Shown here piece by piece: positions 1 to 64,000 of a stretch of 64,000 nucleotides of DNA. The stretch is from contig JAKFVN010000005.1 in the NCBI GenBank assembly GCA_021732145.1, forward strand, positions 7,019-71,018. Direction: 5' to 3'. The notes beneath the pieces are model-generated. The model was not told the origin of the DNA. It did no database searches and saw nothing but the letters and a program-made list of their open reading frames with translations. A program made the translations under genes and the position numbers. The stretch is from Alphaproteobacteria bacterium. GTDB taxonomy: Bacteria > Pseudomonadota > Alphaproteobacteria > UBA9219 > RGZA01. The first letter of the stretch is position 1. Each line of letters opens with the position of its first letter.

Positions 1-955
1 TGCCCCAATCAGCTTGTTCAGCTTTCTTCACGCGCGCATCGATGGATTGAATGGCATCATCGCCGCGCACTTCGCAGCCCGCATCCAGCAATGCTGTGAT
101 GGATGCGGTGGCAATGGTTTTCAGCGTGCTGGCTTCAAACAGCAGGCATTCCACCGCGCCGCAAATGCTGCAACGGCGCATCTTTGCGTTTTGAATAATG
201 GCCTTCGCCTTTTCGCCATCGGCGTTGGCATCCACATAAATGTGATTCACGCCTTCATACTGGCGCAGCAAGGGGATTTTGCTTTCGCGTTCGACGCGTT
301 CAATGAGTTCGCGCCCACCACGTGGCACAATCACATCCACATATTGGCTCATGGTGAGCAGCGCGCCGACCGCAGCGCGGTCTGTTGTAGGCACCAATTG
401 AATAGCAGTTTTTGGCAAGCCGCTTTCGCTGAGACCTTCTTGCAGGGCATTGGCAATTGCCAGTGAACTTTCAAAACAATCCGAACCGCAGCGCAAAATA
501 ATCGCGTTACCTCCGCGCAGCGCAATGGATGCAGCTTCTGCTGTTACATTCGGGCGGCTTTCGTAAATCATACCAATGACGCCAAGGGGCGCGGAGACGC
601 GCTGGATTTTCAAACCGTTTGGGCGCGCCCATTCTTCCAGAACTTTTCCAACAGGGTCGGGTTGCTTCGCCACTTCCTCCAACCCCTTCGCAATTCCTTC
701 GAGCCGTTCGGGGGTGAGGGTGAGGCGGTCAACCATCGCCTTGCTAATCGTGGTTTGGCCGCGCGCAACATCAAGCGCGTTGGCTTTTAAAATCGCATCC
801 TTATTACTGCGAAGTTTTTGCGCGCAGATTTGCAGGGCTTTGGTGCGCTGCGCAGCGGTCGCGTTGGCAAGCAAAGGCAGGGCAGCCTTGGCATTTAAAC
901 CAATCGCTTCCAATTCCTTTACCCAGTCCGTTGTGTCTTTTGTTGCTGTTTGCAT
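1..955 (-). CDS. proA: gamma-glutamyl phosphate reductase. The gene's 3' end runs past the window edge.
   Basis: The minus-strand translation reads MQTATKDTTDWVKELEAIGLNAKAA... and continues through the VIVPRGGRELIERV motif typical of ProA. The ATG is at 955 and the gene lies just downstream of proB. Confidence 0.8.
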   Translation of the reverse strand, partial: MQTATKDTTDWVKELEAIGLNAKAALPLLANATAAQRTKALQICAQKLRSNKDAILKANALDVARGQTTISKAMVDRLTLTPERLEGIAKGLEEVAKQPDPVGKVLEEWARPNGLKIQRVSAPLGVIGMIYESRPNVTAEAASIALRGGNAIILRCGSDCFESSLAIANALQEGLSESGLPKTAIQLVPTTDRAAVGALLTMSQYVDVIVPRGGRELIERVERESKIPLLRQYEGVNHIYVDANADGEKAKAIIQNAKMRRCSICGAVECLLFEASTLKTIATASITALLDAGCEVRGDDAIQSIDARVKKAEQADWG

Positions 956-965
956 AAGGCATAAT

Positions 966-1574
966 TTAGAGCCCCGCGCGGTACTTTTCCAGCGCCTTTT
1001 GCAATGCTTCCGGGCTTATTCCAAGGGGTTCCGGGTCAATCACGAGGACATTTTCGCGTTCCACGAGAGATTTGACCTGCGCCACATCATTTTCTTCCGA
1101 TGGTTCATAAAGCCATGTGATGGGCGGGGCGAGCTTGGTATGCACGCGGATTTCATAGGTCGTCTGTTCAATCGACTGTTTTTTGAAGGTGGTATTGGTT
1201 TTTAATTCAACCGATGTGACATACGTCCACGGAATAATCCAGCCATTGCGGCGCACATCATATTGCAGTTTTTGCGCGGTGATGGCGATAACCGGTTTGC
1301 TGTCATCAATCGCGCGGAATGCTTCGGCTTTTTGATGCAGCATGAATGCGCCAATGCCGCACATGATGGCCAGCGCGAGCGCGATGAGTGAACGTTTGGC
1401 AGCGCCAAATAACCCCAATGTGCAGAACAGGTAATAAACGCAGGCCGTTGCGGCAAGAATGGCGGCGATGGTTAAGCCGGATTTGCCGATTTGAATGGCA
1501 GTGGCATCGCTGAAAAACTGCGCATCGGAACCTGGTCTTAAATTCTCAAGAACCTGAACTGTGCTGTTATCCAT
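966..1574 (-). CDS. hypothetical membrane protein (202 aa, about three hydrophobic segments) inserted between proB and proA
   Basis: Intact ORF with predicted transmembrane stretches, tightly packed between proB and proA. Confidence 0.45.
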   Translation of the reverse strand: MDNSTVQVLENLRPGSDAQFFSDATAIQIGKSGLTIAAILAATACVYYLFCTLGLFGAAKRSLIALALAIMCGIGAFMLHQKAEAFRAIDDSKPVIAITAQKLQYDVRRNGWIIPWTYVTSVELKTNTTFKKQSIEQTTYEIRVHTKLAPPITWLYEPSEENDVAQVKSLVERENVLVIDPEPLGISPEALQKALEKYRAGL

Positions 1575-1582
1575 ATATTGCC

Positions 1583-2719
1583 CTATTTATTCATAACCAT
1601 GTTGTCGCGGTGAATCATTTCCTCCTGTCCTGCATAACCCAGCAGGCGTTCAATATCATCGCTGCGCTTGCCGCAGATTTTATCGGCCTCATCACGGTCG
1701 AACGCAATCAACCCGCAGCCAACGCTGTGGCCGGAGAGTGTTTTAATCGCAACGGCATCGCCCGCAACAAAACTTCCTTCGCAGGATTTAACGCCCGCCG
1801 GCAAAAGGCTGCGCCCGTCTTGCAACGCTTTGGCCGCGCCATCATCGATGATGATTGCGCCTTTCATGCTCATATGCGCGGCAATCCAGCGCTTGCGCGC
1901 TGCCAACGGAGTGGTGGACGGCGTGAACCATGTGCAACGCAATGTGCCTTCATCCAGTTTGCGTAATGGATTTTCTTCCGTGCCTTTTAAAATCGCCATG
2001 CGGCAGCCAGAGGTAACCGCGATTTTTGCCGCCATGATTTTGGTTTTCATGCCGCCGCTGCTGACCCCCGGTTGTGGGTCGCCCGCCATCGCTTCGATAT
2101 CAGTGGTAATTTCTTTTACTTCGGGAATAAAGGTGGCGGATGGGTTGGTTTTGGGGTCTGCCGTATAAAGCCCATCGATATCCGATAATAATATAAGCGT
2201 ATCGGCGCTCATCATCTGCGCAACACGCGCGGCGAGGCGGTCATTATCACCAATGCGGATTTCAGCGGTGCTGACAGTATCGTTTTCATTGATAATCGGC
2301 AGCGCATTGAGCTTTAAAATTTTTTCAATCGCGCCGCGGCAGGTTAAATGGCGCTGGCGGTCTTCGGTATCATCCAAGGTCAGCAGCACTTGCGCGGTGA
2401 GGGTGTTACTGCCTTTAAAAACTTCTTCCCATGCTTGCATCAAAATGGGTTGGCCAACGGCGGTTGCCGCCTGTTTTTCTTCCATGCTTAAATTGCGTTT
2501 GATTTTATCGCGCGATAAACCAACAAGGCTGCGGCCCAGTGCGCCAGCGCCGGATGTGACAATAATCACTTCGCGGCCTTTGGTGCGCCAACCTGCGATG
2601 TCGCTGGCCAAGGCCTTCATCCATGCAAGGCGCGCCTTGCCGTCGCCGTCAGCAATAAGTGCGGAGCCAATTTTGATGATGATGCGGTGGGCGTTATTCA
2701 ACACGTTCAAAACCTTCAT
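1583..2719 (-). CDS. proB: glutamate 5-kinase
   Basis: The N-terminus RIIIKIGSALI...VIIVTSGA and a C-terminal PUA-like region are typical of ProB. Confidence 0.9.
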   Translation of the reverse strand: MKVLNVLNNAHRIIIKIGSALIADGDGKARLAWMKALASDIAGWRTKGREVIIVTSGAGALGRSLVGLSRDKIKRNLSMEEKQAATAVGQPILMQAWEEVFKGSNTLTAQVLLTLDDTEDRQRHLTCRGAIEKILKLNALPIINENDTVSTAEIRIGDNDRLAARVAQMMSADTLILLSDIDGLYTADPKTNPSATFIPEVKEITTDIEAMAGDPQPGVSSGGMKTKIMAAKIAVTSGCRMAILKGTEENPLRKLDEGTLRCTWFTPSTTPLAARKRWIAAHMSMKGAIIIDDGAAKALQDGRSLLPAGVKSCEGSFVAGDAVAIKTLSGHSVGCGLIAFDRDEADKICGKRSDDIERLLGYAGQEEMIHRDNMVMNK

Positions 2720-2778
2720 ATGAATAAGGTCTTGATACTGCCTTTAGATTCCAAATAAGGCAACTGCCAGCGAAGGTG

Positions 2779-3300
2779 CTATTTCGCGATATTCACGGCA
2801 TTGCGCACCAGCTTCAGCAGCTTGGCGGGCTGCACATTCACGCCTGCATTATAGGATTCCCTGAAATAGGTCTGTGCGATGACACGCCATGCAATGAGCC
2901 GTTCTTCTTTTTCCGCGGCGGGCAGGGTAATCAGCTCATAGCCCGCGCCCTGCATTTCTGCAAGGAAAGTGTTGGTGGAAGAAGTGGGCCATGTATCCGC
3001 ATCAATATCCTGAATGGTCAGGCGGTATTTTTTTCCGTAGATGAGAAAAATATTGATGTAGGCTTCACGCCCCGTGAGCTGATACGCGCCAAGATTATAG
3101 GCAGCGCACATCGCCGCGATTTGCTTGCGCGTGGGCGGCGACAACGCTTCGCCTTCGGGCGAAAGACCCGCACCCGTACAAAGCTCCGTTTTCATTTCAG
3201 TGAACGTATCGGTATTCGTCCAGCTTTTTACATGCCCGACGATATAGATGATACTGATGATGAGGACGAGCCAAAGGAAGAATTTTAGTAAATCGAGCAT
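2779..3300 (-). CDS. hypothetical protein with an N-terminal transmembrane anchor (173 aa)
   Basis: ORF with a hydrophobic N-terminus (FLWLVLIISIIYIV), no recognised motif. Confidence 0.45.
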   Translation of the reverse strand: MLDLLKFFLWLVLIISIIYIVGHVKSWTNTDTFTEMKTELCTGAGLSPEGEALSPPTRKQIAAMCAAYNLGAYQLTGREAYINIFLIYGKKYRLTIQDIDADTWPTSSTNTFLAEMQGAGYELITLPAAEKEERLIAWRVIAQTYFRESYNAGVNVQPAKLLKLVRNAVNIAK

Positions 3301-3348
3301 GGGGGTACGCTAATCCACCCCGTATAAATAACGTATATGTTCTTGAGG

Positions 3349-4422
<1,074 letters not shown>

Positions 4423-4434
4423 TTAAAGGCGCGA

Positions 4435-4689
4435 TTAAGCAGCCTTAATGCTTACATACTTCTTGCCACCCTTACCGGTGTGGAATTCTACGCGGCCAGT
4501 GATGAGCGCGAATAGTGTGTGATCCTTACCCATGCCAACATTGTCTGCCGGGTGAACATCGGTACCGCGTTGACGCAGGATGATGTTGCCTGCAAGTGCA
4601 ACTTCGGAACCAAAACGCTTTACGCCCAAACGGCGACCAGCTGAATCGCGGCCATTTCGTGAACTACCGCCTGCTTTTTTATGTGCCAT
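4435..4689 (-). CDS. rpmA: 50S ribosomal protein L27
   Basis: [16 protein letters not shown]... is the canonical L27 N-terminus. Confidence 0.95.
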
Positions 4690-4722
4690 GACTTAATCTC
4701 CTGAAAACCCTGATTGATTTGA

Positions 4723-5037
4723 TTACGCGCTCTTGATGCCGGTGATGCGCAGAACGGTGAGATTCTGGCGGTGACCGTTCTTGCGGCGGTAATTTTGACG
4801 GCGCTTTTTCTTGAACACGATGACTTTATCGTCCTTCTCGTGGCGCACAACTTCGGCGCTTACGCTTGCGCCCTTAACGGTCGGGTTGCCAGAAGTGGTC
4901 TTGGAAGCATCGGCAACCAGCAGAACTTCTTTCAGTTCAATGGTCTTGCCTGCTTCAACGTCCAGCTTTTCAACGCGCAGAACATCGTCTTGCGCAACTT
5001 TGTATTGCTTGCCGCCAGTTTGAATAATCGCGAACAT
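4723..5037 (-). CDS. rplU: 50S ribosomal protein L21
   Basis: [14 protein letters not shown]... is the L21 N-terminus. I chose the internal ATG at 5037, which has an AGGA ribosome-binding site; the longer ORF reaching 5094 is probably not used. Confidence 0.9.
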
Positions 5038-5183
5038 GATACCTAATCCTAATCCAAAAATAAAAAAACCAGCTTTACGTCCGTGGAAATCCACGGGGTT
5101 TAAAGCTGCCTGAACTCTTTAGCGTGCTGTTTTGTAGTGGATTGGGTGGGGCTTTGTCAAATAAATAGCAGGTTCTTAATGGC

Positions 5184-7034
5184 TTATTTTGAGCCGTTTT
5201 TACCAATAAAATCAGCCAAAGCCGCTTTAACGCGGGCTAATACTTGGCTCCAATCGCCTGCGTTTTCCTGCCGGAACAGGCGCATGGTGGGGTACCACGG
5301 GCTGTCATCCCGCCCCAATAGCCAGCGCCAATCGGGGTTTTTGGTGATTAATGTCCAGACGGGCAGCCCAAGGGCCCCCGCCAAATGGGCCGGCGCGGAA
5401 TCGATGGTGATGAGTAAATCGAGCTCCGCCAGCGTCGCGGCAGTGTCCGCCAGATTTTTGATGTTGGGCGCAATATCCAGCACACCGAATTTTTGCATGC
5501 GCTGCGCATCACCTTCCTTCGGCTGATATTGCAGCGAATAAAACGTCATGCCCTTCATTCCCAAAATATCATCCCACATTTCAAAAGGTATCGAGCGTTC
5601 ATGGTCACGCTTATGCATGGGATTGCCCGCCCATACCAAACCAATTTTGATACCGCTGCCTTGCAGTTTAAATTTTGGGTCGCCCTTTTTGGGATTAGGC
5701 AAATAAGGAACATTGCCAGGAATGTTATTCAAACCGGTGCCGAGCATGCCGGGCAAATCCATCGTGCCGCACACCGCATCCACTTCCGGTGGAACGGTTT
5801 TATCTTCCACATTCCATGAGACAACTTTATCCGCGCCATCCCAATTTTCTAAAAGCGAATACAAAACCGGACGGACATAGGCATAAACCTTCGCGCCGCG
5901 TGCGCGCAGAATGGGCACATAGCGCAGCATGTGAATGGTATCGCCAAAGCCTTGCTCTTCCTGAACCAGAATAGTTTTACCTGCGGGATTGCTGCCATCC
6001 CATACTTCGCCGTTCATGCGCATGGCCTTGAATTTTTCCATCGCGGCCCAGCGCCAGCGATAGCGGCGGAAGCCTTCATGCAATTGGCCCGCGACCAATA
6101 AATTCATGGAACGGTTCCACGGCGCAGACAATTCGGTGGGGTTCAGCATAAACGTCTGGCTGTAATAATCATCCGCATCATCAAACTTGCATTGATTGAG
6201 CGCGAGGGAGCCGAGCGTGACGGAAACATCAGCAAGGTCGGGTTCCAATGTGAACAGCGTGCGCAAAATATAACTCGCCTTCGCATTATCGCCCTTCAGC
6301 AAATAACTGGTGCCAAGGGAAAAGATGCAATTGCGGATGCGTTCATCCTTGGTGTTCATCGAATACGCGTCCGACAGATAATCAATAATCCCGTCTTCCT
6401 TCAGGCCCAGAATTTGCTGCGCGGAACGCTGCGCGGCATCGAACATGGTTGGCTGGTCGTTATGTTCAATCGCGATGTCGTAAAGGCTGAACAGCATTTC
6501 AGAATGTTCGGGGTGGAGTTTTAAGCCCAGTTCCAGTTGCTGCTTTGCGGATTTATAATCCAAAAGCGCGCTATATATATGTGCAAGGTTGTTATGGGTA
6601 AGGGCGTGCGTGCTATCGATGCTTAGCACTTTCGCATAGCTTTCCTTGGCTTCCTTATACTTTTTCTGCTCACGCTGGGCATTGCCAAGATTGTAATATG
6701 CCTCCACCCAATCGGGCATCAGCCGCGCGGCGTTTTGAAATGCATTTTCGGCCAAGGCAAAGCGTTTTGATTTTTGACAGGCATTGCCAAGATAGAAATA
6801 GAAAAGACCGGAGTTACTATCAATCGCAATCGCTTGCTTGATATAATCAATCGCTGCATCATATTCTTTTTTATCGCAGAGCAGGGAGCCAAGCAGCGCG
6901 AGCGCATCCGCATTTTTTGGTTCAAATTTTAAAATGAGACGATAGCCGTTTTCGGCCTCGTTCAACTGGCCGGATTGATGCAACGCTGTTGCGCCTTTTA
7001 ATAATCCGCTTGTTGAAGATTCAGGCGCGCTCAT
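5184..7034 (-). CDS. TPR-repeat protein with a C-terminal glycosyltransferase family 9 (heptosyltransferase-like) domain
   Basis: Multiple TPR-like repeats are followed by a GT9-like C-terminus (QEEQGFGD ... DSAPAHLAGALGLPVWTL). Confidence 0.75.
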   Translation of the reverse strand: MSAPESSTSGLLKGATALHQSGQLNEAENGYRLILKFEPKNADALALLGSLLCDKKEYDAAIDYIKQAIAIDSNSGLFYFYLGNACQKSKRFALAENAFQNAARLMPDWVEAYYNLGNAQREQKKYKEAKESYAKVLSIDSTHALTHNNLAHIYSALLDYKSAKQQLELGLKLHPEHSEMLFSLYDIAIEHNDQPTMFDAAQRSAQQILGLKEDGIIDYLSDAYSMNTKDERIRNCIFSLGTSYLLKGDNAKASYILRTLFTLEPDLADVSVTLGSLALNQCKFDDADDYYSQTFMLNPTELSAPWNRSMNLLVAGQLHEGFRRYRWRWAAMEKFKAMRMNGEVWDGSNPAGKTILVQEEQGFGDTIHMLRYVPILRARGAKVYAYVRPVLYSLLENWDGADKVVSWNVEDKTVPPEVDAVCGTMDLPGMLGTGLNNIPGNVPYLPNPKKGDPKFKLQGSGIKIGLVWAGNPMHKRDHERSIPFEMWDDILGMKGMTFYSLQYQPKEGDAQRMQKFGVLDIAPNIKNLADTAATLAELDLLITIDSAPAHLAGALGLPVWTLITKNPDWRWLLGRDDSPWYPTMRLFRQENAGDWSQVLARVKAALADFIGKNGSK

Positions 7035-8863
7035 GCTGCGATTGCCTTGCTATTCTGGAATTCGAGAAGCGATTGCTGGACTTGTTTTAAGACAGGTGCC
7101 CAATCGCCCGAAACCGTTTGGCGGAACAGGCGCATGGTGGGGTACCACGGGCTGTCGGCTCTACCTAATAAATAGCGCCAATCGGCATCAACCGTTAGTA
7201 ATGTCCACACCGGCAGGCCCAGCGCGCCAGCCAAATGGGCGGGCGCGCTATCCACCGTTATCAGCAAATCAAGTTCAGCCAATGTCGCAGCACTGTCGGC
7301 CAACGTGTTGATTTTCTGTGCAAGATTGATGACACCGTATTGCTTCATCGTCTGCATATCTTTTTGTTCCGGTTTGAACTGCAAGCCATAAAAAGTGAAC
7401 CCTTGCATCGCCGTAATGTCTTTTAAAAGTTCAGGCGAATATGACCGCGCAAAGTTGCGTTTATGCGCAGGGTTGCCTGACCAGACGAGGCCAATTTTGA
7501 GGCCAGCACCTTCCAGCTTGTATTTTGCATCTCCCTTTTTGGGGTTGGGAATATAAGGTGCGTTTGCCGGAAGATTATTCATGGTGATGCCAAGATAACC
7601 CGGCAAATCCATCACGCCGCAGGCGCAGTCAACCTCCGGTGGAACATTTTTATTGTCGGCTTTCCATGACACAACTTGGCTTGGGCCATCCCAACCTTCC
7701 AATAGCGAATAAAGTTCCGGGCGCACATAAGCGAGCACATTCGCGCCGCGTTCTTTCAACAGCGGCATGAAGCGCAGCATTTGAAGAGTGTCGCCAAAGC
7801 CTTGCTCTTCCTGAACGGCAATCGTCTTGCCGTTTGGATTTTCGCCGTCCCAGCGTTCCACGTTTAAACGCATGCGCTTATATTTTTCCATCGCCGACCA
7901 GCGCCAGCCATAACGGCGGAACCCTTCCTGCAAATTGCCGTTAATCAGCAATGACATGGAACGGTTCCACGGCGCATCAATCTGCGCAGGGTTCATCATG
8001 AAGGTTTGCGCGTAATAGCAATCCGCCAGTTCCGGATTGTTGCGCGATAGCTGGACGGAACCCAGCATCAACTGCACTTCTTCCAAATCGGGTTCGTGTT
8101 GGTTGATTAAGCGCAGCACATAGCTGGCGCGTTGCAAATCAACGGTCAGGAAATAACTGGCCGCCACCGCCAGCAAACAATTGCGCGTTTGTTCATCGCG
8201 TGTATCCAGTTTGGGAATGCTTTCCAGATAATCGATAATATCCATGCCATTTGGCACGCCCAGTTTGATGCGCGCAATGCGCTGCGCGGCATCGAACGCG
8301 CCAAGGAAATCATTGTGTTCCAGCGCAATGTCATGCGCGCTGAACAGCAATTCCAGATTGGCAGGTTCCATCTTCAGCGCCATGTGCAATTGCGTTTTGG
8401 CGGATGGGTAATCGCTTAATTCGCTATACACCTGTGCCAGATTATTGTGGCATTGGATATGGCGCGGGGATTGTTGCAGCGCTTTCTTGTAGCTTTCCTT
8501 GGCAAAGGCGGGTTTGCCCAGTTTGCGTTGCGCATTGCCAAGATTATAAAGCGCGGCATCCCATTTCGGGGCGTAAGTGGTTGCTTTGGTGAACGAAGCT
8601 TCCGCGCTCACCACATCGCCCGATTTTTCATAGGCATTGCCGAGATGAAAATGAAACAGCGGTGCCTTCGCATCGATGGTGAGCGCTTGTTTAATCAGAG
8701 CAATCGCGTCTTGATGTTGGTTTTTGTACGAGAGGACGGAACCAAGCAGCGCCATGCCATCCGCATTGCGCGGTTCCTGATGCAGTAACAGACGATACGC
8801 GTTTTCCGCGTCATCCATCATGCCAGCTTGATGCAGGGCCATAGCACTCTGAAGTATATTCAT
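7031..8863 (-). CDS. TPR-repeat / GT9-like glycosyltransferase, tandem paralog of the 5184-7034 gene
   Basis: Same architecture and motifs as its neighbour (QEEQGFGDT ... DSAPAHLAGALGLPVWTL). Its stop overlaps the neighbour's start by 4 nt. Confidence 0.75.
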   Translation of the reverse strand: MNILQSAMALHQAGMMDDAENAYRLLLHQEPRNADGMALLGSVLSYKNQHQDAIALIKQALTIDAKAPLFHFHLGNAYEKSGDVVSAEASFTKATTYAPKWDAALYNLGNAQRKLGKPAFAKESYKKALQQSPRHIQCHNNLAQVYSELSDYPSAKTQLHMALKMEPANLELLFSAHDIALEHNDFLGAFDAAQRIARIKLGVPNGMDIIDYLESIPKLDTRDEQTRNCLLAVAASYFLTVDLQRASYVLRLINQHEPDLEEVQLMLGSVQLSRNNPELADCYYAQTFMMNPAQIDAPWNRSMSLLINGNLQEGFRRYGWRWSAMEKYKRMRLNVERWDGENPNGKTIAVQEEQGFGDTLQMLRFMPLLKERGANVLAYVRPELYSLLEGWDGPSQVVSWKADNKNVPPEVDCACGVMDLPGYLGITMNNLPANAPYIPNPKKGDAKYKLEGAGLKIGLVWSGNPAHKRNFARSYSPELLKDITAMQGFTFYGLQFKPEQKDMQTMKQYGVINLAQKINTLADSAATLAELDLLITVDSAPAHLAGALGLPVWTLLTVDADWRYLLGRADSPWYPTMRLFRQTVSGDWAPVLKQVQQSLLEFQNSKAIAA

Positions 8864-8905
8864 AAAATGAATCTACACCGCGCTTAACCGCACGAAAACG
8901 TGATT

Positions 8906-9805
8906 CTATCGGGCGGCGTGTTCGCGGCGGGGAACGTCGGCTGTCGTGTCGGCAATGGTCACGATTTCAATGCTTTGTTCATTGCGCGCTTTATAGCGGG
9001 TTTGCAGCCACATCACGCCGAATAAATCCATGATGCTGTCCAGTGCGCGTTTGAAATTGGTGTATTTCGATTGGCCGTGCGTGCGCTGGCGGTCATTGAC
9101 CGGAATATAAACGACATCATGCCCATACAGTTTGAACAAGGTGGGTTCATAACGGTGGATATTATCGAAATAGGGAAGGGCCAAATACGCATCGCGGCGG
9201 AATACTTTTAATGCGCAGCCGGTATCGGGGCAGTCGTCTTGCAATAATGCGCGGCGAACTGCATTGGCGAATTTGCTGGCGATGCGTTTGGAACCTGTTG
9301 CAGCGCGGTTCACGCGCACGCCGGAAACCAGAATGTTCTTATATGGATTGCTTTCCAGCGCAGTGGAAAGAAGGCGCGGAATATCGGCAGGGTCATTTTG
9401 CCCGTCGCCATCCATCGTAATAATCCATTCGCCGCGCGCATGACGAATGCCCGTCCACACGCCCTGGCTTTTTCCATAACGCGCCTGATGGCAGATAAGG
9501 CGGATGTTTGGGAAGCGGCGCATCGCGGTTTGAATTTCATCCGCTGTCGGGTCAGCGCTGTGGTCATCCACGAAAATGATTTCATAATTATTCTTTGTCC
9601 CATCTTTTTTAAAAAGAGGCAGGGTTTCCAAAACAGTGGTGATTTCCTGCGCCAGCGGCAGAATATTTCCCGCCTCATCCGCTACGGAAATAACAACCGA
9701 TACCAAACGGTCATGCGCTGCCCCGTTATGTGAAGGCGGAAAACCGGGGCGGTTTAATTGATGGGTTAAGGATTGAAAGGGGGCCATTTTATTTGACATG
9801 GTCAA
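8906..9805 (-). CDS. glycosyltransferase family 2 (polyprenyl-phosphate sugar transferase-like)
   Basis: GT2 motifs VVISV...EIIFVDDHS...MDGDGQNDP. Confidence 0.75.
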   Translation of the reverse strand: MTMSNKMAPFQSLTHQLNRPGFPPSHNGAAHDRLVSVVISVADEAGNILPLAQEITTVLETLPLFKKDGTKNNYEIIFVDDHSADPTADEIQTAMRRFPNIRLICHQARYGKSQGVWTGIRHARGEWIITMDGDGQNDPADIPRLLSTALESNPYKNILVSGVRVNRAATGSKRIASKFANAVRRALLQDDCPDTGCALKVFRRDAYLALPYFDNIHRYEPTLFKLYGHDVVYIPVNDRQRTHGQSKYTNFKRALDSIMDLFGVMWLQTRYKARNEQSIEIVTIADTTADVPRREHAAR

Positions 9806-9914
9806 TATATAATAACCGAAATATGAAATTACTAGGGCAATAGGCGGTAAAACGGGAACTTATGGGCTTGCAAAGAGTCCTGTTTTTGATTAGGTTGCGG
9901 CCTCTTAAAAAGTT

Positions 9915-9991
9915 GCACCCGTAGCTCAACTGGATAGAGCATCTGACTACGGATCAGAAGGTTAGAGATTCGAATTCTCTCGGGTGCACCA
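9915..9991 (+). tRNA. tRNA-Arg (anticodon ACG)
   Basis: A manual cloverleaf fold works: acceptor stem GCACCCG/CGGGTGC, D-arm GCTC..GAGC, anticodon loop CTACGGA, T-loop TTCGAAT, and 3' CCA. Confidence 0.9.
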
Positions 9992-10047
9992 TTTCCATTG
10001 AACAACTTGCATCGTTACAAAAGCGGTTTGTGCTATTCAAATCGACT

Positions 10048-10061
10048 TGTGCTATTCAATT
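10048..10061. repeat. 13-14-bp direct repeat tgtgctattcaat(t). Copies are at 10029-10040 (11/12 match), 10048-10061 and 11451-11464, and they flank the HAD gene.
   Basis: Exact string recurrence seen by eye. Confidence 0.6.
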
Positions 10062-10563
10062 GCTTTTTGGTGTAATTTTTCTCAATAAAATCAAATAGCC
10101 TTAAAGGCAAAATCTGTGAAATACAGATGCTCTAAATTTCCGTATAAAAGTTCGTTTGAACGAGTTGTTTAATGGTGTGCCTTACAAAGCACAATCTGTA
10201 GTCGGTTAGACTGCATGCAAAGGCATCCTTAAAACCCATTTAATTTGAGGTTTTTGATATCTTCTAAAGAAAAGTTAACTGGACGCTGTTTTTCTGCTCA
10301 GAATCTCAAAATATTTTTGGCTTTATAACTCAAATATGTATTACCATTTATTTATAAATAACCCGCGCCGTGCTGTGCTATGACCCGTAAGATATCTCTA
10401 TTAAAAACACAGACCAGATCTCCGTTTGAGTATGCATACGATAAGTCTGGCTATGTTGTATTAGAAGGTTTAGTAAGAAGAGATGCTAATACTGGGCAAT
10501 TAATTGCTAAAGCTTCCAGAGTTCTAAAAGATCCACCTAAAAACAAAAAAAAGTAACTTAGCT

Positions 10564-11448
10564 ATGCCAAACATCGCAATCGTTTGGGATTTTGATGGCA
10601 CGTTGTCGCCTGATGATTCAACGACAAAAGTCGTGGAAACATTACAAGGCGATGGTAAGGGCGGTCCTTTTTGGGATTATATTCATTCTCTGCGTGGAGA
10701 TAAAAATGATCCAGCAGAATGGGAGCATATTTTAGCCATGGATGCTCCTATTTGGATGTATTCACTTTCTAGATTGGCAGTACAAAAAAAAGTTCCGCTC
10801 AATAAAGAATTCTTTCAAAAATTTGTACTACCAAAAATCAAATTATTTCCAGAAGTCCCAAGTTTTCTTAAGGCTATAAAAAAGCTGGAAGAAGCGCCTG
10901 AATTTAAAAAAGTGAATCTGGAAATACATCACTTTATTGTTTCGGCTGGTTTAAAAGAATTAATTGAACAAGTTTTTCCAGAAGGGCTTATTAAATGGAC
11001 CTTTGGATGTAGGTACACAGTTGTAATCGATAAGTTGCATCCAGATGAGCCAGAAAGCGTCCCTGTATTTTGTATGGATGAAACGGTTAAGACCAGATCG
11101 TTATTTGAAATATCTAAAGGCGCATTTTGCAATCCAGAAATAAAAGTTAACTCACGAGTTGAGGATTCAAAATTGTGGGCTTCGTTTAATAACTTCATAT
11201 ACATTGGAGATGGCGATACAGATATCCCAGCGCTTTCATTGGTCAGAAGCAAAGGTGGAATGGGGGTGGCGTTGTATAATCCCGATGCACCAAAAGAAAA
11301 AGTTAAAGCAAGGCACAAATCAATGAGGCTAGATAAAAGAGCTGATATGATAACTGCGGCAGATTTTTCATCGAGCGGCGAGCTTTTTTCCTTCATAAAA
11401 ACGCGATGCATGCAAATACGGTATAGATATGAAGCAGCGCAGAATTAA
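10564..11448 (+). CDS. HAD-superfamily hydrolase in an AT-rich (about 38% GC) segment
   Basis: HAD motif I (VWDFDGTL) and motif IV (IYIGDGDTD). GC content is well below the 55% of the flanking genome. Confidence 0.65.
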   Translation: MPNIAIVWDFDGTLSPDDSTTKVVETLQGDGKGGPFWDYIHSLRGDKNDPAEWEHILAMDAPIWMYSLSRLAVQKKVPLNKEFFQKFVLPKIKLFPEVPSFLKAIKKLEEAPEFKKVNLEIHHFIVSAGLKELIEQVFPEGLIKWTFGCRYTVVIDKLHPDEPESVPVFCMDETVKTRSLFEISKGAFCNPEIKVNSRVEDSKLWASFNNFIYIGDGDTDIPALSLVRSKGGMGVALYNPDAPKEKVKARHKSMRLDKRADMITAADFSSSGELFSFIKTRCMQIRYRYEAAQN

Positions 11449-11565
11449 TCTGTGCTATTCAATTAAGACCAATCCAATACAAACAATGACTTAAACGGCG
11501 TAATATTGAAAATTTGTAGCACAAATTTTTTTGGCTATCCGATTGTAACAAAATAGATAATCAGC

Positions 11566-11616
11566 TTTTCGTAGGCTGACTACGGATCAGAAGGTTAGAG
11601 ATTCGAATTCTCTCGG
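11566..11616 (+). repeat. perfect 51-bp direct repeat of the tRNA-Arg 3' half (identical to 9943-9993). Candidate attR or att remnant.
   Basis: ctgactacggatcagaaggttagagattcgaattctctcgggtgcaccatt is present at both positions. Confidence 0.85.
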
Positions 11617-11662
11617 GTGCACCATTCTTTCAGGCACATCACGCATAATGCTTGGATTGTTG

Positions 11663-12010
11663 GGGAAATTAAAACCCGCAGCAGTGCCAGAATTTTGCTA
11701 ACACCAACCCTACTGCGGGCAGATCGTTCTGCTTGAACAGGAACGAAGCTTCAATATATACGCCGATTTGCATAAAAAGTCATCAGGCTAAATTGCCATG
11801 ATTTGCAAATAATTAGCTGGACGATTCATGGCAAGCGCGTAGATTCGGCGGTGCTAACACCACCAACCAATCCAGTGACAGAATTCATTTTTACTCAGAA
11901 TAGTTTGAACGGCGCATTGTCCATTCCGCTTTTGCGGGTTGATGGCTCACGTCTGCGCTAACCTATTCGGGTATGCATGCATCTTTCACTGGTAACAGTG
12001 CCGGGATTCC
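11663..12010 (+). promoter_or_regulatory. conserved leader module, copy 1, upstream of the GT28 gene. The 49-nt invariant stretch is at 11671-11719.
   Basis: Contains the stretch aaaacccgcagcagtgccagaattttgctaacaccaaccctactgcggg (an imperfect hairpin); a promoter-like ttgcat-N15-taaatt; cgctggacgattca; a second gctaacacc box followed by ccagtgacagaat; and the hairpin ccgcttttgcggg. Confidence 0.6.
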
Positions 12011-13306
12011 ATGACCCACCATTTTACCTTCGATGACCAAGCGCGGCCGGATGCCGCGCCTGCCAAGCCGCGCAAACTGCAATTATTTTTTTTTGATGCG
12101 GGCGGCGGGCACCGCAGCGCCGCAGAAGCGTTGATTGAAAGCGCAAAGGCGACTTATCCCAACTGGGATATCGAACTGATGAATTTGCAGGAACTGCTGA
12201 AGAAGACCGATCCTGTCTATCAGGTAACGGGATATCAGGCGGAAACGCTTTATAACGCGGCGATCAAGCGCGGCTGGACGTATGGCTCGCGGCCATTCCT
12301 GCGCGCGTTGCAACGCGGCATCCGCATGAATGCAGCGCCAATGAGAAAAGTACTGCGGGAGTATTTCGCGCAGTCAAAACCCGATTTAATCGTGTCGGTG
12401 GTTCCGAATTTCAACAAGGTGATGTTCGATGCACTGCGTGCAGTGCATGCGGATGTACCCTATGTGACCATTATGACGGATATTGCAGATAGCCCGCCGA
12501 ATTTCTGGATGGCAAACCAAGACCAGTACATGATTGTGGGCAGCCACAAGGCATTGTTGCAGGCGCATATGTCCGGCTTCTACAGGCCGGAGCGGATTTT
12601 TGAAACATCCGGCATGATTTTGCGGCCCGCGTTTTATAAAGATGTGTCGGATGCACCGTTGACGCATGAAACGATTGGCCTAGATCCCAATAAAAAGACA
12701 GCACTGATTATGTTTGGCGGCAATGGCGCGGTGGTTTCAAAAGAAATCGCGTTGAAGCTGCAAGCGCAGGGCATTCAAAGCATCGTGCTGTGCGGCCATA
12801 ACAAGGCATTGCTGGCGGATATGCAGGGCATTGAAGGGTGCCACGCGATTGGCTTTACCCAAAAGGTTGCCGATTACATGTGCCTCGCGAACTTCTTTGT
12901 TGGTAAGCCCGGCCCCGGCAGCATGACCGAAGCGTTGCATCTGGGGCTGCCGGTGATTATCGAAAACAATTCCCGCACGATGATACAGGAACGCTACAAC
13001 ATCATCTGGGCGGAAGAAAACAGGCTGGGCGTTTCCATCAAAAACTTTGCCCATATCGGCCGCGCCGCCACATTCTTGTTAAACAGCGGGCGGCTTGACC
13101 AACATATATCCAACGCCAACCGCCTGAATAACCGCGCGGTCTACGAAATTCCAAACATGCTGGAAAGCATTATGAATGCAAACCCCGTTTCGCGAGATAC
13201 ACAGCCGATTGTGCTGCCGGAACGCATGGCCGTGCGCGCAGGTGCGCGGCTTCGCGCCATGCTTCGAAGCAGGCCACATCATCAACCCCGAACCCCTTTT
13301 ATATAG
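12011..13306 (+). CDS. GT28-family glycosyltransferase, monogalactosyldiacylglycerol-synthase-like (candidate diacylglycerol glycosyltransferase)
   Basis: N-terminal FFFDAGGGHRSAAEAL matches the MGDG-synthase GGGHRASAEA motif. C-terminal GKPGPGSMTEALHLGLPVI matches the GT28 C-terminal motif. Confidence 0.75.
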   Translation: MTHHFTFDDQARPDAAPAKPRKLQLFFFDAGGGHRSAAEALIESAKATYPNWDIELMNLQELLKKTDPVYQVTGYQAETLYNAAIKRGWTYGSRPFLRALQRGIRMNAAPMRKVLREYFAQSKPDLIVSVVPNFNKVMFDALRAVHADVPYVTIMTDIADSPPNFWMANQDQYMIVGSHKALLQAHMSGFYRPERIFETSGMILRPAFYKDVSDAPLTHETIGLDPNKKTALIMFGGNGAVVSKEIALKLQAQGIQSIVLCGHNKALLADMQGIEGCHAIGFTQKVADYMCLANFFVGKPGPGSMTEALHLGLPVIIENNSRTMIQERYNIIWAEENRLGVSIKNFAHIGRAATFLLNSGRLDQHISNANRLNNRAVYEIPNMLESIMNANPVSRDTQPIVLPERMAVRAGARLRAMLRSRPHHQPRTPFI

Positions 13307-13323
13307 AAACGAATATTCAAGAC

Positions 13324-14580
13324 ATGACTGATACGACGCCTTTACTGCTGACCGATGGTGAACTGGATGCCTTGCACCGCAGATTGGAACCATTTGCCGG
13401 TGCCGATATGCCGGATACCGATTTACCCATTCACGAATTCCGCACCGCGTTTATGTCGGATTTGCATTTGGGGCGGCCCGATAGCAAGACCGATAAACAA
13501 TCCATTTTTTTAGACCGTGCGCGGCTTTCCAACAAAATCATCATCAATGGTGACTTCATTGATTACTGGTTGTTCCGCGCATCACGCCCGCAGCATCTGG
13601 GCCGCATTTTCAAAGATGATACGCATATGCGCACTGCTGTGAAATTTTTAAAGCTGGCGGCGCATGTGGGTTTTCGCCTGGTAAAGTGGGAAGTGTTCAA
13701 GCCATCGGGCGATGAAACCATGCGCTGGGAACAATCGCATAATATCCCGCTGCAAAAACTGCTGCGCATATTGCGCAAAGTGCCGGGCATTTTCGTGCCC
13801 GGAAACCATGATGAAATCTTCCGCGGCTTTACCAATGAATTGCATTTAATGGGCGGGGATGTCGCCGCATTGGCTACAGCGAAAAACGGTGCGCCAATTG
13901 ACTCCAAATTGCGCAATGCGTATTTCAAAAGCCCGTCGCTGGGCAATATGGATGTGCTGGAAGAATTCGTGTATGAAACCATGTCGGGCGAGCATATGCA
14001 TGTGTGCCACGGCGATAAATTCGATAATCCCATGAAAAAATCCAGCGCGCTGGGCATGATGGCAACCTGCGTTTATCACAACGGCATTGCGCCGCTGGTG
14101 CGCAATCTCGGCTTTCCTGAAACGGCATCATCCATGACTGATTATGTGAACAGCATGGATGGCAAAAAGGACATGACGAAGTATTACGATCGCTACGCTG
14201 AATTTCTGGGTAATCAAAATGCAGCTATTGTGGAGCATAACCGTGCGCATCCTGACCAAAAGCCGCGCCCATTACTGCGCGGCGGCATTCATGGCCATAT
14301 TCATAATCCCGGTATTTTTCACCATCGCGGCTATGTATTTATCGATAGCGGCGATTGGGTGGATGATGCGCATTGCACCGCTGCCGTCGAGCATCGCGAT
14401 GGGTCATGGCAGATTATGACGGTCAATCGGGAGAAGGGGATACATCCGCATCCTGTTACGCCGGAACGCGTGCAGCTATTCCAAAACCGCAGCGCATTAT
14501 CGCCCATTCCCAAACAACGTCCGCCGCGTCCCGATGTGGGGTGGATGACGCCCGGTGCAACGATGGAGGCACGGCTATGA
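13324..14580 (+). CDS. calcineurin-like metallophosphoesterase (PlcP-like phospholipase C candidate)
   Basis: Metallophosphoesterase motifs MSDLHLG, NGDFIDYW and VPGNHD. Confidence 0.75.
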   Translation: MTDTTPLLLTDGELDALHRRLEPFAGADMPDTDLPIHEFRTAFMSDLHLGRPDSKTDKQSIFLDRARLSNKIIINGDFIDYWLFRASRPQHLGRIFKDDTHMRTAVKFLKLAAHVGFRLVKWEVFKPSGDETMRWEQSHNIPLQKLLRILRKVPGIFVPGNHDEIFRGFTNELHLMGGDVAALATAKNGAPIDSKLRNAYFKSPSLGNMDVLEEFVYETMSGEHMHVCHGDKFDNPMKKSSALGMMATCVYHNGIAPLVRNLGFPETASSMTDYVNSMDGKKDMTKYYDRYAEFLGNQNAAIVEHNRAHPDQKPRPLLRGGIHGHIHNPGIFHHRGYVFIDSGDWVDDAHCTAAVEHRDGSWQIMTVNREKGIHPHPVTPERVQLFQNRSALSPIPKQRPPRPDVGWMTPGATMEARL

Positions 14581-15428
14581 ACCATAAGAAATCACTTATC
14601 CTGCTTTTGGATATTGATGGCACATTGGTTGATACCGATGCGCATTTAAGCCATGCGATGACCGCGCAATTTGGAAAATACGGCTTGGCATTCGAACCGC
14701 ATGAATTTTTTGAGCCCAAGGCATTCACGATGCCCAATAAAGACGGGGTGATGGAGGTTAAAACCACCATGCTGTTCGGTGCATCATGGGAAATCAATTA
14801 TTATTATCTGAAATCAGAAATTCCCGATGTACCGGTGGATGTGCAAACCTTCCGCAAGGAAATCGTGGAACGCGTGACCAGCAACCATGATGGCGTGATG
14901 CCGCGCCGCGATGTTATTGAAGCCGTATTGGAATTGCGCGCGCATTGCGAAGCGAATGACATAGGTTTTGCTGCTGTTGCCGTTACCAATGGCGCAGGCA
15001 GCGAAGCCAACGCAAATCTGAAAATCGTGAAAGCCGCAGGATTAGTGGTGGATGGGCTGGTTAATGCCGATGATGTGGAAATTCCATATCGCAAGCCGCA
15101 CCCCAAGCCGTATCAGATGGGATATAACATTGCCCGCGCTGTATTGCGCCACAAAGGATATGATGCAGAAGGTGCATGCATTGTTGCGATGGAAGATAGC
15201 CCGCCGGGCGCGCGCAGCGCATTGGCGGCCGGCGAAATATATGACGGCGTGTGTTATTATATTCCCACAACCAAACGCAAAATGCTGATGCCGGAAATGA
15301 CCGATGCGCAATTGGAGCGTTTTGTAGTGCAGCAGGATATATCAGCGCTTGGCATGCATATTAAAACGCAATTGCATGGCAGAGGGGAGCGCGCAGCAAT
15401 GCAATTTGAGAAGCGTGCAGCGTTATAA
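14577..15428 (+). CDS. HAD-superfamily hydrolase / phosphatase
   Basis: HAD motif I LLLDIDGTLVDTD. Its start overlaps the upstream stop (ATGA). I chose the internal ATG at 14577 rather than the longer ORF from 14373. Confidence 0.7.
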   Translation: MNHKKSLILLLDIDGTLVDTDAHLSHAMTAQFGKYGLAFEPHEFFEPKAFTMPNKDGVMEVKTTMLFGASWEINYYYLKSEIPDVPVDVQTFRKEIVERVTSNHDGVMPRRDVIEAVLELRAHCEANDIGFAAVAVTNGAGSEANANLKIVKAAGLVVDGLVNADDVEIPYRKPHPKPYQMGYNIARAVLRHKGYDAEGACIVAMEDSPPGARSALAAGEIYDGVCYYIPTTKRKMLMPEMTDAQLERFVVQQDISALGMHIKTQLHGRGERAAMQFEKRAAL

Positions 15429-15438
15429 ATTTTATGTG

Positions 15439-15810
15439 GGGGAATTTAAAACCCGCAGCAGTGCCAGAATTTTGCTAACACCAACCCTACTGCGGGCAGA
15501 CATTCTCGCTAAACAAGAATGAAGCAATTAGATATAAGATGATTTGCATAAAAAGTCGATGAGGTAAATTGATACGAAAGTAAAATTATTCGCTGGACGA
15601 TTCAGTCAAATAATATAAATTTCATGTTGCTAACACCAACAACAACCAGTGACGGAATACCCTACTCAATTTGAAAATTATGGCATGGCAGGTTTACCCG
15701 CTTTAGCGGGGTGATTTGCATCGGCATTTTTAACAACAGAACGCGCAGGAATTGCGTTTTCTGCATGTGTGGGCGCGTGTTTTTGAACTGGCAACATTGC
15801 CGGAATACGA
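15439..15810 (+). promoter_or_regulatory. conserved leader module, copy 2, upstream of the four-gene operon. The 49-nt stretch is at 15447-15495.
   Basis: Same ordered blocks as copy 1: the 49-nt stretch, ttgcat-N15-taaatt, cgctggacgattca, gctaacaccaacaacaaccagtgacggaat, the hairpin cccgctttagcgggg, and attgccggaatacga immediately before the ATG. Confidence 0.6.
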
Positions 15811-16776
15811 ATGTCCCCTGATGCGAATTTACGGGAACGTGCGGAGCTTTGCCCAGAACCCAGCAGAGCATTGCCATTAGATGGGCAAGCTGCGCGTCGT
15901 CCACATGAAGTGATTTATACGCCAGCGCTCGCTGAAGCTATTCCTGATCCTCAATTGCAACGTATACCTCCGGGGCATGGGCTGGTGATGGTTGGCGAGA
16001 AGAAGCGCGCAATTGTTTTTCGTGACCATAGCAGCCGTGAAAACGTTCGCCGCACGCGCCAGACCTTGGCGCTGTGCGAACGTTATCATTATGATGTGTT
16101 GGTTGTTGACCCAGCGCGCGGGCAGCATGACGTGTTGCTGGATAAACGCGCGCAGGAATTTCTGCGCATAGACCGCGATTTACCGCTGATTACGCTGCAA
16201 ACTCCGCAATTAAGCAGGGAGCAGATGCTGAGCTGGCTGTTCAGTGCCAATACCAATATGGTACTGGAAGTTGCCAAGGACGGCCTGCGTATTCTGGCGG
16301 ATAGCCATGTGGATGCGCCATACGCGCAGAAAAAACTAAACCGCAATACGGATGTGATTGGCGTGAGCACGCATGAACGTTTGACGGATGATACCAAACA
16401 TCATGCACTCACATCATCTTACTTGATTATCGCAATTGATGAAACGCATGCGCAGCAACTTATCCGCAGTTATGGCACGGCGCATGCGGTGGTACATGGC
16501 GGGCATTCGCATGATTGTCAGCAAATTTCCGAAATGGCAGCGCGCACAGATAAAAAAGTTGCCGTATTCCACCCCGACCCGCCGCAACGTTTACAGCATG
16601 CAGGAAAAATAAGCTTATCGCGCCTTCGCGCCGATAACGCCGTGGTGATTACCACCACGCCGGACATGATCCGCGCATTGAAAGATCTTTCCAGGCCAAC
16701 GGGAGGCGCGCCGTTTTTTGCGCAGCGTCCCGGAACGCGTAACGGAGGAATGGTTCACGCCCCGCAAGTTTTATAA
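15811..16776 (+). CDS. hypothetical protein (321 aa), first gene of the large operon
   Basis: ORF directly downstream of leader copy 2. No motif recognised. Confidence 0.55.
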   Translation: MSPDANLRERAELCPEPSRALPLDGQAARRPHEVIYTPALAEAIPDPQLQRIPPGHGLVMVGEKKRAIVFRDHSSRENVRRTRQTLALCERYHYDVLVVDPARGQHDVLLDKRAQEFLRIDRDLPLITLQTPQLSREQMLSWLFSANTNMVLEVAKDGLRILADSHVDAPYAQKKLNRNTDVIGVSTHERLTDDTKHHALTSSYLIIAIDETHAQQLIRSYGTAHAVVHGGHSHDCQQISEMAARTDKKVAVFHPDPPQRLQHAGKISLSRLRADNAVVITTTPDMIRALKDLSRPTGGAPFFAQRPGTRNGGMVHAPQVL

Positions 16777-16805
16777 GGGCGTTTTTTGTTAAGTGAGGTT
16801 TGCTG

Positions 16806-19800
16806 ATGAGTAAAACCGACCCGTTGCACATTGCAGACGCCGCGCGTGATGTTGCGCAGCGTAAAAAAGACAAATCATTCAATTTGTTTTCGCCGGATTA
16901 TTGTTTGCAATTGCTGGGGCTGGATGGCGCGGTGAAGCCATTACCCAAAAACGAGCCGGTTATTCTAAGCGATGGCGCTATTGACCCGCGCACGGGCGGG
17001 GGCGTTGTCTTAAAAACAATGCTTAAGCTCGATGAACATAAGCGCCTGCGCAGCCTTGAGGCATTATATATGTCATTGCAGCCCAATGGGCGGTATGTGG
17101 TCAGCAAATTGGCAGAATTATCGTTCCGTGCTTATCCCAGCTATCTCGTATTACAGCAAGCCAGCATTCTTGGGCGCGGCATTAATCCGGATCATACCGA
17201 CCGCGTGCTGCGTTTATTTGGCGCGTTGCAACGCATGCATACCGATATTCGCAATATGAATTTTCCGGATGTTGGAAAAATCATGGATGAGTTCCAGATT
17301 TCCGCATTGATTGGTGAGCGGTTGCATCTGCCCGGCATGTCCGCCAAAGGCGGATTTGATTTTCAGGCACCGATTGATTTACCGGTTAGCGCGGGCGCAC
17401 CGCTATTGCCACGCGATTTCCTTCCCGAGCTGCTGGGCCTTGGCCGCAATGATTTGGAGCCGATGTATGATTTTGGCGATGGCCGTGCCAAGACAGAAAT
17501 CGATAGGCAACATGGCGCTATCCATAATTTCAAGGCCAATCTGGTGGCCGATGCCACGCAAGGATCGTTGATTGCGGTAACCACGCCGCATAATGCACGG
17601 CATGGCAGTGCGATTACCGATTTGATCAAGGTAGGCTGGCGGTTGAAGGGCGATCATGCATTACTCGACCAGTTTGTATTGCTCGGCGAAGAAAGCCGCA
17701 GCCTGCCAGCCGCGCAATTGCAAAAGCGCATCGGCATTGTGAACAAGGCGATGAAGAATTTGCGCATGCGCCGTTACCCGCATGTGCTGGATTACATCGC
17801 GGAATATGACCAGCGCGATTTGGTGGATAAGCGCGCGCTGACGGGCATGGTTGATGAGCACAAGCAAATGATTGTCGTGCCCTTTGGCGGGCATAATGAC
17901 CGCGAATATCTGCCGGGCTTTGGCGCGACGATTGGCGGCAATTGCAAAGGTATTTTTACCTATTGGCGCGATGCGAATGGGCAGGTGCAGCGCAAGGGCG
18001 TTATCATCGATATGGGAATTATTTTTAGTAAGAACCATGCGGTGCAAGCGAGCGAGCAAGGCAATTGGGATTACGTGGTTCCCGATATTGTGAATTACCT
18101 CAACGATATCGACCATTTTTTTGCCACGCATTTACACGCTGACCATCTGGATGGATATATCGATTACATTGCGCGCGGCTTGATGCAGGGAAAGCATCTC
18201 CACGCCACTGCCTTCGTATGCCGCGTGCTGGAACAAAAGCTGAAGAAACGCAAAGTACCGCAGGAACGCTGGCCGCACATGCACACGCTGAAAGGCAAGG
18301 GCTTTGTGCATATTGCGGCGGGCGATGAGCGCGTGATGTCGGTTTATTATGCGGCCGACAGCATTCCGCACAGCACCGATAACACGCCGTATCTCGTACT
18401 GCCCGCGCCATATCGCTGCGATACCAAAGGTGTGCCAAAAGAGAAAGCTGTCACCGTCAATCCGCATTACTGGGTTTATGGCAATATGGGCGATACCAGT
18501 TTCGGGCGTTATAATTTGCCGGATTACGAAGGTGAGAAACCGCCCGATACCGGTTTCTCGCAAGATTTGCTGCGCATCTTTAAAAAAAATCTGGGCGGCG
18601 AATACAATGGCATTGCCAAAGCATCGCAAGCTGCGTTTGGCAAAGTGCATTTCATGGAGTGCGATCCCACATCCATTCACCGTGACGGCTTTGCGCCCGA
18701 TGTAGTGGATGTGGAGCAAAACCTTTGCTGTCTCAATGAATGGTTTTCGGATAAGGGGCTTATCCTGTTGGGTTTAAGTACAGCAAAGCGTCAGGATGAA
18801 ATGTGCCTGCGCTTTGCCAATCATTCGCAGCGCGATGTATCGGTATTTGGTGCGTATAAGGAAGACCGCTTCACTGATATGAGCGTGATGGGCGTGAACA
18901 CCAATGTGCTGGCGCGTAATCCGGCTGGAAAAAATGTGCAGGCGTATCTGGATTGGCATGGCGGCAGCAAAGGCGTGGTGCCCGTTAAATATTTCCGCCG
19001 CACCGCAAAGGAATGGCATGGCATTGTGGATGCGGATGTTAGCCGCGTGCTCATCCTTGGCACCGGCAGTCAGGGTACCGATATTGAAAAGGATGCGTTT
19101 GGCACGCAACTTGCGGAATTCCGCTCGCTTTTGCAAATGGATCCCAAATATCGCCCAACCGCGTTTGGCAAGGATTTGCGGAATTTCTTGGTTGTATATG
19201 CGCAGGGCGCCATTCCTGGGAATGAAGAAACGCAATATGCGCAAATTAAGAAAACTGCGATTGAGCTGGATATCACCGTTGCTGTTTCCGTGCATGAAGG
19301 CGCGCGGTTTTATAATGTAAAGGAATCGTATCTCTCGCGCATTGTTCAGGATTTGGAACGGCGCGGCGAACGCTTCACGCGCGAACCCAATAACGGCTTG
19401 TTCATTCAAAAATTTGCGCTCTACCCGCCGGGTCATGGCTGGAAGGAAGATTACCGCCAGGGCGTATTCCCGTGGATGAAGAAAAATGGCGTGGGCATGA
19501 TTTCCGCGCAGCATTTCGGCAAATTGGAATCCCCGCGCATCACGCATGAATTAGCGCGCGAGGCGGGCTTGCGTCACCCCAATGAAGCGATTTCAAACCA
19601 CACCGCCTTTTCAATGCGTGATGGCGGAAAACGCCTCGAAATTATCGGGCAGTTGCCGCCATCCTTTATTTTGGCGCGGCAAAACCGCCGCGCCGATAAA
19701 TATCATGGGGGCACGGCAGAATATAAGCGCGTGGTGGTCGCAGCGGGGCAGGTGGGTGCATCGCTTGGCGGGCTATTTGCCAACACCAACACGGTCTATA

Positions 19801-19994
19801 CGCAGGATTTCGGGAATGAAGATTACGACCGCGTGCTGTCGGAGGCGCAATGGCTGCCCGCCAAGCGCACGCGCCGCGATATTCATGCGGCACTCACCGA
19901 ATTGCCGCCGGAACTCGCCGCACGGCGCAATTTGCCAACGGCGGGCATGCGCACGCCCGCGCTTCCGCAGCATGATCATCTGGAGTTTGCCTGA
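16806..19994 (+). CDS. large hypothetical protein (about 1062 aa) with a metallo-beta-lactamase-fold signature, possibly beta-CASP-like
   Basis: HxHxDH motif (FATHLHADHLDG) followed by candidate MBL motifs IPHSTD and NMGD. A ribosome-binding site GTGAGGT precedes the ATG at 16806. Confidence 0.6.
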   Translation: MSKTDPLHIADAARDVAQRKKDKSFNLFSPDYCLQLLGLDGAVKPLPKNEPVILSDGAIDPRTGGGVVLKTMLKLDEHKRLRSLEALYMSLQPNGRYVVSKLAELSFRAYPSYLVLQQASILGRGINPDHTDRVLRLFGALQRMHTDIRNMNFPDVGKIMDEFQISALIGERLHLPGMSAKGGFDFQAPIDLPVSAGAPLLPRDFLPELLGLGRNDLEPMYDFGDGRAKTEIDRQHGAIHNFKANLVADATQGSLIAVTTPHNARHGSAITDLIKVGWRLKGDHALLDQFVLLGEESRSLPAAQLQKRIGIVNKAMKNLRMRRYPHVLDYIAEYDQRDLVDKRALTGMVDEHKQMIVVPFGGHNDREYLPGFGATIGGNCKGIFTYWRDANGQVQRKGVIIDMGIIFSKNHAVQASEQGNWDYVVPDIVNYLNDIDHFFATHLHADHLDGYIDYIARGLMQGKHLHATAFVCRVLEQKLKKRKVPQERWPHMHTLKGKGFVHIAAGDERVMSVYYAADSIPHSTDNTPYLVLPAPYRCDTKGVPKEKAVTVNPHYWVYGNMGDTSFGRYNLPDYEGEKPPDTGFSQDLLRIFKKNLGGEYNGIAKASQAAFGKVHFMECDPTSIHRDGFAPDVVDVEQNLCCLNEWFSDKGLILLGLSTAKRQDEMCLRFANHSQRDVSVFGAYKEDRFTDMSVMGVNTNVLARNPAGKNVQAYLDWHGGSKGVVPVKYFRRTAKEWHGIVDADVSRVLILGTGSQGTDIEKDAFGTQLAEFRSLLQMDPKYRPTAFGKDLRNFLVVYAQGAIPGNEETQYAQIKKTAIELDITVAVSVHEGARFYNVKESYLSRIVQDLERRGERFTREPNNGLFIQKFALYPPGHGWKEDYRQGVFPWMKKNGVGMISAQHFGKLESPRITHELAREAGLRHPNEAISNHTAFSMRDGGKRLEIIGQLPPSFILARQNRRADKYHGGTAEYKRVVVAAGQVGASLGGLFANTNTVYTQDFGNEDYDRVLSEAQWLPAKRTRRDIHAALTELPPELAARRNLPTAGMRTPALPQHDHLEFA

Positions 19995-22900
19995 TGGCCA
20001 TGCCAGACCCGCAGATGCAGCGCCATTTTTCCATGAACTATTACCGCGGGCCAGCGCAGGAAACGTTTTACAGCGCCCATCCTGATTACAGGCCATCATA
20101 TGATGATGTGCGGCATATGGTGGAAGCCGGAAAGCTCATTGAAATCTTCTATGATTTCGAAGCATCCGATAAACTGGCGGGCAGCGCCGTGCCAAAAGAA
20201 TATGCTGCGCTGGCCTTTGATTTGCGCGGGCGGCTGCTGGCGCATTTACGCATTCCCATCGCTATTCCCGAGCATCAGGCCTATGCCATTGGCGCGGCAT
20301 TGGTGGGCCGCATCGGCGTGCGTGATATGGCGCAAGGTTGGCCGGGCCATATGGCGGCGACCATGGTGCAAAACTTCCTTAAAGAATCCACACAGCTCAA
20401 CGGAAATGTATTAGGGCTAGAAGAAGTCACCTTTGCTGATGGCAAAAAAGGCTTCCGCTATGATTTGCCAAGCGATGGCAAAGCGCCGGTTGAATTGGAA
20501 ATCCACCAAAGCGGAAAAAAATTCCGTTTTGCTGGCGAGGAAGACTGGCAAAAAATCTACGGCGTATCGCAGCCATTCAACGGCGAAAATTATGATGACC
20601 CGATGGCCAGCCATTGGTATGCGCGCATGGGCATGGCGAGCCTGTTCCCCGGAAACCAGAAACGCCACGATACATTCCGCGAAGACGTGCGCGCCAAAGC
20701 CATTTGGGAATGGGCATTTGGCAAGCAAGGCAAGGATGGTTTGGTGTTGCCAGACCGCTGGCATAAAAAGACCAAACGCATGGTGCGCTCAACGCGCCTT
20801 GGCGATATTTTGCTGGCCAATAGCCGTACAGCCAACCGTGCGCGCGGTGTGGAAGGCGGGGCGGTGTTCTATGATGGCCGCGACCCAGACCCAGAAATCA
20901 TGCATGCATCCGATGAAGATGCGGCGGGTACAGCCGCGCTTAGTTTTTATCTGCGCCGCCTTGACCCTGAAGGCATGCGGTTTGTTTCCAGTTTGGCAGA
21001 GCGCAATAGTTATAAGGATTTCCTGCAAGGCACGGATGATTTCACCGACCGCCCGGCGCTTGGTTTCGTGCATTATGATGAAGGGATGCTGACGCGCGGC
21101 ATTGGCACGCTGCTGGCGACCGATGATGAATATGACGGCTTTGGCGACCGCAAGCGCGCGCTGCTGTTTAATTTATGCCATAATCCCGATGATTTATTGC
21201 ATTTGAACCATGAACAATTGCGCCCGCTGCTGGTGCAGCGGCACAACCCGATTTTTGTGCCATTGGTTTTAAACCGCACGCCGCAAGTGTGCGAATTTGA
21301 CCGCGCCTATAAGGCAGGCGCGGGCGGGCAGCACTCACCGGAAGAATATCACCGCCGCCGCCATGTTATTCTTAGCCACCGCGCATTCATTCAGCGCGTG
21401 ATGGAAACGCAGCTGGATTTGGTTAGCGTAACGCGTCCGCCCAATATCGTGACGACGCGGTCATTGGAAGACGATAGTTACAGTAGATATGGCGATTTGA
21501 AATACTTTGCGTATAAGGATGCTGCGACGGGGCAAGTTATCCCCATTCGCAAAACGGAATACCCTGATGTGTATGCACGCGCGACCAATAAATGGAATTA
21601 TGTGCGCCAGTTTGATTATTTGCTGCGCAGGGCAACCGAAGGTCATGCGATTGAATACAGCGATGATGACACAGCGCTGCTGGATTATCAGGAACGGCTG
21701 AAGGAAGTTGAACGCAAGTTGAAAGCGCATCAAGTCGGGTGGGATAAGCCGTTCACTTTGCCGGAAACCGGCATGGCGCTGGGCACGATTGAAGATGCGC
21801 GCATGCATTTATGGACGCTGCGCCACGCATGCCGCGCCGCATTGTTCAATTGCGTGCCGGAATTCTGGGTGATTAATTCGCGTGGGCAGCGTTTGCCGTG
21901 GGAAAAAGTGATTGCGATGGAAAGCGGCACGCGCAAAGGGCAATGGCCGCTGCGCGAAGACCGCGAAACGGGCGACCATTTGCGCATTACGTTTGAGCGC
22001 AATGATAAATTGCATGCCATTATCACCGCGCTGCGCGTTTTAGATGCCGATGCGTTTCTTGCAAAGCAGGGAAGCAGGCGCTGGCAAGAATGGTGGCGCA
22101 ATTATGTGGATACGAACTACGCCGAATGGAAACCGTTTTACGAAGCGTTTATCACATTGGGCGTGCAAGGCCCGCCGAACTTAGAGGCATCCGAACAGCG
22201 CCGCATGAGCGAGCGCAAGGCATTGCTGGAAATCGACCAGTTGATGAACAAGGCGGCGGAAACACCCGCCAGCGATTACATCCGCACGGTTTTAAAAACG
22301 CCGCAGGGGCAAAAACTGCTCGCGGAGCATCACGCGCATAAAAAACGCCGCATGAAAGCGTATCGGTGGACACCGGATAAGATGGAATTGATGGGATACG
22401 ATGCGCAGACGGCGTACCCAACGCTGAATACGCGTTACCGCATTGACCCGAAGAAGCTGATACGCCTGAAAGTGCCGGATGTAATGCTGGATCACCCGGA
22501 TTGGGATGATCACTGGCATCGCTTCCATATTATTGAACGCCCGCACCGCGATGTGCTGCGCGCCATTGAAAAGGCCGGGCCGGATACAGTCGTGTTGCTG
22601 GAAGGCGAAGCCACAGGCATGTTCCGCCTGGCAGCAAAAGCCGTGTGTCACCGCTTGCCGCCGCAGGGCGAGCGCACCCAGCAGGCAATTGCACGCGCAA
22701 AAAGTTCATATGGCACGGTTGGCAGGCAGTTATCCGGCCTTGCCGATGGGTTGCGCCTATTGAGTTTCGAGCAAATGGCGCCCGTGCATTTTGAACGCAA
22801 GGTGGATGAGTGTATTCAGCATGTCGCACTGCCGGCGCAGGATTGGGCGGGTTTAGCCGATGCCCGCGCAGGTGGTTTGCCAAAACCGCTGAAGAAGCTG

Positions 22901-23305
22901 ACCGGCATTATTGTGCGTGATACGGGTCAGGAATTCACCCAAGGGGATATTCGCCTGCGCCGCATGTCACGCGGGGAAGAAACGGGCGATGAGTATTCAG
23001 GGCGCCTCAAATCCGCGCAGCGCGTATCGCTCGACGATATTTGCAAGATGAGCGATGCGCAGGCGCAGCCATTCGGAAAATTATCCGCCGCCGATTTATA
23101 CAGCCAATGGAAAAAACTATTTGCCGATATGCGCGTCACTGACCCCGCCAAACAAAAGCTGTGGATTTTGAAGCTGGAGCGCCCGGTTAGCAAACTGACC
23201 TACACTTATTTCAACCGCGCGCAGCAGCCGGTTGCTGCGTTTATTTCCACACGGCCATTAAAAGGCCGCCAACAAAAACCGCAAGCTAGAAGGGCCGCAG
23301 CATGA
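19994..23305 (+). CDS. large hypothetical protein (1103 aa)
   Basis: Its start overlaps the upstream stop by 1 nt (TGATG). No NTPase motif. A possible DnaQ-like Exo-I-type DxE (IFYDFEASD) lies near the N-terminus. Confidence 0.55.
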   Translation: MAMPDPQMQRHFSMNYYRGPAQETFYSAHPDYRPSYDDVRHMVEAGKLIEIFYDFEASDKLAGSAVPKEYAALAFDLRGRLLAHLRIPIAIPEHQAYAIGAALVGRIGVRDMAQGWPGHMAATMVQNFLKESTQLNGNVLGLEEVTFADGKKGFRYDLPSDGKAPVELEIHQSGKKFRFAGEEDWQKIYGVSQPFNGENYDDPMASHWYARMGMASLFPGNQKRHDTFREDVRAKAIWEWAFGKQGKDGLVLPDRWHKKTKRMVRSTRLGDILLANSRTANRARGVEGGAVFYDGRDPDPEIMHASDEDAAGTAALSFYLRRLDPEGMRFVSSLAERNSYKDFLQGTDDFTDRPALGFVHYDEGMLTRGIGTLLATDDEYDGFGDRKRALLFNLCHNPDDLLHLNHEQLRPLLVQRHNPIFVPLVLNRTPQVCEFDRAYKAGAGGQHSPEEYHRRRHVILSHRAFIQRVMETQLDLVSVTRPPNIVTTRSLEDDSYSRYGDLKYFAYKDAATGQVIPIRKTEYPDVYARATNKWNYVRQFDYLLRRATEGHAIEYSDDDTALLDYQERLKEVERKLKAHQVGWDKPFTLPETGMALGTIEDARMHLWTLRHACRAALFNCVPEFWVINSRGQRLPWEKVIAMESGTRKGQWPLREDRETGDHLRITFERNDKLHAIITALRVLDADAFLAKQGSRRWQEWWRNYVDTNYAEWKPFYEAFITLGVQGPPNLEASEQRRMSERKALLEIDQLMNKAAETPASDYIRTVLKTPQGQKLLAEHHAHKKRRMKAYRWTPDKMELMGYDAQTAYPTLNTRYRIDPKKLIRLKVPDVMLDHPDWDDHWHRFHIIERPHRDVLRAIEKAGPDTVVLLEGEATGMFRLAAKAVCHRLPPQGERTQQAIARAKSSYGTVGRQLSGLADGLRLLSFEQMAPVHFERKVDECIQHVALPAQDWAGLADARAGGLPKPLKKLTGIIVRDTGQEFTQGDIRLRRMSRGEETGDEYSGRLKSAQRVSLDDICKMSDAQAQPFGKLSAADLYSQWKKLFADMRVTDPAKQKLWILKLERPVSKLTYTYFNRAQQPVAAFISTRPLKGRQQKPQARRAAA

Positions 23306-25572
23306 GCACAGAACCCGATTATGCAGCATTATACCGTGATGTTCATTTGTTTGGCGAGAAGCGCGGAATGTTTTCACCGTTTTATCAAGCGCATGCGCGA
23401 AAGAAAGGCCCGCGCTTTGACCAAATGCGTGCGGTGAACACGGTTGCGTTTGTAACATTGGCGCAGTTGCTGCAGGGCAAACGCACGATTTACCGCTTTG
23501 GTGCGATTTCAAAAGGCATGCGTGCCAATTATCAGGCGAAGATGAACGGCCCATTCATGGTGGAACGCGGCGACGGGTCATTAAAGCGCGGTTTTGATAC
23601 GCTTGATCTCGATGAAAAAATTGGCTCGCAGCAATATGTCGCCGAAGTCATTCTGCCGAACCAGCGCACGCAGATTGAGGGTCTCAGCTTCCTGCGTTCG
23701 CTGTTTCCGGAAAGCCCGGTGATTGTGCCCGCGTTTTTGCAGGCAGCAACCGTGCTGGCTGGCCAGCCCAATTTCGACCGTGGCGTAAAGCGCAAGGACA
23801 AGGATTACATGGTGCTGTGGGACCCCGTGATTGTGGAGTTGATTAACATGCTGCCCATGCAGGGGGATTGGCATTTCTCGCGCTCATCACACCTTGAACT
23901 GGGCCGCGCCGTGTTGATTGCCGCGGGATTGGAACCACGCAGACCCGAAGCGGATATGAGCTTCCCCGATGTTGAAAAAAATGAAGTCACACTATTTGAA
24001 ATGGCAAAGAAACGCCTTGAGTACCTGGTATGGGCGGCAGAAAACAAATTTGATTTGGATATAGAGCCAACGCATCTTGTTCGTGACTTGGCGATTGCGC
24101 AAATGGCGGAGCGCGGGCTGCTGCCCAATGCCAACCCCGTATTCATGGCGGGGATTGAAGCGAATATTGCAGGCCTTCGTGAGTTGCAAAAGGAAGTCGA
24201 ACCGTTTTTGCTGGCGCAAATTAAAGCGGATAAGTTTGAAATTGATACAACGGATTTGAAAGCGGTTAATCCCAATTTCGCGTTTTCCGTTGAAGCGGCA
24301 AAGAGCGGTGTATTGCCCGCCTCATCCTTCAGTCTTTCGGGCATTGCGGACAGGTTCGGTTTGCGCCGCTATTCCGATGCCGATTTGCAATCGGATATTT
24401 ATAACAGTGAAGAAATCCAGCGCATGAACAGGCAGGGGTTTGCGCTGGGCGCGGGGGATATTTTCCTTCCCCCCATGCGCCCCAGCGATACGGAGGCCAA
24501 ATCGCTGAAAGACCATGATGGGCGCAGCATTTTCTCCCGCCCCGTCATCACCGATTTGACCGAGCGTGAGATGATGCAGGCGCAGTTTGTGCTGGGCGCG
24601 GCAGAAACATTCATGCTGCCTGCCAAGCGCACGCTGTTTATTGTCGCCGATGATAAGTACGGGCCGGAAACCGCAAAACTGAACGGGCTGGCGTATGATG
24701 ATGAAGCGCCCAATGCCGCTGGCGCGGAGTTCCAAAAGAAAGTTCGCGAGCCGCATCGCGCCATCATCCGTGACTTGCAGCACCAGCTAAGCGCGCACGG
24801 CCATGTGATTAGCGCGCCGGACTTCCAACGTGTTTATGGCGTGTTCCAAGCCTTACCGGAATTTGCGGTATCGCCCGGCGAAGCCATGCCCGGAAGCGCG
24901 GCGCGGCTGGCGGCACGGCACCGTTACCTTGCGCGCAACGTGACCGATTTTGTGTTCAAGACAGGAATGTGGGAACAGTCGAATGACGGGGTGCAGGATA
25001 TGATTTTGGCAACCCGCATGCAGTTGGGACTGGAATCTGGCGCAGCACATGAACCGCACACCATTCGTGTCGTTGACGAAAACGGCAAGCCGCTATCGCT
25101 GGCTGACCGTGCGATGGCGATATGGCCGCAGTTGAAGAAGGCGATTGAAGCAGGGCGTGACGCGCATGATTTGGTGGAGCCAGCAACGGCGATTGCGCAG
25201 TGTTGGGCGTTCCACCGCTTGCTCACCGATCATCCGCTGCGCCAGATGGTGTTCACCGATTTACGCGAAAAAGAAAAGCTGTTCCTCCCCGCGAATATGA
25301 ATTGGCACCGCTTGCCCGTGCAACCCGGGGCCTATGGCCAGCAGGAATTTGAAAAATTATGGCATGACGAAATCAAGCCTGCGCTCGAAGGACGCATGGC
25401 AATGGCCGTGCGCACGCGTCACTTATCGCACATGGATGATTTTGCGGAATTAAAACGCAGGCAGGATGCCGCGCAAAAAATGGATATGGCTGGCACGCGG
25501 CCAGAAGCGGCGCGCGCGGCAAAAAGCGGCGGCGTGGCTGGCGTGCGCGAAGCGGCGCGCAATACCATGTGA
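23302..25572 (+). CDS. hypothetical protein (756 aa), last gene of the large operon
   Basis: Overlaps the upstream gene by 4 nt (ATGA). No recognised motif. Confidence 0.55.
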   Translation: MSTEPDYAALYRDVHLFGEKRGMFSPFYQAHARKKGPRFDQMRAVNTVAFVTLAQLLQGKRTIYRFGAISKGMRANYQAKMNGPFMVERGDGSLKRGFDTLDLDEKIGSQQYVAEVILPNQRTQIEGLSFLRSLFPESPVIVPAFLQAATVLAGQPNFDRGVKRKDKDYMVLWDPVIVELINMLPMQGDWHFSRSSHLELGRAVLIAAGLEPRRPEADMSFPDVEKNEVTLFEMAKKRLEYLVWAAENKFDLDIEPTHLVRDLAIAQMAERGLLPNANPVFMAGIEANIAGLRELQKEVEPFLLAQIKADKFEIDTTDLKAVNPNFAFSVEAAKSGVLPASSFSLSGIADRFGLRRYSDADLQSDIYNSEEIQRMNRQGFALGAGDIFLPPMRPSDTEAKSLKDHDGRSIFSRPVITDLTEREMMQAQFVLGAAETFMLPAKRTLFIVADDKYGPETAKLNGLAYDDEAPNAAGAEFQKKVREPHRAIIRDLQHQLSAHGHVISAPDFQRVYGVFQALPEFAVSPGEAMPGSAARLAARHRYLARNVTDFVFKTGMWEQSNDGVQDMILATRMQLGLESGAAHEPHTIRVVDENGKPLSLADRAMAIWPQLKKAIEAGRDAHDLVEPATAIAQCWAFHRLLTDHPLRQMVFTDLREKEKLFLPANMNWHRLPVQPGAYGQQEFEKLWHDEIKPALEGRMAMAVRTRHLSHMDDFAELKRRQDAAQKMDMAGTRPEAARAAKSGGVAGVREAARNTM

Positions 25573-25604
25573 TGGATTGGGCAATCGAGTGAGTTAGGAT
25601 TTTC

Positions 25605-25944
25605 GAGGACTAAAAACCCGCAGCAGTGCCAGAATTTTGCTAACACCAACCCTACTGCGGGTCATTGCGTTCTGAACGTTGAAGCAGAACGAACCTTCAT
25701 ATTTATGCTGATTTGCCTAAAGAGTCGATATGGAAAATTGATACGAAAGTAAAATAATTCGCTAGACGATTCATTTTATTCGGGTAAGTTTTGCGTCGCT
25801 AACACCACTAAACCAGTGACAGAATCACTATCTGAACATGCATGTGGCACAATGTGATTACCCGCTTTAGCGGGGTAGTCTTGCGCCAAGCTTGATGTGC
25901 ATGTGGATAACTTTCTGGCATTGGCACAATTGCCGGAATATCCA
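25605..25944 (+). promoter_or_regulatory. conserved leader module, copy 3. The 49-nt stretch is at 25613-25661.
   Basis: Same blocks as copies 1 and 2, including the hairpin cccgctttagcgggg at 25861-25875 and caattgccggaatatcca immediately before the ATG at 25945. Confidence 0.6.
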
Positions 25945-27042
25945 ATGCCCCACAAGGCACACGAAGAACCAGAACCCAAAATTGCCCAAATAAGCCCGGA
26001 TGTGCTGCGTCATATTGACCGCGCCAATAATGTTGATTGGGACAGGGTTGTGCCGCTTGCCATCAATTATGGCCGTTGCAGAGCAACTGGCATAATGGTG
26101 AAAGAGTTTGCCGAAGAGCTGGCGGCGGCTGGCTTCGTAAAGCAGGCAGGCAACGGTACTTATGCGCTGAATATCGAAAAGCACCCGCTGGCCAAGGAAG
26201 ATGTTGAAGCGCATATCAAGACAGTCGAGCAATACTGCATTGAAAAGAAGCATATTGCGGAGCTGCGCGGCGAGCGCCTGTATTTAACCGACAGTTTAAA
26301 CCCCGAACATAAAGACCGCTATGCCACCTATGACCGCAATTTGCGCGTGATGGGCTTTTGGGTGCATTCGGTATGCGTGATTACGCATCAATGCACGGGC
26401 GAGCATAAGGGCGATCTCATTCTGGCGGAACGCCACCCGCTGATTATCGAAACCAAGAATGACAGCAAATGGGATCCGTTATCGGGCGCGATTGCCGCGG
26501 GCACAACGCCATTTGAAACATTGGTCAGCGAAGGGTTTGATGAGTACGGTTTAAGCGAGCGCCAGATGCGCCGCGCGCGACCCTTAACAACAGTGACAAC
26601 GCAGCGCGTGTGCAGCGAAAACTCAAATCATATTGTGCGTGAACGTGTGCAGGTCAGCATGCTTGGCTTAACCGGAAAAGAATTCAAACGCCTGGCCTGC
26701 CATGACGTGAAAGATGTGGTGGTGCGGCACGGCGAAGGCACGCGCAAGATGGGCGTGACATCGAATGTCGGCTTTGTGCGCGTATCGCCTGGCAAGGTGA
26801 TGGAGCATTTGCGCAAGCGCAAGCACTTGAAGAACGGCAAGGCCTTATCGATGCTCAGCTATTTGGTGCGTGAGGGCCATACTGCAGCAGCCGACCCCAG
26901 CGCGGCAGATATCCGCAATCGCCTTGCGCATAAGCCAAAAACCTATTGCCGCACCAGCAAAACCTGGAAAATGCATATCCGCACGCCGGTTCGCGGCGCG
27001 ATGCGTCATGCGCAACCTGCACAATGCAGGCTTGCGGCATGA
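25945..27042 (+). CDS. hypothetical protein with a degenerate Nudix-like box
   Basis: GAIAAGTTPFETLVSEGFDEYGL resembles the Nudix motif Gx5Ex7REUxEExGU. I set the start at 25945 because the leader alignment with copy 2 places the ATG there; the longer ORF from 25897 would run over conserved leader sequence. Confidence 0.5.
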   Translation: MPHKAHEEPEPKIAQISPDVLRHIDRANNVDWDRVVPLAINYGRCRATGIMVKEFAEELAAAGFVKQAGNGTYALNIEKHPLAKEDVEAHIKTVEQYCIEKKHIAELRGERLYLTDSLNPEHKDRYATYDRNLRVMGFWVHSVCVITHQCTGEHKGDLILAERHPLIIETKNDSKWDPLSGAIAAGTTPFETLVSEGFDEYGLSERQMRRARPLTTVTTQRVCSENSNHIVRERVQVSMLGLTGKEFKRLACHDVKDVVVRHGEGTRKMGVTSNVGFVRVSPGKVMEHLRKRKHLKNGKALSMLSYLVREGHTAAADPSAADIRNRLAHKPKTYCRTSKTWKMHIRTPVRGAMRHAQPAQCRLAA

Positions 27043-28139
27043 GTTTTATCACAACGCGTGATTTATTCATTGACGCTGCACGCATGGTTGCCAAACGGAT
27101 GAAAATTATCCACCCGCGCCCATTGCTGATGCGGCTTGATTTTGAAGACGGCGTTCACCTGTTCACGCATGGCGCAAAACCAAATCTCAATACGATTGGC
27201 GTTGGCAAAATCGCCAGGGATAAGGATTTAACGGTGCGCGTTCTGGAAAATCTGGGCTTGCCCACGCCGCCATCGCATTTCGTTGAATTAACGCGCGAAA
27301 AATTTGCCAAGGCCGATGACATTACCCAGACAGCGGAATATAAGGCGTTGGATGCGTTTGCGCAGCGCGTGGGTTACCCGATTTTTCTAAAGCCCAACCA
27401 GGGTTCGCAGGGTTGCAATGTGTTCTGCGTGCCGGATGAAGATAAGCTGAAAAATATTGTGGGTTCACTGATTAAACGCGCGCCGGGTTATTTCATCGCG
27501 CAGGAAGCATCAGTGGGCGAGGAATACCGCATTGTAGTGGTGCAGGGTGAAATCCAGCTTGCCTATTACCGCCGCCCGTTATCGGTAGTGGGGGATGGCG
27601 TTGCAACCATTCAGCATTTGGTTGACCGCCAGAATAGATGGCTGCAAAAACGCGGCCGCCATACCAATTTGAAATCCAATAGCGATAAAATTAAAATGCA
27701 TTTGGCAAGCCAAGGCCTGCGCCTTGATAGCGTATTGCCAATGGGCGATGTGGTGACGGTATTATCTAACCGCAATCTGTCCGATGGCAGCGAGCCCGTT
27801 GAATGCACGCAGATGATACGCGAAAAATACAGCGCGCTGTGTCGCGATGTTTATGAGCGGGGCGGCGTTGATTATTGCGGGTTGGATTTAATCGAAGATA
27901 TTCGCAGCGGTCAGATTAAACCTGTAATCATCGAAATTAACAGCAGCCCCGGCTACAAGCATTTCATTCGCAGCGCGCCGGAAAACCCGCCGCTGGTGCG
28001 CAGCGTATTCATCGAAGCCATTCATGCATCGCACCGCAAGCAGGTGCTGCTGCATTCGGCATACCGCCCCAGCGTTTATCTTTTAACCAGCACCACGCCG
28101 CCGCAACCCCCGCACGCCGCACTGTTAATCCAGGGATGA
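27039..28139 (+). CDS. ATP-grasp family ligase (RimK/cyanophycin-synthetase-like fold)
   Basis: PIFLKPNQGSQGCNVF, EEYRIVVVQGEI and GLDLIED...PVIIEINSSPG fit ATP-grasp motifs. The start overlaps the upstream stop (ATGA). Confidence 0.65.
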   Translation: MSFITTRDLFIDAARMVAKRMKIIHPRPLLMRLDFEDGVHLFTHGAKPNLNTIGVGKIARDKDLTVRVLENLGLPTPPSHFVELTREKFAKADDITQTAEYKALDAFAQRVGYPIFLKPNQGSQGCNVFCVPDEDKLKNIVGSLIKRAPGYFIAQEASVGEEYRIVVVQGEIQLAYYRRPLSVVGDGVATIQHLVDRQNRWLQKRGRHTNLKSNSDKIKMHLASQGLRLDSVLPMGDVVTVLSNRNLSDGSEPVECTQMIREKYSALCRDVYERGGVDYCGLDLIEDIRSGQIKPVIIEINSSPGYKHFIRSAPENPPLVRSVFIEAIHASHRKQVLLHSAYRPSVYLLTSTTPPQPPHAALLIQG

Positions 28140-28143
28140 AAGG

Positions 28144-29424
28144 ATGCCCCGTATGACCGCACCCCCAAGCAATAGCCATGCAGCGCATGATTTATTTGCG
28201 CCCGCAGCGCAGCAGGTTTCCTTAAGCGATGCAATTGAATTGCACCGTTTTCAGGGCGTGAAGGACGCGCACCGCGTCGCGCTGATTGAAAGATTGCTGC
28301 ACGGGCTTGCCACGGTTGTGCCCAGCAAGGCGAATAGCGACATTTTGCTGATGGTGTGCGGCAATGAAGAACATTTTCGCTTGGCCAAAAAACTGATGGC
28401 TGAATTCAGTGACATGTTCGCGGCTGTAAAAGAAAAGCATGACAATAATAAAAAATGCGTTGAAGCGATGCATGAGCGCGTGAAAACCATGCGTGAAAGC
28501 AATGGCCTGTTTAAAGACAGGGATACGAAGGTTCCAGGCTTCCTTCGTGATGTGAAGCTGCGCCCGCGCGAAGCCTTAAGCGAAGGCCAAACCCCGCTGA
28601 TTGATAGCCTTGCCGATGAAACCACCAATATCATTGCCGTGCTGGGGCATTTTGGTTCGGGCAAAACCTATCTGGCGGTGGCGCAGGGGCTTGAGGATAT
28701 TATCACGGGCCGCCGCACCAAGCTGATTGCGACGCGTAAAGAGTCGCCGGTGCATAAGCAAATCGGCTTTGTGCCGGGCACCCAGCACGACAAAACCAAG
28801 CGTGATAACCACGCCGTGTTTGAAAATCTGGTCAAGGTGATGATGGATTGGGGCGTGCCTGAAAAGGATGCGATTGATAAAACCGAACGCCTCATCAAGC
28901 CATCCAAATCATTATTACCGGGGCAGGAAATTGTTGAAGTGGTGCTGCCCGCGCAATTGGAAGGCCGCACCATCCACGATGCGGTGATTATCCTGGATGA
29001 AGCGCATGGCATTCCCACCGCGTTGATGCGCGGCATTCTGGGACGGCTTGGCAATAATTCGAAGCTCATTATCATGGGGGACTTCCACCAGATTAATGAC
29101 AAGCGCTTGCGCCAAACCCATTATGATGAAGATGACGGATGCGGCCTTGCCTATGCGGTGTCGTTTCTGGCCGATAGCCCGAACATTGATAACATTGCCA
29201 TGATTGTGAACATGGATGCCAAGGATGTGCATCGCAGCGCGGCAACGCGCGAAGTTGCCTTTGCGATGCAGGCTTACGCTAAAAAGCGCGGGCGTTTTCC
29301 CGTATGGCAGGGTGATATTGATAATGCGCTGGTGCAATATGCGGAACGCAAGCAAACCGCAATGCGTTCAAACGTGGCAACGCTGCGCAGGTCGCGCATT
29401 GCCACTGCATCCTGCGATGCCTGA
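28144..29424 (+). CDS. PhoH-like ATPase with an N-terminal extension of about 170 aa
   Basis: Walker A LGHFGSGKTYLAVA, ATRKESPV...GFVPGT, and Walker B IILDEAHG match PhoH-family motifs. Confidence 0.7.
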   Translation: MPRMTAPPSNSHAAHDLFAPAAQQVSLSDAIELHRFQGVKDAHRVALIERLLHGLATVVPSKANSDILLMVCGNEEHFRLAKKLMAEFSDMFAAVKEKHDNNKKCVEAMHERVKTMRESNGLFKDRDTKVPGFLRDVKLRPREALSEGQTPLIDSLADETTNIIAVLGHFGSGKTYLAVAQGLEDIITGRRTKLIATRKESPVHKQIGFVPGTQHDKTKRDNHAVFENLVKVMMDWGVPEKDAIDKTERLIKPSKSLLPGQEIVEVVLPAQLEGRTIHDAVIILDEAHGIPTALMRGILGRLGNNSKLIIMGDFHQINDKRLRQTHYDEDDGCGLAYAVSFLADSPNIDNIAMIVNMDAKDVHRSAATREVAFAMQAYAKKRGRFPVWQGDIDNALVQYAERKQTAMRSNVATLRRSRIATASCDA

Positions 29425-29500
29425 TTGAGTCGCAGGCATGATGCGGCTGAAATGAGGCAGCTTGTTTCGCCGGCGATGGCGGTGGTATCGTCAGCTTATG

Positions 29501-30574
29501 AAATTCAAAGCATTTTTATTATCGGTCATTATTTCTCTCGTCCTGTTGTGCGTCCCGGCTTTTGCCAAGGATGCGCAACCTGCTGCACCTGCCAAAGCAC
29601 CCGTTGCGGCCGCGCCTGTTCAGGACAAAACCATTTTGCCGCCTAAAATCGCGCCGGATAAACTGCCAAAGAAAATCAAGCTGGCCGGCAGCGCCTATAT
29701 TCCGTTCAAGACATGGGATAGGGGCAAGGAAATTCAAGGGGGCGGATTTTTATTGCTGCCGCCTAATCTCATTATCGGTAAGGACAAGGTTCCGGTTGTC
29801 ATCATTATGCATGGCAGCAGGGGCGTGACGCCCGAGCATGAATATGTCTATGCGCGGGAATTGGTCGCGATGGGCGTGGCTGCCTTTGTGGTGGATAGTT
29901 ATACACCGCGCGGCATTGCCACGACGCATGAAAACCAGCGCCTTATCTCCATTCGCGACTTCACGCTCGATGCGTACCGCGCGCTTTATGAACTGCGCAA
30001 GGAACCGCGCGTGGATATCAGCAGGGCAGGGATTGTCGGCTTTTCCAAGGGCGCGATTATTTCATTGCTGACCGCAATGAATGTGAAACGCAATGAATTG
30101 CGCATTGATAAAAATTTGAAGTTTAAAGCGCATTATCTGTTTTATCCCGGATGCGTGCTGCATTACCGCGATAATTCAACAACCGGCGCGCCGATTACGT
30201 TCTTCCTTGGCGAAAAGGATACGTATACCGGCGTGAAGCCATGCGTGAATTTGTCGAACGAATTATTTGCCAATGGCGCAAAAACGCAGAGCATTATTTA
30301 CAAAGACGCCGTGCATGCATGGGATTTTCCCGGCGAAGAAGCGCACCCCGAAGCGGAAGTATTTATGAATTGTGATTTTTACCAGCAGCCCGATAACACA
30401 TGGATCGAAAAGAAATCCGGCGTGACGGGCATTCGGGGATTGGAAGGCCCCACTTATGAAAAAGCGCTGAAGGGTTGCCTGACCTTTGGCGAAGTTTCAA
30501 AAGAAAACGCGAAAGCCAATGCGCAATCGATGGCGGATTTCAAGCGCCTGGTGAAAGAGCAGCTTTTTAAATAG
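29501..30574 (+). CDS. secreted alpha/beta hydrolase (dienelactone-hydrolase-like)
   Basis: Signal peptide MKFKAFLLSVIISLVLLCVPAFA and nucleophile elbow GFSKG. I chose the ATG at 29501; the longer ORF from 29462 is less likely. Confidence 0.6.
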   Translation, partial: KFKAFLLSVIISLVLLCVPAFAKDAQPAAPAKAPVAAAPVQDKTILPPKIAPDKLPKKIKLAGSAYIPFKTWDRGKEIQGGGFLLLPPNLIIGKDKVPVVIIMHGSRGVTPEHEYVYARELVAMGVAAFVVDSYTPRGIATTHENQRLISIRDFTLDAYRALYELRKEPRVDISRAGIVGFSKGAIISLLTAMNVKRNELRIDKNLKFKAHYLFYPGCVLHYRDNSTTGAPITFFLGEKDTYTGVKPCVNLSNELFANGAKTQSIIYKDAVHAWDFPGEEAHPEAEVFMNCDFYQQPDNTWIEKKSGVTGIRGLEGPTYEKALKGCLTFGEVSKENAKANAQSMADFKRLVKEQLFK

Positions 30575-30617
30575 CGCCCGTTGCTAAGGGTGTTGCATCG
30601 CAACAGGTTATTCACAT

Positions 30618-30642
30618 GTTTTTTGGAAATTGCCCAAAAAAC
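30618..30642. promoter_or_regulatory. palindromic operator-like site gttttttgg-N7-ccaaaaaac upstream of the protease gene
   Basis: 9-bp inverted arms in an AT-rich intergenic region. Confidence 0.35.
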
Positions 30643-30729
30643 TGCTAAACACAAATCAAATTTGGCAATACGATTCAAAGCTTGTTCGTCGCACTTATAT
30701 ATATGTGTTCACATAGATAGGGTTATTAG

Positions 30730-32433
30730 TTGCTGGCACCCTTGGACAAAGTTTTAGCTTTTTCTCCCGCTGGTGCAGCGGCGCCTGCCAGCCGCCTAGA
30801 GCGAAGCAACGAAGCCAAATACAAAACTGGCAAAGAACTGGCAGAATTCTGCAAAAAGCATAATATTCCCCATGTGCTTGATGCCACCAGCATGGTGTTG
30901 CCAACGCGCGAATTGCAGGATTTGTTCAGCAAAGAATATCCAATTTCGTGGTTTCCGGATATTGGCCTGCGCCAGGAAGGTGCATCCACCGTTATTGCGC
31001 TGGAAAGCAAGAACAAGGACAGCCCCGATAGTCTGCACGGCCATGTGATGTCGGCGATTTCCGGTTATGTCGCCAAGAAATTGGGGATGGTGACGGATAG
31101 CGTTTATATCCAAGCCGACCCCGAACTGGAATACCGCGTGGCGTTTCAACCGGCATTGGTTGACCCCATGACCACGCTGCTCAAAGACCAAGGCGCGGCG
31201 GTTATTTCATCCTGCGTTGAATGGAATGACTTGTTTCTTGATTTTGGTCACAAGGCCGACAGCCAATACGAATTATTCTGGCATACAACGGCGTTTGCGT
31301 TTACTTCGGCTGGGAATAACGGCCTTTATGGGCCTGATGGCGATATTAAAGTTCCAACACAAAAGCACATGGCGTTTTGTCATGCGCCCCCGCTTGCCGC
31401 CAGTGTCGGCGCGGTGGAGTGGGGCGAACGTACGTCGATGCTGACCGAAGGTTTTTATATTCCGGGTTATAGCTCGGCAAATGGGCCGACATTCTTGGCG
31501 CCGGTTGCGCCGCTGGCCAAAGTGAAATGGAAAAATGACAAAGAACCGGAAGCGATTACTGGTTCATCCGCGGCAGAGCCTTATGCGGCGGGTGTGTTTG
31601 CGGCGCTGAACAAACGCTTTGGCCCATATTTAACGCGTGAACAGATTTTGTTCGCGGTGATTGCGACCTGCGATAAGACCACGCAGGTGCATAAATTCGA
31701 TAAGCAAACGCCGGATGATTACTCCATTATCTACAAGCCAAATGCGGCGGGGCATACTTTTAACGACGGGCCGGGCGGCTTTGGTATGATTAACCCATAC
31801 AAGGCGCATCGTTTATTGGCGCATATGGTTCTGTTGACACAGAACAATCCGGATTTAATTACCGAGCCAACGGAAGTACGCGCGGAATTGCCCATTCCAA
31901 AAAATCCTGCCAGCTATGCGGCGAAGGATGGTTTTTATTATTATGAGATTGAATTGCCAGCGGGCTATGCATTGAAGACCACGATTGAAGCGCAATTCAC
32001 CAACGCAGAGGGCGTTGATGTGGCGCATGGTCAATTGCGCATGACCAGCCCATCGGGAACGGAGTTTGCGATGGTGACCAGCCGTTCCTATAAGGATGGT
32101 GTGTTTAATGGTGTATCCACAACGCATGGCTTTACGGGCGAGCAAACCGCAGGCACATGGCGCGTGCGCAGCACCGAACCCATCAGCCATCTGCGCATTA
32201 GCGCGCATCGCTTCATGGAAGGCGATGTTGTTCATCAATTGGATATTAAACGGCTAATGAATACACCAGAGCCGTATATTCAGAATGCGGTGCCATTGGT
32301 TGAATTGAAAAATGATTTGCGCGCGGTGCAAACGGTTGCCATGCAACCGCGCCGTCCGCAGCATGCCGCAAAAGGGGCAGAAAGAATGCCTCATGCTTCT
32401 GCGTTTCCGCAGGTTGCTGTCGCAGCGATGTAG
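30730..32433 (+). CDS. subtilisin-like serine protease (peptidase S8) with a C-terminal beta-rich domain. The start codon is uncertain.
   Basis: Candidate Asp region HVLDATS, His motif LHGHVMSAISG, and Ser motif GSSAAEPYAAGVFAAL resembling GTSMAAPHVAG. Confidence 0.6.
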   Translation: MLAPLDKVLAFSPAGAAAPASRLERSNEAKYKTGKELAEFCKKHNIPHVLDATSMVLPTRELQDLFSKEYPISWFPDIGLRQEGASTVIALESKNKDSPDSLHGHVMSAISGYVAKKLGMVTDSVYIQADPELEYRVAFQPALVDPMTTLLKDQGAAVISSCVEWNDLFLDFGHKADSQYELFWHTTAFAFTSAGNNGLYGPDGDIKVPTQKHMAFCHAPPLAASVGAVEWGERTSMLTEGFYIPGYSSANGPTFLAPVAPLAKVKWKNDKEPEAITGSSAAEPYAAGVFAALNKRFGPYLTREQILFAVIATCDKTTQVHKFDKQTPDDYSIIYKPNAAGHTFNDGPGGFGMINPYKAHRLLAHMVLLTQNNPDLITEPTEVRAELPIPKNPASYAAKDGFYYYEIELPAGYALKTTIEAQFTNAEGVDVAHGQLRMTSPSGTEFAMVTSRSYKDGVFNGVSTTHGFTGEQTAGTWRVRSTEPISHLRISAHRFMEGDVVHQLDIKRLMNTPEPYIQNAVPLVELKNDLRAVQTVAMQPRRPQHAAKGAERMPHASAFPQVAVAAM

Positions 32434-32447
32434 GGGGAGTTAATCAT

Positions 32448-32625
32448 TGGAGCGGGGATGAGGATTCGAACCCTGTGCCGCTTTGCGGCACGTATAAATT
32501 TGTCGAGGGTTCCTGACAACTACCGCTAGCTCTCAATGGAGCGGGGATGAGGATTCGAACCCTGTGCCGCTTTGCGGCACGTATAAATTTGTCGAGGGTT
32601 CCTGACAACTACCGCTAGCTCTCAA
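32448..32625. repeat. two tandem 89-bp direct repeats (32448-32536 and 32537-32625). Each begins with a tRNA-Gly-3'-end-like segment and contains a perfect 7-bp hairpin gtgccgc-ttt-gcggcac.
   Basis: The two units are identical by eye. Their first roughly 27 nt resemble the T-arm and acceptor 3' end of the adjacent tRNA-Gly (tggagcggg...attcgaaccct). A manual fold of either unit into a full cloverleaf failed. Confidence 0.7.
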
Positions 32626-32700
32626 TGGAGCGGGCGAAGGGATTCGAACCCTCGACCCTAACCTTGGCAAGGTTATGCTCTACCCCTGAGCTACGCCCGC
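32626..32700 (-). tRNA. tRNA-Gly (anticodon GCC)
   Basis: The reverse complement GCGGGCGTAGCTCAGGGGTAGAGCATAACCTTGCCAAGGTTAGGGTCGAGGGTTCGAATCCCTTCGCCCGCTCCA folds as a cloverleaf with anticodon loop TTGCCAA. Confidence 0.9.
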
Positions 32701-32837
32701 TTCCTGTTGAGTGGCGCGATAATACGGAATACGCGCTACTTTGCAAGTATCTTTAATAAATGCCCTAAAACACTTGCCGTTAGGCCATAACTGCACCATC
32801 TTATAACCATTCAACAAACCTTTTAACGAATAGCCCC

Positions 32838-33773
32838 ATGCAATCGCCTGCACAATCACTTGCGCCTAATCCGCAAATCCCGAATGTCATCAAAGATGGC
32901 ACGACGGAGTCGTTCATGACGGATGTGATTGAGGCATCCCAGGAACGCCCCGTGATTGTGGATTTTTGGGCGGAATGGTGCGGCCCGTGCAAGCAATTAA
33001 TCCCATCACTTGAAAAAGCGGTGAAGGCACAAAATGGCAAGGTGCACCTCGTGAAGGTGAATGTTGACCAGAACCGTGAATTGGCTGCGGGCCTTCGCGT
33101 GCAATCCATCCCAGCTGTATTCGTGTTTTTCCAAGGCCAGCCAATTGACGCGTTTGTGGGTGCGCTCCCTGACAGCGAAATTAAAAAAATGGTAGATAGC
33201 CTTGCCAATGTGAACGCCAAAAACCCTGAAGGCGCAAATGTGGCATCGATGCTGAAACAGGCGGAAGGGTTTGTAGCAGAAGGTAAGCTCGACCACGCGC
33301 AGGCGCTGTATAGCGCCGTATTGGAAATTGAAGGCGAAAACGCCACTGCTTACACAGGTTTAATCAAGGCATTCCTCGCGGCCGATAATGCGGAAGAAGC
33401 GACGTATTTATATGAAAACGCACCCGATGCGGTGAAGGCCGATAAAGCGTGGGCATCGGTGCAAACCGCGTTTGAATTGAAGGAAAAAATGGCGAAGTCT
33501 GCGCTGGGCGCGGATGCAACGCGAGGTTTAAAGGCAAAGGTGGACGCAGAACCCACAAACCATCAGGCGCGGTTTGATTATGCGCTGGCGCTTTTTGCCG
33601 AAGGCAACCGCGAAAACGCAATAGATGAATTGCTGGAAATCATCAAGCGTGACCGCAAATGGAATGAAGAAGCTGCGCGCAAGGAACTGGTAACAATATT
33701 TGAAGCGCTAGGCCCGATGGATCCGTTGGTGATTGCGGCGCGCAAGCGCATGTCATCCATTTTGTTCGCGTGA
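32838..33773 (+). CDS. thioredoxin-domain protein with C-terminal TPR-like region (YbbN/CnoX-like co-chaperone)
   Basis: Thioredoxin active site WCGPC followed by a helical repeat region. Confidence 0.7.
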   Translation: MQSPAQSLAPNPQIPNVIKDGTTESFMTDVIEASQERPVIVDFWAEWCGPCKQLIPSLEKAVKAQNGKVHLVKVNVDQNRELAAGLRVQSIPAVFVFFQGQPIDAFVGALPDSEIKKMVDSLANVNAKNPEGANVASMLKQAEGFVAEGKLDHAQALYSAVLEIEGENATAYTGLIKAFLAADNAEEATYLYENAPDAVKADKAWASVQTAFELKEKMAKSALGADATRGLKAKVDAEPTNHQARFDYALALFAEGNRENAIDELLEIIKRDRKWNEEAARKELVTIFEALGPMDPLVIAARKRMSSILFA

Positions 33774-33782
33774 GAGGACATT

Positions 33783-34478
33783 ATGACGGATCCGACAAAA
33801 CCAAAAATTGCCGGAACACCGTTCATCACGCGGCCTGAAGATTTGCCGGAAATCATTCCCATTTTCCCGATGGCGGGCGTGTTGCTGCTGCCCGGTGGGC
33901 GTTTGCCGCTGAACATATTCGAGCCGCGCTATCTGGCGATGGTGGAAAACGCGCTGGCGCATAAGCGCATTTTTGGCATGGTGCAACCCACCGGCATTAA
34001 TAATCCCGATGGTTCATCGCAGGTGTTCAAGGTTGGCTGCGCGGGGCGCATCCACTCCTTCAATGAAACCGATGATGGCCGTTTGCTGATTAGTCTCGTT
34101 GGCGTTTGCCGTTTCCGCATTCGCGAGGAAGCCGACATGCAAAACGGCTTCCGCCGCGCCAAAGCCGAATGGGATGATTATTTGCATGACTTGACCGAAA
34201 CCTGCAAACCCGCCTGCGTTGACCGCGATAAACTGATGCAGCACATGAAATGCTACTTCAAATTGCAGGGCGTGGCAGGGGACTGGGATGTGATTGAAAA
34301 AACCAATGACAATAAGTTGATTACATCGCTGGCGATGATTTGCCCGTTCCAGCCAAGCGAAAAGCAGGCGTTACTGGAAGCCAAAACGATTGAAGAACGT
34401 TGCCGTTTATTGACAACGCTGATGGATATGGCATTGCTGGGCGAAGACGATGATGATTGCGATATGATAAAGCATTAG
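33783..34478 (+). CDS. Lon protease N-terminal (LON substrate-binding) domain protein
   Basis: [29 protein letters not shown] matches the Lon N-domain signature. Confidence 0.65.
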
Positions 34479-34486
34479 GGGATAGC

Positions 34487-34693
34487 ATGAGCCAGAAGGA
34501 CGAATTGCCAAACACCCATACCCGCGTTGACCCGCGTTTGCTGGAAGTGTTGGTATGCCCCATTACCAAATCATCACTGCGCTATGACGCAGCGGCGCAG
34601 GAACTGATTTCCGATGCGGCCAAGCTGGCATTCCCCATTCGCGATGGCATTCCCATTATGTTGATTGATGATGCGCGCCGTATCGATGAGTAA
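34487..34693 (+). CDS. Trm112-family small protein
   Basis: [14 protein letters not shown]...[11 protein letters not shown] is the Trm112/YcaR-like motif. I chose the internal ATG at 34487. Confidence 0.6.
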
Positions 34694-34982
34694 AGAGCCT
34701 TGGCCAACCGATATTAAATTAAAGAAAAGCGAGAACACGCTTTCCATCACCTTTGATGATGGGAAGGTTTTGGTATTTAGCGCAAAGAACCTGCGTGAAA
34801 ACAGCCCATCTGCCGAAGTGCAGGGGCATGGTGGGCAAAAGCCAGAAGTTCATATTAATCCAAACGTGCGCATCGCCAGCATCGAAGCAGTGGGCAATTA
34901 TGCCGTGCGTATTTTGTTTGATGATGGGCATGCCACGGGCCTTTATAGCTGGGCGTGGCTTTATAATTTGAAAAAAGAATAA
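34686..34982 (+). CDS. DUF971-like protein (gamma-butyrobetaine-hydroxylase N-terminal-like)
   Basis: Conserved small-protein pattern. Start at ATG 34686, which overlaps the upstream stop. Confidence 0.5.
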
Positions 34983-34989
34983 ACGTTCA

Positions 34990-35086
34990 CGTCATTGCGA
35001 GGAGGGCGTTAGCCCGACGCGGCAATCCATTTTAAAATACGTTTAGTGTAAGGATTCTGGATTGCTTCGCTACGCTCGCAATGACG
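34990..35086. terminator. nested inverted repeat between convergent genes: outer arms cgtcattgcgag / ctcgcaatgacg, inner arms gcaatcca / tggattgc. Candidate bidirectional terminator or miniature-element remnant.
   Basis: 12-bp perfect outer arms at 34990-35001 and 35075-35086, and 8-bp inner arms at 35022-35029 and 35058-35065. Confidence 0.4.
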
Positions 35087-35089
35087 AAG

Positions 35090-36058
35090 TTACGCTGATT
35101 TACGCGGCGTGTTACTAGCATTATCCTCATCATCATAATCTTGCGCGAGCTCACGCGTTTCGATGAGGGTTTCTTCGGCTTTCTGCGCAGGTGATTTCTG
35201 GCGTTGTCCGCCTTTGCCGTTCTTATTCAATGCATCCAGCATCAATGAAATCATGCTGGTGGTGGTGTTAAAGAAAATGGTCGCATCGCTGATGCTGATA
35301 TGGGCATCGGCATTGTGCCCATTGGTATTAGTTAGGGCAGGGCGAATGCGGCCTTCGATATCGCTGAGCATTCCAACAATACGTGCATCAGGGGCATTGG
35401 GGTTCTTACCCTTGCTCATTGCAACGAGACGCGGCAGCGCTTCATGCCACAAAACGTCGGATTTGCTGGCGGTTCCGCCGCCAAAGGCTTCGCTGTACTT
35501 GCTGAGCAAATCTTCAGCTGCGCGTACCAAATGAAAGCAGCATGCGCTGGCAAGGCCGAATGCAAGGGCGCGGCCAGCCGCGCGAATATCGGCACGCACG
35601 CCCTGCGGCATGATGCGCAGGGTTTCTTCGGCAAATTGATTATCTGCATGTTCGGTCAGTTCATAGGTATCGAACAAGCCGCGCTTTGGCACCGTGAACA
35701 CGGCCTTGCGGCTCAGTTCGGATGCAAACGCGGTTTCAAATTTTTCAACGAGGGAGCGGAGCAGGGTAAGCTCGTGCGCATCAATCACTTCTTCGCGGCC
35801 GGGGAAACGGAATTGGCGCGTGTTCAAATCAATAAAGTTCTTATCAAAAATCGCGCCAAGCTTGTTCAGCAGCGCGTTGGCTTCTGGCTTTGAATGTTCC
35901 AGTTGAATGGGGTCGCCCTTGATCAGGGTGTCGAGCGCGGTTTGCGCTTCCATCAGCGGAACGAACATCTCCGCCGCGCCAACGGCAGTGCGGTTGGCGA
36001 CTACGCGATATAATTTCGCGCCGAGATCATAAAATTTATACTGGCTAATTGGGTTCAT
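35090..36058 (-). CDS. hypothetical protein (322 aa)
   Basis: Long ORF on the minus strand with no recognised motif. Confidence 0.5.
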   Translation of the reverse strand: MNPISQYKFYDLGAKLYRVVANRTAVGAAEMFVPLMEAQTALDTLIKGDPIQLEHSKPEANALLNKLGAIFDKNFIDLNTRQFRFPGREEVIDAHELTLLRSLVEKFETAFASELSRKAVFTVPKRGLFDTYELTEHADNQFAEETLRIMPQGVRADIRAAGRALAFGLASACCFHLVRAAEDLLSKYSEAFGGGTASKSDVLWHEALPRLVAMSKGKNPNAPDARIVGMLSDIEGRIRPALTNTNGHNADAHISISDATIFFNTTTSMISLMLDALNKNGKGGQRQKSPAQKAEETLIETRELAQDYDDEDNASNTPRKSA

Positions 36059-36426
36059 ATTTTTCTACTGGCCCACAACTTATATATGCCAAATGCGTTT
36101 TAAAATTGGTGCGCTCGCATAAGCTCGCGGGCGGCTTTGTCACCTTGCTGCTGAATCGAATTCAGCACCAAAATGGTCGCTCTGTTTAGCAAGCGCTCCG
36201 TAATCGAGGCAAGCAGAATGTTACGGTATAGCAAAGAAACAAGTGTATATTAACGTTTAGAGCATGGAGTGGACTAGTTGGTTTAGCGCAATAACCACGG
36301 TAGCTAAACGCCTCTTAACAAAAAAACATAAAAATACCTCTTTAGTTTCGCACCCGGCAGTGTATAACGCTGCACCGCACAAAATGTGGATAAGTTGTGG
36401 ATATAAACGGAACGGAAGTAACAGAG

Positions 36427-36699
36427 ATGAGTCAGCAACAACAACGTTTGAGATCAGTAGGCAGAGGCGTAGCAGAAACGCCAGACGCATATGCAGATCT
36501 GCATGCATATGATGCGCGCTCGCGGAGAACACCGCGCCCCGCAAATGATGCTGCATCCGTTCGTGTTGTGCGCGACGAAACACCAGTTCAGGAAATTGAA
36601 TTTGTTGCATCGGGTTCCGGCAACCAACAACAGCAGCAACGCATGCAACGCCAAGTGCAGCAACGCCATACCGGCGCATTGCTTACGCCGCGCACATAA
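36427..36699 (+). CDS. hypothetical Gln-rich small protein
   Basis: ATG with a GGAAG ribosome-binding site. Product MSQQQQRLRSV... contains a QQQQQ run. Confidence 0.35.
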   Translation: MSQQQQRLRSVGRGVAETPDAYADLHAYDARSRRTPRPANDAASVRVVRDETPVQEIEFVASGSGNQQQQQRMQRQVQQRHTGALLTPRT

Positions 36700-36738
36700 C
36701 AACCCCAAATAAAAAAGAGAAAGTAGTTAGTTAAGGTA

Positions 36739-37269
36739 ATGTCCAGTCAGCAGCAAGTACAAGTCCAGTCCCGTAAATTAGGCCAACGTGTTCGTACTAC
36801 CCCAGACAAACACGAAGTCGTATTATTCCCAGGCGTAACACGTGCGCCCGTGCCAGCAAAAAAAGAAGCGCCAATTCCAGCCGAGCAGCGCCGCATGGTA
36901 CAATTAGGTTTCCAAACCTATCAAACTGGAACCAGCCTTAAGGTTATTGCAGAAAATCTTGCGGAACTGGATGCCGCAATTCGCAATCCGGAAAATGAAA
37001 AATTGTACAAAGTTGATGAAGAAGATACCGGTTCAACGGTAAAAGGTGTTGCTCTGACAGCCTATGCCAATGCTTACCGCAACCTTGCCTATATTGCGCA
37101 GGATCTTGCGAACAAGGACAAGCATGAAGCGGCCAACGAATTGAAGGCCGTGTTAGCGAATTCCAAAGCGGATAGAGAGCGTCCTGTTGATATTCAACAA
37201 CAGCAGCGCCCAGACCCGAACCGTCAAGAAAAAGACAGACAAGCCGGCCAGCAGCAACCGCAGCTTTAA
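36739..37269 (+). CDS. hypothetical Gln-rich protein (176 aa)
   Basis: ORF whose N-terminus MSSQQQVQVQSRKLGQRV resembles that of the upstream small ORF. Confidence 0.4.
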   Translation: MSSQQQVQVQSRKLGQRVRTTPDKHEVVLFPGVTRAPVPAKKEAPIPAEQRRMVQLGFQTYQTGTSLKVIAENLAELDAAIRNPENEKLYKVDEEDTGSTVKGVALTAYANAYRNLAYIAQDLANKDKHEAANELKAVLANSKADRERPVDIQQQQRPDPNRQEKDRQAGQQQPQL

Positions 37270-37293
37270 TGAAGCCGATGAGTCATTAGGCGA

Positions 37294-37626
37294 TTAATGC
37301 TGATCGGCTTTTTGTGGTGCGCTGCCTGTAGGCGGCGTCGCAAATTGCGGATGTTCCTTCATCCATTTCTCGCGGCGTTCTTGCATGTTTTTTTCAAATG
37401 CCTTGCGTTCCTCCGGTGTCATTGCATCCAGCTTGGCTTTCATTATTTTTTGATGATCTTCAATTATCGCCTTCATTTGCTCGGTCGTTATGTTTTGCAT
37501 GGGAACGGGCTGCTGCTGTGCATCCGTCCTGGCGGCTACAGGCGGCACATTATTTTCAGCATGCGCCGCGCCGCATAGTAACAACCCGAATAAGGAAAGC
37601 AGGGCGAGCGATTTCAGATTGGTCAT
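37294..37626 (-). CDS. hypothetical periplasmic protein with a signal peptide
   Basis: MTNLKSLALLSLFGLLLCGAAHA signal peptide. A ribosome-binding site GGAG lies upstream of the ATG at 37626. Confidence 0.5.
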   Translation of the reverse strand: MTNLKSLALLSLFGLLLCGAAHAENNVPPVAARTDAQQQPVPMQNITTEQMKAIIEDHQKIMKAKLDAMTPEERKAFEKNMQERREKWMKEHPQFATPPTGSAPQKADQH

Positions 37627-37681
37627 GCAGACTCCATCAGTGAATTCAGTGAATTCACTCTGGCGCAAGCATATGGCTTTG

Positions 37682-40561
37682 TCAGGCAGATTGTGTGCGC
37701 TTTTTCTGCGCGGTTTCAGGCAAATAGGGCTTCAGGTATTTGCCGGTATAGCTGGCTTCACATGCCGCTACATCTTCGGGTGTGCCTTCGGCAACGATTT
37801 CACCGCCGCGATCACCGCCATCCGGGCCTAGATCAATAATCCAGTCGGCGGTTTTAATCACTTCCAGATTATGTTCGATGACCACAACTGTGTTGCCTTG
37901 GTCAACCAGCGTATGCAGCACTTCCAGTAAACGTTTCACGTCTTCGAAGTGCAGGCCCGTTGTGGGTTCATCCAAGATATAGAATGTTTTGCCCGTTGAA
38001 CGGCGTGATAATTCCTTGGCCAGCTTCACGCGTTGCGCTTCGCCGCCCGAAAGCGTCGTTGCGTTCTGGCCGATGGCCATATAGCTGAGGCCAACCTGGT
38101 TTAGCGTCGCAATCTTATCGCGGATGGACGGGATGCTTTCAAAGAACATCAGGCCTTCTTCCACATTCATGTTCAATACATCGCTGATGGATTTGTCTTT
38201 CCACGTCACTTGCAGCGTTTCGCGGTTATAGCGCTTGCCATTGCATTCATCACACGTCACATACACATCCGGCAGGAAGTGCATTTCGATTTTGATAACG
38301 CCGTCACCTTCGCAGGCTTCGCAGCGGCCGCCCTTTACGTTGAATGAAAAACGGCCGGGGCCATACCCGCGCGCCTTTGCTTCGGGCAGCCCCGCAAACC
38401 AATCGCGGATTGGCGCAAATGCGCCGGTATAGGTGGCGGGGTTCGAACGCGGCGTGCGGCCAATGGGCGATTGGTCGATATCAATCACCTTGTCAATCAG
38501 GCTGAGGCCTTTAATCGATTTGTGCGGGCCTGGAATATCCCGTGCATCGTTCAATTCCTGCGCAATACCACGGAAGAGTGTTTCAAGAATAAGCGTCGAT
38601 TTACCCGAACCCGACACGCCGGTAACACAGGTGAACGTACCCTGCGGAATTTTGGTGGAAACATTTTTCAGATTGTTGCCCGATGCGCCGGTGATTTCAA
38701 TGAATTCACCCTTGCGGCCCGCGCGGCGTTTTTCCGGCAATGGAATTTTGCGTTTGCCGGATAGATAAAGCGCGGTGAGGCTGTGCGGATTTTTAGTGAC
38801 TTCATCCGGTGTGCCTTGCGCAATTACCTTGCCGCCGTGAATACCTGCGCCCGGGCCGATATCCACCAAATGATCTGCGGCGCGAATGGCGTCTTCATCA
38901 TGTTCCACCACAATTACGGTGTTCCCCAGTTCACGAAGACGGCGTAGCGTTTCCAGCAAGCGGTCGTTATCGCGTTGATGGAGGCCGATACTGGGTTCAT
39001 CAAGCACATATAATACACCCGTAAGGCCCGAACCAATTTGCGATGCAAGCCGAATGCGCTGGCTTTCTCCGCCGGATAATGTGCCGGAATGGCGCGATAG
39101 CGATAGGTAATCAAGCCCCACATTCACAAGGAACCCAAGGCGTTCATTGATTTCCTTTAAAATACGCGCGGCGATTTCTTTTTCTTTTGGTTTTAATGCG
39201 GTGTGCAGATTTTTAAACCATGCGGCGGCGTTTAAAATGGAAAGGTCGCCAATCTCGGCAATATTTTTCTTGTCAATCTTTACTGCCAGCGCTTCAGCCT
39301 TCAACCGTTGACCGTGACACGCATCGCAAGGGCGCGTGTTCTGATACTTGCTCATATCCTCGCGCTTCCAGTTGCTTTCGGTTTCCTTAAAGCGGCGCTC
39401 CAGATTTGCCAGTACACCTTCAAACGGCTTGTTGACCTTTAAATACCCATTCGCGCTTTCCCATGTGTAGGGAAGCGGTTCATCACCCGTGCCGTTTAAA
39501 ATAATGTCCTTGGTTTTTTCAGGCAGCTTTTTCCACGGGTCGTTTATCTTCCCGCCGAATTTCTTACAAATCGCCTCCAGCACTGATGTATAATACGTCT
39601 TCCACGGTGCAATCGCGCCATCTGCCAAACTGATATTCTCATTCGGGATGACCAGTTTGGGGTCGAAAATCATTTTCTCGCCGAGGCCATCGCAATTCGG
39701 GCATGCGCCATGCGGGTTGTTGAAGGAGAATAAGCGCGGTTCGATTTCTTCAATCGTGAAGCCGCTGACGGGGCAGGCGAATTTCGCGGAGTACACATGG
39801 CGTTTGCCGCCATCTACTTCTTCCACGAACACCAAGCCTTCGCCCATCTTCAATGCGGTTTCGATGGAGTCAGCTACGCGATTCCCCCCATTTTTTTCTG
39901 GGCCATCTTTCTTCACCACCAAACGGTCAACGACGACTTCGATATCGTGTTTGAGTTTTTTATCCAGCTTTGGCAAATCATCGGCTTCGTAAAGTTTTCC
40001 ATCAATCTTGAAGCGCTGAAATCCTTTTTTATGAAGTTCGACCAGTTCCTTTTTATATTCACCCTTGCGGCCACGCACGATGGGCGCGAGGAGGAGTAGC
40101 TTCGTTCCTTCCTTCATCGCCGCGATGCGGTCAACCATTTGGCTCACCGTCTGGCTTTCAATCGGCAGGCCTGTTGCAGGTGAATAGGGAACGCCCACGC
40201 GTGCCCACAGCAAACGCATATAGTCGTAAATTTCGGTAACGGTACCAACAGTGGAACGCGGATTGCGCGATGTGGTTTTTTGTTCAATGGAGATGGCGGG
40301 CGATAGGCCTTCGATAGAGTCCACATCCGGCTTTTGCATCATTTCCAAAAACTGGCGCGCATAGGCCGAAAGGCTTTCCACGTAACGGCGCTGGCCTTCG
40401 GCATAAATGGTATCGAAGGCGAGGGAGGATTTGCCAGAACCAGACAAGCCCGTTATCACCACCAACTTGTTCTTTGGCAGTGATATATCAATGTTCTTCA
40501 GGTTATGTTCGCGCGCACCTTTAATAACAATTTGCGGTTCGCTGCTTTGCTTACTTGCCAT
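37682..40561 (-). CDS. uvrA: excinuclease ABC subunit A
   Basis: 959 aa with two ABC ATPase modules (GLSGSGKSS and GVSGSGKST), LSGGE signature motifs and zinc-finger cysteines. Confidence 0.95.
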
Positions 40562-40683
40562 GACTTATCCACAGTTTATCGGTGAACACATCATATAACG
40601 TAGGCTTTGATAAAAACAAGAACTTGTCGTGAACAAAATTGTGCAATAAGGTCGGGGTCTCACATTTTAAAAATAGGTGCAAC

Positions 40684-41190
40684 ATGGCAGGCAGCGTTAA
40701 TAAAGTTATTTTAGTAGGTAATTTGGGCAAAGACCCTGAAGTTCGTTCATTCCAGAATGGCGGGCGCGTAGCCAATTTCTCCGTTGCGACGTCAGAGAAC
40801 TGGAAAGACAAGGCAACCGGTGAGAGAAAAGAAAAAACCGAGTGGCACAAGATTGAAATTTACAATGACCGCATCGTGGATGTTGCCGAAAAATACCTAA
40901 GAAAAGGCAGCAAGGTATACATTGAAGGCGCATTGGAAACCCGCAAATACACCGATAAGGAAGGCCAGGAACGCTACACAACCGCAGTTGTGATTAAGCA
41001 GTTCAGGGGCGAGCTGACCATGCTGGATGGCAAGAGCGGCGGCGGTTCGGGCGCAGGTGATTATTCCGTTGATGATGCATCAAATGACAGCGGTTCATCA
41101 TTCGCGCCAGCGCAAAAGCGCGTGGCATCAGGCGGCTCAATGTCCGGTGGGGGCGGCGCATCAGACCTCGATGATGAAATTCCGTTTTAG
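40684..41190 (+). CDS. ssb: single-stranded DNA-binding protein
   Basis: [21 protein letters not shown]... OB-fold region, a Gly/Ser-rich tail, and the acidic C-terminus DLDDEIPF. Confidence 0.9.
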
Positions 41191-41223
41191 ATTCTAATAA
41201 CGTCGTTAACAGAGGAGGGAAGC

Positions 41224-41517
41224 ATGAAGAACTTTGTATTTTTGCTTATTCTGCTAATGCCAATGGCTGCCTATGCTGATAGCTATTATAACGGTTATAT
41301 TAATAGGAATGGCAACTATGTGCAGCCGCACTATCAAACTGCACCTGACAACACCATGTTCAATAATTATTCAACCAAAGGAAATGTTAATCCTTATAAC
41401 GGTAATTTAGGAACAGTTAATCCATATCAGCCACACAATAACGGCTTAGGCACACATAACAGCTTTAATAATTCGCACAGCTTATATGGTTCGCATGGAG
41501 GTCGCCGTAGCAGGTAA
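41224..41517 (+). CDS. hypothetical secreted Asn/Tyr-rich small protein
   Basis: Signal peptide MKNFVFLLILLMPMAAYA followed by an N-, Y- and G-rich low-complexity sequence. Confidence 0.4.
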   Translation: MKNFVFLLILLMPMAAYADSYYNGYINRNGNYVQPHYQTAPDNTMFNNYSTKGNVNPYNGNLGTVNPYQPHNNGLGTHNSFNNSHSLYGSHGGRRSR

Positions 41518-41528
41518 CCTGTCTGTGC

Positions 41529-44500
41529 ATGTTCATCCATCTCCGCACCCATTCGGCCTATTCGCTTCTTGAAGGCGCGATAAAGGTCAAAGACGTTGTC
41601 AAACTGGCAAAGCATAACCACATGCCTGCCGTTGCGATTACCGATACCAACAATATGTTTGGGGCGCTGGAATTCGCACTGGAAGCGGTGGAAAACGGCA
41701 TTCAACCGATTATGGGTTGCCAGCTTCGCTTGCTCGATAAATCCATTAAAGGGTTTGATAAAATTGCCGATGCATCGTTATTGCTGCTCGCGCAAAATGA
41801 GAAGGGGTATAAAAACCTCACACAGCTGGTCAGCGCCGCGTATTTGGATGCACCCGAAGATGTATCGCCGCATATTACATTGGCGAAGCTGGAAAAATAC
41901 AATGAAGGTATCATCGTTTTAACGGGCGGCGTGAATGGCCCCGTTGGCCAGTTGATTTTGACAGGGCAGGCCGCCAGCGCGGATGAGCTTATCCAGCGTG
42001 TGAATAAAGCGTTCAAAGGGCGGCTATACATTGAGCTGCAACGCCACAAGGAAGGCGATATCGGCGATAAGGAAGAGCGTACCGAAGGGCACTTTTTAGA
42101 TTTAGCCTATAAATATAACGTGCCGATTGTTGCGACGAATGATGTGCAATTCGCGATTGAAGAAATGAATGAAGCGCATGATGCGTTGCTGTGCATTGCA
42201 TCCAAAGGTTATGTCAGCGATACCGACCGCGCACGCGTGACAACTAACCATTATTTCAAAACCGCGGAGGAGATGGAAAATCTGTTTGATGATTTGCCGG
42301 AAGCCATCGTGAACACTGGCATCATCGCGCAGCGTTGCGCCTTCTGGCCAAAGAAACACAAACCGATTTTGCCGCCGTTTAAAACCGCATCTGGCTTGGA
42401 TGAAGTGGGCGAATTAAAACGCCAAGCGGAAGAAGGTTTAAAGAAACGCTACGTCACCAACACCTATATTACTGACAAGAAGCTGTATGAAGACCGCCTG
42501 AATTTCGAACTCGGCGTGATTACCAATATGGGTTTCGCGGGTTACTTCCTGATTGTTGCGGATTTCATTCAATGGGCGAAGGCGAATAATATTCCGGTTG
42601 GCCCCGGCCGTGGTTCGGGTGTGGGCTCGCTGGTTGCGTGGGCGCTGACGATTACCGACCTTGACCCCATTCCATTTGGCTTGCTGTTCGAGCGTTTCCT
42701 CAACCCCGAACGCGTATCGATGCCCGATTTCGATATCGACTTTTGCCAGGAACGCCGCGACGAAGTGATTGGCTATGTGCAGCAGCGTTATGGTAATGAC
42801 CGCGTCGCGCAGATTATCACGTTTGGTAAGTTGCAAGCGCGCGCGGTGCTGCGCAATGTTGGCCGCGTATTGGGCATGCCGCTGGGTTACGTTGACAAAA
42901 TTTGCAAGCTTGTGCCGTTTAATCCCGCCAACCCTGTCACGCTGAAAGATGCGGTGAAGGTTGAGCCGCAATTGAAAGCGCTGCGCGATGAAGATGCCAG
43001 CGTGGCGCAGTTGATTGATATTGCGCTGAAACTCGAAGGGTTATATGCGCACGCATCAACCCACGCGGCGGGTCTGGTGATTGGCGACAGGCCATTGCAG
43101 GAATTAATCCCCATGTACCGCGATCCGCGCTCCCCATTGCCGGTCACGCAGTTTAATATGAAAACGGTTGAGCAGGCGGGGCTGGTGAAGTTCGACTTTT
43201 TGGGCTTGAAAACGCTGGACGTATTGCAGCTTGCGGAAAAGATGGCGAAGGCGCAGGGCGCCGTCATTGATATCGGCAATCTGCCGCTCGATGATGCCAA
43301 GACGTATGAGATGATTGCCAAGGGCGACACGCTGGGCATCTTCCAGCTTGAAAGCGCGGGCATGCGCGACACGTTGCGCCGCATGAAGCCCAACCGCTTT
43401 GAAGACATCATCGCGCTGGTGGCGCTGTACCGCCCCGGCCCGATGGATAATATTCCCAAATACATCAAGGTGAAGGCGGGCGAAGAACAGCCGGATTATT
43501 TGCATCCATTGCTGGAACCGGTTTTAAAAGAAACTTATGGCATTGCGATTTATCAGGAACAAGTCATGCAAATTGCGCAGGTGCTGGCGGGTTATACGCT
43601 GGGCGGCGCTGACTTGCTGCGCCGCGCGATGGGTAAAAAGATCAAGGAAGAAATGGCCGCGCAGCGCCAAAGCTTTGTTGAAGGCGCCGCGAAAAAAGGC
43701 GTGGACGGCGAGCAGGCATCGATGATTTTTGATCAGGTCGATAAGTTTGCAGGCTATGGCTTCAATAAATCCCACGCGGCTGCTTATGCGCTCATTGCCT
43801 ATCAAACCGCGTATATGAAGGCGAATTATCCGGTCGCGTTCTATGCGGCATCGATGACATTCGAAATGGGCGCAGTCGATAAATTGAATTTATTCCGTCA
43901 GGAATTAACGCGCAAATCCATTCCATTACTGCCGCCCGATGTGAACAAAAGCCATGATGTGTTCGCGATGGAAGATGTGGGTGAGGGTAAGCAGGGCATT
44001 CGTTATGCATTGGCCGCGATTAAGGGCGTGGGGAGTGCAGCGATGAAAGCGCTGGTCGCGGAGCGCGAAGCACAAGGAAAATTCAAAGACATGTTCGAAT
44101 TTGCATCACGGCTTGATAACCGCGTGATGAATAAACGCCAGATGGAAAACCTGATTAACGCCGGCGCGTTCGATGGCATGCACAAAAACCGCGCGCAGCT
44201 GATTGACCATGTTGAAATGTTCACGCGGCTTGCCAGCGCGGCATCGCAGGAACGTGAAAGCGGCCAGGTCAGCATGTTTGGCAATGCGCAGAACATCAGC
44301 AAGCCGCAAATGCAGGATGTGAAGCCGTGGGATGAGCTGGTAAAACTGCAAAACGAATTCTCCGCGCTGGGTTTCTTCCTTTCATCGCATCCACTCGATG
44401 CATACCGCCCGCTGTTAGATAGATTGGGCGCGATTAAAGCATCGGGCCTTGCGGGTGCAGCAGGTTCATCGGGTTCCACGCGGCGCAAGATTGCGGGCAT

Positions 44501-44960
44501 TGTGATTTCAAAGCAGGAACGCACGGCAAAATCGGGCAACCGTTTTGCGTTTGTGCAGCTTTCCGATAATTCCGGTATGTTTGAAGCAACATTATTCTCC
44601 GAAACACTTTCTGTTCACCGTGATAGTCTGGTGGCAGGAACACCGTTGCTGCTGAGCGTGGATGTGCAGGGCAAGCCCGATGAATACCGTTTGACGGTGC
44701 AGGGTTTGGAAAAACTGGAGATGGTCGCGGCGCGCGAAAGCCAAGGGCTTGCGCTGGTGCTCGGCATGGATAGGGCGGTTGGGCCATTACAGGCAATCGC
44801 AGCCAAGCTGCCCAAGGGCAAAAGCCGTATCCAGATTAAAATCGACATTGATGGGGAAGAGGAGGCGGAGATTGAACTGGCGGGCCGCTATACCATTGCG
44901 CCGGAAATGCGCAGTGAAATCAAATCGCTGAACGGAATTCTTGAGGTGCAGGATTTATAG
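41529..44960 (+). CDS. dnaE: DNA polymerase III alpha subunit
   Basis: 1143 aa beginning MFIHLRTHSAYSLLEGA (PHP domain), with the motifs GPGRGSG and FDFLGL. Confidence 0.95.
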   Translation: MFIHLRTHSAYSLLEGAIKVKDVVKLAKHNHMPAVAITDTNNMFGALEFALEAVENGIQPIMGCQLRLLDKSIKGFDKIADASLLLLAQNEKGYKNLTQLVSAAYLDAPEDVSPHITLAKLEKYNEGIIVLTGGVNGPVGQLILTGQAASADELIQRVNKAFKGRLYIELQRHKEGDIGDKEERTEGHFLDLAYKYNVPIVATNDVQFAIEEMNEAHDALLCIASKGYVSDTDRARVTTNHYFKTAEEMENLFDDLPEAIVNTGIIAQRCAFWPKKHKPILPPFKTASGLDEVGELKRQAEEGLKKRYVTNTYITDKKLYEDRLNFELGVITNMGFAGYFLIVADFIQWAKANNIPVGPGRGSGVGSLVAWALTITDLDPIPFGLLFERFLNPERVSMPDFDIDFCQERRDEVIGYVQQRYGNDRVAQIITFGKLQARAVLRNVGRVLGMPLGYVDKICKLVPFNPANPVTLKDAVKVEPQLKALRDEDASVAQLIDIALKLEGLYAHASTHAAGLVIGDRPLQELIPMYRDPRSPLPVTQFNMKTVEQAGLVKFDFLGLKTLDVLQLAEKMAKAQGAVIDIGNLPLDDAKTYEMIAKGDTLGIFQLESAGMRDTLRRMKPNRFEDIIALVALYRPGPMDNIPKYIKVKAGEEQPDYLHPLLEPVLKETYGIAIYQEQVMQIAQVLAGYTLGGADLLRRAMGKKIKEEMAAQRQSFVEGAAKKGVDGEQASMIFDQVDKFAGYGFNKSHAAAYALIAYQTAYMKANYPVAFYAASMTFEMGAVDKLNLFRQELTRKSIPLLPPDVNKSHDVFAMEDVGEGKQGIRYALAAIKGVGSAAMKALVAEREAQGKFKDMFEFASRLDNRVMNKRQMENLINAGAFDGMHKNRAQLIDHVEMFTRLASAASQERESGQVSMFGNAQNISKPQMQDVKPWDELVKLQNEFSALGFFLSSHPLDAYRPLLDRLGAIKASGLAGAAGSSGSTRRKIAGIVISKQERTAKSGNRFAFVQLSDNSGMFEATLFSETLSVHRDSLVAGTPLLLSVDVQGKPDEYRLTVQGLEKLEMVAARESQGLALVLGMDRAVGPLQAIAAKLPKGKSRIQIKIDIDGEEEAEIELAGRYTIAPEMRSEIKSLNGILEVQDL

Positions 44961-45230
44961 GTTCTGCCCAAATCTTCTGGGTTATGTACAATTATTAATG
45001 AACCAAATATCTGCTTGCAATCGGGGCGGAACATCCCTAGAACATCGCTCACAACTTCATTAAGAAGTTTAACTTTAAATCACACGTAAACATATCACAG
45101 GCAAGTTTAGGCCTATGGGTGGACAAAAAAACTACCCTGCTGCCGTCCGGTGTTAGAAAACTCTTTTTCATTAAAGAGGGCTAATCACAACAGACTTGCC
45201 GACGTATTAACCGGAGAAAGGGAACACCAT

Positions 45231-46010
45231 ATGGCAATGCCATCATTCAGCATGCGTCAGCTCATGGAAGCAGGCGTACATTTCGGACATAACACGCGCC
45301 GTTGGAATCCGAAGATGTCTTCGTATCTTTTCGGCGTTCGTAATAACGTGCACATCATCGATTTGGAACAAACCGTTCCATTGCTTTACCGTGGCCTGAA
45401 CGCCATTCGCGATGTGGTATCGCAAGGCGGCCGCGTTCTTTTCGTTGGCACCAAGCACCAGGCCCAGGAAAAAATCGCAGCTTCTGCCCGTCAATGCGGC
45501 CAGTACTTCGTCAACAGCCGCTGGCTGGGCGGCATGCTCACCAACTGGAAGACCATTTCATACTCCATTAAGCGCCTGCGCGATTTGGAAACCGAAATCG
45601 TTGAGCAAGCTGCAAAGCTGACCAAGAAAGAACTTTTGGAAAAGACCCGTGAACGCAACAAGCTGGAACAGGCTTTGGGCGGCATTAAAGACATGGGCGG
45701 CTTGCCAGATATCATCTTCATCATCGATACCAACAAGGAAGATATCGCGGTGAAGGAAGCGCAAAAGCTTGGCATCCCCGTGGTTGCCGTTCTTGACAGC
45801 AACTCCGATCCATCGGGCATTGCATACCCCGTTCCAGGTAACGATGACGCGCTGCGCGCCATTGAATTCTACTGCGATGTGGTTGCGCAATCCGTTCTTG
45901 ATGGCCTGCAAAAAGAAATGGTTGCCAGCGGTATTGATTTGGGCGCGGCAGAAAAGCCAGCTGAAATCCTGCTGCCAACCGGCGTAGCAAACGACACCAA
46001 GACTGCTTAA
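45231..46010 (+). CDS. rpsB: 30S ribosomal protein S2
   Basis: [20 protein letters not shown]... is the S2 N-terminus. A ribosome-binding site GGAGAAAG lies upstream. Confidence 0.93.
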
Positions 46011-46043
46011 GACTTAACGACCTACCATATATAAGAGGAACTC

Positions 46044-46967
46044 ATGGCGGAAATTTCTGCAAATGCGGTAAAGGAACTGCGCGAAAAAACGGGCGCAGGC
46101 ATGATGGATTGCAAGAAGGCTTTGACTGAAAGCTCTGGCGACATGGAAGCAGCGGTTGATTGGCTGCGCAAAAAGGGCCTTTCCGCAGCTGCCAAGAAAG
46201 CTGGCCGTGTTGCGGCAGAAGGCCTCGTTGCAGTTGTTGCTTCCGGCACCAAGGGCACCGCGGTGGAAGTGAATGCGGAAACCGACTTCGTTGGCCGCAA
46301 TGAAGGCTTCCAATCCTATGTTCGCACGGTTGCTGATGTTGCGCACACCACCACAACCGACATTGAAAAGCTGAAGACCCAAGCATACCCCGGCACAGGC
46401 CGCGACGTGTTTGGCGAAATCACCAACCTGATTGCAACCGTGGGTGAAAACATGAACCTTCGCCGTGCCACGCAAGTCAGCGTGAAGGAAGGCATTGTTG
46501 CCAGCTATATGCACAACGCAATCGCCCCCGGCATTGGTAAGATTGGCGTGCTCGTTGCGCTGGAATCCAAGGCGGATGTGAGCAAGCTGCAAGCATTGGG
46601 CAAGCAAATTGCCATGCACATTGCGGCGGCGCGTCCTGAATTCCTCGATGCAAGCAGCGTGGATGCCAAGGCATTGGAACGTGAACGCGCGATTTTCACC
46701 GAACAAGCGCAAGCCGCAGGCAAGCCAGCCGAAATCATCGCCAAGATGGTCGATGGCCGCATCAAGAAGTACTACGAAGAAGTATGCCTGCTTGAGCAGA
46801 CCTTTGTCGTGGACGGCGAAACCAAGATTAAGGCTGTTGTTGAAAAAGCAGCCAAAGACCTTGGTACACCCGTGCAATTGACCGCTTTTGTTCGTTATCA
46901 CCTTGGTGAAGGAATCGAGAAAGAACAGACGGACTTTGCCGCTGAAGTTGCTAAGATGGCTAGCTAG
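46044..46967 (+). CDS. tsf: elongation factor Ts
   Basis: [27 protein letters not shown] is the canonical EF-Ts N-terminus. Confidence 0.95.
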
Positions 46968-47024
46968 TACGTCGCTGCTTTCTGGCGTTGGTTTTTTTCA
47001 GGTGGTTTGGATGGGGAGAAATAC

Positions 47025-47810
47025 ATGGCTGATAATCTCGCACGTAAAAATGTTAAGGATGATGCCATGAATTCTTCTGGGAATACTTCCATCAAGCCCG
47101 CAAAATACCAGCGCATTCTTCTCAAGCTTTCCGGTGAAGCCTTGATGGGCGAGCGCGATTACGGCCTTGACCAAACGGTGCTTGACCGCGTTGCCGAGGA
47201 AATCAAGGACGTTGTATCCAAGGGCATTCAGGTATGCGTGGTAATTGGCGGCGGAAATATTTTCCGCGGCGTATCCGGCGCAGCCAGCGGCATGGAGCGC
47301 GCCACCGCCGATTACATGGGTATGCTTGCCACGATGATGAATGCGCTGGCGATGCAAAATGCCTTGGAAAAAGTTTCCGTTCAAACCCGCGTGCAATCCG
47401 CCATTCCGATGGCGGCTGTGTGCGAACCCTATATTCGCCGTCGCGCCATCCGCCACATGGAAAAAGGCCGCGTGGTGATTTTCGCAGCCGGTACCGGCAA
47501 CCCGTTCTTTACAACCGACACAGCCGCCGCGCTTCGTGCATCCGAAATGGGCTGCGATGCGCTGATTAAAGCAACCAAGGTGGATGGTGTTTATTCCGCC
47601 GACCCACGCAAGGATAAGAACGCGACCCGCTTTGAACGCCTGACATATCTGGATGTTCTGACCAAGGATCTGGAAGTGATGGATGCATCCGCCATTTCAT
47701 TGGCACGGCAAAGCCGCATTCCGATTATCGTATTCTCCATCTTCTCGCATGGCGAACTTGCCGAAGTTGTTCAAGGCAAGGGACGCTTCACCATCATTAC
47801 CGAAAACTAG
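47025..47810 (+). CDS. pyrH: UMP kinase
   Basis: [14 protein letters not shown]...[11 protein letters not shown] motifs. I chose the ATG at 47025, which has a ribosome-binding site. Confidence 0.92.
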
Positions 47811-47821
47811 GAAGACACATC

Positions 47822-48373
47822 ATGGCTATTCTCGATGATTTGAAGCACCGCATGGACGGTTCGCTCGACAGCTTTAAAAAAGAACTCGCTGGCCTGCGCA
47901 CCGGCCGCGCCAATGTCGGCATGCTGGAACCGGTGATGGTGGAAGCGTATGGCAACATGATGCCGCTCAATCAGGTTGCAACCATCAGCGTTGCCGAACC
48001 GCGTTTGCTGACCGTGCAGGTGTGGGATAAGGGCATGGGCAAGAATGTTGAAAAAGCCATTCGTGACGCTGGGCTGGGCTTGAACCCGCAAGGCGACGGC
48101 CAACTTATCCGCGTGCCGGTGCCTGATTTAACGCAGGAACGCCGCACTGAACTTTCCAAAGTTGCCGGCAAATACGCCGAAGCCGCGCGCGTCGCCGTGC
48201 GCAACGTGCGCCGTGATGGCATGGATGATTTGAAGAAGCAGGAAAAAGAAAAGAAGATTGGCGAGGACGAGCACAAGTCGCTGTCTGAAAAAATCCAGAA
48301 GCTGACCGATGAAGTCATCAAGAAAATTGATGAAGCATTGGCGCACAAAGAAAAAGACATCATGGTTGTTTAA
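47822..48373 (+). CDS. frr: ribosome recycling factor
   Basis: 183 aa showing the Frr pattern ([14 protein letters not shown]...). Confidence 0.93.
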
Positions 48374-48394
48374 GCGACAATTGGGGCTAGACGC

Positions 48395-49117
48395 ATGAGC
48401 ACTCCTCCCGCGATCACAACGCCTCGGCATGTCGCGATTATCATGGATGGCAATGGCCGCTGGGCTGCTGCGCGCCATGTGCCGCGCGTGATGGGGCACA
48501 AGGCCGGCATTGATGCGGTGCGCCGCGCCCTGCAATCGGCGGCGGATGCGGGCATTCCTTATTTAACCTTATATGGTTTCTCATCGGAAAACTGGAAACG
48601 CCCCAGCGATGAAGTGCAGGATTTGATGGGGTTGCTGCGCCTTTATCTGCAAGGCGAACTCGCGCAGCTTCATAAAGAACAGGTTCGCCTGCGCATTATT
48701 GGTGACCGCAGCCGGTTTGACGCGGACATTATCGGCCTGATTGAAAAAGCTGAGGAGCTGACCGCCAAGAACACGCGGCTGAATTTAACCGTGGCGCTCA
48801 GCTATGGCGGACGGCAGGAAATGGTGCGCGCGGTGCAGATGCTGGCCGAAAAAGCCGCCGCAGGCGTGATTGCACCCGAAGCGATTGATGAAGCGGCGGT
48901 ATCGTCGCAGCTTTATACGCAGGATATTCCAGATCCTGATTTAATCATCCGCACATCGGGTGAAAAGCGCATCAGCAATTTTTTGCTGTGGCAATCGGCA
49001 TATGCGGAATTTGTCTTCCTTGATACGCTATGGCCGGATTTCACCGCCGAAGACATGAACCGCGCCCTGGATGAATTCAACAAGCGCGAGCGCCGCTACG
49101 GTGCGCGTGCATCATGA
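48395..49117 (+). CDS. uppS: undecaprenyl diphosphate synthase
   Basis: HVAIIMDGNGRWA and the C-terminal DLIIRTSGEKRISNFLLWQSAY motif. Confidence 0.93.
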   Translation: MSTPPAITTPRHVAIIMDGNGRWAAARHVPRVMGHKAGIDAVRRALQSAADAGIPYLTLYGFSSENWKRPSDEVQDLMGLLRLYLQGELAQLHKEQVRLRIIGDRSRFDADIIGLIEKAEELTAKNTRLNLTVALSYGGRQEMVRAVQMLAEKAAAGVIAPEAIDEAAVSSQLYTQDIPDPDLIIRTSGEKRISNFLLWQSAYAEFVFLDTLWPDFTAEDMNRALDEFNKRERRYGARAS

Positions 49118-49935
49118 GTTTGTTTCGTGTTTCGAAGAATTTGCTGATCCGCATTGCAAGCGCATTGGTGCTTGCGCCATCGTTCTTGGCGTTGCTTGCG
49201 CTGAACGGGTTGCCGTTTCAAAGCCTGATGCTGCTGGGCTGCCTGTTCGCCGGCTATGAATGGCTCGCGATGCTGAACCCGCAACAACAAAAACGCGTAT
49301 GGGTAAGCGTGCTGTTTTCGCTTGCGCTGACATGGGGGATTGCGTTGCAGGCCGATACCACGACAGCATTCATTTTGTGCCTGTCGCTCAGCCTGGTTTT
49401 GATGGTTGGCTTCTGGCTCGGCAAGGTTCAAAAGCCCGTATTGTTATCGATGGGTGTTTCGTATCTCGGCTCCGCGATGCTTGGCTTGCTTGATCTTCGG
49501 AATGTCGGGGGCTTTAGTCTGGCGGCGACGGTGGTGGTGGTTGTGTGGTTCACCGATATTGGTGCGTTTTTTTCGGGCAAGATGCTGCGCGGGGCAAAGC
49601 TTGCTCCCGATATCAGCCCAAGCAAGACATGGACGGGGTTCATGGGCGGGCTGATTTGCGCGGCTGCTATCGCATATGCCTGCGCATGGCTGTTTTCTGC
49701 AAAAAACCCCCTGATTGCGCTGTACGCGGGGCTTGGCTTGTCATTGGCCGCCCATTGTGGTGACCTGTTCGAATCCTGGGTAAAACGCCAGGCCGGCGTT
49801 AAGGATAGCGGCGTGATTTTCCCGGGACATGGCGGTATGCTCGACCGTGTCGATGGATTAATAATGGCCGTTCTGCTATCTTCGGTCGCCCTGTGGGCCA
49901 GTGGATTTGATTTGTCCTGGTGGGATGTACAATAG
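49114..49935 (+). CDS. cdsA: phosphatidate cytidylyltransferase
   Basis: Multi-transmembrane protein carrying the CTP-transferase signature SWVKRQAGVKDSGVIFPGHGGMLDRVD. Confidence 0.9.
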   Translation: MSLFRVSKNLLIRIASALVLAPSFLALLALNGLPFQSLMLLGCLFAGYEWLAMLNPQQQKRVWVSVLFSLALTWGIALQADTTTAFILCLSLSLVLMVGFWLGKVQKPVLLSMGVSYLGSAMLGLLDLRNVGGFSLAATVVVVVWFTDIGAFFSGKMLRGAKLAPDISPSKTWTGFMGGLICAAAIAYACAWLFSAKNPLIALYAGLGLSLAAHCGDLFESWVKRQAGVKDSGVIFPGHGGMLDRVDGLIMAVLLSSVALWASGFDLSWWDVQ

Positions 49936-51171
49936 ATGAGTGATAACGTGAAGGCATTGAAGCAACCGATTGATTACCCAGAAAAAAATATGGGGCCAAA
50001 ACAAGACACTGCGCTGCGCAGTGTGACGGTGCTTGGCTCGACCGGTTCCGTGGGCACGCAAACGCTGGAACTGATTGAAGCGAACCCGAACCAGTTTAAT
50101 GTCGTTGCCCTGACCGCCAATCAGAACGTTGAACTCCTCATCAAGCAGGCATTGGCGCTGCGCCCTGAACTGGTCGTCATTGGCGATGAAAGCAAGTACA
50201 AGGCATTAAAAGATGGCTTGTCCGGTAAGGGCATTGAAGTCGCCGCAGGCGCGGGGGCCGTCACGCAAGCCGCCCAACGCAAAAGCGATTGGGTGATGGC
50301 CGCGATTGTCGGCGCGGCAGGCTTGCCGCCAACCTTGGCAGCCGTGAAGCGCGGCGCAACGGTTGCGTTTGCGAATAAGGAATGCTTGGTATGCGCGGGG
50401 CCGTTGATGATGCGTGAAGTGCGCGATCACGGCGCGTATCTGCTGCCAGTGGATAGCGAGCACAACGCCATCTATCAGGTGTTTGATGATGAAGGCCGTG
50501 ACGGTATTGAACGGTTAATTCTTACAGCTTCAGGTGGCCCGTTCCGCCACACCAGTTTGGAAGACATGGCGAATGTCACGCCGCAGGAAGCGGTGAAGCA
50601 TCCGGTTTGGTCGATGGGCTCCAAGATTTCCATCGATAGCGCGACGATGATGAATAAGGGGCTGGAAATTATCGAGGCAAGCTTCCTGTTCGATATGCCG
50701 GAAGATAAAATTGGCGTGATTGTCCACCCGCAATCGGTCATTCACAGCATGGTGGAATATAAGGATGGTTCGGTGCTCGCCCAGCTTGGCAGTCCCGATA
50801 TGCGCACGCCGATTGCCTATGCGCTTGCCTACCCCAAGCGCATGACAACGCCGGCTGCGCGCCTGAACCTTGCGCAAATTGGTTCATTAACATTCGAAGA
50901 ACCAGACCCGACCCGTTTCCGCGCGCTGGTGTTGACCAGAGAAGCCTTAAAGCGCGGCGGCACAGCCCCCACCATTTTGAATGCCGCCAATGAAGTAGCG
51001 GTAGATGCGTTTTTAAACAGCCGGATTGGCTTCCTTGATATTGCCAAAATTGTAGAGGAGACTCTTTCGGCCATAACTATCCAGCCGCTTGATACACTTG
51101 AAGCGGTGACGACCAGCGATGCAGCGGCGCGCCGCATTGCATCGGAAAAAGTTAAGGCTTGCGGTAAGTAA
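49936..51171 (+). CDS. dxr: 1-deoxy-D-xylulose 5-phosphate reductoisomerase. The exact start is uncertain.
   Basis: VTVLGSTGSVGTQTL and other Dxr motifs. Confidence 0.92.
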   Translation: MSDNVKALKQPIDYPEKNMGPKQDTALRSVTVLGSTGSVGTQTLELIEANPNQFNVVALTANQNVELLIKQALALRPELVVIGDESKYKALKDGLSGKGIEVAAGAGAVTQAAQRKSDWVMAAIVGAAGLPPTLAAVKRGATVAFANKECLVCAGPLMMREVRDHGAYLLPVDSEHNAIYQVFDDEGRDGIERLILTASGGPFRHTSLEDMANVTPQEAVKHPVWSMGSKISIDSATMMNKGLEIIEASFLFDMPEDKIGVIVHPQSVIHSMVEYKDGSVLAQLGSPDMRTPIAYALAYPKRMTTPAARLNLAQIGSLTFEEPDPTRFRALVLTREALKRGGTAPTILNAANEVAVDAFLNSRIGFLDIAKIVEETLSAITIQPLDTLEAVTTSDAAARRIASEKVKACGK

Positions 51172-51200
51172 GCCGACTAAACCAATTAATAGGAACTTGA

Positions 51201-52334
51201 ATGTTAGATATTTTGCTCCATACCTTGCCATCCTTCCTGCTCGTGCTCGGCATTGTCGTGTTCGTGCATGAATTCGGCCATTACATCGTTGCCAAAATGT
51301 GCGGCGTTAAAATTGAATCCTTCTCGCTCGGCTTTGGCCCTGAAATTGTCGGCTTCAACGATAAATCGGGCACGCGCTGGCGCTTCAGCATTTTGCCCTT
51401 GGGCGGTTATGTAAAAATGTTCGGCGATGCCGATCCATCCAGCACACCGGATGCAAAAGTGCATGTGATGACTGAAAGTGAAAAGAAGCAGGCGTTTTTC
51501 CATAAAACCGTTGGCCAGCGCGCAGCGATTGTTGCGGCGGGCCCTGCTATCAACTTTCTCTTCACCTTTATTGTGTTTGTTGGCCTGTTCACCACTGAAG
51601 GCCAGCCATTCACCCCGCCGCGCATAGGCGACGTAGTAAAGGATGGCCCTGCGGCAATGGCGGGTATTTTGCCCGGCGATACATTCCTGAAAATCAACAC
51701 GGTTGCGGTGACTCGCTTTGAAGATATTCGTTTGGAAATTTCCACCAGTCGCGCCGAACCGATGGTCATCTCCCTTGACCGCGGCGGCGTGGTAATGGAA
51801 AAGACCATCACGCCAAAAATGGCAGAAGTAAAAGACCGTTTTGGCGCGGTGCATCAGGTGGGACAAATTGGCGTGAAAGCCGAAACCGGCAAGATGACCT
51901 ACCGCAAGCTGGAATTTGTTCCAGCGGTGAATGCCGCCGTAACCGAAATGGGCAGCATGGTTGGAACAACACTGAAAGCCATCGGCCAGATTATTGTGGG
52001 CACCAGAGGCACCGAAGAACTGGGCGGGCCATTACGCATTGCCGAAATGTCAGGAAAAATTGGCAAGGAAGGCCTTGTGCCACTGATTTGGTTCATGGCG
52101 GTGATTTCGCTTAGCCTGGGCTTGTTCAACTTATTTCCCATCCCCTTGCTGGATGGCGGACATTTGTTCTTCTATGCAATTGAAGCGATTAAAGGCGGGC
52201 CTGTGAATGAATCCATCATGGAATTCACATCAAAGGTTGGCTTCTTCTTCATCATCAGCATGATGCTGTTCTTTACATGGAACGACATTAATCAGCTACA
52301 GATCTTTAATTATGTTAAAGGTCTCTTTTCCTAA
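51201..52334 (+). CDS. rseP: RIP zinc metalloprotease RseP (site-2 protease)
   Basis: HEFGHY zinc site, a PDZ region, and a C-terminal LDG motif. Confidence 0.9.
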   Translation: MLDILLHTLPSFLLVLGIVVFVHEFGHYIVAKMCGVKIESFSLGFGPEIVGFNDKSGTRWRFSILPLGGYVKMFGDADPSSTPDAKVHVMTESEKKQAFFHKTVGQRAAIVAAGPAINFLFTFIVFVGLFTTEGQPFTPPRIGDVVKDGPAAMAGILPGDTFLKINTVAVTRFEDIRLEISTSRAEPMVISLDRGGVVMEKTITPKMAEVKDRFGAVHQVGQIGVKAETGKMTYRKLEFVPAVNAAVTEMGSMVGTTLKAIGQIIVGTRGTEELGGPLRIAEMSGKIGKEGLVPLIWFMAVISLSLGLFNLFPIPLLDGGHLFFYAIEAIKGGPVNESIMEFTSKVGFFFIISMMLFFTWNDINQLQIFNYVKGLFS

Positions 52335-52353
52335 TTCAACCTATCCCGCCTGA

Positions 52354-54717
52354 ATGAATTTATTGGTTCGTTATCTTCTTAGTGCGTTGCTTGTGCTGCT
52401 GTTGCCAGCGCAAGCGTTTGCGTTCCAGTCATTCACGCCGGAAGCGCAAAGTCTTGATGCCGGGCCGGTATTTGGCGCAGAGCCTGCTGCGCCGCCAGCG
52501 GAAAGCGCGCCGATTATTTCCGATGTACGGGTAGAAGGCGTGCAGCGTATTGAAGCCGACACGGTGCGTTCATACCTGTCGCTGACCAAGGGCGATGCCG
52601 CCACAACCGCCAAAATGAATGATAGCGTGAAAGTATTATTCTCAACCGGATTTTTCTCCGATGTGCATGTCAGCCTCGCCGAAGGCAATGTACTGCTGGT
52701 GAAGGTAGCGGAAAACCCCGTGATTAACCGCGTGGTATTTGAAGGCAACCATGCGATTGAAACGAAGGATCTGGAAAAGGAAATCCAGTTAAAGGTGCGC
52801 CAAGTTTATACCAAAAGCCGCGTTAAGAGCGATACGCAGCGTATCTTGGACGTGTACCGCCGTTCCGGCCGCTTTGCCGTATTGGTGGAGCCAAAGGTAA
52901 TTAGCCTTGAGCAAAACCGCGTGGATTTGGTGTTTGAAGTAACCGAAGGCGCGCGCACGGGCGTGCGCCGCATCAACTTCATTGGCAATAAGGTGTTTGA
53001 TGATGAGGAATTGCGCGCCGCAGTGAATACCCGTGAAACCGAATGGTGGCGTTTCTTCAGCAATTCCGATTTTTATGACCCCGACCGTTTGAACTATGAC
53101 AAGGAATTGCTGCGCAGATTTTATCTGAACAACGGCTATGTCGATTTCCGCGTGCTGTCATCCCATGCCGAATTGACGCCAGACCGCAAGGATTTCCTTA
53201 TCACCTTCGCGATTGAAGAAGGGGAGAAATACACCTTTGGCAAGGTTGAGTTGCGCACAACGCTGAAGCGCATTAATCTTGATGCGCTGCGCGCGAAAAT
53301 TACCACCGCCACTGGCGATACCTATAGTGCGGAAAAGATTGAGAAAAGCGTTGCGCAACTGACCGCTGCGATTGGCGATTTGCAATATGGCTTCGCGCAG
53401 GTGCAGCCCAAACTGAACCCCGATAAGGCGAAGCGCATGGTGGATATTAATTATGCGGTGAATGAAGGGCCGCGTGTATTCGTGCAGCGTATCGATATTG
53501 CCGGCAATACCCGCACGCTTGACCGCGTTATCCGCCGCCAGATGCGATTATCGGAAGGTGACCCGTTCCTGAACAGCAAGGTCAAGAAATCCGAGCAAAA
53601 CATTCGCGATTTGGGCTTCTTTGAGGATGTGAAGGTAACGCCAAGCGAAGGCGGGCAGCCTGACCAATCCGTCATTGCGGTGGATGTAAAGGAAAAATCA
53701 ACCGGCGATTTCTCTATTGGCGCGGGATTCTCGTCAACCGACGGGCCTTTGGGCGACTTCAGCATTAATGAACGAAACCTGCTGGGCAAGGGTCAGAACC
53801 TGCGCTTTGGCATTCAGGCATCTGCCCGTACGCAGCAATATGACATCAGCTTTACCGAGCCGTATTTCCTTGGAAAGGACTTAGCGACGGGCTTGGACTT
53901 GTTCCGCATCACCCGAGATAATCAGAATTCAAGCTCGTTCAATGAAGCGCGCAATGGCTTTAACCTGCGTGCGGGCTATGCGCTGTCAGACGTGCTTAAT
54001 GAAAAATGGAATTACGGTTTAACGCAAACCAAGATTACCAACGTACCTATTACCGCATCGCGCTTTGTTCGCGAACAGCAGGGCTCCAGCATCACATCCC
54101 TGATTGGCCATGAATTGCTGTATGATAAGCGCAACAGCAAGCTGAATCCGACCGAAGGCTTTTATTTGAAAATGAATAATGATCTGGCGGGGCTTGGCGG
54201 CAATGTGCAGTTCTTGCGCGCCAAGCTGGGCGGCGCATATTATACCCCATTATTCAATAAGTGGACATTGACCCTGGGCGGCGAGGTTGGCTACATCTTC
54301 GGCCTTGGCCAGAATGTGCGCATCAACGACCGTTTCTATCTGGGGGGCGAAAACCTGCGCGGCTTTAAGTTTGCCGGCGTTGGCCCGCGTGACTTGACGC
54401 GCGGCGTGAACGATGCTTTGGGCGGCAACCGCTTTGGGCGTACCCGCGTGGAAGTCAGTTTCCCGACAGGCCTACCCGAAGAGTTTGGCGTGCGCGGCCG
54501 CGTATTTAACGATGCCGGCATTCTTGATCAGGTGGATGCAACCCCGCTGCCGGGTGAAAATTTCAAATCTGCCACTAAACTTCGCATGAGTGCTGGTATT
54601 GGTATTACATGGCAATCGCCGTTCGGCCCAATCGGGGTGGATTTGGCGCAGCCCATTCTTAAAGAATCCTATGACGTAACTGAATTCTTCCGCTTCAGCT
54701 TTGGTACACGCTTCTAG
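52354..54717 (+). CDS. bamA: outer membrane protein assembly factor BamA
   Basis: 787 aa with a signal peptide, POTRA repeats and a C-terminal beta-barrel ending RFSFGTRF. Confidence 0.93.
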   Translation: MNLLVRYLLSALLVLLLPAQAFAFQSFTPEAQSLDAGPVFGAEPAAPPAESAPIISDVRVEGVQRIEADTVRSYLSLTKGDAATTAKMNDSVKVLFSTGFFSDVHVSLAEGNVLLVKVAENPVINRVVFEGNHAIETKDLEKEIQLKVRQVYTKSRVKSDTQRILDVYRRSGRFAVLVEPKVISLEQNRVDLVFEVTEGARTGVRRINFIGNKVFDDEELRAAVNTRETEWWRFFSNSDFYDPDRLNYDKELLRRFYLNNGYVDFRVLSSHAELTPDRKDFLITFAIEEGEKYTFGKVELRTTLKRINLDALRAKITTATGDTYSAEKIEKSVAQLTAAIGDLQYGFAQVQPKLNPDKAKRMVDINYAVNEGPRVFVQRIDIAGNTRTLDRVIRRQMRLSEGDPFLNSKVKKSEQNIRDLGFFEDVKVTPSEGGQPDQSVIAVDVKEKSTGDFSIGAGFSSTDGPLGDFSINERNLLGKGQNLRFGIQASARTQQYDISFTEPYFLGKDLATGLDLFRITRDNQNSSSFNEARNGFNLRAGYALSDVLNEKWNYGLTQTKITNVPITASRFVREQQGSSITSLIGHELLYDKRNSKLNPTEGFYLKMNNDLAGLGGNVQFLRAKLGGAYYTPLFNKWTLTLGGEVGYIFGLGQNVRINDRFYLGGENLRGFKFAGVGPRDLTRGVNDALGGNRFGRTRVEVSFPTGLPEEFGVRGRVFNDAGILDQVDATPLPGENFKSATKLRMSAGIGITWQSPFGPIGVDLAQPILKESYDVTEFFRFSFGTRF

Positions 54718-54731
54718 CATTTGGGTTTCTC

Positions 54732-55328
54732 ATGACACGGTTACTGGCAATCATCATCGCATTTTGGGCATTCACGGCAATGGCTGAAGTGGCCCCGGCG
54801 CCGCCCGGCGCGCCCGCAACGCCGCGCTTCCCGATTTTGATTGTGGATGTAAAGCACGTGCTGGATGATTCAAAGGCAGCCATCAGCGCGCAAAAGAAAA
54901 TTGAAGTGCAGCGCAGCGCGTTCCAGGATGAAATCTCGTCGCAGGAAAAGAAAATCCGGGAAGCGGAACAGGAACTGGTACAGCAGCGCGGCAAGCTGGA
55001 TGAAAAAGCCTATGCCGAAAAAGAAACCCAGCTGCGCCAGAAATTCCGTGACGTTGAAAAATACGTTCAGGAACGCCGCGCGACATTGGAAAAGGCAACC
55101 AGCCAATCCTTGGGCAAGGTGCATGATGTGATGCAGGGGATAGTTTCCGACATCGCCAAGAAGCGCGGCGCGCAATTGGTGCTGGCAAAGCAGGGCAATC
55201 AGGCTGTGCTATGGACCATTGACGGCAACGATATTACCGCGGAAGTCAGCGCCCGTTTGAACGCGCAATTGCCGGATATCGCTGTCAACATTGATGTTCC
55301 GGATGCAAAAAAAGACCCCGCTAAATAA
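54732..55328 (+). CDS. skp: OmpH/Skp periplasmic chaperone
   Basis: Signal peptide, coiled-coil-rich sequence, and position directly after bamA. Confidence 0.8.
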   Translation: MTRLLAIIIAFWAFTAMAEVAPAPPGAPATPRFPILIVDVKHVLDDSKAAISAQKKIEVQRSAFQDEISSQEKKIREAEQELVQQRGKLDEKAYAEKETQLRQKFRDVEKYVQERRATLEKATSQSLGKVHDVMQGIVSDIAKKRGAQLVLAKQGNQAVLWTIDGNDITAEVSARLNAQLPDIAVNIDVPDAKKDPAK

Positions 55329-55485
55329 AGATTTTTGAAGCCTGTTTTTGTCGCATTTTCTAAGGAAAACCGGTGCCGTCTTTTCCCGAAAATGCTATAT
55401 CACCTTGATTTTACATTGATTTGCAGGACGAAATAAGGCATTGATAAACGCTCTTCATTTTCCAAGAGCCGTGCCGAGACCCACC

Positions 55486-55986
55486 ATGACTGACGCAAAA
55501 GCAAAATCCAGCACCACGATTGATATCCAAGGGATTATGAACCGCATCCCGCATCGTTACCCGATGCTGCTGATTGACCGCGTGATTGATGTGGTAACGG
55601 GCGAAAGTGCCACAGGCGTTAAGAACGTGACGGTGAATGAACCATTTTTCCAAGGCCATTTCCCCGGCCACCCGATTATGCCGGGCGTGTTGATTGTGGA
55701 GGCGATGGCGCAGACCTCTGCCGTGCTCGTCGTCGATATGCTCGATGAAATCGAGGAAGGCCGCCATATGGTGTATTTCATGACAATTGATGAGGCGCGC
55801 TTCCGTCGCCCGGTATTCCCCGGCGATACGCTGCACATTAAGGTCAAGAAAGATCGCCAGCGCGGCAATGTATGGAAGTTCAGGGGCGAAGCCTATGTGG
55901 GCAGCGACAAGGTTGCCGAAGCGATGTATAGCGCCATGCTGATTGATACCAAGCGCGAAAGCATGCTTGGCCAGGATAAACAATAG
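55486..55986 (+). CDS. fabZ: 3-hydroxyacyl-ACP dehydratase FabZ
   Basis: RYPMLLIDRV...FFQGHFPGHPIMPGVLIVEAMAQ motifs. Confidence 0.92.
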   Translation: MTDAKAKSSTTIDIQGIMNRIPHRYPMLLIDRVIDVVTGESATGVKNVTVNEPFFQGHFPGHPIMPGVLIVEAMAQTSAVLVVDMLDEIEEGRHMVYFMTIDEARFRRPVFPGDTLHIKVKKDRQRGNVWKFRGEAYVGSDKVAEAMYSAMLIDTKRESMLGQDKQ

Positions 55987-55994
55987 GAACAACC

Positions 55995-56798
55995 GTGGCG
56001 CAGGAACTTCATAAAACCGCAATCATTGACCCTGCCGCGAGCATCGCGGATGGCGTGAGCATTGGCCCGTATTGCGTGATTGGCCCGGATGTAAAGCTTA
56101 GCTGGAATGTGAAGCTGCACAGCCATGTAGTGATTGATGGCAATACCAGCATTGGCGAAGGCACCGAAATTTACCCCTTCGCATCCATCGGCACCGCGCC
56201 GCAGGATAAGAAATTCAAGGGCGAGCATTCGCGCCTTGAAATCGGCAAGCGCAATTCCATCCGCGAGCATGTGACGATTAACCCCGGCACCGAAGGTGGC
56301 GGGCTTGTTACCAAAATCGGCGATGATTGCCTGATTATGATTGGCGCGCATGTGGCGCATGATTGCCAGATTGGCAATAACGTTATTCTGGTCAACAACG
56401 CGACGCTGGCGGGCCATGTGCATGTGGGCCACCACGCGATTATTGGCGGCAATTCCGCCGTGCACCAATTTGTGCGCATTGGCGCGCATGCGATGATTGG
56501 CGGCATGTCGGGCGTTGAAAACGATGTTATTCCGTATGGCACCGTAATGGGCGAACGCGCACGTCTGGCCGGATTAAATCTGGTTGGCCTTGAACGCCGC
56601 GGTTTCAAGAAAGAACAAATCAATGAACTGCGTAATGCGTACCGCATGCTGTTTGCACCGGAAGGCACATTCTCCGAGCGCCTGGAAGGCGTTGCGGATA
56701 ATTATGCGGCATCGGAAGTTGTCAAAGACATCGTCGCTTTCATTCGCAACAAATCTTCGCGGCCCATTTGCCAGCCGCGCAGTGATCAAGCTGCATAA
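55995..56798 (+). CDS. lpxA: acyl-ACP--UDP-N-acetylglucosamine O-acyltransferase
   Basis: Hexapeptide-repeat left-handed beta-helix protein of 267 aa, sitting between fabZ and lpxB. Confidence 0.9.
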   Translation: MAQELHKTAIIDPAASIADGVSIGPYCVIGPDVKLSWNVKLHSHVVIDGNTSIGEGTEIYPFASIGTAPQDKKFKGEHSRLEIGKRNSIREHVTINPGTEGGGLVTKIGDDCLIMIGAHVAHDCQIGNNVILVNNATLAGHVHVGHHAIIGGNSAVHQFVRIGAHAMIGGMSGVENDVIPYGTVMGERARLAGLNLVGLERRGFKKEQINELRNAYRMLFAPEGTFSERLEGVADNYAASEVVKDIVAFIRNKSSRPICQPRSDQAA

Positions 56799-56804
56799 TT
56801 CTGC

Positions 56805-57629
56805 ATGGAAAAGCCACTCGGTATCATTGCTGGTGGTGGGGAAGCCCCAAAACGCTTGATTGCGCAATGCCTGCGCATGAACAAGCCATTCCATGTTCTG
56901 GCGCTGGAAGGCCAGACCGATAAAGACATTATCGATATCGCCGATGATTTGCCCATTAGCTGGCTGCCGCTTGGCGCTGCCGCTGCCGCCATCGCGCTCG
57001 GCAAGGAAAAAGGCGTAACCGATGTGGTGTTGCTGGGCCGCGTTCGCCGCCCAAGCCTTGCCGAATTAAAACCCGATTGGCTGATGGTGCAAAAGCTGGC
57101 GCGCATTGGCTTTGGTGTTTTGGGTGATGATGGGCTTTTGAAAGCCATCGCCAAGGAATTTGAAATGGAAGGCTTCCATATTGTCGCTGTGCAGGATGTA
57201 TTCGCGGATGTGCTGTTTCCTGAAGGCCAGCTTGGCAAGCATGCAGCCAATGAAACCGCGCAAACCGATATTAAGCGCGGCATTGAAATTGCGCGCACCC
57301 TTGGCGCGCTGGATGTAGGCCAAGCGGTGGTGGTGCAGCAGGGCATTGTGCTGGGCATTGAAGCGATTGAAGGCACCGATGCGCTGATTGGCCGCGCGGG
57401 CGTATTAAAACGCGAAGGCGCAGCGCCGGTATTGGTGAAATTGAAAAAACCGCAGCAGGATATGCGCCTTGATTTGCCAGCCATCGGCATTTCCACGGTG
57501 CGCGAAGCGCGCGCCGCCGGGTTTTGTGGCATTGCCGCGCAAGCGGGCGGTTGCCTGTTGATTGATCGCGAGGAAGCGATTAAAGCCGCAGATGCCGCCG
57601 GCATGTTTATTATCGGGCTGAAGCTATGA
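56805..57629 (+). CDS. lpxI: UDP-2,3-diacylglucosamine hydrolase LpxI (DUF1009 family)
   Basis: N-terminus MEKPLGIIAGGGEAPKRL, and the position between lpxA and lpxB that is characteristic of alphaproteobacteria. Confidence 0.75.
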   Translation: MEKPLGIIAGGGEAPKRLIAQCLRMNKPFHVLALEGQTDKDIIDIADDLPISWLPLGAAAAAIALGKEKGVTDVVLLGRVRRPSLAELKPDWLMVQKLARIGFGVLGDDGLLKAIAKEFEMEGFHIVAVQDVFADVLFPEGQLGKHAANETAQTDIKRGIEIARTLGALDVGQAVVVQQGIVLGIEAIEGTDALIGRAGVLKREGAAPVLVKLKKPQQDMRLDLPAIGISTVREARAAGFCGIAAQAGGCLLIDREEAIKAADAAGMFIIGLKL

Positions 57630-58804
57630 ACCAAGGAACAGCCGATAAGGTGCCGTGTTTTTTTTTGGTGGCCTGCGAACCATCGGGTGATTTGCTCGGC
57701 GCGCGGTTGATGTCGGCTTTAAAAAAGCTGTTTAATGGCCAGGTGCGGTTTGAAGGCGTGGGCGGTGAACGCATGCAGGCGGAAGGGCTTAATACCCTGT
57801 TCCAGCAATCGGAACTGGCGCTGTTTGGCCTGGTTGAATTGCTGCCAAAAATCCCGCATGTGCTCAAACGCCTTGAAGAAACAGTGGAGGCCGCCAAGCG
57901 CATCAAGCCCGATGCCGTGATTACGATTGATGGCCCTGATTTTTGTTTTCGTCTGGCAAAAAAGCTAAAAGGTCAGAAAATTCCGCTCATTCATTATGTC
58001 GCGCCAACCGTGTGGGCATGGCGACCCGGGCGCGCGAAAAAAATTGCCAAACTGTATGACCATTTGCTGGCGATTTTGCCATTTGAACCGCCGTATTTTG
58101 AAAAGGTTGGCCTGCCATGCACCTTTGTGGGGCACACCGTGATGGAGCAGGGCGCGGATAAGGGCGACGCGGAACGCTTTTATAAGGAAATGAATGTTCC
58201 GCGTAATATGAAAATCATCACGGTGCTGCCCGGCAGCCGCCGCAGTGAAATTAAACGCCTTGCGCCTGTGTTTGCCGAAACGCTGAAGCATCTTCAGCCA
58301 TTGACCGAAGGGTTTAAGGTCATTGTGCCGACCGTGCCGCAGGTTCTGGATTTTCTTGGGCCATATTTAAAAAACTGGCCCATTAAGCCGTTGGTATTAA
58401 TTGGCGACCAGCAAAAATACGATGCCTTCGCGGCAAGCCATGTGTCACTCGCGGCATCGGGCACGGTTGCGCTGGAGCTCGCGCTTGCCAAAACGCCGCA
58501 TATTATCGCGTATAAACTGAACCCGATTACCGTGTTGCTGTATCGCTGGTTCATCAAGGTCAAATACGCGAATTTGACCAATTTACTGCTGAACCGCCTG
58601 GTTGTGCCGGAATTCTTGCAGGAATTCTGCGCGCCCGAAGCGATGTCGAAGAAATTATTTGAATTATGGAGCGATGCATCGGCGCGCAACAACCAGCGCA
58701 AGGCGTTTGATGAAATAAAAACCATGCTGATTAACGGCGATATGCCTCCATCTGAAAAAGCCGCGCGCGTGGTATGCGAGGTTGCGAATGTCCGCATCCG
58801 ATAA
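57626..58804 (+). CDS. lpxB: lipid-A-disaccharide synthase
   Basis: GT19 motifs (EPSGDLLGARL, TVWAWRPGRAKK). Confidence 0.9.
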   Translation: MNQGTADKVPCFFLVACEPSGDLLGARLMSALKKLFNGQVRFEGVGGERMQAEGLNTLFQQSELALFGLVELLPKIPHVLKRLEETVEAAKRIKPDAVITIDGPDFCFRLAKKLKGQKIPLIHYVAPTVWAWRPGRAKKIAKLYDHLLAILPFEPPYFEKVGLPCTFVGHTVMEQGADKGDAERFYKEMNVPRNMKIITVLPGSRRSEIKRLAPVFAETLKHLQPLTEGFKVIVPTVPQVLDFLGPYLKNWPIKPLVLIGDQQKYDAFAASHVSLAASGTVALELALAKTPHIIAYKLNPITVLLYRWFIKVKYANLTNLLLNRLVVPEFLQEFCAPEAMSKKLFELWSDASARNNQRKAFDEIKTMLINGDMPPSEKAARVVCEVANVRIR

Positions 58805-59924
58805 GCTCACCGTATTGCAGGTTATTCCAAGCCTTGAAGCAGGCGGGGCAGAACGCGCGACCGTGGATATTTCCGTAGCGCTGATTAAAGCAGGGCATGA
58901 AGCAATTGTGGTGAGCAAAGGCGGGTATTTGCAGGCGGAATTGCAGGCCAAGCATGCGCGGCATATCCGCCACGATGTCGCGAGCAAGAACCTGTTCCGC
59001 ATGCTATTTAACGCATTTTTCCTGGCATACATCATCATCAAGGAAGAAGTGGATGTTATTCATGCGCGCAGCCGCGCCCCGGCATGGAGCGCATTATGGG
59101 CATCGCGCATGACGGGCATTCCGTTTATCACGACATTCCATGCGGCATATAAGGGCAGTTTCTTTTTAAAAAAATGGTATAACAGCGTGATGACGAAGTC
59201 TGACCGCATCATCGCGATTTCGGAATTCATCGCGCGGCACATCAAAAAGAATTACGGCGTGAACGCATCACGCATCACGGTCATTCCGCGCGGAATTGAC
59301 ATGGGCGTATATGATGCCGCCAGCATTTCCGATGAACGCAAGCAGAAATTGCTGAATAGCTGGAATAATAAAGCGGGCGTGCCGGTGATGATCATGCCAG
59401 GGCGCTTATCGCCGATTAAGGGGCATGAATTGGTGCTGGATGCCTTAAGCACCCTGAAGCAGCACCCGTTTATATGCGTATTTATTGGCCCCGACCAAGG
59501 CCGCAGCAAATACAGCGAACGCCTGCGCGGTTTAGTTGAGGAATATGGTTTGAAAGACAAAATCATGTGGATGGATGGCGGTGATGTGCCCGCCGCCTAT
59601 TCGCTGGCGCAACTGGTGTTAAGCCCCAGCCAGGTTGCGGAAGGGTTCGGGCGCGTGCCCGTGGAAGCGCAGGCGATGGGCGTGCCCGTGATTGCAACGG
59701 CGCTTGGCGCAACCGATGAAACGATAATGGATGGTCAAACCGGATGGCTGGTGCCACCTGGTGATGCGCAGGCGCTAAGCAACGCGATTTTAAAATGCCT
59801 ACTGCTCAGCGCGGATGAACGCGCCGTCATGTCAAAGCGCGCAAAAGATTACGTGCATGGCAAATTCCAGCTGCAGCACATGTGCGCCGCCACATTGCAG
59901 GTCTATGCGGAGATCGTGAAGTGA
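58788..59924 (+). CDS. glycosyltransferase family 4 (GT-B fold, LPS core / Kdo-lipid A associated)
   Basis: N-terminus VLQVIPSLEAGGAERATVD and the C-terminal EGFGRVPVEAQAMGVPVIAT motif. Confidence 0.75.
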   Translation: MSASDKLTVLQVIPSLEAGGAERATVDISVALIKAGHEAIVVSKGGYLQAELQAKHARHIRHDVASKNLFRMLFNAFFLAYIIIKEEVDVIHARSRAPAWSALWASRMTGIPFITTFHAAYKGSFFLKKWYNSVMTKSDRIIAISEFIARHIKKNYGVNASRITVIPRGIDMGVYDAASISDERKQKLLNSWNNKAGVPVMIMPGRLSPIKGHELVLDALSTLKQHPFICVFIGPDQGRSKYSERLRGLVEEYGLKDKIMWMDGGDVPAAYSLAQLVLSPSQVAEGFGRVPVEAQAMGVPVIATALGATDETIMDGQTGWLVPPGDAQALSNAILKCLLLSADERAVMSKRAKDYVHGKFQLQHMCAATLQVYAEIVK

Positions 59925-59941
59925 GCAGTCCCAAAAATATC

Positions 59942-60850
59942 ATGGTCATTCGCTTGGGCGCGCTTGGCGATATTCTGCTGTGCATGAAGCCGTTTCAGGA
60001 TATCCGCGCGGCGCAGAACAATGCGAAAGTGACGTTATTGACCATGCCGGCCTTTGCGGGGCTTGCGCGCCAGATGCCGTGGTTTGATGCAGTCATTGAG
60101 GATAAGCGCCCAAGCTGGTGGCAATGGGATGAATGGAAAAAATTATACCATGCCATGCGCTCGCAGAATTTTGATTGCGTGATTGATTTGCAGAACAAGC
60201 CGCGCTCCCGTTTTTACAAACCATTTTTCTTTGCTAAAGACGTGCAATGGTCAAGCACCGCCAGCAATTCCACATTCCCGCCAACGACTTTTCCGTTGAA
60301 AATCCACCGCCAGCAGGAATTGCTGGTGCAATTGCGTAATGCAGGTATTGGCGATAGCGGCCCGTTAAATCTGGATTGGCTGGCAGCGCCGATTAATGAT
60401 TTAAATTTGCCTGCGCGCTATGTGGTGTTTATTCCGGGCTGTTCGCCGCATCTCCTGCATAAACGCTGGCCGCCCGCGCATTACGCCAAATTGGCAAAAA
60501 GCTTTGCTGATATGGGCTGCGGCGTGGTGGTGGTGGGCACCAAGGCCGATGCCGTATCCATCGCCGCGATTAAGGAAGCAGCGGGCTTTATTATTGATGT
60601 ATCTGGCCGCACCAGCTTCGCGCAATTGGCAAGCCTGGTGCGCAAGGCCGAAGGCGTGGTGGGTAATGACACAGGCCCCACATTCCTGGCGGCAATGGTG
60701 GGCGCGCCAACGCTTACCCTTATGTCGCATCACACCGACCCCGTGCGGTCTGGCCCGGTTGGCCCGCGTTGTGCATGGCTGAAGGAAAACAATATCGCGG
60801 ATATCAGCGTTGAAGCGGTTCAGCGCGAAATGGCCAAGTTAATTAAATAG
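59942..60850 (+). CDS. ADP-heptose:LPS heptosyltransferase-like glycosyltransferase family 9
   Basis: IMVIRLGALGDILLCMKPF and NDTGPTFLAAMVGAPTLTL motifs. Confidence 0.8.
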   Translation: MVIRLGALGDILLCMKPFQDIRAAQNNAKVTLLTMPAFAGLARQMPWFDAVIEDKRPSWWQWDEWKKLYHAMRSQNFDCVIDLQNKPRSRFYKPFFFAKDVQWSSTASNSTFPPTTFPLKIHRQQELLVQLRNAGIGDSGPLNLDWLAAPINDLNLPARYVVFIPGCSPHLLHKRWPPAHYAKLAKSFADMGCGVVVVGTKADAVSIAAIKEAAGFIIDVSGRTSFAQLASLVRKAEGVVGNDTGPTFLAAMVGAPTLTLMSHHTDPVRSGPVGPRCAWLKENNIADISVEAVQREMAKLIK

Positions 60851-60855
60851 GCTTC

Positions 60856-62250
60856 TCATTTAATAATGAAGATGGTCGCAAGGCCAAGGAACGCCAGATA
60901 ACCGCATACATCGGTTACGGTGGTTACCAATGCGCTGGATGAAATTGCAGGGTCGATTTTGAATTTATTGAGAATAATGGGGATAAGCGCGCCCGCAAGC
61001 CCCGCCGCAATCATATTGATAATCATGGCGAGCGCGATGACCAGCGCAATCATCCAGTTATGATACCAAAGGCCTGCGCAGATGCTGATAATGCCCGCGA
61101 ACAATAAACCATTGAATGCGCCAACCGATGCTTCCTTGGCAAGGAAGGCGACGGCGTTGACCGATGTTAACTCGCGCAGTGCAAGCCCGCGCACGGCAAC
61201 CGCGAGGGTTTGCGTGCCTGCATTGCCGCCTTGCGAAGCCACAATCGGCATCAGCACGGCAAGCGCAACAACCGATTGCAGCGTGCCTTCGAAAAAGGAA
61301 ATAACATAGGATGCCAGCATCGCGGTGATTAAATTCACAAACAGCCATGTAAAGCGCGAGCGCGTGGTAGTAACAATGTCGCGATAGAAGTCGGGCTCGC
61401 TCACGCCGCTGAGGTGAACCAGTTCTTCGGTAGCGCGTTCCTCGATGATGTCGATGACATCATCAATCGTAATCATGCCGACCAGGCGGTGCTGTTCATC
61501 TTCCACTGGCGCGGAAACAAGGCCGTAGCGCTGGAATAAGTACGCGACTTCCTTTTGGTCCATCATCACCGGCATGCGCTGGCTTTGCTCATCCATGATT
61601 TCTTTGATGGGCGTCGTCGATTTTGCAGTCAGCAAGCGGTGCAGCGGCACAGCGCCAAGGGTATGGCCTTCGCTATCGACTACGAACACGTCGTAAAACG
61701 CTTCCGGCAATTCCTGGCGGCTGCGGATGTAATCCACGCATTGCTGGCTGTTCCAATCATCGGGCACCGCGAGCAATTCGCGCTGCATCAAGCGGCCTGC
61801 GCTGTCTTCCGGATAGGAAAGGGCAGTGCGCAGCGCATCGCGTTCTTCGGCAGGCAGCGCGGATAGAACCTCGCGCTGCGTTTGACGGTCGAGGTTTTCC
61901 ATAACCTCCACCGCGTCATCGGTTTCAAGATTGGTGATGGCTTCGGCAAGCTGGCCGGGTTCCATCTGTTCCACGACATCTTCGCGCACATTTTCATCAA
62001 GCAGCGGAAGCACATCCGGGTTTAATTTTGTCTTTGTTAAATCAAATAACTGCTCGCGCTGTTCGGCCGAGCAAAAATGCAAAAGGTCTGCGTAGTCTTC
62101 GGGTTCTAAGGGATCAATCAGCGCCAGCAATGCCACAGAATCATGGGCATCCAGCGCATCAAACACACGCAGCAAAAATCCATCCGTCAACACGGCGTGT
62201 TTATTGCCCGTTTTCTCTGTTGGGTTGATGGGGTCGGCCATTTGGTTCAA
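60856..62250 (-). CDS. mgtE: magnesium transporter MgtE
   Basis: N-domain, tandem CBS domains, and C-terminal transmembrane helices ending in the motif GLATIFIIK. Confidence 0.9.
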   Translation of the reverse strand: MNQMADPINPTEKTGNKHAVLTDGFLLRVFDALDAHDSVALLALIDPLEPEDYADLLHFCSAEQREQLFDLTKTKLNPDVLPLLDENVREDVVEQMEPGQLAEAITNLETDDAVEVMENLDRQTQREVLSALPAEERDALRTALSYPEDSAGRLMQRELLAVPDDWNSQQCVDYIRSRQELPEAFYDVFVVDSEGHTLGAVPLHRLLTAKSTTPIKEIMDEQSQRMPVMMDQKEVAYLFQRYGLVSAPVEDEQHRLVGMITIDDVIDIIEERATEELVHLSGVSEPDFYRDIVTTTRSRFTWLFVNLITAMLASYVISFFEGTLQSVVALAVLMPIVASQGGNAGTQTLAVAVRGLALRELTSVNAVAFLAKEASVGAFNGLLFAGIISICAGLWYHNWMIALVIALAMIINMIAAGLAGALIPIILNKFKIDPAISSSALVTTVTDVCGYLAFLGLATIFIIK

Positions 62251-62450
62251 CTATGGGGTCAAGACTCTGGTTTTCGCGTAAATCCTTCTCGCGTTTTATG
62301 CTGTGCAGTCTGTTTTCACAAGCAAATAAATCATTGAAATGGAAGTGATTTGCGGCCCCGCTTGACCTATGGTTGCAGCCTTGCGCAACGGCCATTATGG
62401 GCAGTATAGTTAGGCGCGATTTACACGCCATTTTCTGGGGATAAACAGGC

Positions 62451-63518
62451 ATGATTTTGGTAACGGGCGGCGCGGGATTTATCGGTGCGAATTTTGTCCT
62501 TGATTGGCTGGCAGGGAATGCCGAGCCCGTTGTGAACCTTGATAAGCTGACCTATGCCGGCAATGCCGAGAACCTGTCGGCGCTGCAAGGCGATAAGCGC
62601 CATGTGTTTGTGCAGGGCGATATCGGAAATTATGCGCTGGTCGCCAAATTGCTGGCGGAGCATAAACCCCGCGCGATTGTGCATTTTGCTGCGGAATCGC
62701 ACGTAGACCGCTCCATTCACAGCCCTGATGCGTTCATTGAAACCAACGTGATGGGCACCTTCCGCCTGCTGGAAGCGGCCCTGGCCTATTGGCGGGAATT
62801 GCAGGGTGAGGCATCGGGTGCCTTTCGCTTCCTGCATGTCTCCACCGATGAGGTTTATGGCTCATTAGGGCCAACAGAGCCTGCTTTTACAGAAAATCAC
62901 CCGCACCAGCCCAACAGCCCATATTCGGCCAGCAAGGCTGCCGCAGACCATTTGGTGCGCGCATACCACCACACTTATGGGCTGCCGGTGCTGACCACCC
63001 ATTGCTCGAATAATTACGGGCCGTATCATTTTCCTGAAAAGCTTATCCCGCTGATGATTGTCAATGCGCTGGCGGGAAAAGCGCTGCCGGTTTATGGCGA
63101 TGGGCTGCAAATCCGCGACTGGCTGTATGTGACCGACCATTGTGCCGCTATTCGCCGCGTGCTCCAAGCAGGCAGAGTGGGGGAGGCTTATAATATCGGC
63201 GGCAATAATGAACGCGCCAATATCGAACTTGTGAAAGCCATTTGCGCGTTGCTGGATAAGGAACGTCCATTGGCAGGCGGCAAATCCTATGCACAGCAAA
63301 TCACCCATGTGACCGACCGCCCCGGCCATGACCGCCGCTATGCGATTAATGCAGGAAAGATTGCGCGCGAGCTGGGATGGAAACCGACCGAGACGTTTGA
63401 GACGGGCCTGCGCAAAACAGTAGACTGGGTTTTGAAAAACCCGCAATGGATTGCCAATGTGCAATCGGGTGCCTACCGCGAATGGATAAAGAAGAATTAT
63501 CTCGGACAAGTGGCATGA
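62451..63518 (+). CDS. rfbB: dTDP-glucose 4,6-dehydratase
   Basis: [27 protein letters not shown] and other short-chain dehydrogenase/epimerase motifs. Confidence 0.93.
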
Positions 63519-64000
63519 AGATTTTACTGTTTGGTAAAAACGGCAATCTGGGCAGTGATCTGCAACGCAGCCTTGCGCCGCTGGGTACGCTGGTGGCATT
63601 GAACAGGGGCAGCACGGAGCATTGCGGCGATTTGGGTAATCTGGATGGCATTGCGCACACCATCGCCGCCGTAAGGCCGGATGTGATTGTGAATGCAGCG
63701 GCATATACGGCCGTTGATAAGGCTGAAAGCGAAAAGCCGGTTGCCAAGCTGATAAACACATCAGCGCCCGAAGTAATGGCGGCGGAAGCAAAGCGGTTTA
63801 ACGCCAAGCTCATCCACTTCTCGACCGATTATGTGTTTGATGGCGCGGGCAATAAACCATACCGCGAAACGGATACGCCAAACCCTATCAACACTTACGG
63901 GCAAACCAAGAAGGATGGGGAAGATGCGATTATCGCATCCGGCGCGCAGCATATTATTTTGCGTACGTCGTGGGTGTATGGTGCGGCGGGGCGTAATTTT
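63515..64000 (+). CDS. rfbD: dTDP-4-dehydrorhamnose reductase. The gene's 3' end runs past the window edge.
   Basis: [20 protein letters not shown]...YTAVDKAE...NTYGQTK. The start overlaps the rfbB stop. Confidence 0.85.

What the first reader, a model, noticed from the sequence alone, without database searches (positions are those of the whole stretch)
12011..15428. GT28 MGDG-synthase-like glycosyltransferase, metallophosphoesterase and HAD phosphatase: a candidate phospholipid-to-glycolipid remodelling module
A diacylglycerol-glycosyltransferase-like enzyme (GGGHRSAAEAL and GKPGPGSMTEALHLGLPVI) sits directly upstream of a calcineurin-like metallophosphoesterase (MSDLHLG, GDFIDYW, GNHD) and a translationally coupled HAD hydrolase. 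In alphaproteobacteria and SAR11, phosphate starvation induces a metallophosphoesterase phospholipase C (PlcP) that releases diacylglycerol. A neighbouring glycosyltransferase then converts the diacylglycerol to phosphorus-free glycolipids. A PhoH-like gene and a second HAD phosphatase also sit in this region, which fits a phosphate-stress theme. The gtgacag element in each leader copy is the reverse complement of a CTGTCAC Pho-box half-site. That is only one half-site, so it is a weak hint.
Basis: partly seen in the sequence, partly recalled or inferred. Interest (0 to 1): 0.6.

Follow-up and report, generated by a model that had tools for sequence, protein, structure and literature searches.

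The report
Glycolipid operon with divergent PlcP-like phosphoesterase
An uncultured alphaproteobacterium carries a conserved three-gene operon that most likely converts phospholipid into phosphorus-free glycolipid, a known strategy with unusual parts, and nothing here shows that phosphate controls it.

Summary
Three co-directional genes sit at 12011-15428: a GT28 glycosyltransferase, a metallophosphoesterase (MPE) and a HAD phosphatase that overlaps the MPE stop codon (ATGA).

The glycosyltransferase is a full-length homologue of plant MGD1 and of a processive diacylglycerol glucosyltransferase. It is not MurG.

The MPE keeps every metal-binding motif and the PlcP-type GNHDE. Its nearest solved fold is LpxH, and the genome has its own LpxI. 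It scores far better on a PlcP profile than E. coli LpxH does. However, it is only 25-30% identical to canonical plcP-agt-linked proteins, carries three insertions and forms a separate rare clade. It is PlcP-like but not a demonstrable PlcP orthologue.

Supporting points:
- The trio is syntenic in four relatives.
- Canonical plcP is translationally coupled to a GT28 of this family in Variovorax.

The phosphate-regulation part is not supported:
- No tandem Pho box exists.
- The "gtgacag" is variable and lies in a predicted stem.
- The second HAD sits on a foreign low-GC islet.

The operon instead carries one of three copies of a conserved ~370-nt leader that also precedes two operons of mostly unknown function.

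Verdict: a new variant of a known kind, of moderate interest.

The parts
11658..12010 (+). Leader copy 1 (~350 nt) directly upstream of the GT start. It contains a hairpin (CCCGCAG...CTGCGGG), two GCTAACACCA boxes, CCAGTGACAGAAT, a second hairpin (CCGCTTTTGCGG) and CTGGTAACAGTGCCGG next to the ATG.
   Evidence: Three-copy alignment A1 has 75% mean column identity. GCTAACACCA gives 6 hits against 0.1 expected. The leader is conserved upstream of the GT in L001 and L089.
12011..13306 (+). GT28 glycosyltransferase of the MGDG-synthase/UgtP family (431 aa). Predicted diacylglycerol glycosyltransferase.
   Evidence: Pfam MGDG_synth 1.6e-6, above cut-off. PDB 4wyi MGD1 2e-20 over residues 19-384, and 9wde processive DAG beta-glucosyltransferase 7e-17. 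NCBIfam diglucosyl-DAG synthase 1e-20, MurG 0.0088. GGGH and GKPGPGS...QERYN are invariant across relatives.
13324..14580 (+). Long-form LpxH/PlcP-superfamily metallophosphoesterase (418 aa). Predicted lipid phosphodiesterase (phospholipase C-like).
   Evidence: D46, H48, D77, N161, H162, H229, H325 and H327 are invariant in A2, with three insertions relative to the ~280-aa PlcPs. It scores 135 bits on a PlcP HMM, against 41 for EcLpxH. The AF2 model has pLDDT 79.6, with a helical cap at 236-308. The nearest solved folds are LpxH, 8e-7 to 1e-5.
14577..15428 (+). Clade-specific HAD-IA phosphatase (283 aa), translationally coupled to the MPE.
   Evidence: ATGA overlap plus GGAGG. Pfam Hydrolase 6.7e-8. 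Motifs DIDGT, T137, K173 and ED206-207 are invariant. Only 11 clusters were found in 5.8 billion proteins. The AF2 model has pLDDT 89.5. The nearest folds are BT2127 pyrophosphatase, beta-PGM and sugar phosphatases.
15435..15810 (+). Leader copy 2. It starts with a hairpin at 15452-15496, 24 nt after the HAD stop, which may terminate the operon. It precedes the operon of 321-aa, 1064-aa, 1103-aa and 756-aa ORFs (15811-25572).
25600..25940 (+). Leader copy 3. It precedes the operon of a 381-aa ORF, an ATP-grasp protein, PhoH (28144-29424) and a dienelactone-hydrolase-like protein.
   Evidence: The same gene set follows the trio directly in L001 and L089.

Best explanation
This is a three-gene operon for making a phosphorus-free glycosyl-diacylglycerol at the expense of phospholipid. 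It is a variant of the PlcP-glycosyltransferase lipid-remodelling pathway.

Proposed steps:
1. The long-form PlcP-like MPE, a binuclear-metal enzyme with an LpxH-like helical lipid cap, cleaves the phosphodiester of a membrane glycerophospholipid. This gives diacylglycerol plus a phospho-head group.
2. The GT28 enzyme, a relative of MGD1 and UgtP, transfers a hexose from a UDP-sugar to the diacylglycerol.
3. The co-translated HAD-IA phosphatase hydrolyses the soluble phosphorylated product (phosphoethanolamine, phosphocholine, glycerol-3-P or a similar small phosphoester). The phosphorus ends up as free phosphate.

What is shown: gene order, coupling, synteny, family assignments and intact catalytic motifs.

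What is inferred: the lipid substrate of the MPE, the acceptor and sugar of the GT, and the HAD substrate.

The inducing signal is unknown. Expression is probably set by a conserved ~370-nt leader shared with two other operons, not by a recognisable Pho box.
For: - GT: full-length homology to MGD1 and a processive DAG glucosyltransferase, with the GGGH motif conserved, and not MurG.
- MPE: all metallophosphoesterase ligands and GNHDE are present (LpxH has GNRD). It scores 135 bits on an HMM built from 71 canonical PlcPs, against 41 for E. coli LpxH. LpxH is the nearest solved fold, with a helical cap in the same topological position.
- The ~280-aa relatives are bona fide plcP. About 55 of 80 loci carry an Agt-like GT4 gene immediately downstream, and GT4 fusions exist.
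- Canonical plcP is overlapped (ATGA) by a GT28 that is 38-39% identical to the window GT in Variovorax L013 and L058.
- The literature reports plcP next to a UgtP-like DAG glycosyltransferase in type Ia methanotrophs (PMC9239053).
- The trio is syntenic in L001, L002, L089 and L090.
- In L089 the GT is 64% and the HAD 55% identical to the window proteins, yet the MPE slot holds a 25%-identical long-form homologue. The slot is conserved although the sequence is not.
- The genome's own LpxI sits in the lpxA-lpxI-lpxB cluster, so the MPE is not needed for lipid A.
Against: - The MPE is only 25-30% identical to canonical PlcPs and is not nested among them.
- Its cap sequence, the part expected to bind lipid, is strongly diverged.
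- No PlcP structure exists for comparison, and TM-scores to LpxH are low at 0.27-0.49.
- Close GT homologues (50-56% identity) are solitary in other proteobacteria, so the GT does not need a dedicated phospholipase.
- No HAD gene accompanies canonical plcP in the 80 loci.
- The HAD's fold neighbours are a pyrophosphatase, beta-PGM and sugar phosphatases, not phosphocholine phosphatases.
- There is no Pho box.
- The co-regulated operons encode mostly unknown proteins, some with nucleic-acid-type domains.
Confidence: 0.5

Rival explanations
1. This reading has the same chemistry but not a phosphate-starvation module. The operon makes a glycolipid constitutively or under another signal (envelope stress, host association, growth phase). 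Its expression is set by the shared leader, together with the two neighbouring operons.
For: - No tandem Pho box is present.
- The leader is shared with operons for giant unknown proteins and for ATP-grasp/PhoH, and is conserved in relatives.
- The close GT homologues are stand-alone genes in many proteobacteria.
Against: - Every characterised PlcP-glycosyltransferase pathway is induced by phosphate limitation (PMC4796936, PMC8528852, PMC9239053).
- The co-regulated and syntenic genes are rich in phosphohydrolases: the HAD, a second Metallophos in L002 and a 5'-nucleotidase in L089. That would suit phosphorus scavenging.
- An unrecognised PhoB site, or a phosphate-responsive leader, cannot be excluded.
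Confidence: 0.25
2. The MPE acts on a different lipid or nucleotide-lipid pyrophosphate, for example CDP-diacylglycerol or a UDP-linked lipid, in the manner of LpxH. The HAD then removes the remaining phosphate (a phosphatidate-phosphatase-like or pyrophosphatase role). Diacylglycerol for the GT would come from a biosynthetic intermediate rather than from mature phospholipid.
For: - LpxH, a UDP-diacylglucosamine pyrophosphatase, is the nearest solved fold.
- The best NCBIfam and structural neighbours of the HAD include the BT2127 inorganic pyrophosphatase.
- The cap of the MPE is highly diverged from canonical PlcP.
Against: - The MPE has GNHDE, not the GNRD of LpxH.
- It scores 18.5 bits on the LpxH equivalog model against a cut-off of 134.
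- The genome has LpxI.
- The MPE scores three times higher on the PlcP profile than LpxH does.
- The HAD has no membrane segment and no lipin-like features.
Confidence: 0.12
3. The module is not a membrane-lipid module. The GT glycosylates a soluble or polymer acceptor. The MPE and HAD process nucleotides or nucleic-acid breakdown products, as part of a larger nucleic-acid or nucleotide turnover system encoded by the leader-linked operons (RNase J-like MBL protein, PhoH ATPase, ATP-grasp protein, 5'-nucleotidase).
For: - The leader is shared with operons holding a weak MBL/RNase J-like domain and PhoH.
- L089 adds a 5'-nucleotidase and an AdoHcyase-like gene.
- Metallophosphoesterases include many nucleases.
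Against: - The GT's homology is specifically to DAG glycosyltransferases over its full length.
- The MPE's nearest relatives and folds are lipid enzymes (PlcP, LpxH). Nucleases such as Mre11 and PolD DP1 rank lower.
- No defence-system model matches.
- The plcP-GT28 pairing recurs in unrelated bacteria.
Confidence: 0.1
4. The MPE is simply the organism's LpxH for lipid A synthesis, as JGI annotates its homologues.
For: JGI names homologues 'UDP-2,3-diacylglucosamine pyrophosphatase LpxH'. LpxH is the top structural hit.
Against: - An LpxI gene sits between lpxA and lpxB in the same window (6e-61, full length).
- The LpxH model score of 18.5 bits is far below the cut-off of 134.
- The MPE has GNHDE rather than GNRD.
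- The gene is in an operon with a DAG glycosyltransferase, not with lipid A genes.
Confidence: 0.03

Closest known systems
PlcP-Agt lipid-remodelling pathway (Sinorhizobium meliloti SMc00171, Phaeobacter MED193_17359, SAR11 HTCC7211, P. aeruginosa PA3219-PA3218, Methylosinus trichosporium)
   Same: An LpxH-related Mn-type metallophosphoesterase sits in one operon with a diacylglycerol glycosyltransferase. It has the same catalytic motifs (DxH, GD, GNHDE, HGD, GHxH, GDWV) and a helical cap in the same position. The host is an alphaproteobacterium.
   Different: - The glycosyltransferase is GT28 (MGD1/UgtP type), not GT4 (Agt).
- The gene order is GT-MPE, not plcP-agt.
- The MPE is 418 aa with three insertions, 25-30% identical and outside the canonical clade.
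- A HAD phosphatase is added.
- No Pho box is present.
plcP next to a UgtP-like (GT28) DAG glycosyltransferase: type Ia methanotrophs (noted in PMC9239053) and Variovorax sp. JS1663
   Same: It pairs a PlcP-superfamily enzyme with a GT28 lipid glycosyltransferase. The Variovorax GT is 38-39% identical to the window GT and is translationally coupled to plcP.
   Different: Those loci have a canonical ~290-aa PlcP, the order plcP then GT, and no HAD. None has been tested experimentally.
LpxH (UDP-2,3-diacylglucosamine diphosphatase; PDB 8qk5, 5b49, 5k8k)
   Same: It is the nearest solved fold. It has a calcineurin-like core with an inserted helical lipid-binding cap.
   Different: LpxH has GNRD rather than GNHDE and is about 240 aa. 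The window protein scores 18.5 bits against a cut-off of 134 on the LpxH model. The genome uses LpxI.
Plant phosphate-starvation lipid remodelling (NPC4/5 phospholipase C + MGD2/3 + HAD-type phosphoethanolamine/phosphocholine phosphatase PECP1), and P. aeruginosa PlcH + PchP. Both are recalled from general knowledge, not tested here.
   Same: The logic has the same three activities: a phospholipase C, a GT28 MGDG synthase (a direct homologue of the window GT) and a HAD phosphatase acting on the released phospho-head group.
   Different: The plant and Pseudomonas phospholipases C belong to other families. PECP1 and PchP belong to other HAD subfamilies, and neither appears among the fold neighbours of the window HAD. 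Those genes are not in one operon.

Membership tests
PlcP (metallophosphoesterase phospholipase C of lipid remodelling) | Complete metallophosphoesterase metal-ligand motifs with GNH(D/E) | tested here: met
   D46, H48, D77, N161, H162, D163, H229, H325 and H327 are invariant in A2. The motif is GNHDE as in canonical PlcPs, whereas E. coli LpxH has GNRD.
PlcP (metallophosphoesterase phospholipase C of lipid remodelling) | Orthology: groups with characterised or canonical PlcPs, which are 46-51% identical to one another | tested here: not met
   The window MPE is 25-30% identical to plcP-agt-linked proteins, including those of Agrobacterium. In a neighbour-joining (NJ) tree of 259 columns, the window family (bootstrap 100) and the canonical PlcP clade (bootstrap 100) are separate, and the deeper order is unresolved. 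No characterised PlcP sequence was available for a direct comparison.
PlcP (metallophosphoesterase phospholipase C of lipid remodelling) | Closer to PlcP than to LpxH | tested here: met
   On an HMM of 71 canonical PlcPs the window MPE scores 135 bits and E. coli LpxH 41 bits. On the NCBIfam LpxH model the window MPE scores 18.5 bits, against 43-61 bits for canonical PlcPs.
PlcP (metallophosphoesterase phospholipase C of lipid remodelling) | Operon or neighbourhood with a gene for phosphorus-free lipid synthesis (agt, pgt, btaAB) | tested here: met
   A GT28 DAG-glycosyltransferase homologue lies 17 nt upstream, and the arrangement is syntenic in four relatives.
PlcP (metallophosphoesterase phospholipase C of lipid remodelling) | Pho box upstream or induction by phosphate limitation | tested here: not met
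   CTGTCAYN4CTGTCAY with up to 3 mismatches gives 9 hits in the window against 8.3 expected, and none lies in a leader. Induction itself is not testable with these tools.
PlcP (metallophosphoesterase phospholipase C of lipid remodelling) | Mn-dependent release of diacylglycerol from PC, PE or PG | not testable with these tools
   This needs an enzyme assay.
LpxH | Passes the NCBIfam equivalog model and is the sole UDP-diacylglucosamine hydrolase of the genome | tested here: not met
   The MPE scores 18.5 bits against a cut-off of 134. LpxI lies at 56805-57629 between lpxA and lpxB.
LpxH | LpxH-like fold (calcineurin core plus helical cap) | tested here: met
   The top four Foldseek PDB hits are LpxH, at 8e-7 to 1.4e-5, with TM(target) 0.44-0.49.
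GT28 diacylglycerol glycosyltransferases (MGD1 / UgtP-YpfP) | MGDG_synth N-terminal domain plus GT28 C-terminal domain, with full-length homology to characterised members | tested here: met
   PF06925 scores 28.8 bits against a cut-off of 25. PF04101 scores 20.5 against 22, just below. MGD1 matches at 2e-20 over residues 19-384, and a processive DAG beta-glucosyltransferase at 7e-17.
GT28 diacylglycerol glycosyltransferases (MGD1 / UgtP-YpfP) | GGGH(R) motif aligned with the MGD1 'GGGHRASAEA' segment, and the GPG...QE nucleotide-sugar motif | tested here: met
   DAGGGHRSAAEAL aligns with DTGGGHRASAEAI, and GKPGPGSMTEA with TKAGPGTIAEA. Both are invariant in A3. The catalytic role of the His is recalled from the MGD1 literature and was not tested.
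GT28 diacylglycerol glycosyltransferases (MGD1 / UgtP-YpfP) | Orthologue of UgtP (NCBIfam diglucosyl-DAG synthase equivalog) | tested here: not met
   The GT scores 74 bits against a cut-off of 500. It is the same family but a different subfamily.
MurG | Passes the TIGR01133 equivalog model | tested here: not met
   The GT scores 15.1 bits against a cut-off of 250, E 0.0088.
HAD-IA phosphatases | Motifs I-IV (DxDxT, T/S, K, E/D-D) and a C1 cap | tested here: met
   D12-I-D14-G-T16, T137, K173 and E206-D207 are invariant. PF00702 scores 33.6 bits against a cut-off of 26.4. The fold neighbours are HAD-IA enzymes (BT2127, beta-PGM, CbbY) at about 1e-9.
HAD-IA phosphatases | Substrate is a phospho-head group (phosphoethanolamine, phosphocholine or glycerol-3-P) | not testable with these tools
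   No specific family is matched. The best PDB sequence hit is a pseudouridine-5'-phosphatase at 9e-4.

The most novel reading that the evidence does not exclude
The three conserved ~370-nt leaders mark a previously undescribed regulon, possibly controlled by a structured 5' RNA rather than by PhoB. This regulon would switch on membrane phospholipid-to-glycolipid conversion together with two operons of giant unknown proteins, an RNase J-like MBL protein, PhoH, an ATP-grasp enzyme and, in relatives, a 5'-nucleotidase. Together these would form a Pho-box-independent programme that mines both lipids and nucleic acids for phosphorus. Within it, the GT28 / long-form PlcP-like / HAD trio would be a self-contained cassette that releases inorganic phosphate from phospholipid.
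Probability: 0.12. Interest if true: 0.75.

Novelty: new variant of a known kind. Interest (0 to 1): 0.4.

Why it matters
PlcP-type lipid remodelling is a major way in which marine and soil bacteria save phosphorus. plcP is also used as a marker of phosphorus stress in metagenomes.

This locus shows a divergent long form of the enzyme that BLAST-based plcP surveys (e-value below 1e-40 to MED193 PlcP) would miss. It is paired with a plant-type GT28 glycolipid synthase and a dedicated HAD phosphatase. That phosphatase could complete the recovery of phosphate from the head group, a step not assigned to any gene in bacterial PlcP operons.

If confirmed, this would widen the sequence space of the pathway and give a three-enzyme cassette for study.

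The shared leader is a separate lead towards an unknown regulatory element.

Tried and rejected
1. **Pho box.** A tandem-repeat scan with up to 3 mismatches gave chance-level hits, none in the leaders. Rejected.
2. **Apparent PlcP-GT28 fusion in Variovorax.** This was an out-of-frame shadow ORF in high-GC DNA. The real arrangement is two overlapping genes.
3. **Direct comparison with a characterised PlcP.** No sequence was obtainable. The key biochemistry paper (Wei et al. 2018, PMC6052262) is not held, and NCBIfam has no PlcP model. Canonical plcP-agt loci from named genomes, including Agrobacterium, were used as proxies.
4. **Genome-contig scan.** It found no close relative of the MPE.
5. 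**afdb50 fold search.** The library was unavailable.
6. **Guess that the 1103-aa protein starts with an ExoI-like exonuclease motif.** BLASTP against E. coli SbcB gave E 2.9. Not supported.
7. **PADLOC defence models.** No match for 10 proteins of the three operons.
8. **Rfam.** No family matches the leader.
9. **Exact-pattern scan of JGI metagenomes for the leader core.** It returned 35 stretches, and none was homologous to the leader by blastn.
10. **Other long-form MPEs (P0222, P0223).** They have no glycosyltransferase neighbour.
11. **Sigma-54 reading of TGGCA...TTGCC next to the start codons.** The spacing is 3 nt too short by eye. Dropped.

Full report
**Observation**

The window is a chromosome segment of an uncultured alphaproteobacterium. 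Exact matches are NCBI MAG proteins labelled Alphaproteobacteria bacterium, and the source contig is 774,651 bp.

Three co-directional ORFs fill 12011-15428.
- A 431-aa glycosyltransferase at 12011-13306.
- A 418-aa metallophosphoesterase (MPE) at 13324-14580, starting 17 nt after the GT stop.
- A 283-aa HAD hydrolase at 14577-15428. Its ATG overlaps the MPE stop (ctATGAac) and is preceded by GGAGG.

Pfam gives MGDG_synth (28.8 bits, cut-off 25), Metallophos (22.8, cut-off 21.5) and Hydrolase/HAD_2.

**The glycosyltransferase**

phmmer against PDB sequences matches only two chains. One is Arabidopsis MGD1 (2e-20, residues 19-384). The other is a processive diacylglycerol beta-glucosyltransferase (7e-17).

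NCBIfam gives diglucosyl-DAG synthase at 1e-20, well below its equivalog cut-off. MurG appears only at 0.0088. DAGGGHRSAAEAL aligns with the GGGHRASAEA segment of MGD1, and GKPGPGS...QERYN aligns with the nucleotide-sugar region.

The protein therefore belongs to the lipid (DAG) glycosyltransferase branch of GT28. It is not MurG and not a UgtP orthologue.

It has thousands of relatives. Proteins of about 380 aa at 50-56% identity are common in proteobacteria and are annotated as MGDG-synthase family. In four large contigs these stand alone, with no phosphoesterase nearby.

**The phosphoesterase**

Only nine 90%-identity clusters, at 51-100% identity and about 400 aa, resemble it closely. After them, identity drops to at most 30%, in proteins of 270-300 aa that JGI labels LpxH. 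Some of these are fused to GT4 domains.

A profile of the nine sequences was searched against 1.84 billion cluster representatives. It finds essentially one cluster, and the next hit is at 6.6e-32.

The ~280-aa proteins are canonical PlcP. In about 55 of 80 named loci (Rhizobiales, Rhodospirillales, Burkholderiales, including Agrobacterium tumefaciens) an Agt-like GT4 gene follows immediately. This is the plcP-agt arrangement described in PMC4796936, PMC8528852 and PMC9239053.

Alignment A2 shows that all metal ligands are invariant, and the motif is GNHDE. E. coli LpxH has GNRD.

Relative to canonical PlcP, the window family differs in four ways:
- an N-terminal extension;
- insertions at roughly residues 88-133, 176-208 and 258-271;
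- a strongly diverged sequence in the region between motif IV and motif V;
- that region nevertheless has similar length.

An HMM built from 71 canonical PlcPs scores the window MPE at 135 bits and E. coli LpxH at 41 bits. The NCBIfam LpxH model gives the window MPE 18.5 bits against a cut-off of 134.

The AlphaFold model has mean pLDDT 79.6. It shows the calcineurin-like core with a helical cap at 236-308, and the first insertion is predicted with low confidence. The four best Foldseek PDB hits are LpxH structures (8e-7 to 1.4e-5). PptH, PolD DP1 and GpdQ follow. No PlcP structure exists.

A lipid A role is unnecessary, because the window has LpxI between lpxA and lpxB.

A rough neighbour-joining (NJ) tree recovers the window family and canonical PlcP as separate clades, each with bootstrap 100. 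The deeper order is unresolved. The protein is thus PlcP-like in active site, fold class and context, but it fails an orthology test.

Other long-form relatives of 350-430 aa exist. They share a GR(L/I)F segment after motif II and a GI(V/H)P(H/Y)P tail. The two examined are not next to glycosyltransferases.

**The HAD**

Motifs I-IV are intact. Only 11 clusters exist, all from the same clade and mostly on the same contigs as the MPE. In one relative the HAD stands alone (L088).

The model has pLDDT 89.5. It most resembles HAD-IA enzymes with a C1 cap: BT2127 pyrophosphatase, beta-phosphoglucomutase, CbbY and sugar phosphatases. The best PDB sequence hit is a pseudouridine-5'-phosphatase at 9e-4.

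Its substrate cannot be inferred. That it acts on the head group released by the MPE is an inference from the translational coupling.

**Conservation and precedents**

The GT-MPE-HAD order recurs in L001 (MPE 76% identical), L002 (58%) and L089/L090.

In L089 the GT is 64% and the HAD 55% identical to the window proteins, but the MPE (P0224) is only 25% identical. The operon keeps a long-form PlcP-like enzyme in that slot even though the sequence has been replaced or has diverged sharply. This argues that the activity is what is conserved.

In Variovorax sp. JS1663 (L013) and a Variovorax MAG (L058), a canonical 292-aa plcP is overlapped (ATGA) by a GT28 gene 38-39% identical to the window GT. 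An apparent fusion there was an out-of-frame ORF artefact. A Planctomycetota MAG (L030) has a more distant GT28 gene downstream of its plcP.

PMC9239053 notes that type Ia methanotrophs have plcP next to a Bacillus UgtP-like DAG glycosyltransferase. The PlcP + GT28 pairing is therefore known as a genomic pattern but has not been characterised.

**Regulation and the phosphate theme**

A tandem Pho-box pattern with up to three mismatches gives nine hits in 64 kb against 8.3 expected. None lies in the upstream regions.

The operon is preceded by one of three homologous ~370-nt leaders, at 11658-12010, 15435-15810 and 25600-25940, with 75% mean column identity.
- The second leader heads an operon of 321-, 1064-, 1103- and 756-aa proteins. 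These have no family assignment beyond a weak MBL/RNase J-like stretch.
- The third leader heads a 381-aa ORF, an ATP-grasp enzyme, PhoH and a dienelactone-hydrolase-like protein.

The leaders are conserved in L001 (three copies) and L089 (two copies) in front of the equivalent genes.

Each leader carries GCTAACACCA twice, giving 6 hits against 0.1 expected.

It is predicted to pair with an invariant TCGCTGG about 55 nt upstream.

Across the eight copies, four hairpins are 92% paired, against at most 53% when the partners are slid. Five pairs show compensatory changes, against 1.6 in shuffles. This is suggestive but thin. No Rfam family matches.

The second HAD (10564-11448) sits in a 1.6-kb, 38% GC islet bounded by a perfect 51-bp repeat of the tRNA-Arg 3' half. 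It is therefore an unrelated insertion.

The phosphate-stress framing has no direct support. The only indirect hints are two. Characterised PlcP pathways are induced by phosphate limitation. The syntenic genes include several phosphohydrolases: a second Metallophos in L002 and a 5'-nucleotidase in L089.

**Mechanism and verdict**

The most likely mechanism (confidence about 0.5) has three steps. The MPE cleaves a membrane phospholipid to DAG plus a phospho-head group. The GT28 enzyme glycosylates the DAG. The HAD then liberates phosphate.

The family assignments, motifs, coupling and synteny are shown. The substrates and the inducing signal are inferred.

The rivals are:
- the same chemistry under a non-phosphate signal;
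- an LpxH-like pyrophosphatase step on a nucleotide-lipid, followed by a HAD phosphatase;
- a non-lipid role tied to the co-regulated operons;
- plain LpxH, which is effectively excluded.

This is a new variant of a known kind, of moderate interest. The shared leader is the more unusual feature and deserves its own follow-up.

Noticed in passing
window 11658-12010, 15435-15810, 25600-25940; L001 496-840, 4206-4470, 8150-8460; L089 7290-7557, 10920-11293: Three copies of a ~370-nt leader precede three different operons, and the leader is conserved in two related genomes. Each copy has GCTAACACCA twice (6 hits against 0.1 expected), four predicted hairpins with some compensatory changes, and a GGCAA..TTGCC palindrome abutting the start codon. 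There is no Rfam match. It is a candidate new cis-regulatory element or regulon.
   Followed up: partly
window 9915-11626: A tRNA-Arg(ACG) gene at 9915-9991 is followed by a 1.6-kb, 38% GC islet. The islet ends in a perfect 51-bp repeat of the tRNA 3' half (9943-9993 and 11576-11626). It carries only a HAD-IB-like ORF (10564-11448) and no integrase. It looks like the remnant of an element integrated at the tRNA.
   Followed up: partly
window 32444-32700: Two tandem 89-nt repeats, 99% identical (32444-32532 and 32533-32621), lie directly beside tRNA-Gly(GCC) at 32626-32700 (-). The start of each repeat resembles the tRNA's 3' end. They may be decayed tRNA-like duplications.
   Followed up: no
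window 16800-25572; L001 9497-13347; L002 8030-13066: Three large ORFs of 1064, 1103 and 756 aa have overlapping stops and starts. They have no Pfam, PADLOC or PDB sequence match, apart from a weak metallo-beta-lactamase/RNase J-like stretch in the first. They are conserved next to the trio in relatives.
   Followed up: partly
L089 7555-10849 (GCA_964568585.1): In this syntenic trio the GT is 64% and the HAD 55% identical to the window proteins, but the middle MPE is only 25% identical. This is either in-place replacement by another long-form PlcP-like gene or extreme divergence.
   Followed up: partly
L089 11291-19480: After the leader that follows the trio, this relative has genes for a 196-aa protein, a 489-aa protein, a 5'-nucleotidase (PF06189), an AdoHcyase-like protein, a 360-aa protein, an ATP-grasp protein and PhoH. 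The leader-linked ATP-grasp/PhoH operon therefore gains nucleotide-metabolism genes.
   Followed up: no
window 5184-7034 and 7031-8863 (-): Tandem paralogues of about 610 aa have N-terminal TPR repeats and, in one of them, a weak C-terminal GT9 (heptosyltransferase-like) match. A GT2 gene follows at 8906-9805.
   Followed up: no
window 56805-57629: The LpxI homologue between lpxA and lpxB matches the NCBIfam LpxI model over its full length (6e-61). Its score of 206 bits is well below the equivalog cut-off of 400, so it is a divergent LpxI.
   Followed up: no
L004 and L005 (GT homologue P0147): A stand-alone GT28 homologue (48% identical to the window GT) is flanked on both sides by ABC transporters with Phosphonate-bd (PF12974) binding proteins. 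This is a faint phosphorus-related context for the GT family elsewhere.
   Followed up: no

What the first reader, a model, noticed from the sequence alone, without database searches (positions are those of the whole stretch)
15811..25572. Roughly 10-kb operon of four translationally coupled genes encoding very large proteins of unknown function: candidate novel system
Genes of 321, 1062, 1103 and 756 aa are arranged with start/stop overlaps: TGATG at 19994 and ATGA at 23302. A ribosome-binding site sits 30 nt after the first gene. This implies co-translation and probably a multiprotein complex. I found no Walker A/B, helicase, methyltransferase, integrase or transporter motif. The only recognisable signature is a metallo-beta-lactamase HxHxDH in the second protein. 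The block sits in the accessory region, directly downstream of leader copy 2. That places it under the same control as the lipid-remodelling-like operon and the ATP-grasp/PhoH operon. The size and organisation recall multi-gene defence or effector systems, but the lack of NTPases argues against the common defence architectures. It could be a new enzymatic machine, for example a nucleic-acid or polymer-processing complex.
Basis: partly seen in the sequence, partly recalled or inferred. Interest (0 to 1): 0.85.

Follow-up and report, generated by a model that had tools for sequence, protein, structure and literature searches.

The report
Undescribed three-enzyme nucleic-acid degradation module
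The block is a real, strongly conserved but extremely rare operon whose three giant core proteins are very divergent relatives of RNase J, Exonuclease I and a nucleotide base-removing enzyme, and which probably breaks nucleic acid down to sugar-phosphate; no such system has been described.

Summary
There are four co-directional ORFs of 321, 1062, 1103 and 756 aa, with TGATG and ATGA overlaps, directly after a repeated ~380-nt leader.

The interpretation needs correcting. Only g2, g3 and g4 form a universal module. It occurs in about 19 non-redundant loci, as g2-g3-g4 or permuted as g4-(X)-g2-g3. g1 occurs only in the window's close relatives.

The proteins are not featureless:
- g2 is an RNase J-like beta-CASP metallo-nuclease.
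- g3 is an Exonuclease I-like DEDDh 3'-5' exonuclease with a C-terminal ASCH/PUA-like domain.
- g4 is a tandem duplication of a deoxyribosyltransferase/DNPH1/TIR-like domain with one invariant Glu.

The only recurrent annotated neighbour is deoxyribose-phosphate aldolase (DeoC). It lies next to g4 in five loci, in both gene orders.

Best reading (inferred): a cytoplasmic complex degrades single-stranded nucleic acid from both ends. It then strips the bases from the mononucleotides, and the deoxyribose-5-phosphate goes to DeoC.

A defence role is not supported: there are no PADLOC hits, no defence islands, no NTPase, and no phage or plasmid copies. It cannot be excluded.

No Pfam, NCBIfam or literature description exists. 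At system level it is new.

The parts
15435..15810 (+). Leader copy 2. It is a conserved non-coding element that also precedes the lipid-remodelling-like operon (11658-12010) and the g5/ATP-grasp/PhoH operon (25600-25940).
   Evidence: Searches show three copies in the window. Three copies each occur in relatives L011 and L012, and one copy lies directly upstream of g2 in L003, which lacks g1. There is no Rfam family. Only 4 of 33 predicted pairs show compensatory change.
15811..16776 (+). g1, a 321-aa basic protein of unknown fold with a conserved AHAVVHGGHxHDC motif. It is a lineage-specific accessory gene, not part of the universal module.
   Evidence: It is found only in L001/L002, L011 and L012 at 62-63% identity. 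dN/dS is 0.17-0.21. It has no Pfam, NCBIfam, PADLOC, PHROGs or PDB match.
16806..19994 (+). g2, a 1062-aa RNase J-like beta-CASP metallo-beta-lactamase nuclease.
   Evidence: A PDB profile search gives RNase J1 3zq4 at E 3e-5, with further RNase J chains below it. The alignments cover HxHxDH, the DST-like motif A, TGSQG and IPGNE. There are weak Lactamase_B_2 and RNase J1 hits. T441, H442, H444, D446, H447, H522, D563, D620, H877 and H903 are invariant in 12 homologues, including 28-30% identical ones.
16884..17870 (+). The g2 N-terminal extension: two tandem copies of an unknown ~155-aa domain (aa 27-184 and 200-355).
   Evidence: hhalign self-comparison of alignment A2 gives probability 84-89% and E 2e-6 to 7e-6. 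No family match was found.
17883..19595 (+). The g2 catalytic core, MBL plus beta-CASP (about aa 360-930).
   Evidence: The boundaries are approximate and inferred from the RNase J alignment.
19994..23305 (+). g3, a 1103-aa Exonuclease I-like DEDDh exonuclease with a long helical middle part and a C-terminal beta-rich part.
20036..21433 (+). The g3 DEDDh exonuclease and ExoI-like region (about aa 15-480). The catalytic residues are D54, E56, D201, H304 and D309.
   Evidence: These residues are invariant in 12 close homologues and in the distant clades L009, L010, L016, L021 and L025. In the PDB profile search the four best hits are all Exonuclease I (E 0.011-0.21), aligned on the DxE and Hx4D motifs.
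22871..23188 (+). The g3 C-terminal ASCH/PUA-like domain (about aa 960-1065, boundaries approximate).
23302..25572 (+). g4, a 756-aa protein made of two homologous NDT/DNPH1/TIR-like alpha/beta domains embedded in novel helical elements.
23449..24006 (+). The g4 N-terminal NDT/TIR-like copy (aa 50-235), with the IYxxGAISKG loop and the invariant E199. It is the putative active site.
   Evidence: G72, E199 and G209 are conserved in 41 of 41 family members, S193 in 40 of 41 and R214 in 39 of 41. The motifs resemble DNPH1 LYFCGSIRGG and SLGVGYELGRA (DNPH1 sequence verified). The hhalign support is weak and the register is ambiguous, so the equivalence E199 = catalytic Glu is an inference.
24574..25176 (+). 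The g4 C-terminal copy of the same domain (aa 425-625). It lacks the conserved Glu (position 566 is L or D), so it is probably a non-catalytic pseudo-dimer partner.
   Evidence: hhalign of the N-terminal part against the C-terminal part of alignment A5 gives probability 98.3% and E 2.4e-14 over 155 columns. Column counts are in the same call.

Best explanation
g2, g3 and g4 encode a cytoplasmic three-enzyme complex that takes single-stranded nucleic acid apart completely. DNA is at least one substrate.

- g2, an RNase J-like beta-CASP nuclease, cuts endonucleolytically and degrades 5'-to-3'.
- g3, an Exonuclease I-like DEDDh enzyme, has an ASCH/PUA-like domain that probably holds the strand or a base. 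It degrades 3'-to-5'.
- g4, a pseudo-dimeric DNPH1/deoxyribosyltransferase/TIR-like enzyme with one catalytic Glu, hydrolyses the N-glycosidic bond of the released (deoxy)nucleoside monophosphates to give a free base plus (deoxy)ribose-5-phosphate.
- Deoxyribose-5-phosphate needs DeoC to enter central metabolism. This would explain why deoC is the only gene recurrently attached to the module.

In the window's lineage the module has gained g1. It also sits behind a shared leader with a PlcP/glycosyltransferase-like lipid-remodelling operon and an ATP-grasp/PhoH operon. This suggests induction under nutrient stress, possibly phosphate stress.

What is shown: the gene set, its conservation and coupling, the catalytic motifs of g2 and g3, the fold assignments, the duplication in g4, and the DeoC linkage.

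What is inferred: complex formation, the substrate, the g4 chemistry, the order of the pathway, and the regulation.
For: 1. Obligate triad. g2, g3 and g4 co-occur in every locus long enough to tell, as g2-g3-g4 or g4-(X)-g2-g3. This holds even for the most distant g4 relative, found at E 1e-6. The 1-4 nt overlaps or gaps between the genes are conserved. dN/dS is 0.045-0.09.
2. g2 is RNase J-like, with all metal and beta-CASP residues invariant.
4. g4 has a high-confidence model. Its only PDB similarity is to N-glycosidic-bond enzymes of the NDT/MilB/TIR/LOG class. It is an internal duplication with a single Glu invariant in 41 of 41 sequences.
5. A bona fide deoC lies directly next to g4 on the same strand in five loci covering both gene orders: L005 and L017 after g4, and L016, L019 and L021 before g4. 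TIGR00126 scores are 219 bits in L005, above the 117.3 cut-off, and 114.7 bits in L016.
6. RNase J homologues are documented to degrade ssDNA 5'-3' (PMC6447361). DNPH1 is named a 2'-deoxynucleoside 5'-phosphate N-hydrolase in PDB entries.
7. E. coli needs ssDNA exonucleases including ExoI to use DNA as a nutrient. This is Palchevskiy & Finkel 2009; the reference was seen, and its content is from my own knowledge.
8. The leader is shared with PlcP-like and PhoH operons, and it also precedes g2 directly in L003.
Against: - No biochemical data exist.
- DeoC is adjacent in only 5 of about 19 loci, and these reduce to two or three lineages.
- RNase J enzymes are primarily RNases. From memory, a His at beta-CASP motif C (H903) is typical of RNA-acting members.
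- Proteins of 1062, 1103 and 756 aa, with large unexplained regions, are far bigger than simple catabolism needs. The unexplained regions are the g2 N-terminal repeats, the g3 helical middle and the g4 helical parts.
- The extreme rarity of the module is unusual for a housekeeping pathway.
- No Pho box is present in the leader.
Confidence: 0.42

Rival explanations
1. An anti-phage or anti-mobile-element immune system. A TIR/NDT-like domain (g4) acts as an NAD+ or nucleotide-depleting effector or signal generator, and two nucleases (g2, g3) destroy invader or host nucleic acid. Possibly they also dispose of modified nucleotides from phage DNA.
For: - Nucleases are common defence effectors.
- The module is rare and patchily distributed, has permuted gene order, and sits in unrelated genomic contexts.
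- Large multidomain proteins with unexplained regions could be sensors.
- ASCH/PUA-like domains can read modified bases (my own knowledge).
Against: - All four proteins give no PADLOC or PHROGs hit.
- No neighbouring restriction-modification, CRISPR, integrase or transposase genes occur in any of the loci examined.
- There is no NTPase or STAND-like sensor.
- Purifying selection is very strong.
- No copies occur on plasmids, phages or IMG/VR contigs.
- The module shares a leader with metabolic operons, and it is linked to deoC.
Confidence: 0.2
2. A stress-induced RNA-turnover machine, a non-canonical degradosome. It would degrade rRNA and mRNA to NMPs and then to ribose-5-phosphate plus bases, recycling phosphorus, carbon and nitrogen during starvation. 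DNA would not be the physiological substrate.
For: - The closest relatives of g2 are RNase J enzymes, with His at motif C.
- ASCH domains are linked to RNA; YqfB acts on N4-acetylcytidine.
- The sister operons, PlcP-like and PhoH, suggest a starvation regulon.
Against: - The best structural match of g3 is the ssDNA-specific Exonuclease I.
- The only recurrent neighbour is deoxyribose-phosphate aldolase, which is irrelevant for RNA.
- The module contains no helicase, PNPase or RNase E-like scaffold.
Confidence: 0.2
3. A DNA-repair or end-processing complex. An SNM1/Artemis-like beta-CASP nuclease, a proofreading-type exonuclease and a glycosylase-like protein would act on damaged or cross-linked chromosomal DNA.
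For: Beta-CASP nucleases and DEDDh exonucleases both have repair roles (my own knowledge). An N-glycosidic-bond enzyme could excise damaged bases. uvrA and dnaE lie within 20 kb in the window.
Against: - At sequence level g2 aligns with RNase J, not SNM1.
- The proximity of uvrA and dnaE is not conserved in the other loci.
- The deoC linkage and the shared leader with metabolic operons do not fit.
- The module is absent from almost all bacteria, which is unlike a repair pathway.
Confidence: 0.08

Closest known systems
RNase J (bacterial and archaeal beta-CASP 5'-3' exo- and endoribonuclease)
   Same: g2 shares the MBL motifs (HxHxDH, H, D), the beta-CASP motifs A, B and C, and the RNase J-typical TGSQG and IPGNE stretches. 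RNase J chains are its best PDB sequence hits.
   Different: g2 is twice the size, at 1062 aa against about 555. It has a ~360-aa N-terminal extension made of two repeats, insertions and a different C-terminus. It scores 23 bits against a cut-off of 820 for the NCBIfam RNase J1 model. It is always encoded with g3 and g4.
Exonuclease I (SbcB) of E. coli and the DEDDh exonucleases (TREX1, RNase T, Pol III epsilon)
   Different: Sequence identity is about 13% and no Pfam model recognises it. It has an insertion between Exo motifs I and II. A further ~620 residues follow, including a helical region with no match and an ASCH/PUA-like domain.
DNPH1/Rcl, nucleoside 2'-deoxyribosyltransferases, MilB, and TIR domains (N-glycosidic-bond enzymes with a flavodoxin-like fold)
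   Different: There is no significant sequence or Foldseek match. Each copy carries a ~50-residue insertion. The second copy lacks the Glu. About 400 further residues have no known counterpart. The activity is untested.
The deo pathway, and use of DNA as a nutrient via ssDNA exonucleases in E. coli (Finkel & Kolter 2001; Palchevskiy & Finkel 2006, 2009)
   Same: The logic is the same: single strands are degraded by 5'-3' and 3'-5' exonucleases, and deoxyribose-5-phosphate is cleaved by DeoC. deoC is physically linked to the module in five loci.
   Different: In E. coli the nucleases are separate, small, unlinked housekeeping enzymes. The sugar phosphate arises through nucleoside phosphorylases and DeoB, not through a dNMP N-glycosidase. 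No dedicated three-gene module is known.
RNA degradosome and RNase J-helicase minimal degradosomes
   Same: A multi-enzyme assembly combining an endo/5'-exonuclease with a 3'-exonuclease.
   Different: The module has no RNase E scaffold, no PNPase, no DEAD-box helicase and no enolase. It includes a nucleotide-level enzyme, and no component is orthologous.

Membership tests
Metallo-beta-lactamase / beta-CASP nucleases (g2) | MBL motifs: HxHxDH, a downstream His, and an Asp or Cys | tested here: met
   H442, H444, D446, H447, H522 and D563 are invariant in 12 homologues. They align to the RNase J HGHEDH motif.
Metallo-beta-lactamase / beta-CASP nucleases (g2) | Beta-CASP motifs A (Asp/Glu), B (His) and C (His or Val) | tested here: inconclusive
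   Motif A (D620) aligns with the RNase J DST motif. H877 (GHG) and H903 are invariant and in the expected order, but they were assigned by position only. No structure of g2 was available.
RNase J orthologues (g2) | A score above the curated family threshold, and the ~555-aa architecture with a C-terminal dimerisation domain | tested here: not met
   The NCBIfam RNase J1 score is 23.3 bits against a cut-off of 820. The Pfam Lactamase_B_2 score is 19.9 bits against 27. The length is 1062 aa. g2 is RNase J-like, not an RNase J.
DEDDh 3'-5' exonucleases / Exonuclease I (g3) | Exo motifs I (DxE), II (D) and III (Hx4D) | tested here: met
   D54, E56, D201, H304 and D309 are invariant in all clades and align with ExoI D15, E17, D108, H181 and D186.
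DEDDh 3'-5' exonucleases / Exonuclease I (g3) | RNase H-like exonuclease fold plus the ExoI-specific additional domains | tested here: met
DEDDh 3'-5' exonucleases / Exonuclease I (g3) | Recognition by the curated sequence models (Pfam RNase_T or Exonuc_X-T) | tested here: not met
   g3 has no Pfam or NCBIfam hit. The PDB profile E-values of 0.011-0.21 are marginal.
ASCH / PUA-like domains (g3 C-terminus) | A small beta-barrel fold of about 100 residues | tested here: met
NDT / DNPH1 / MilB / TIR N-glycosidic-bond enzymes (g4) | A flavodoxin-like alpha/beta domain of this class | tested here: met
NDT / DNPH1 / MilB / TIR N-glycosidic-bond enzymes (g4) | A catalytic Glu at the start of the helix after the fourth strand | tested here: inconclusive
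   E199 is invariant in 41 of 41 sequences and lies in the helix after strand 181-183. Its alignment to DNPH1 E104 appears only when the insertion is removed, at probability 1.4%. No superposition was possible.
NDT / DNPH1 / MilB / TIR N-glycosidic-bond enzymes (g4) | Sequence-level membership (Pfam Nuc_deoxyrib_tr, TIR and similar models) | tested here: not met
   No Pfam hit was found even at E 10 on ten isolated domains. There is no PDB profile hit. Foldseek on the whole chain finds nothing.
Known anti-phage defence systems | A match to a PADLOC model, or location in a defence island or on a mobile element | tested here: not met
   There are no PADLOC or PHROGs hits. No defence genes occur among the neighbours. 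Homologues are absent from plasmids, phages and IMG/VR.
Pho regulon | A Pho box (tandem CTGTCAT repeats) in the promoter region | tested here: not met
   No match falls in any leader, and the number of matches in the window equals the chance expectation. Only the E. coli-type consensus was tested.
Known RNA families (leader) | A match to an Rfam covariance model | tested here: not met
   At gathering threshold only two tRNAs were found in the window. A permissive scan of the leader gave only a chance-level hit.

The most novel reading that the evidence does not exclude
The triad is a previously unknown kind of molecular machine: a self-contained disassembly line. It would couple bidirectional exonucleolysis of a single strand to immediate removal of the bases from the released nucleotides. 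Its purpose could be dedicated intracellular DNA or RNA catabolism in nutrient-starved bacteria. Alternatively it could be a new immune strategy that destroys invading DNA and also disposes of its, possibly modified, nucleotides. The large unassigned regions (the g2 N-terminal repeats, the g3 helical core and the g4 helical parts) would be new folds that build the complex and gate its activity.
Probability: 0.35. Interest if true: 0.85.

Novelty: categorically new. Interest (0 to 1): 0.74.

Why it matters
- If the reading is right, this is a new multi-enzyme system for complete intracellular breakdown of nucleic acid. It would include the first bacterial module that links nucleases directly to a nucleotide N-glycosidase and DeoC.
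- It defines three protein families with no Pfam or NCBIfam model: a giant RNase J-like nuclease, a giant ExoI-like exonuclease with an ASCH domain, and a tandem NDT/TIR-like protein. Each has a clear catalytic signature and can therefore be tested directly in vitro.
- It bears on how oligotrophic bacteria recycle or scavenge phosphorus, carbon and nitrogen from DNA and RNA.
- It bears on the evolutionary range of the TIR/NDT fold outside immunity.
- If it turns out to be a defence system instead, it would be a new architecture without an NTPase sensor.
- The shared, conserved ~380-nt leader offers a handle on a small, uncharacterised regulon.

Tried and rejected
- **Single-sequence family scans.** Pfam, NCBIfam, PADLOC and PHROGs on all four proteins gave only sub-threshold MBL and RNase J hits for g2. 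PDB phmmer gave nothing.
- **Full-length g3 profile against PDB.** Nothing. The ExoI hits appeared only with an N-terminal alignment that included distant clades.
- **g4 sequence and fold searches.** The g4 profile against PDB gave nothing. Pfam at E 10 on ten isolated g4 N-domains gave nothing. Foldseek of the g4 model against PDB gave nothing significant. afdb50 was not available.
- **hhalign of g4 against DNPH1 and L. leichmannii NDT.** The results were weak, and the unmanipulated alignment chose a register that conflicts with the predicted secondary structure. The claim that E199 is the catalytic Glu is therefore kept only as an inference.
- **Shared domains.** hhalign among g1-g4 found none between proteins. 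g1 is not related to the small X protein that sits between g4 and g2 in the distant clade.
- **Leader.** It is not a sigma-54 promoter: by inspection, the TGGCA-N-TGCC spacing before the start codons is 3 nt too short. It has no Pho box and no Rfam family. RNAalifold found only short hairpins with little covariation. I did not resolve whether it acts as DNA or RNA.
- **Other collections.** Searches of plasmids, phages and IMG/VR found no homologues.
- **Literature.** Searches for the domain combination found nothing.
- **Taxonomy.** Beyond 'Alphaproteobacteria bacterium' MAG labels it could not be refined.

Full report
**Observation.** The four ORFs exist exactly as described: g1 15811-16776 (321 aa), g2 16806-19994 (1062 aa), g3 19994-23305 (1103 aa) and g4 23302-25572 (756 aa). 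For g2, the mechanical ORF starts at TTG 16800. The g2/g3 junction is TGATG and the g3/g4 junction is ATGA. A GTGAGG ribosome-binding site precedes the g2 ATG, which lies 30 nt after the g1 stop.

None of the proteins has a Walker A motif, a hydrophobic segment long enough to span a membrane, or a signal-peptide-like N-terminus. The window comes from a 775-kb metagenome contig, ENA ERZ1079237 k127_68826. It is chromosomal: proB, obg, uvrA, dnaE and the rpsB-tsf-pyrH...dxr-rseP-bamA...lpxB cluster flank a region bounded by two tRNA genes.

**The genes are real.** Full-length homologues of g2, g3 and g4 exist, but they are extraordinarily rare.
- Among 5.8 billion clustered proteins there are 12, 11 and 8 clusters respectively.
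- Among 185,579 species-representative genomes there are 3 loci.
- Among 241 million metagenome records there are 7 loci.
- A profile of g4 found 60 representatives among 1.84 billion.

Against the two closest relatives (L011, L012), dN/dS is 0.045-0.09 for g2-g4 and 0.17-0.21 for g1. All four genes are therefore under purifying selection, the three large ones very strongly.

**What travels together.** Gene tables and local BLAST over 26 fetched loci (about 19 non-redundant) show that g2, g3 and g4 always co-occur.
- In the window's wider clade (38-99% identity) the order is g2-g3-g4, with the same 1-4 nt overlaps.
- In distant clades (22-31% identity) the order is g4-(X, 137-314 aa)-g2-g3-(small 81-108 aa protein). 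This holds even around the most remote g4 relative, P0081, found at E 1e-6.
- g1 is present only in the window's near relatives (L002, L011, L012; 62-63% identity). It is absent from L003, L005, L006 and all distant loci.

The unit is therefore a three-gene module, and g1 is a lineage-specific addition. One copy in a 1-Mb contig (LZQP01, L008/L022) appears broken into fragments.

**g2.** A profile of 12 homologues hits RNase J structures first (3zq4 at E 3e-5, with several others below it). The alignments cover the HxHxDH motif, the DST-like beta-CASP motif A, and the RNase J-typical TGSQG and IPGNE stretches. H442, H444, D446, H447, H522, D563, D620, H877 and H903 are invariant, including in 28-30% identical members.

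g2 fails the curated thresholds: 23 bits against 820 for NCBIfam RNase J1, and 19.9 against 27 for Lactamase_B_2. It is twice the size of RNase J. About 360 N-terminal residues consist of two copies of an unknown ~155-aa domain (hhalign probability 84-89%).

**g3.** The alignment shows three invariant motifs that match the DEDDh signature: FYDFEAS (D54, E56), FNGENYDD (D201) and MHASDEDAAGTAAL (H304, D309). They are also conserved in the distant clades and align with E. coli ExoI D15/E17, D108 and H181/D186.

g4 is an internal duplication. Residues 50-235 and 425-625 align with probability 98.3% and E 2.4e-14. Only four columns are invariant across the 41 sequences: G72, E199, G209 and W557. 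S193 and R214 are nearly invariant.

The first copy carries IYxxGAISKG and GDWxFSRxSxxE(199)xxRG. These resemble the DNPH1 phosphate loop LYFCGSIRGG and catalytic segment SLGVGYE(104)LGRA (DNPH1 sequence verified against PDB). E199 sits at the start of the helix after strand 181-183, the place where this enzyme class has its catalytic Glu. The hhalign support for that register is weak and ambiguous, so this remains an inference.

The second copy lacks the Glu: position 566 is L or D. A catalytic copy plus a degenerate copy would mimic the dimers in which these enzymes normally work. That last point is my own knowledge of NDT and DNPH1.

**Context.** Neighbours differ from locus to locus. They include an ABC exporter, polyketide and ACP genes, T2SS, cytochrome bd and methionine synthase. 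None is a defence, integrase or transposase gene.

An all-against-all clustering of flanking ORFs finds only one recurrent annotated neighbour outside the window's own genus: deoxyribose-phosphate aldolase. It lies next to g4 on the same strand in L005 and L017 (after g4) and in L016, L019 and L021 (before g4). The L005 protein scores 219 bits on the deoC equivalog TIGR00126 (cut-off 117.3). The L016 protein scores 114.7 bits.

An ATP-grasp gene follows in three loci. In the window it resembles cyanophycin synthetase. An M17 aminopeptidase follows in two loci.

**Regulation in this window.** The ~380-nt leader occurs three times in the window and three times each in L011 and L012. In L012 the order of the operons is different. 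One copy lies directly upstream of g2 in L003, where g1 is absent. The leader-module link is therefore older than g1.

The other two leader-controlled operons encode an MGDG-synthase-like glycosyltransferase, a metallophosphoesterase and a HAD hydrolase on one side, and an unknown protein, an ATP-grasp ligase, PhoH and a dienelactone hydrolase on the other. The first set has the gene content of PlcP/Agt lipid remodelling, which is my own knowledge.

This suggests a starvation regulon, but no E. coli-type Pho box is present. The leader matches no Rfam family. It is conserved mostly at the sequence level and has only short hairpins. Four of the 33 predicted pairs show compensatory change. How it works is unresolved.

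**Most likely mechanism (confidence about 0.4).** A cytoplasmic complex degrades single-stranded nucleic acid from both ends: g2 works 5'-3' and endonucleolytically, and g3 works 3'-5'. g4 then hydrolyses the released mononucleotides to a base plus (deoxy)ribose-5-phosphate.

Ribose-5-phosphate enters the pentose-phosphate pathway directly, whereas deoxyribose-5-phosphate needs DeoC. This gives a simple reason why deoC, and only deoC, is repeatedly attached to g4.

There are precedents for the parts:
- RNase J homologues degrade ssDNA 5'-3' (PMC6447361).
- DNPH1 is a 2'-deoxynucleoside 5'-phosphate N-hydrolase (PDB names).
- E. coli can consume DNA, with one strand entering the cytoplasm (PMC9273947). 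It needs ssDNA exonucleases to do so (Palchevskiy & Finkel 2009; reference seen, content from my own knowledge).

What is shown: the composition, conservation, coupling, catalytic signatures, folds, the g4 duplication and the deoC linkage. What is inferred: the physical complex, the substrate, the g4 chemistry, the order of steps and the physiological trigger.

The large unassigned regions, the great size of the proteins and the rarity of the module are not explained by simple catabolism.

**Rivals.**
1. A defence system with a TIR/NDT-like effector and nucleases (0.2). TIR hits and the patchy distribution speak for it. Against it are the lack of PADLOC or PHROGs hits, of defence-island context, of any NTPase, and of plasmid, phage or IMG/VR copies. 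The very low dN/dS and the metabolic linkage also count against it.
2. An RNA-turnover machine (0.2). This is favoured by the RNase J and ASCH affinities and disfavoured by the ExoI-like fold and deoC.
3. A DNA-repair complex (0.08). It has little specific support.

**Comparison and novelty.** Each catalytic domain belongs to a known superfamily. However, all three proteins fail every curated family model, and no family, structure or paper describes them or their combination. The closest known things are RNase J, Exonuclease I, DNPH1/NDT/TIR, the deo pathway and RNA degradosomes. The module is not a member of any of them. At the level of the system I rate it categorically new, with the caveat that its function is inferred from sequence and models only.

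**Verdict.** The finding is real and more interesting than an operon of unknown function. It is a well-defined, ancient, three-enzyme module that can be tested directly. The four-gene unit, the claim that the MBL motif is the only signature, and the leaning towards defence do not hold.

Noticed in passing
window 9915-9993 and 11576-11626: An exact 51-nt direct repeat. One copy is the 3' part of the tRNA gene at 9915-9988 and the other lies 1.6 kb downstream. The repeats flank a low-GC (38%) insert carrying one HAD-like ORF (10564-11448). This looks like a small tRNA-integrated islet with att-like repeats and no integrase. The relative L011 has a YjdM/PhnA gene at this place instead.
   Followed up: partly
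window 11658-12010, 15435-15810, 25600-25940; also L011, L012, L003:6374-6616: A conserved ~380-nt leader stands in front of three operons. It contains the motifs GCTAACACCA and CAGTG(A/C)C(A/G)GAAT, each twice. It has two hairpins with compensatory changes in relatives (CCCGCAG...CTGCGGG and CCCGC-TTTA-GCGGG). A TGGCA-N-TGCCGGAAT element abuts each start codon. It matches no Rfam family and has no Pho box. The mechanism is unknown.
   Followed up: partly
window 23291-23302 (g3 C-terminus) and 19980-19991 (g2 C-terminus): Ten of the 12 aligned g3 sequences end in Ala-Ala, for example RRAAA or GVAA. The exceptions are P0005, which ends in VA, and P0007, which ends in PV. The close g2 homologues end in HLE(F/V/I)A or similar. 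The Ala-Ala ends recall ssrA-like C-terminal degrons for ClpXP, which could keep nuclease levels low. This was not tested.
   Followed up: no
L012 versus window 12011-29424: In the relative L012 the three leader-controlled operons are in a different order: lipid operon, then g5/ATP-grasp/PhoH, then g1-g4. In L011 an M17 aminopeptidase is inserted after g4. Each operon seems to move as a cassette together with its leader.
   Followed up: partly
L008 / L022 (LZQP01000001.1, 1.03-Mb contig): The module copy in this genome looks decayed. g4 is intact (794 aa), but g2 is split (850 + 135 aa) and g3 is in fragments (164 + 573 aa). This suggests pseudogenisation.
   Followed up: partly
window 27039-28139: The best NCBIfam matches of the ATP-grasp protein downstream are the ligase domain of cyanophycin synthetase (E 6e-37, far below the cut-off) and GshAB-type ligases. 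A homologue follows the module in L003, where an M17 aminopeptidase comes next. This may be a peptide-forming and peptide-cleaving pair.
   Followed up: no
window 25945-27042 and 30730-32433: Two further conserved ORFs (365 aa and 567 aa) in the same region have no Pfam or NCBIfam match. The 365-aa gene always precedes the ATP-grasp gene in L001, L011 and L012.
   Followed up: no
L009, L010, L016, L018-L021: In the permuted clade two extra small genes are conserved with the module. X (137-314 aa) lies between g4 and g2, and an 81-108-aa protein lies directly after g3. Neither has any family match, and neither is related to g1.
   Followed up: partly
window 5184-8863 (- strand): Two adjacent paralogous ~610-aa proteins combine N-terminal TPR repeats with a C-terminal glycosyltransferase family 9-like region. 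They lie next to a GT2 gene. The pair is conserved in L011.
   Followed up: no

What the first reader, a model, noticed from the sequence alone, without database searches (positions are those of the whole stretch)
25945..29424. Coupled operon of a Nudix-like protein, an ATP-grasp ligase and a PhoH-like ATPase, under the third leader copy
The three genes overlap or abut: ATGA at 27039, and a 4-nt gap before 28144. The ATP-grasp enzyme has a RimK/cyanophycin-synthetase-like ATP-binding core. The PhoH-like protein has complete Walker A (GSGKTY) and Walker B (IILDEAHG) motifs plus an unusual N-terminal extension of about 170 aa. The first protein shows a degenerate Nudix-like box. PhoH-like proteins are normally stand-alone or paired with PIN/KH domains. 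Coupling to an ATP-grasp ligase is not a textbook arrangement. It may mark a nucleotide- or peptide-modifying pathway that is co-regulated with the other two operons.
Basis: partly seen in the sequence, partly recalled or inferred. Interest (0 to 1): 0.6.

Follow-up and report, generated by a model that had tools for sequence, protein, structure and literature searches.

The report
Rare Nudix, ATP-grasp, PhoH operon
Three tightly packed genes (a very divergent Nudix hydrolase, a stand-alone amino-acid ligase and a PhoH-type ATPase) form a real operon kept in a handful of uncultured Rhodospirillales-like bacteria. It most likely processes an adenine nucleotide-derived small molecule, but its product is unknown.

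Summary
Three co-directional genes lie at 25945-27042 (A), 27039-28139 (B) and 28144/28153-29424 (C), behind the third copy of a ~345-nt leader.

- **A** is a Nudix-fold protein. Its AlphaFold model has pLDDT 85.8 and matches PDB 3DUP end to end. The metal-binding Glu residues of a degenerate Nudix box are kept.
- **B** is a catalytically complete stand-alone ATP-grasp ligase. It is closest to the cyanophycin-synthetase G domain and GshAB, and it is not a RimK.
- **C** is a PhoH ATPase. Most of its "unusual" N-terminal extension is the ordinary N-terminal domain of YbeZ-type PhoH proteins.

The trio recurs in six distinct genomes, but the coupling is not obligatory:
- B is reduced to an in-frame 39-codon mini-ORF in the nearest relative.
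- B occurs without A or C in one genome, and A occurs alone in two.
- Two PhoH subtypes only 22-27% identical to each other occupy the third slot.

Neighbours elsewhere are adenine-nucleotide enzymes: 5'-nucleotidase, a divergent AdoHcy hydrolase, a LOG-like protein and AMP nucleosidase.

My best reading is a nucleotide-derived small-molecule pathway. The main rival is a phosphate-stress scavenging regulon. The families are extremely rare and the function is untested.

The parts
25600..25944 (+). Leader copy 3, the shared cis element in front of the operon. It contains hairpin SL1 (25617-25661), GCTAACACC boxes at 25639-25647 and 25798-25806, hairpin P2 (25668-25691), hairpin SL3 (25861-25874), and the motif TGCCGGAAT (25931-25939) 5 nt before the ATG.
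   Evidence: Three copies in the window. Sixteen whole or partial candidates were aligned. GCTAACACC occurs 6 times in the window against 0.2 expected by chance. P2 folds in at least 8 of the 11 copies that carry SL1, and SL3 in 14 of 15 copies, each with different stem sequences. No Rfam match.
25945..27042 (+). Gene A, 365 aa. A divergent Nudix-fold protein of the DUF4743+Nudix (PDB 3DUP) type. Its degenerate Nudix box is G181-x5-T-x7-S-E196-G-F-D199-E200-Y-G202-L.
   Evidence: AlphaFold2 model with pLDDT 85.8 and pTM 0.82. Foldseek top hit is 3DUP: E 9e-16, TM 0.85 on the target, 324 columns. hhalign against a true DUF4743+NUDIX protein gives 96.6% probability and E 6e-10. G181, E196 and E200 are invariant in 13 sequences. 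Only 7 cluster representatives exist among 1.84 billion proteins.
27039..28139 (+). Gene B, 366 aa. A stand-alone ATP-grasp amide ligase whose start overlaps the stop of A (ATGA).
   Evidence: Pfam RimK 34.6 bits. NCBIfam: cyanophycin synthetase G-domain region E 6e-37, GshAB E 7e-23, rimK_fam E 2e-16, all far below the equivalog cut-offs. PDB sequence matches are CphA-type proteins (8FXH, 7LGN), E about 1e-19. About 11 close homologues among 5.8 billion proteins.
28144..29424 (+). Gene C, a PhoH-family P-loop ATPase of 426 aa (or 423 aa if it starts at the better-placed ATG at 28153). It has a YbeZ-type N-terminal domain, Walker A GSGKT, Walker B DEAH, and GDxxQ.
   Evidence: Pfam PhoH 109.8 bits over residues 145-374. 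PDB 3B85 E 1e-17. The alignment to a YbeZ-type PhoH covers residues 50-384. Six close homologues, then a gap to canonical PhoH at E 1e-16.
29498..30574 (+). Dienelactone-hydrolase-like alpha/beta hydrolase with a signal-peptide-like N-terminus (MKFKAFLL...AFA). It follows C after 73 nt. It is a neighbour only in this lineage, not part of the conserved trio.
   Evidence: Pfam DLH E 3e-14. It follows PhoH only in the window and L001.
30730..32433 (+). Weakly subtilase-like or P-domain protein, the last gene before tRNA-Gly. A neighbour only in this lineage.
   Evidence: Weak Pfam matches: P_proprotein E 5e-4, Peptidase_S8 E 0.09. 61% identical to its L001 counterpart.
11658..12010 (+). Leader copy 1. 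It precedes a glycosyltransferase (diglucosyl-DAG-synthase-like), a metallophosphoesterase and a HAD hydrolase (12011-15428).
15435..15810 (+). Leader copy 2. It precedes four orphan genes of 321, 1064, 1103 and 756 aa (15811-25572).
   Evidence: No Pfam family reached its curated cut-off and no PDB match was significant; the only weak hit was Lactamase_B_2 at 19.9 bits against a cut-off of 27.

Best explanation
**What it is.** The three genes are one transcription unit, driven from a shared leader of about 345 nt with conserved hairpins. A and B are translationally coupled, and probably B and C too.

**What it does (inferred).** They encode part of a rare accessory pathway that acts on an adenine nucleotide- or nucleoside-derived small molecule.
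- A is a divergent 3DUP/YJR142W-type Nudix protein that keeps the metal-binding Glu/Asp residues. It hydrolyses a di- or triphosphate linkage of a nucleotide-like intermediate to give the monophosphate.
- B is a CphA-G-domain/GshB-like ATP-grasp ligase. It activates a carboxylate as an acyl phosphate and forms an amide bond with an amino acid or amine.
- C is a YbeZ-type PhoH ATPase. It supplies an ATP-dependent accessory step, or handles or protects a nucleic-acid or ribosomal partner.

In other genomes the same unit is extended by a 5'-nucleotidase and a divergent NAD-dependent AdoHcy-hydrolase-like enzyme. A LOG-like protein or an AMP nucleosidase can take the latter's place. An FAD amine-oxidase-like protein (DAO family) is also often nearby. 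This combination follows the logic of aminoacyl- or peptidyl-nucleoside pathways such as puromycin: NAD-dependent dehydrogenase, Nudix hydrolase, monophosphatase and amino-acid ligase.

**Shown versus inferred.**
- Shown: gene structure, folds and families, conservation, neighbourhoods, and the shared leader.
- Inferred: catalytic activity, the adenine-nucleotide substrate, the direction of the pathway (building rather than breaking down), and any role for C.

**Confidence.** About 0.5 for a joint nucleotide-derived small-molecule pathway. About 0.3 for the specific biosynthetic, peptidyl-nucleoside-like version.
For: **Operon structure**
- ATGA overlap between A and B; 4 or 13 nt with an AAGGA motif between B and C.
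- No terminator-like site between the genes.
- In L001 the deleted B survives as an in-frame 39-codon mini-ORF. It keeps the ATGA overlap and the Shine-Dalgarno motif before C, which suggests that coupling is under selection.

**Conservation**
- A-B-PhoH occurs in the window, L004, L002/L003, L005/L006, L007 and L015. Identities are 48-59% for A and 53-70% for B.
- The third slot is always a PhoH-type ATPase, even where it is a different subtype (22-27% identity).

**A is probably still an enzyme**
- Nudix fold.
- E196 and E200 are invariant, and D199 lies on the predicted Nudix helix (residues 189-201).

**B has the ATP-grasp motifs**, seen in its alignment to CphA-type structures.

**Nucleotide theme in the neighbours**
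- PF06189 5'-nucleotidase (E 6e-32).
- Full-length divergent adenosylhomocysteinase (E 4e-21).
- LOG family TIGR00730 (E 4e-11).
- A bona fide AMP nucleosidase (357 bits, cut-off 307) directly abutting an A homologue.

**Precedent.** The puromycin, A201A and cystocin pathways combine an NAD-dependent ATP dehydrogenase (Pur10), a Nudix hydrolase (Pur7), a monophosphatase (Pur3) and an amino-acid ligase (Pur6) (PMC11641026).

**Accessory character**
- The gene families are very rare, gene content is mixed and matched between genomes, and the locus lies between two tRNA genes.
Against: - No activity has been tested.
- The window itself has no 5'-nucleotidase, SAHH-like or DAO homologue within its 64 kb. 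The extended-pathway argument is therefore borrowed from other genomes.
- B is dispensable in the nearest relative, while A and C stay 81-86% identical.
- A, B and C each occur without the others somewhere.
- No aminotransferase, exporter or regulator is conserved in the cluster.
- PhoH proteins have no known role in small-molecule pathways; their known biochemistry is RNA-dependent ATPase or helicase activity (PMC7824862).
- The Nudix box lacks the canonical Arg and one Glu, so A could be a non-catalytic binding protein.
Confidence: 0.45

Rival explanations
1. **Phosphate-stress scavenging regulon.** The shared leader marks a set of operons that are switched on when phosphate is scarce. In this reading:
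- The glycosyltransferase, metallophosphoesterase and HAD genes replace phospholipids with glycolipids.
- The Nudix protein, 5'-nucleotidase, AMP nucleosidase or LOG-like enzyme break nucleotides down to release phosphate and ribose.
- PhoH is here, as in E. coli, a phosphate-starvation protein.

The trio would then be catabolic, not biosynthetic.
For: - E. coli phoH and amn are both directly activated by PhoB (PMC10294691).
- plcP (a phospholipase C) often forms an operon with a glycosyltransferase behind a Pho box in marine bacteria, including Alphaproteobacteria such as SAR11 and roseobacters (PMC4796936).
- Operon 1 of the window encodes a diglucosyl-DAG-synthase-like glycosyltransferase (E 1e-20), a metallophosphoesterase with a weak LpxH-like N-terminus, and a HAD hydrolase.
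- 5'-nucleotidase and AMP nucleosidase are neighbours of A in other genomes.
- One leader type heads all the modules.
Against: - No canonical Pho box (two TGTCA repeats 11 bp apart) was seen in the leader. Only a single TGTCA(C/T) or GTC core is conserved (inspected by eye).
- The ATP-grasp ligase, the SAHH-like enzyme, the DAO-like oxidase and the 321-1103-aa orphan proteins have no obvious place in scavenging.
- True phosphate-stress genes are widespread, whereas these families are among the rarest in the databases.
- No pst, phoU or phoBR genes lie nearby in any locus.
Confidence: 0.25
2. **RNA- or ribosome-directed module.** C is a paralogue of YbeZ, the PhoH-like partner of the rRNA-maturation nuclease YbeY, and it acts on RNA. 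A works like RppH, removing pyrophosphate or a nucleotide cap from RNA 5' ends. B works like RimK, adding amino acids to a ribosomal or other protein.
For: - C aligns over its N-terminal and P-loop domains with ordinary YbeZ-type PhoH proteins.
- PhoH2 proteins are RNA helicases (PMC7824862).
- After 3DUP, the next-best structural matches of A are RppH structures.
- B matches the RimK family profile.
- The A-C pair persists without B.
Against: - The RppH matches are generic Nudix-core matches: TM about 0.27 on the query, against 0.67 for 3DUP.
- Relatives of the 3DUP/YJR142W type that have been tested act on small diphosphates, namely oxy- and oxo-thiamin diphosphate and GDP (PMC5158307).
- B scores higher on the cyanophycin-synthetase and GshAB profiles than on RimK.
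- No nuclease, ribosomal-protein or RNA-modification gene is a conserved neighbour, whereas nucleotide-metabolising enzymes are.
Confidence: 0.12
3. **No joint function.** Three unrelated accessory genes are merely packed together on a genomic island and inherited as a block.
For: Each gene can be lost or can occur alone. The locus lies between two tRNA genes with repeat scars.
Against: - The same gene order is kept at 48-59% protein identity for A in genomes whose flanking genes differ completely.
- Start/stop overlaps are conserved.
- The PhoH slot is kept by two very different subtypes.
- The mini-ORF in L001 preserves coupling.
Confidence: 0.08

Closest known systems
DUF4743+Nudix hydrolases (PDB 3DUP from Rhodospirillum rubrum; yeast YJR142W/YJ9J, Arabidopsis NUDT20)
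   Same: - The same two-domain fold over nearly the whole length: Foldseek E 9e-16, TM 0.85 on the target.
- Profile match of 96.6% to a family member.
- Shared motifs before the Nudix box (YDRNL..G..VHS, and R..P....DS.WD..SGAI).
- The Glu of 'RE' and the last Glu of 'EE' are kept.
- Tested members hydrolyse small diphosphates: oxy- and oxo-thiamin diphosphate and GDP (PMC5158307).
   Different: - Only about 18-21% identity.
- The window protein scores below the Pfam NUDIX cut-off (12.4 bits against 21.1).
- In the Nudix box, Arg is replaced by Ser, the first Glu is lost, and one Glu is replaced by Asp.
- It has an extra basic C-terminal tail of about 40 residues.
- It sits in an operon with an ATP-grasp ligase and a PhoH ATPase, which I did not find described for this family.
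Cyanophycin synthetase G domain, GshAB (GshF) C-terminal ATP-grasp domain, and RimK
   Same: An ATP-grasp core with the ATP- and Mg-binding motifs. All of these enzymes make peptide or amide bonds through an acyl phosphate.
   Different: - B is a stand-alone 366-aa protein without the N and Mur-ligase-like (M) domains of CphA1 and without the GshA domain.
- It scores far below every equivalog cut-off: 127 of 850, 81 of 425, 60 of 143.
- The substrate is unknown.
PhoH family: E. coli PhoH, YbeZ-type PhoH-like proteins, and PhoH2 (PIN-PhoH)
   Same: The complete PhoH P-loop domain with Walker A, Walker B and GDxxQ, plus an N-terminal domain that aligns with YbeZ-type proteins.
   Different: - About 27-33% identity to canonical members.
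- About 45 extra N-terminal residues, and a ~17-residue insertion between Walker A and B.
- DEAHG in place of DEAQN.
- No PIN domain.
- It is not next to ybeY/corC but downstream of a Nudix gene and an ATP-grasp gene.
Aminonucleoside and peptidyl-nucleoside antibiotic pathways (puromycin pur, A201A, cystocin; also polyoxin and nikkomycin, which from my own knowledge use ATP-grasp ligases)
   Same: The enzyme logic matches the extended cluster seen in related genomes. That logic is an NAD-dependent oxidoreductase acting on an adenine nucleotide, a Nudix hydrolase giving the NMP, a monophosphatase, and an ATP-dependent amino-acid ligase (PMC11641026).
   Different: - No sequence relationship to the Pur proteins was tested or is claimed.
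- No aminotransferase, methyltransferase, resistance acetyltransferase or exporter is conserved.
- The host is an uncultured alphaproteobacterium, not an actinomycete.
- The window carries only the Nudix and ligase steps, plus PhoH.

Membership tests
Nudix superfamily (PF00293) | Nudix alpha/beta/alpha fold | tested here: met
   AlphaFold2 model with pLDDT 85.8. Foldseek finds 254 PDB matches at E<=0.001; all 50 listed are Nudix proteins, and the best is 3DUP at E 9e-16. Caveat: one true Nudix protein (P0148) was one of the 13 rows of the input alignment.
Nudix superfamily (PF00293) | Pfam NUDIX score at or above the gathering cut-off (21.1 bits) | tested here: not met
   The window protein scores 12.4 bits, E 0.17. 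Four of 8 close members match weakly. The distant homologue P0144 reaches 22.4 bits.
Nudix superfamily (PF00293) | Nudix box GX5EX7REUXEEXGU | tested here: inconclusive
   The box reads G181-x5-T-x7-S-E196-G-F-D199-E200-Y-G202-L203. G181, E196 and E200 are invariant in 13 sequences. The Arg and the first Glu are not kept.
Nudix superfamily (PF00293) | Diphosphatase activity on a nucleoside-diphosphate-X substrate | not testable with these tools
   Needs an enzyme assay.
DUF4743+Nudix (3DUP/YJR142W type) | N-terminal DUF4743-like domain followed by a Nudix domain and a C-terminal helical part | tested here: met
   hhalign covers 205 columns, including the region before the Nudix domain and the C-terminal helices. 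The Foldseek alignment to 3DUP spans 324 columns. P0148 itself matches 3DUP at E 2e-36.
Cyanophycin synthetase (CphA1/CphA2) | ATP-grasp G domain plus a Mur-ligase-like M domain (CphA1), with a score at equivalog level | tested here: not met
   B is only 366 aa. The match covers positions 209-449 of the 862-position model, at 127 bits against a cut-off of 850.
RimK (ribosomal protein S6 glutamate ligase) | Score at or above the rimK_fam cut-off (143.4 bits) | tested here: not met
   59.9 bits. The Pfam RimK-like ATP-grasp domain model, which is broader, is met at 34.6 bits against 21.
ATP-grasp superfamily | ATP-binding Lys, hinge Glu, and the Mg-binding Asp/Glu/Asn motif | tested here: met
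   FLKPNQGSQG, AQEASVGEEYR and GLDLIED...IIEINSSPG align with the corresponding motifs of 8FXH and 7LGN.
PhoH family (PF02562) | PhoH domain above the cut-off, with Walker A and Walker B | tested here: met
   109.8 bits against 27, covering positions 5-203 of the 205-position model. GSGKT and ILDEAH are present.
PhoH2 (PIN-PhoH RNA helicase/RNase) | N-terminal PIN domain | tested here: not met
   No PIN match. The RNA5-3helPhoH2 model scores 63.5 bits against a cut-off of 680 and matches only the P-loop part.
Pho regulon (PhoB-controlled genes) | A Pho box (two TGTCA-type repeats 11 bp apart) in the promoter, and induction by phosphate limitation | tested here: inconclusive
   No two-repeat Pho box was seen by eye in 16 aligned candidate leader sequences; a single TGTCA(C/T) or GTC core is conserved. 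Induction cannot be tested with these tools.
Known anti-phage defence systems (PADLOC) | A match to any defence-system protein model | tested here: not met
   No hits for A or B. C gives only a 13-bit P-loop match.

The most novel reading that the evidence does not exclude
The leader-marked gene set builds a previously unknown aminoacyl- or peptidyl-nucleoside-type metabolite in uncultured Rhodospirillales-like bacteria. The set comprises the Nudix protein, the ATP-grasp ligase, the PhoH ATPase, the SAHH-like enzyme, the 5'-nucleotidase, the DAO-like oxidase, the glycosyltransferase/metallophosphoesterase/HAD genes, and 1000-aa orphan proteins that reach no Pfam cut-off. In this reading the ~345-nt leader is a new structured cis-regulatory RNA that senses the product or a precursor. 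The divergent PhoH/YbeZ paralogue serves as a pathway ATPase or as a self-protection copy of the metabolite's target.
Probability: 0.15. Interest if true: 0.7.

Novelty: new variant of a known kind. Interest (0 to 1): 0.45.

Why it matters
PhoH proteins are widespread, including in phage genomes, yet their cellular role is poorly understood. A conserved, translationally coupled link between a PhoH ATPase, a Nudix hydrolase and an amide ligase, set in an adenine-nucleotide enzyme neighbourhood, gives a concrete and testable context for one PhoH branch.

The finding also defines three things:
- a new and very divergent branch of the 3DUP/YJR142W Nudix family;
- a new stand-alone relative of the cyanophycin-synthetase G domain;
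- a lineage-specific leader with conserved hairpins that ties several orphan operons into one regulon.

The limit on its importance is rarity. The system is seen in only about ten metagenome-derived genomes, and nothing has been tested experimentally.

Tried and rejected
- **First AlphaFold2 run of A.** With only 7 close sequences it gave pLDDT 39.6 and was unusable. Adding six distant homologues fixed it.
- **Profile of A against PDB sequences.** Nothing significant.
- **afdb50 fold library.** Not available.
- **Anti-phage defence.** No PADLOC matches.
- **Phage origin.** A has no match in 50,697 phage records. B matches only GshF-like stretches at 24-25% identity.
- **Known RNA family for the leader.** No Rfam match above noise.
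- **Leader in JGI metagenome contigs.**
  - The exact 27-mer gave 0 hits.
  - The gapped two-box pattern gave 94 matches in 86 stretches. None carries any other leader motif, so all are chance.
- **Long-range RNA helices in the leader.**
  - RNAalifold found only SL1 and SL3.
  - A column-pair covariation scan gave only short G-U-type artefacts.
  - A riboswitch is therefore not demonstrated. Only local hairpins (P2, SL3) show compensatory changes.
- **Canonical Pho box, sigma-54 and EcfG-type promoters in the leader.** Inspected by eye; no convincing match.
- **Sigma-70 and terminator scan.** At background level.
- **Orphan proteins of 1064, 1103 and 756 aa.** No significant PDB sequence match.
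- **GTDB species representatives.** Only one further genome encodes A.
- **Thiamin link.** thiO-thiS follow the trio in L002 only, so I treat this as coincidence.

Full report
**1. What is in the sequence**

The window is a piece of a bacterial chromosome. Around the region it carries proB, obg, uvrA, dnaE, dxr, bamA and mgtE. Between tRNA-Arg (9915-9991) and tRNA-Gly (32626-32700, minus strand) lie about 20 kb of plus-strand genes.

These genes form three blocks. Each block is preceded by a copy of one leader of about 345-375 nt, at 11658-12010, 15435-15810 and 25600-25944.

The finding is the third block.
- A runs 25945-27042 and B runs 27039-28139. They share an ATGA overlap that I read directly.
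- C follows B's stop after the four bases AAGG.
- That AAGG is part of an AAGGA Shine-Dalgarno-like motif. It sits too close to the ATG at 28144 and 8 nt before the ATG at 28153.
- The ATG at 28153 is the start that aligns with the relative L001 and with the database entry P0008. C is therefore more likely 423 aa, with a 13-nt gap.
- No terminator-like site separates the genes.
- The start of A at 25945, rather than the upstream GTG, is supported by the conserved MP.K N-terminus of all homologues.

**2. The three proteins**

*A (365 aa).*
- It scores only 12.4 bits on Pfam NUDIX, below the cut-off. It has just seven homologues among 5.8 billion proteins and seven cluster representatives among 1.84 billion.
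- The weakest of those representatives, P0148, is a genuine DUF4743+NUDIX protein with a canonical Nudix box. It is related to PDB 3DUP at E 2e-36. A profile of 13 A-family sequences matches P0148 with 96.6% probability (E 6e-10) over 205 columns.
- One distant A homologue, P0144, passes the Pfam NUDIX cut-off on its own.
- A first AlphaFold2 run with 7 sequences failed at pLDDT 39.6. With 13 sequences the model reached pLDDT 85.8 and pTM 0.82.
- The best PDB match of that model is 3DUP, aligned nearly end to end: E 9e-16, TM 0.85 on the target, rmsd 3.2 Å, 324 columns. Generic Nudix enzymes follow.
- The Nudix box reads G181-x5-T-x7-S-E196-G-F-D199-E200-Y-G202-L. G181, E196 and E200 are invariant across sequences as little as 27% identical, and they lie on the predicted Nudix helix.
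- A is therefore a very divergent member of the 3DUP/YJR142W-type Nudix branch. It probably still binds metal and hydrolyses a diphosphate.
- Tested members of that branch act on oxy- and oxo-thiamin diphosphate and on GDP (PMC5158307). That YJR142W carries the DUF4743 domain is from my own knowledge.

*B (366 aa).*
- It is an ATP-grasp enzyme (Pfam RimK domain, 34.6 bits).
- Its best full-family matches are the G-domain region of cyanophycin synthetase (E 6e-37), the ATP-grasp half of GshAB (E 7e-23), rimK_fam (E 2e-16) and N-acetylglutaminylglutamine synthetase (E 7e-16). All are far below their equivalog cut-offs.
- The nearest solved sequences are CphA-type proteins. The ATP-grasp motifs align with them.
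- B lacks the other domains of CphA and GshAB. It is a stand-alone amide ligase of unknown substrate, with about eleven close homologues.

*C.*
- It has a complete PhoH domain (109.8 bits, residues 145-374) with GSGKT, ILDEAH and GDFHQ.
- A BLAST alignment with an ordinary 336-aa YbeZ-type PhoH runs from residue 50 to 384.
- Most of the supposed extension is therefore the usual N-terminal domain of that type. The extra parts I identified are about 45 N-terminal residues and a ~17-residue insertion between Walker A and B.

**3. Conservation and variation elsewhere**

I read the gene neighbourhoods of homologues on their contigs and compared them by BLAST.

| Locus | Arrangement |
|---|---|
| window | leader, A, B, C, DLH hydrolase, subtilase-like |
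| L004 | truncated leader (no SL1/P2), A, B, C' |
| L002/L003 | leader, 196-aa gene, ..., 5'-nucleotidase, ..., SAHH-like, A, B, C |
| L005/L006 (an "uncultured Rhodospirillales bacterium") | leader, 196-aa gene..., 5'-nucleotidase, SAHH-like, A, B, C |
| L007 | leader, 196-aa gene, 488-aa gene, LOG-like, A, B, C |
| L015 | ..., 5'-nucleotidase, SAHH-like, A, B, C', DAO-like oxidase |
| L001 (nearest relative) | leader, A, B remnant, C, DLH hydrolase, subtilase-like |
| L008 | leader, 196-aa gene, A, frameshifted C; no B |
| L102 | leader, 200-aa gene, SAHH-like, B; no A or C |
| L010 | three large orphan genes, AMP nucleosidase, distant A homologue; no B or C |
| L011 | another distant A homologue alone, after metH |

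The order A-B-PhoH thus occurs in six distinct genomes. C' is a second PhoH subtype. The two C' copies are 50% identical to each other but only 22-27% identical to C, while A and B remain 53-70% identical. The slot is therefore kept for a PhoH-type ATPase regardless of subtype.

The coupling is not absolute, as the lower rows of the table show. In L001, A is 81% and C is 86% identical to the window proteins, but B is reduced to an in-frame 39-codon mini-ORF. This mini-ORF retains the ATGA overlap with A, the last codons of B, and the AAGGA motif before C. I read that as selection to keep ribosomes flowing from A to C.

**4. The neighbours give the theme**

The enzymes that recur beside the trio are:
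- a PF06189 5'-nucleotidase (E 6e-32);
- a full-length but divergent adenosylhomocysteinase (E 4e-21);
- a LOG-family protein (E 4e-11);
- a true AMP nucleosidase (357 bits, cut-off 307);
- an FAD oxidoreductase of the DAO family.

The gene directly upstream of A is, in different genomes, the SAHH-like enzyme, the LOG-like protein or AMP nucleosidase. All three families act on adenine nucleosides or nucleotides.

The window itself lacks these genes. Its other two leader-headed operons encode a glycosyltransferase/metallophosphoesterase/HAD set and four orphan proteins that reach no Pfam cut-off and have no significant PDB match.

**5. The leader**

- Sixteen whole or partial candidates from nine genomes align. 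Eleven are full length and carry SL1; five are truncated or weak matches.
- The conserved features are:
  - an almost invariant hairpin SL1, whose loop carries GCTAACACC;
  - a second GCTAACACC box 155-159 nt downstream;
  - a motif AGTGNCNGAAT that occurs three times, the last copy 3-5 nt before the start codon;
  - two hairpins whose stems differ in sequence between copies but still pair (partly). P2 shows CGUUC/GAACG, CAUUCU/AGAAUG, CAUUUC/GAAAUG and AUUCC/GGAAU. SL3 shows CCCGC/GCGGG, CCCAC/GUGGG and GCCC/GGGC.
- This points to a transcribed 5' leader with local RNA structure. However, no long-range helices or ligand-binding architecture could be shown, and there is no Rfam match.
- The leader was not found in JGI metagenome contigs.

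**6. Interpretation**

*Shown:*
- a real, conserved, tightly packed operon;
- the three folds and families;
- a shared leader;
- a nucleotide-enzyme neighbourhood;
- extreme rarity;
- mix-and-match gene content.

*Inferred:* the cassette acts on an adenine nucleotide-derived small molecule. A removes a (pyro)phosphate to give a monophosphate. B makes an amide bond. C provides an ATP-dependent accessory function.

The extended clusters resemble the logic of the aminonucleoside pathways for puromycin, A201A and cystocin. Those combine an NAD-dependent ATP dehydrogenase, a Nudix hydrolase, a monophosphatase and an amino-acid ligase (PMC11641026). This is an analogy of enzyme types, not a demonstrated homology.

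*Main rival: a phosphate-stress scavenging regulon.*
- For it: E. coli phoH and amn are PhoB-activated (PMC10294691). plcP-glycosyltransferase operons remodel lipids under phosphate stress (PMC4796936). Operon 1 of the window looks like such a cassette.
- Against it: there is no recognisable Pho box. The ligase, SAHH-like, DAO-like and orphan genes do not fit. The families are too rare for a core stress response.

*Weaker rival: an RNA- or ribosome-directed reading* (YbeZ-like plus RppH-like plus RimK-like). A is specifically 3DUP-like, and B is closer to CphA and GshAB than to RimK.

Anti-phage defence and phage origin found no support.

**7. Verdict**

The trio is real and conserved, and its neighbours suggest a nucleotide-related role. 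The PhoH extension is not unusual, and the ATP-grasp coupling is facultative.
- I rate it a new variant of known kinds of enzymes in an arrangement I did not find described.
- It is of moderate interest because it is confined to a few uncultured genomes and nothing has been tested.

Noticed in passing
window 9943-9993 and 11576-11626 (islet 9994-11575): An exact 51-nt direct repeat of the 3' half of tRNA-Arg flanks a 1.6-kb stretch of low G+C (0.38 against about 0.52). The stretch carries one HAD-like gene (10564-11448). It looks like the scar of a small element that integrated at the tRNA.
   Followed up: partly
window 32444-32621 (minus strand, next to tRNA-Gly 32626-32700): Two tandem 89-nt copies, 99% identical. 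Their first 31 nt resemble the T-arm and acceptor 3' end of the adjacent tRNA-Gly, and the rest contains a long GC hairpin resembling a class II variable arm. Neither ARAGORN nor Rfam calls them tRNA. They may be tRNA-derived repeats or integration scars.
   Followed up: partly
window 15811-25572: Four co-directional orphan genes of 321, 1064, 1103 and 756 aa sit behind leader copy 2. No Pfam family reaches its cut-off and no PDB match is significant; the only hit is a weak metallo-beta-lactamase-fold match in the 1064-aa protein. They are conserved at 55-93% identity in L001, L004 and L010. In L010 they are followed directly by AMP nucleosidase and an A homologue.
   Followed up: partly
window 12011-15428: The operon behind leader copy 1 encodes three proteins. 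One is a diglucosyl-diacylglycerol-synthase-like glycosyltransferase (E 1e-20). The second is a 418-aa metallophosphoesterase with a weak LpxH-like N-terminus. The third is a HAD hydrolase. The combination resembles the PlcP-plus-glycosyltransferase cassettes used for lipid remodelling under phosphate stress. It is conserved in L004, L005, L007 and L102; on L002 only the metallophosphoesterase and HAD genes are present, with no glycosyltransferase homologue.
   Followed up: partly
window 15811-15880; L005 5368-5430; L007 6840-6900; L002 5150-5210: Non-homologous first genes behind the leader share an N-terminal peptide..(A)LRERAELCP... It occurs in the 321-aa protein of the window and in the 196-aa family of other genomes. 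Weaker versions (LLQRAEPC, LLRAQP) occur in two glycosyltransferases. Conservation of the leader therefore seems to run about 15 codons into the coding region.
   Followed up: no
leader copies: window 11658-12010, 15435-15810, 25600-25944; L001, L002, L004, L005, L007, L008, L010, L102: Within each leader the box GCTAACACC occurs twice, 155-159 nt apart. The motif AGTGNCNGAAT occurs three times, and its last copy overlaps the probable ribosome-binding site. Copies that follow a divergently transcribed gene (L005 and L007, before the glycosyltransferase) lack SL1 and P2; so does the copy before A in L004, although the gene upstream of it runs in the same direction. Those two hairpins could therefore belong to the 3' end of the upstream transcript.
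   Followed up: partly
L004 6714-7949 and L015 9102-10310: A second PhoH-like subtype occupies the position after A-B. The two copies are 50% identical to each other and 22-27% identical to the window type. They share conserved positions in the N-terminal region with the window type.
   Followed up: partly
L005 13607-13750, L007 13592-13735, L004 7963-8139: A small ORF follows the PhoH gene in three genomes: 47 aa in L005 and L007 (72% identical to each other) and 58 aa in L004. The window and L001 have no room for it, with only 73-75 nt before the next gene.
   Followed up: no
window 5184-8863 (minus strand): Two adjacent paralogous genes of about 610 aa each combine many TPR repeats with a C-terminal glycosyltransferase family 9 (heptosyltransferase-like) domain. 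A family 2 glycosyltransferase lies beside them.
   Followed up: no
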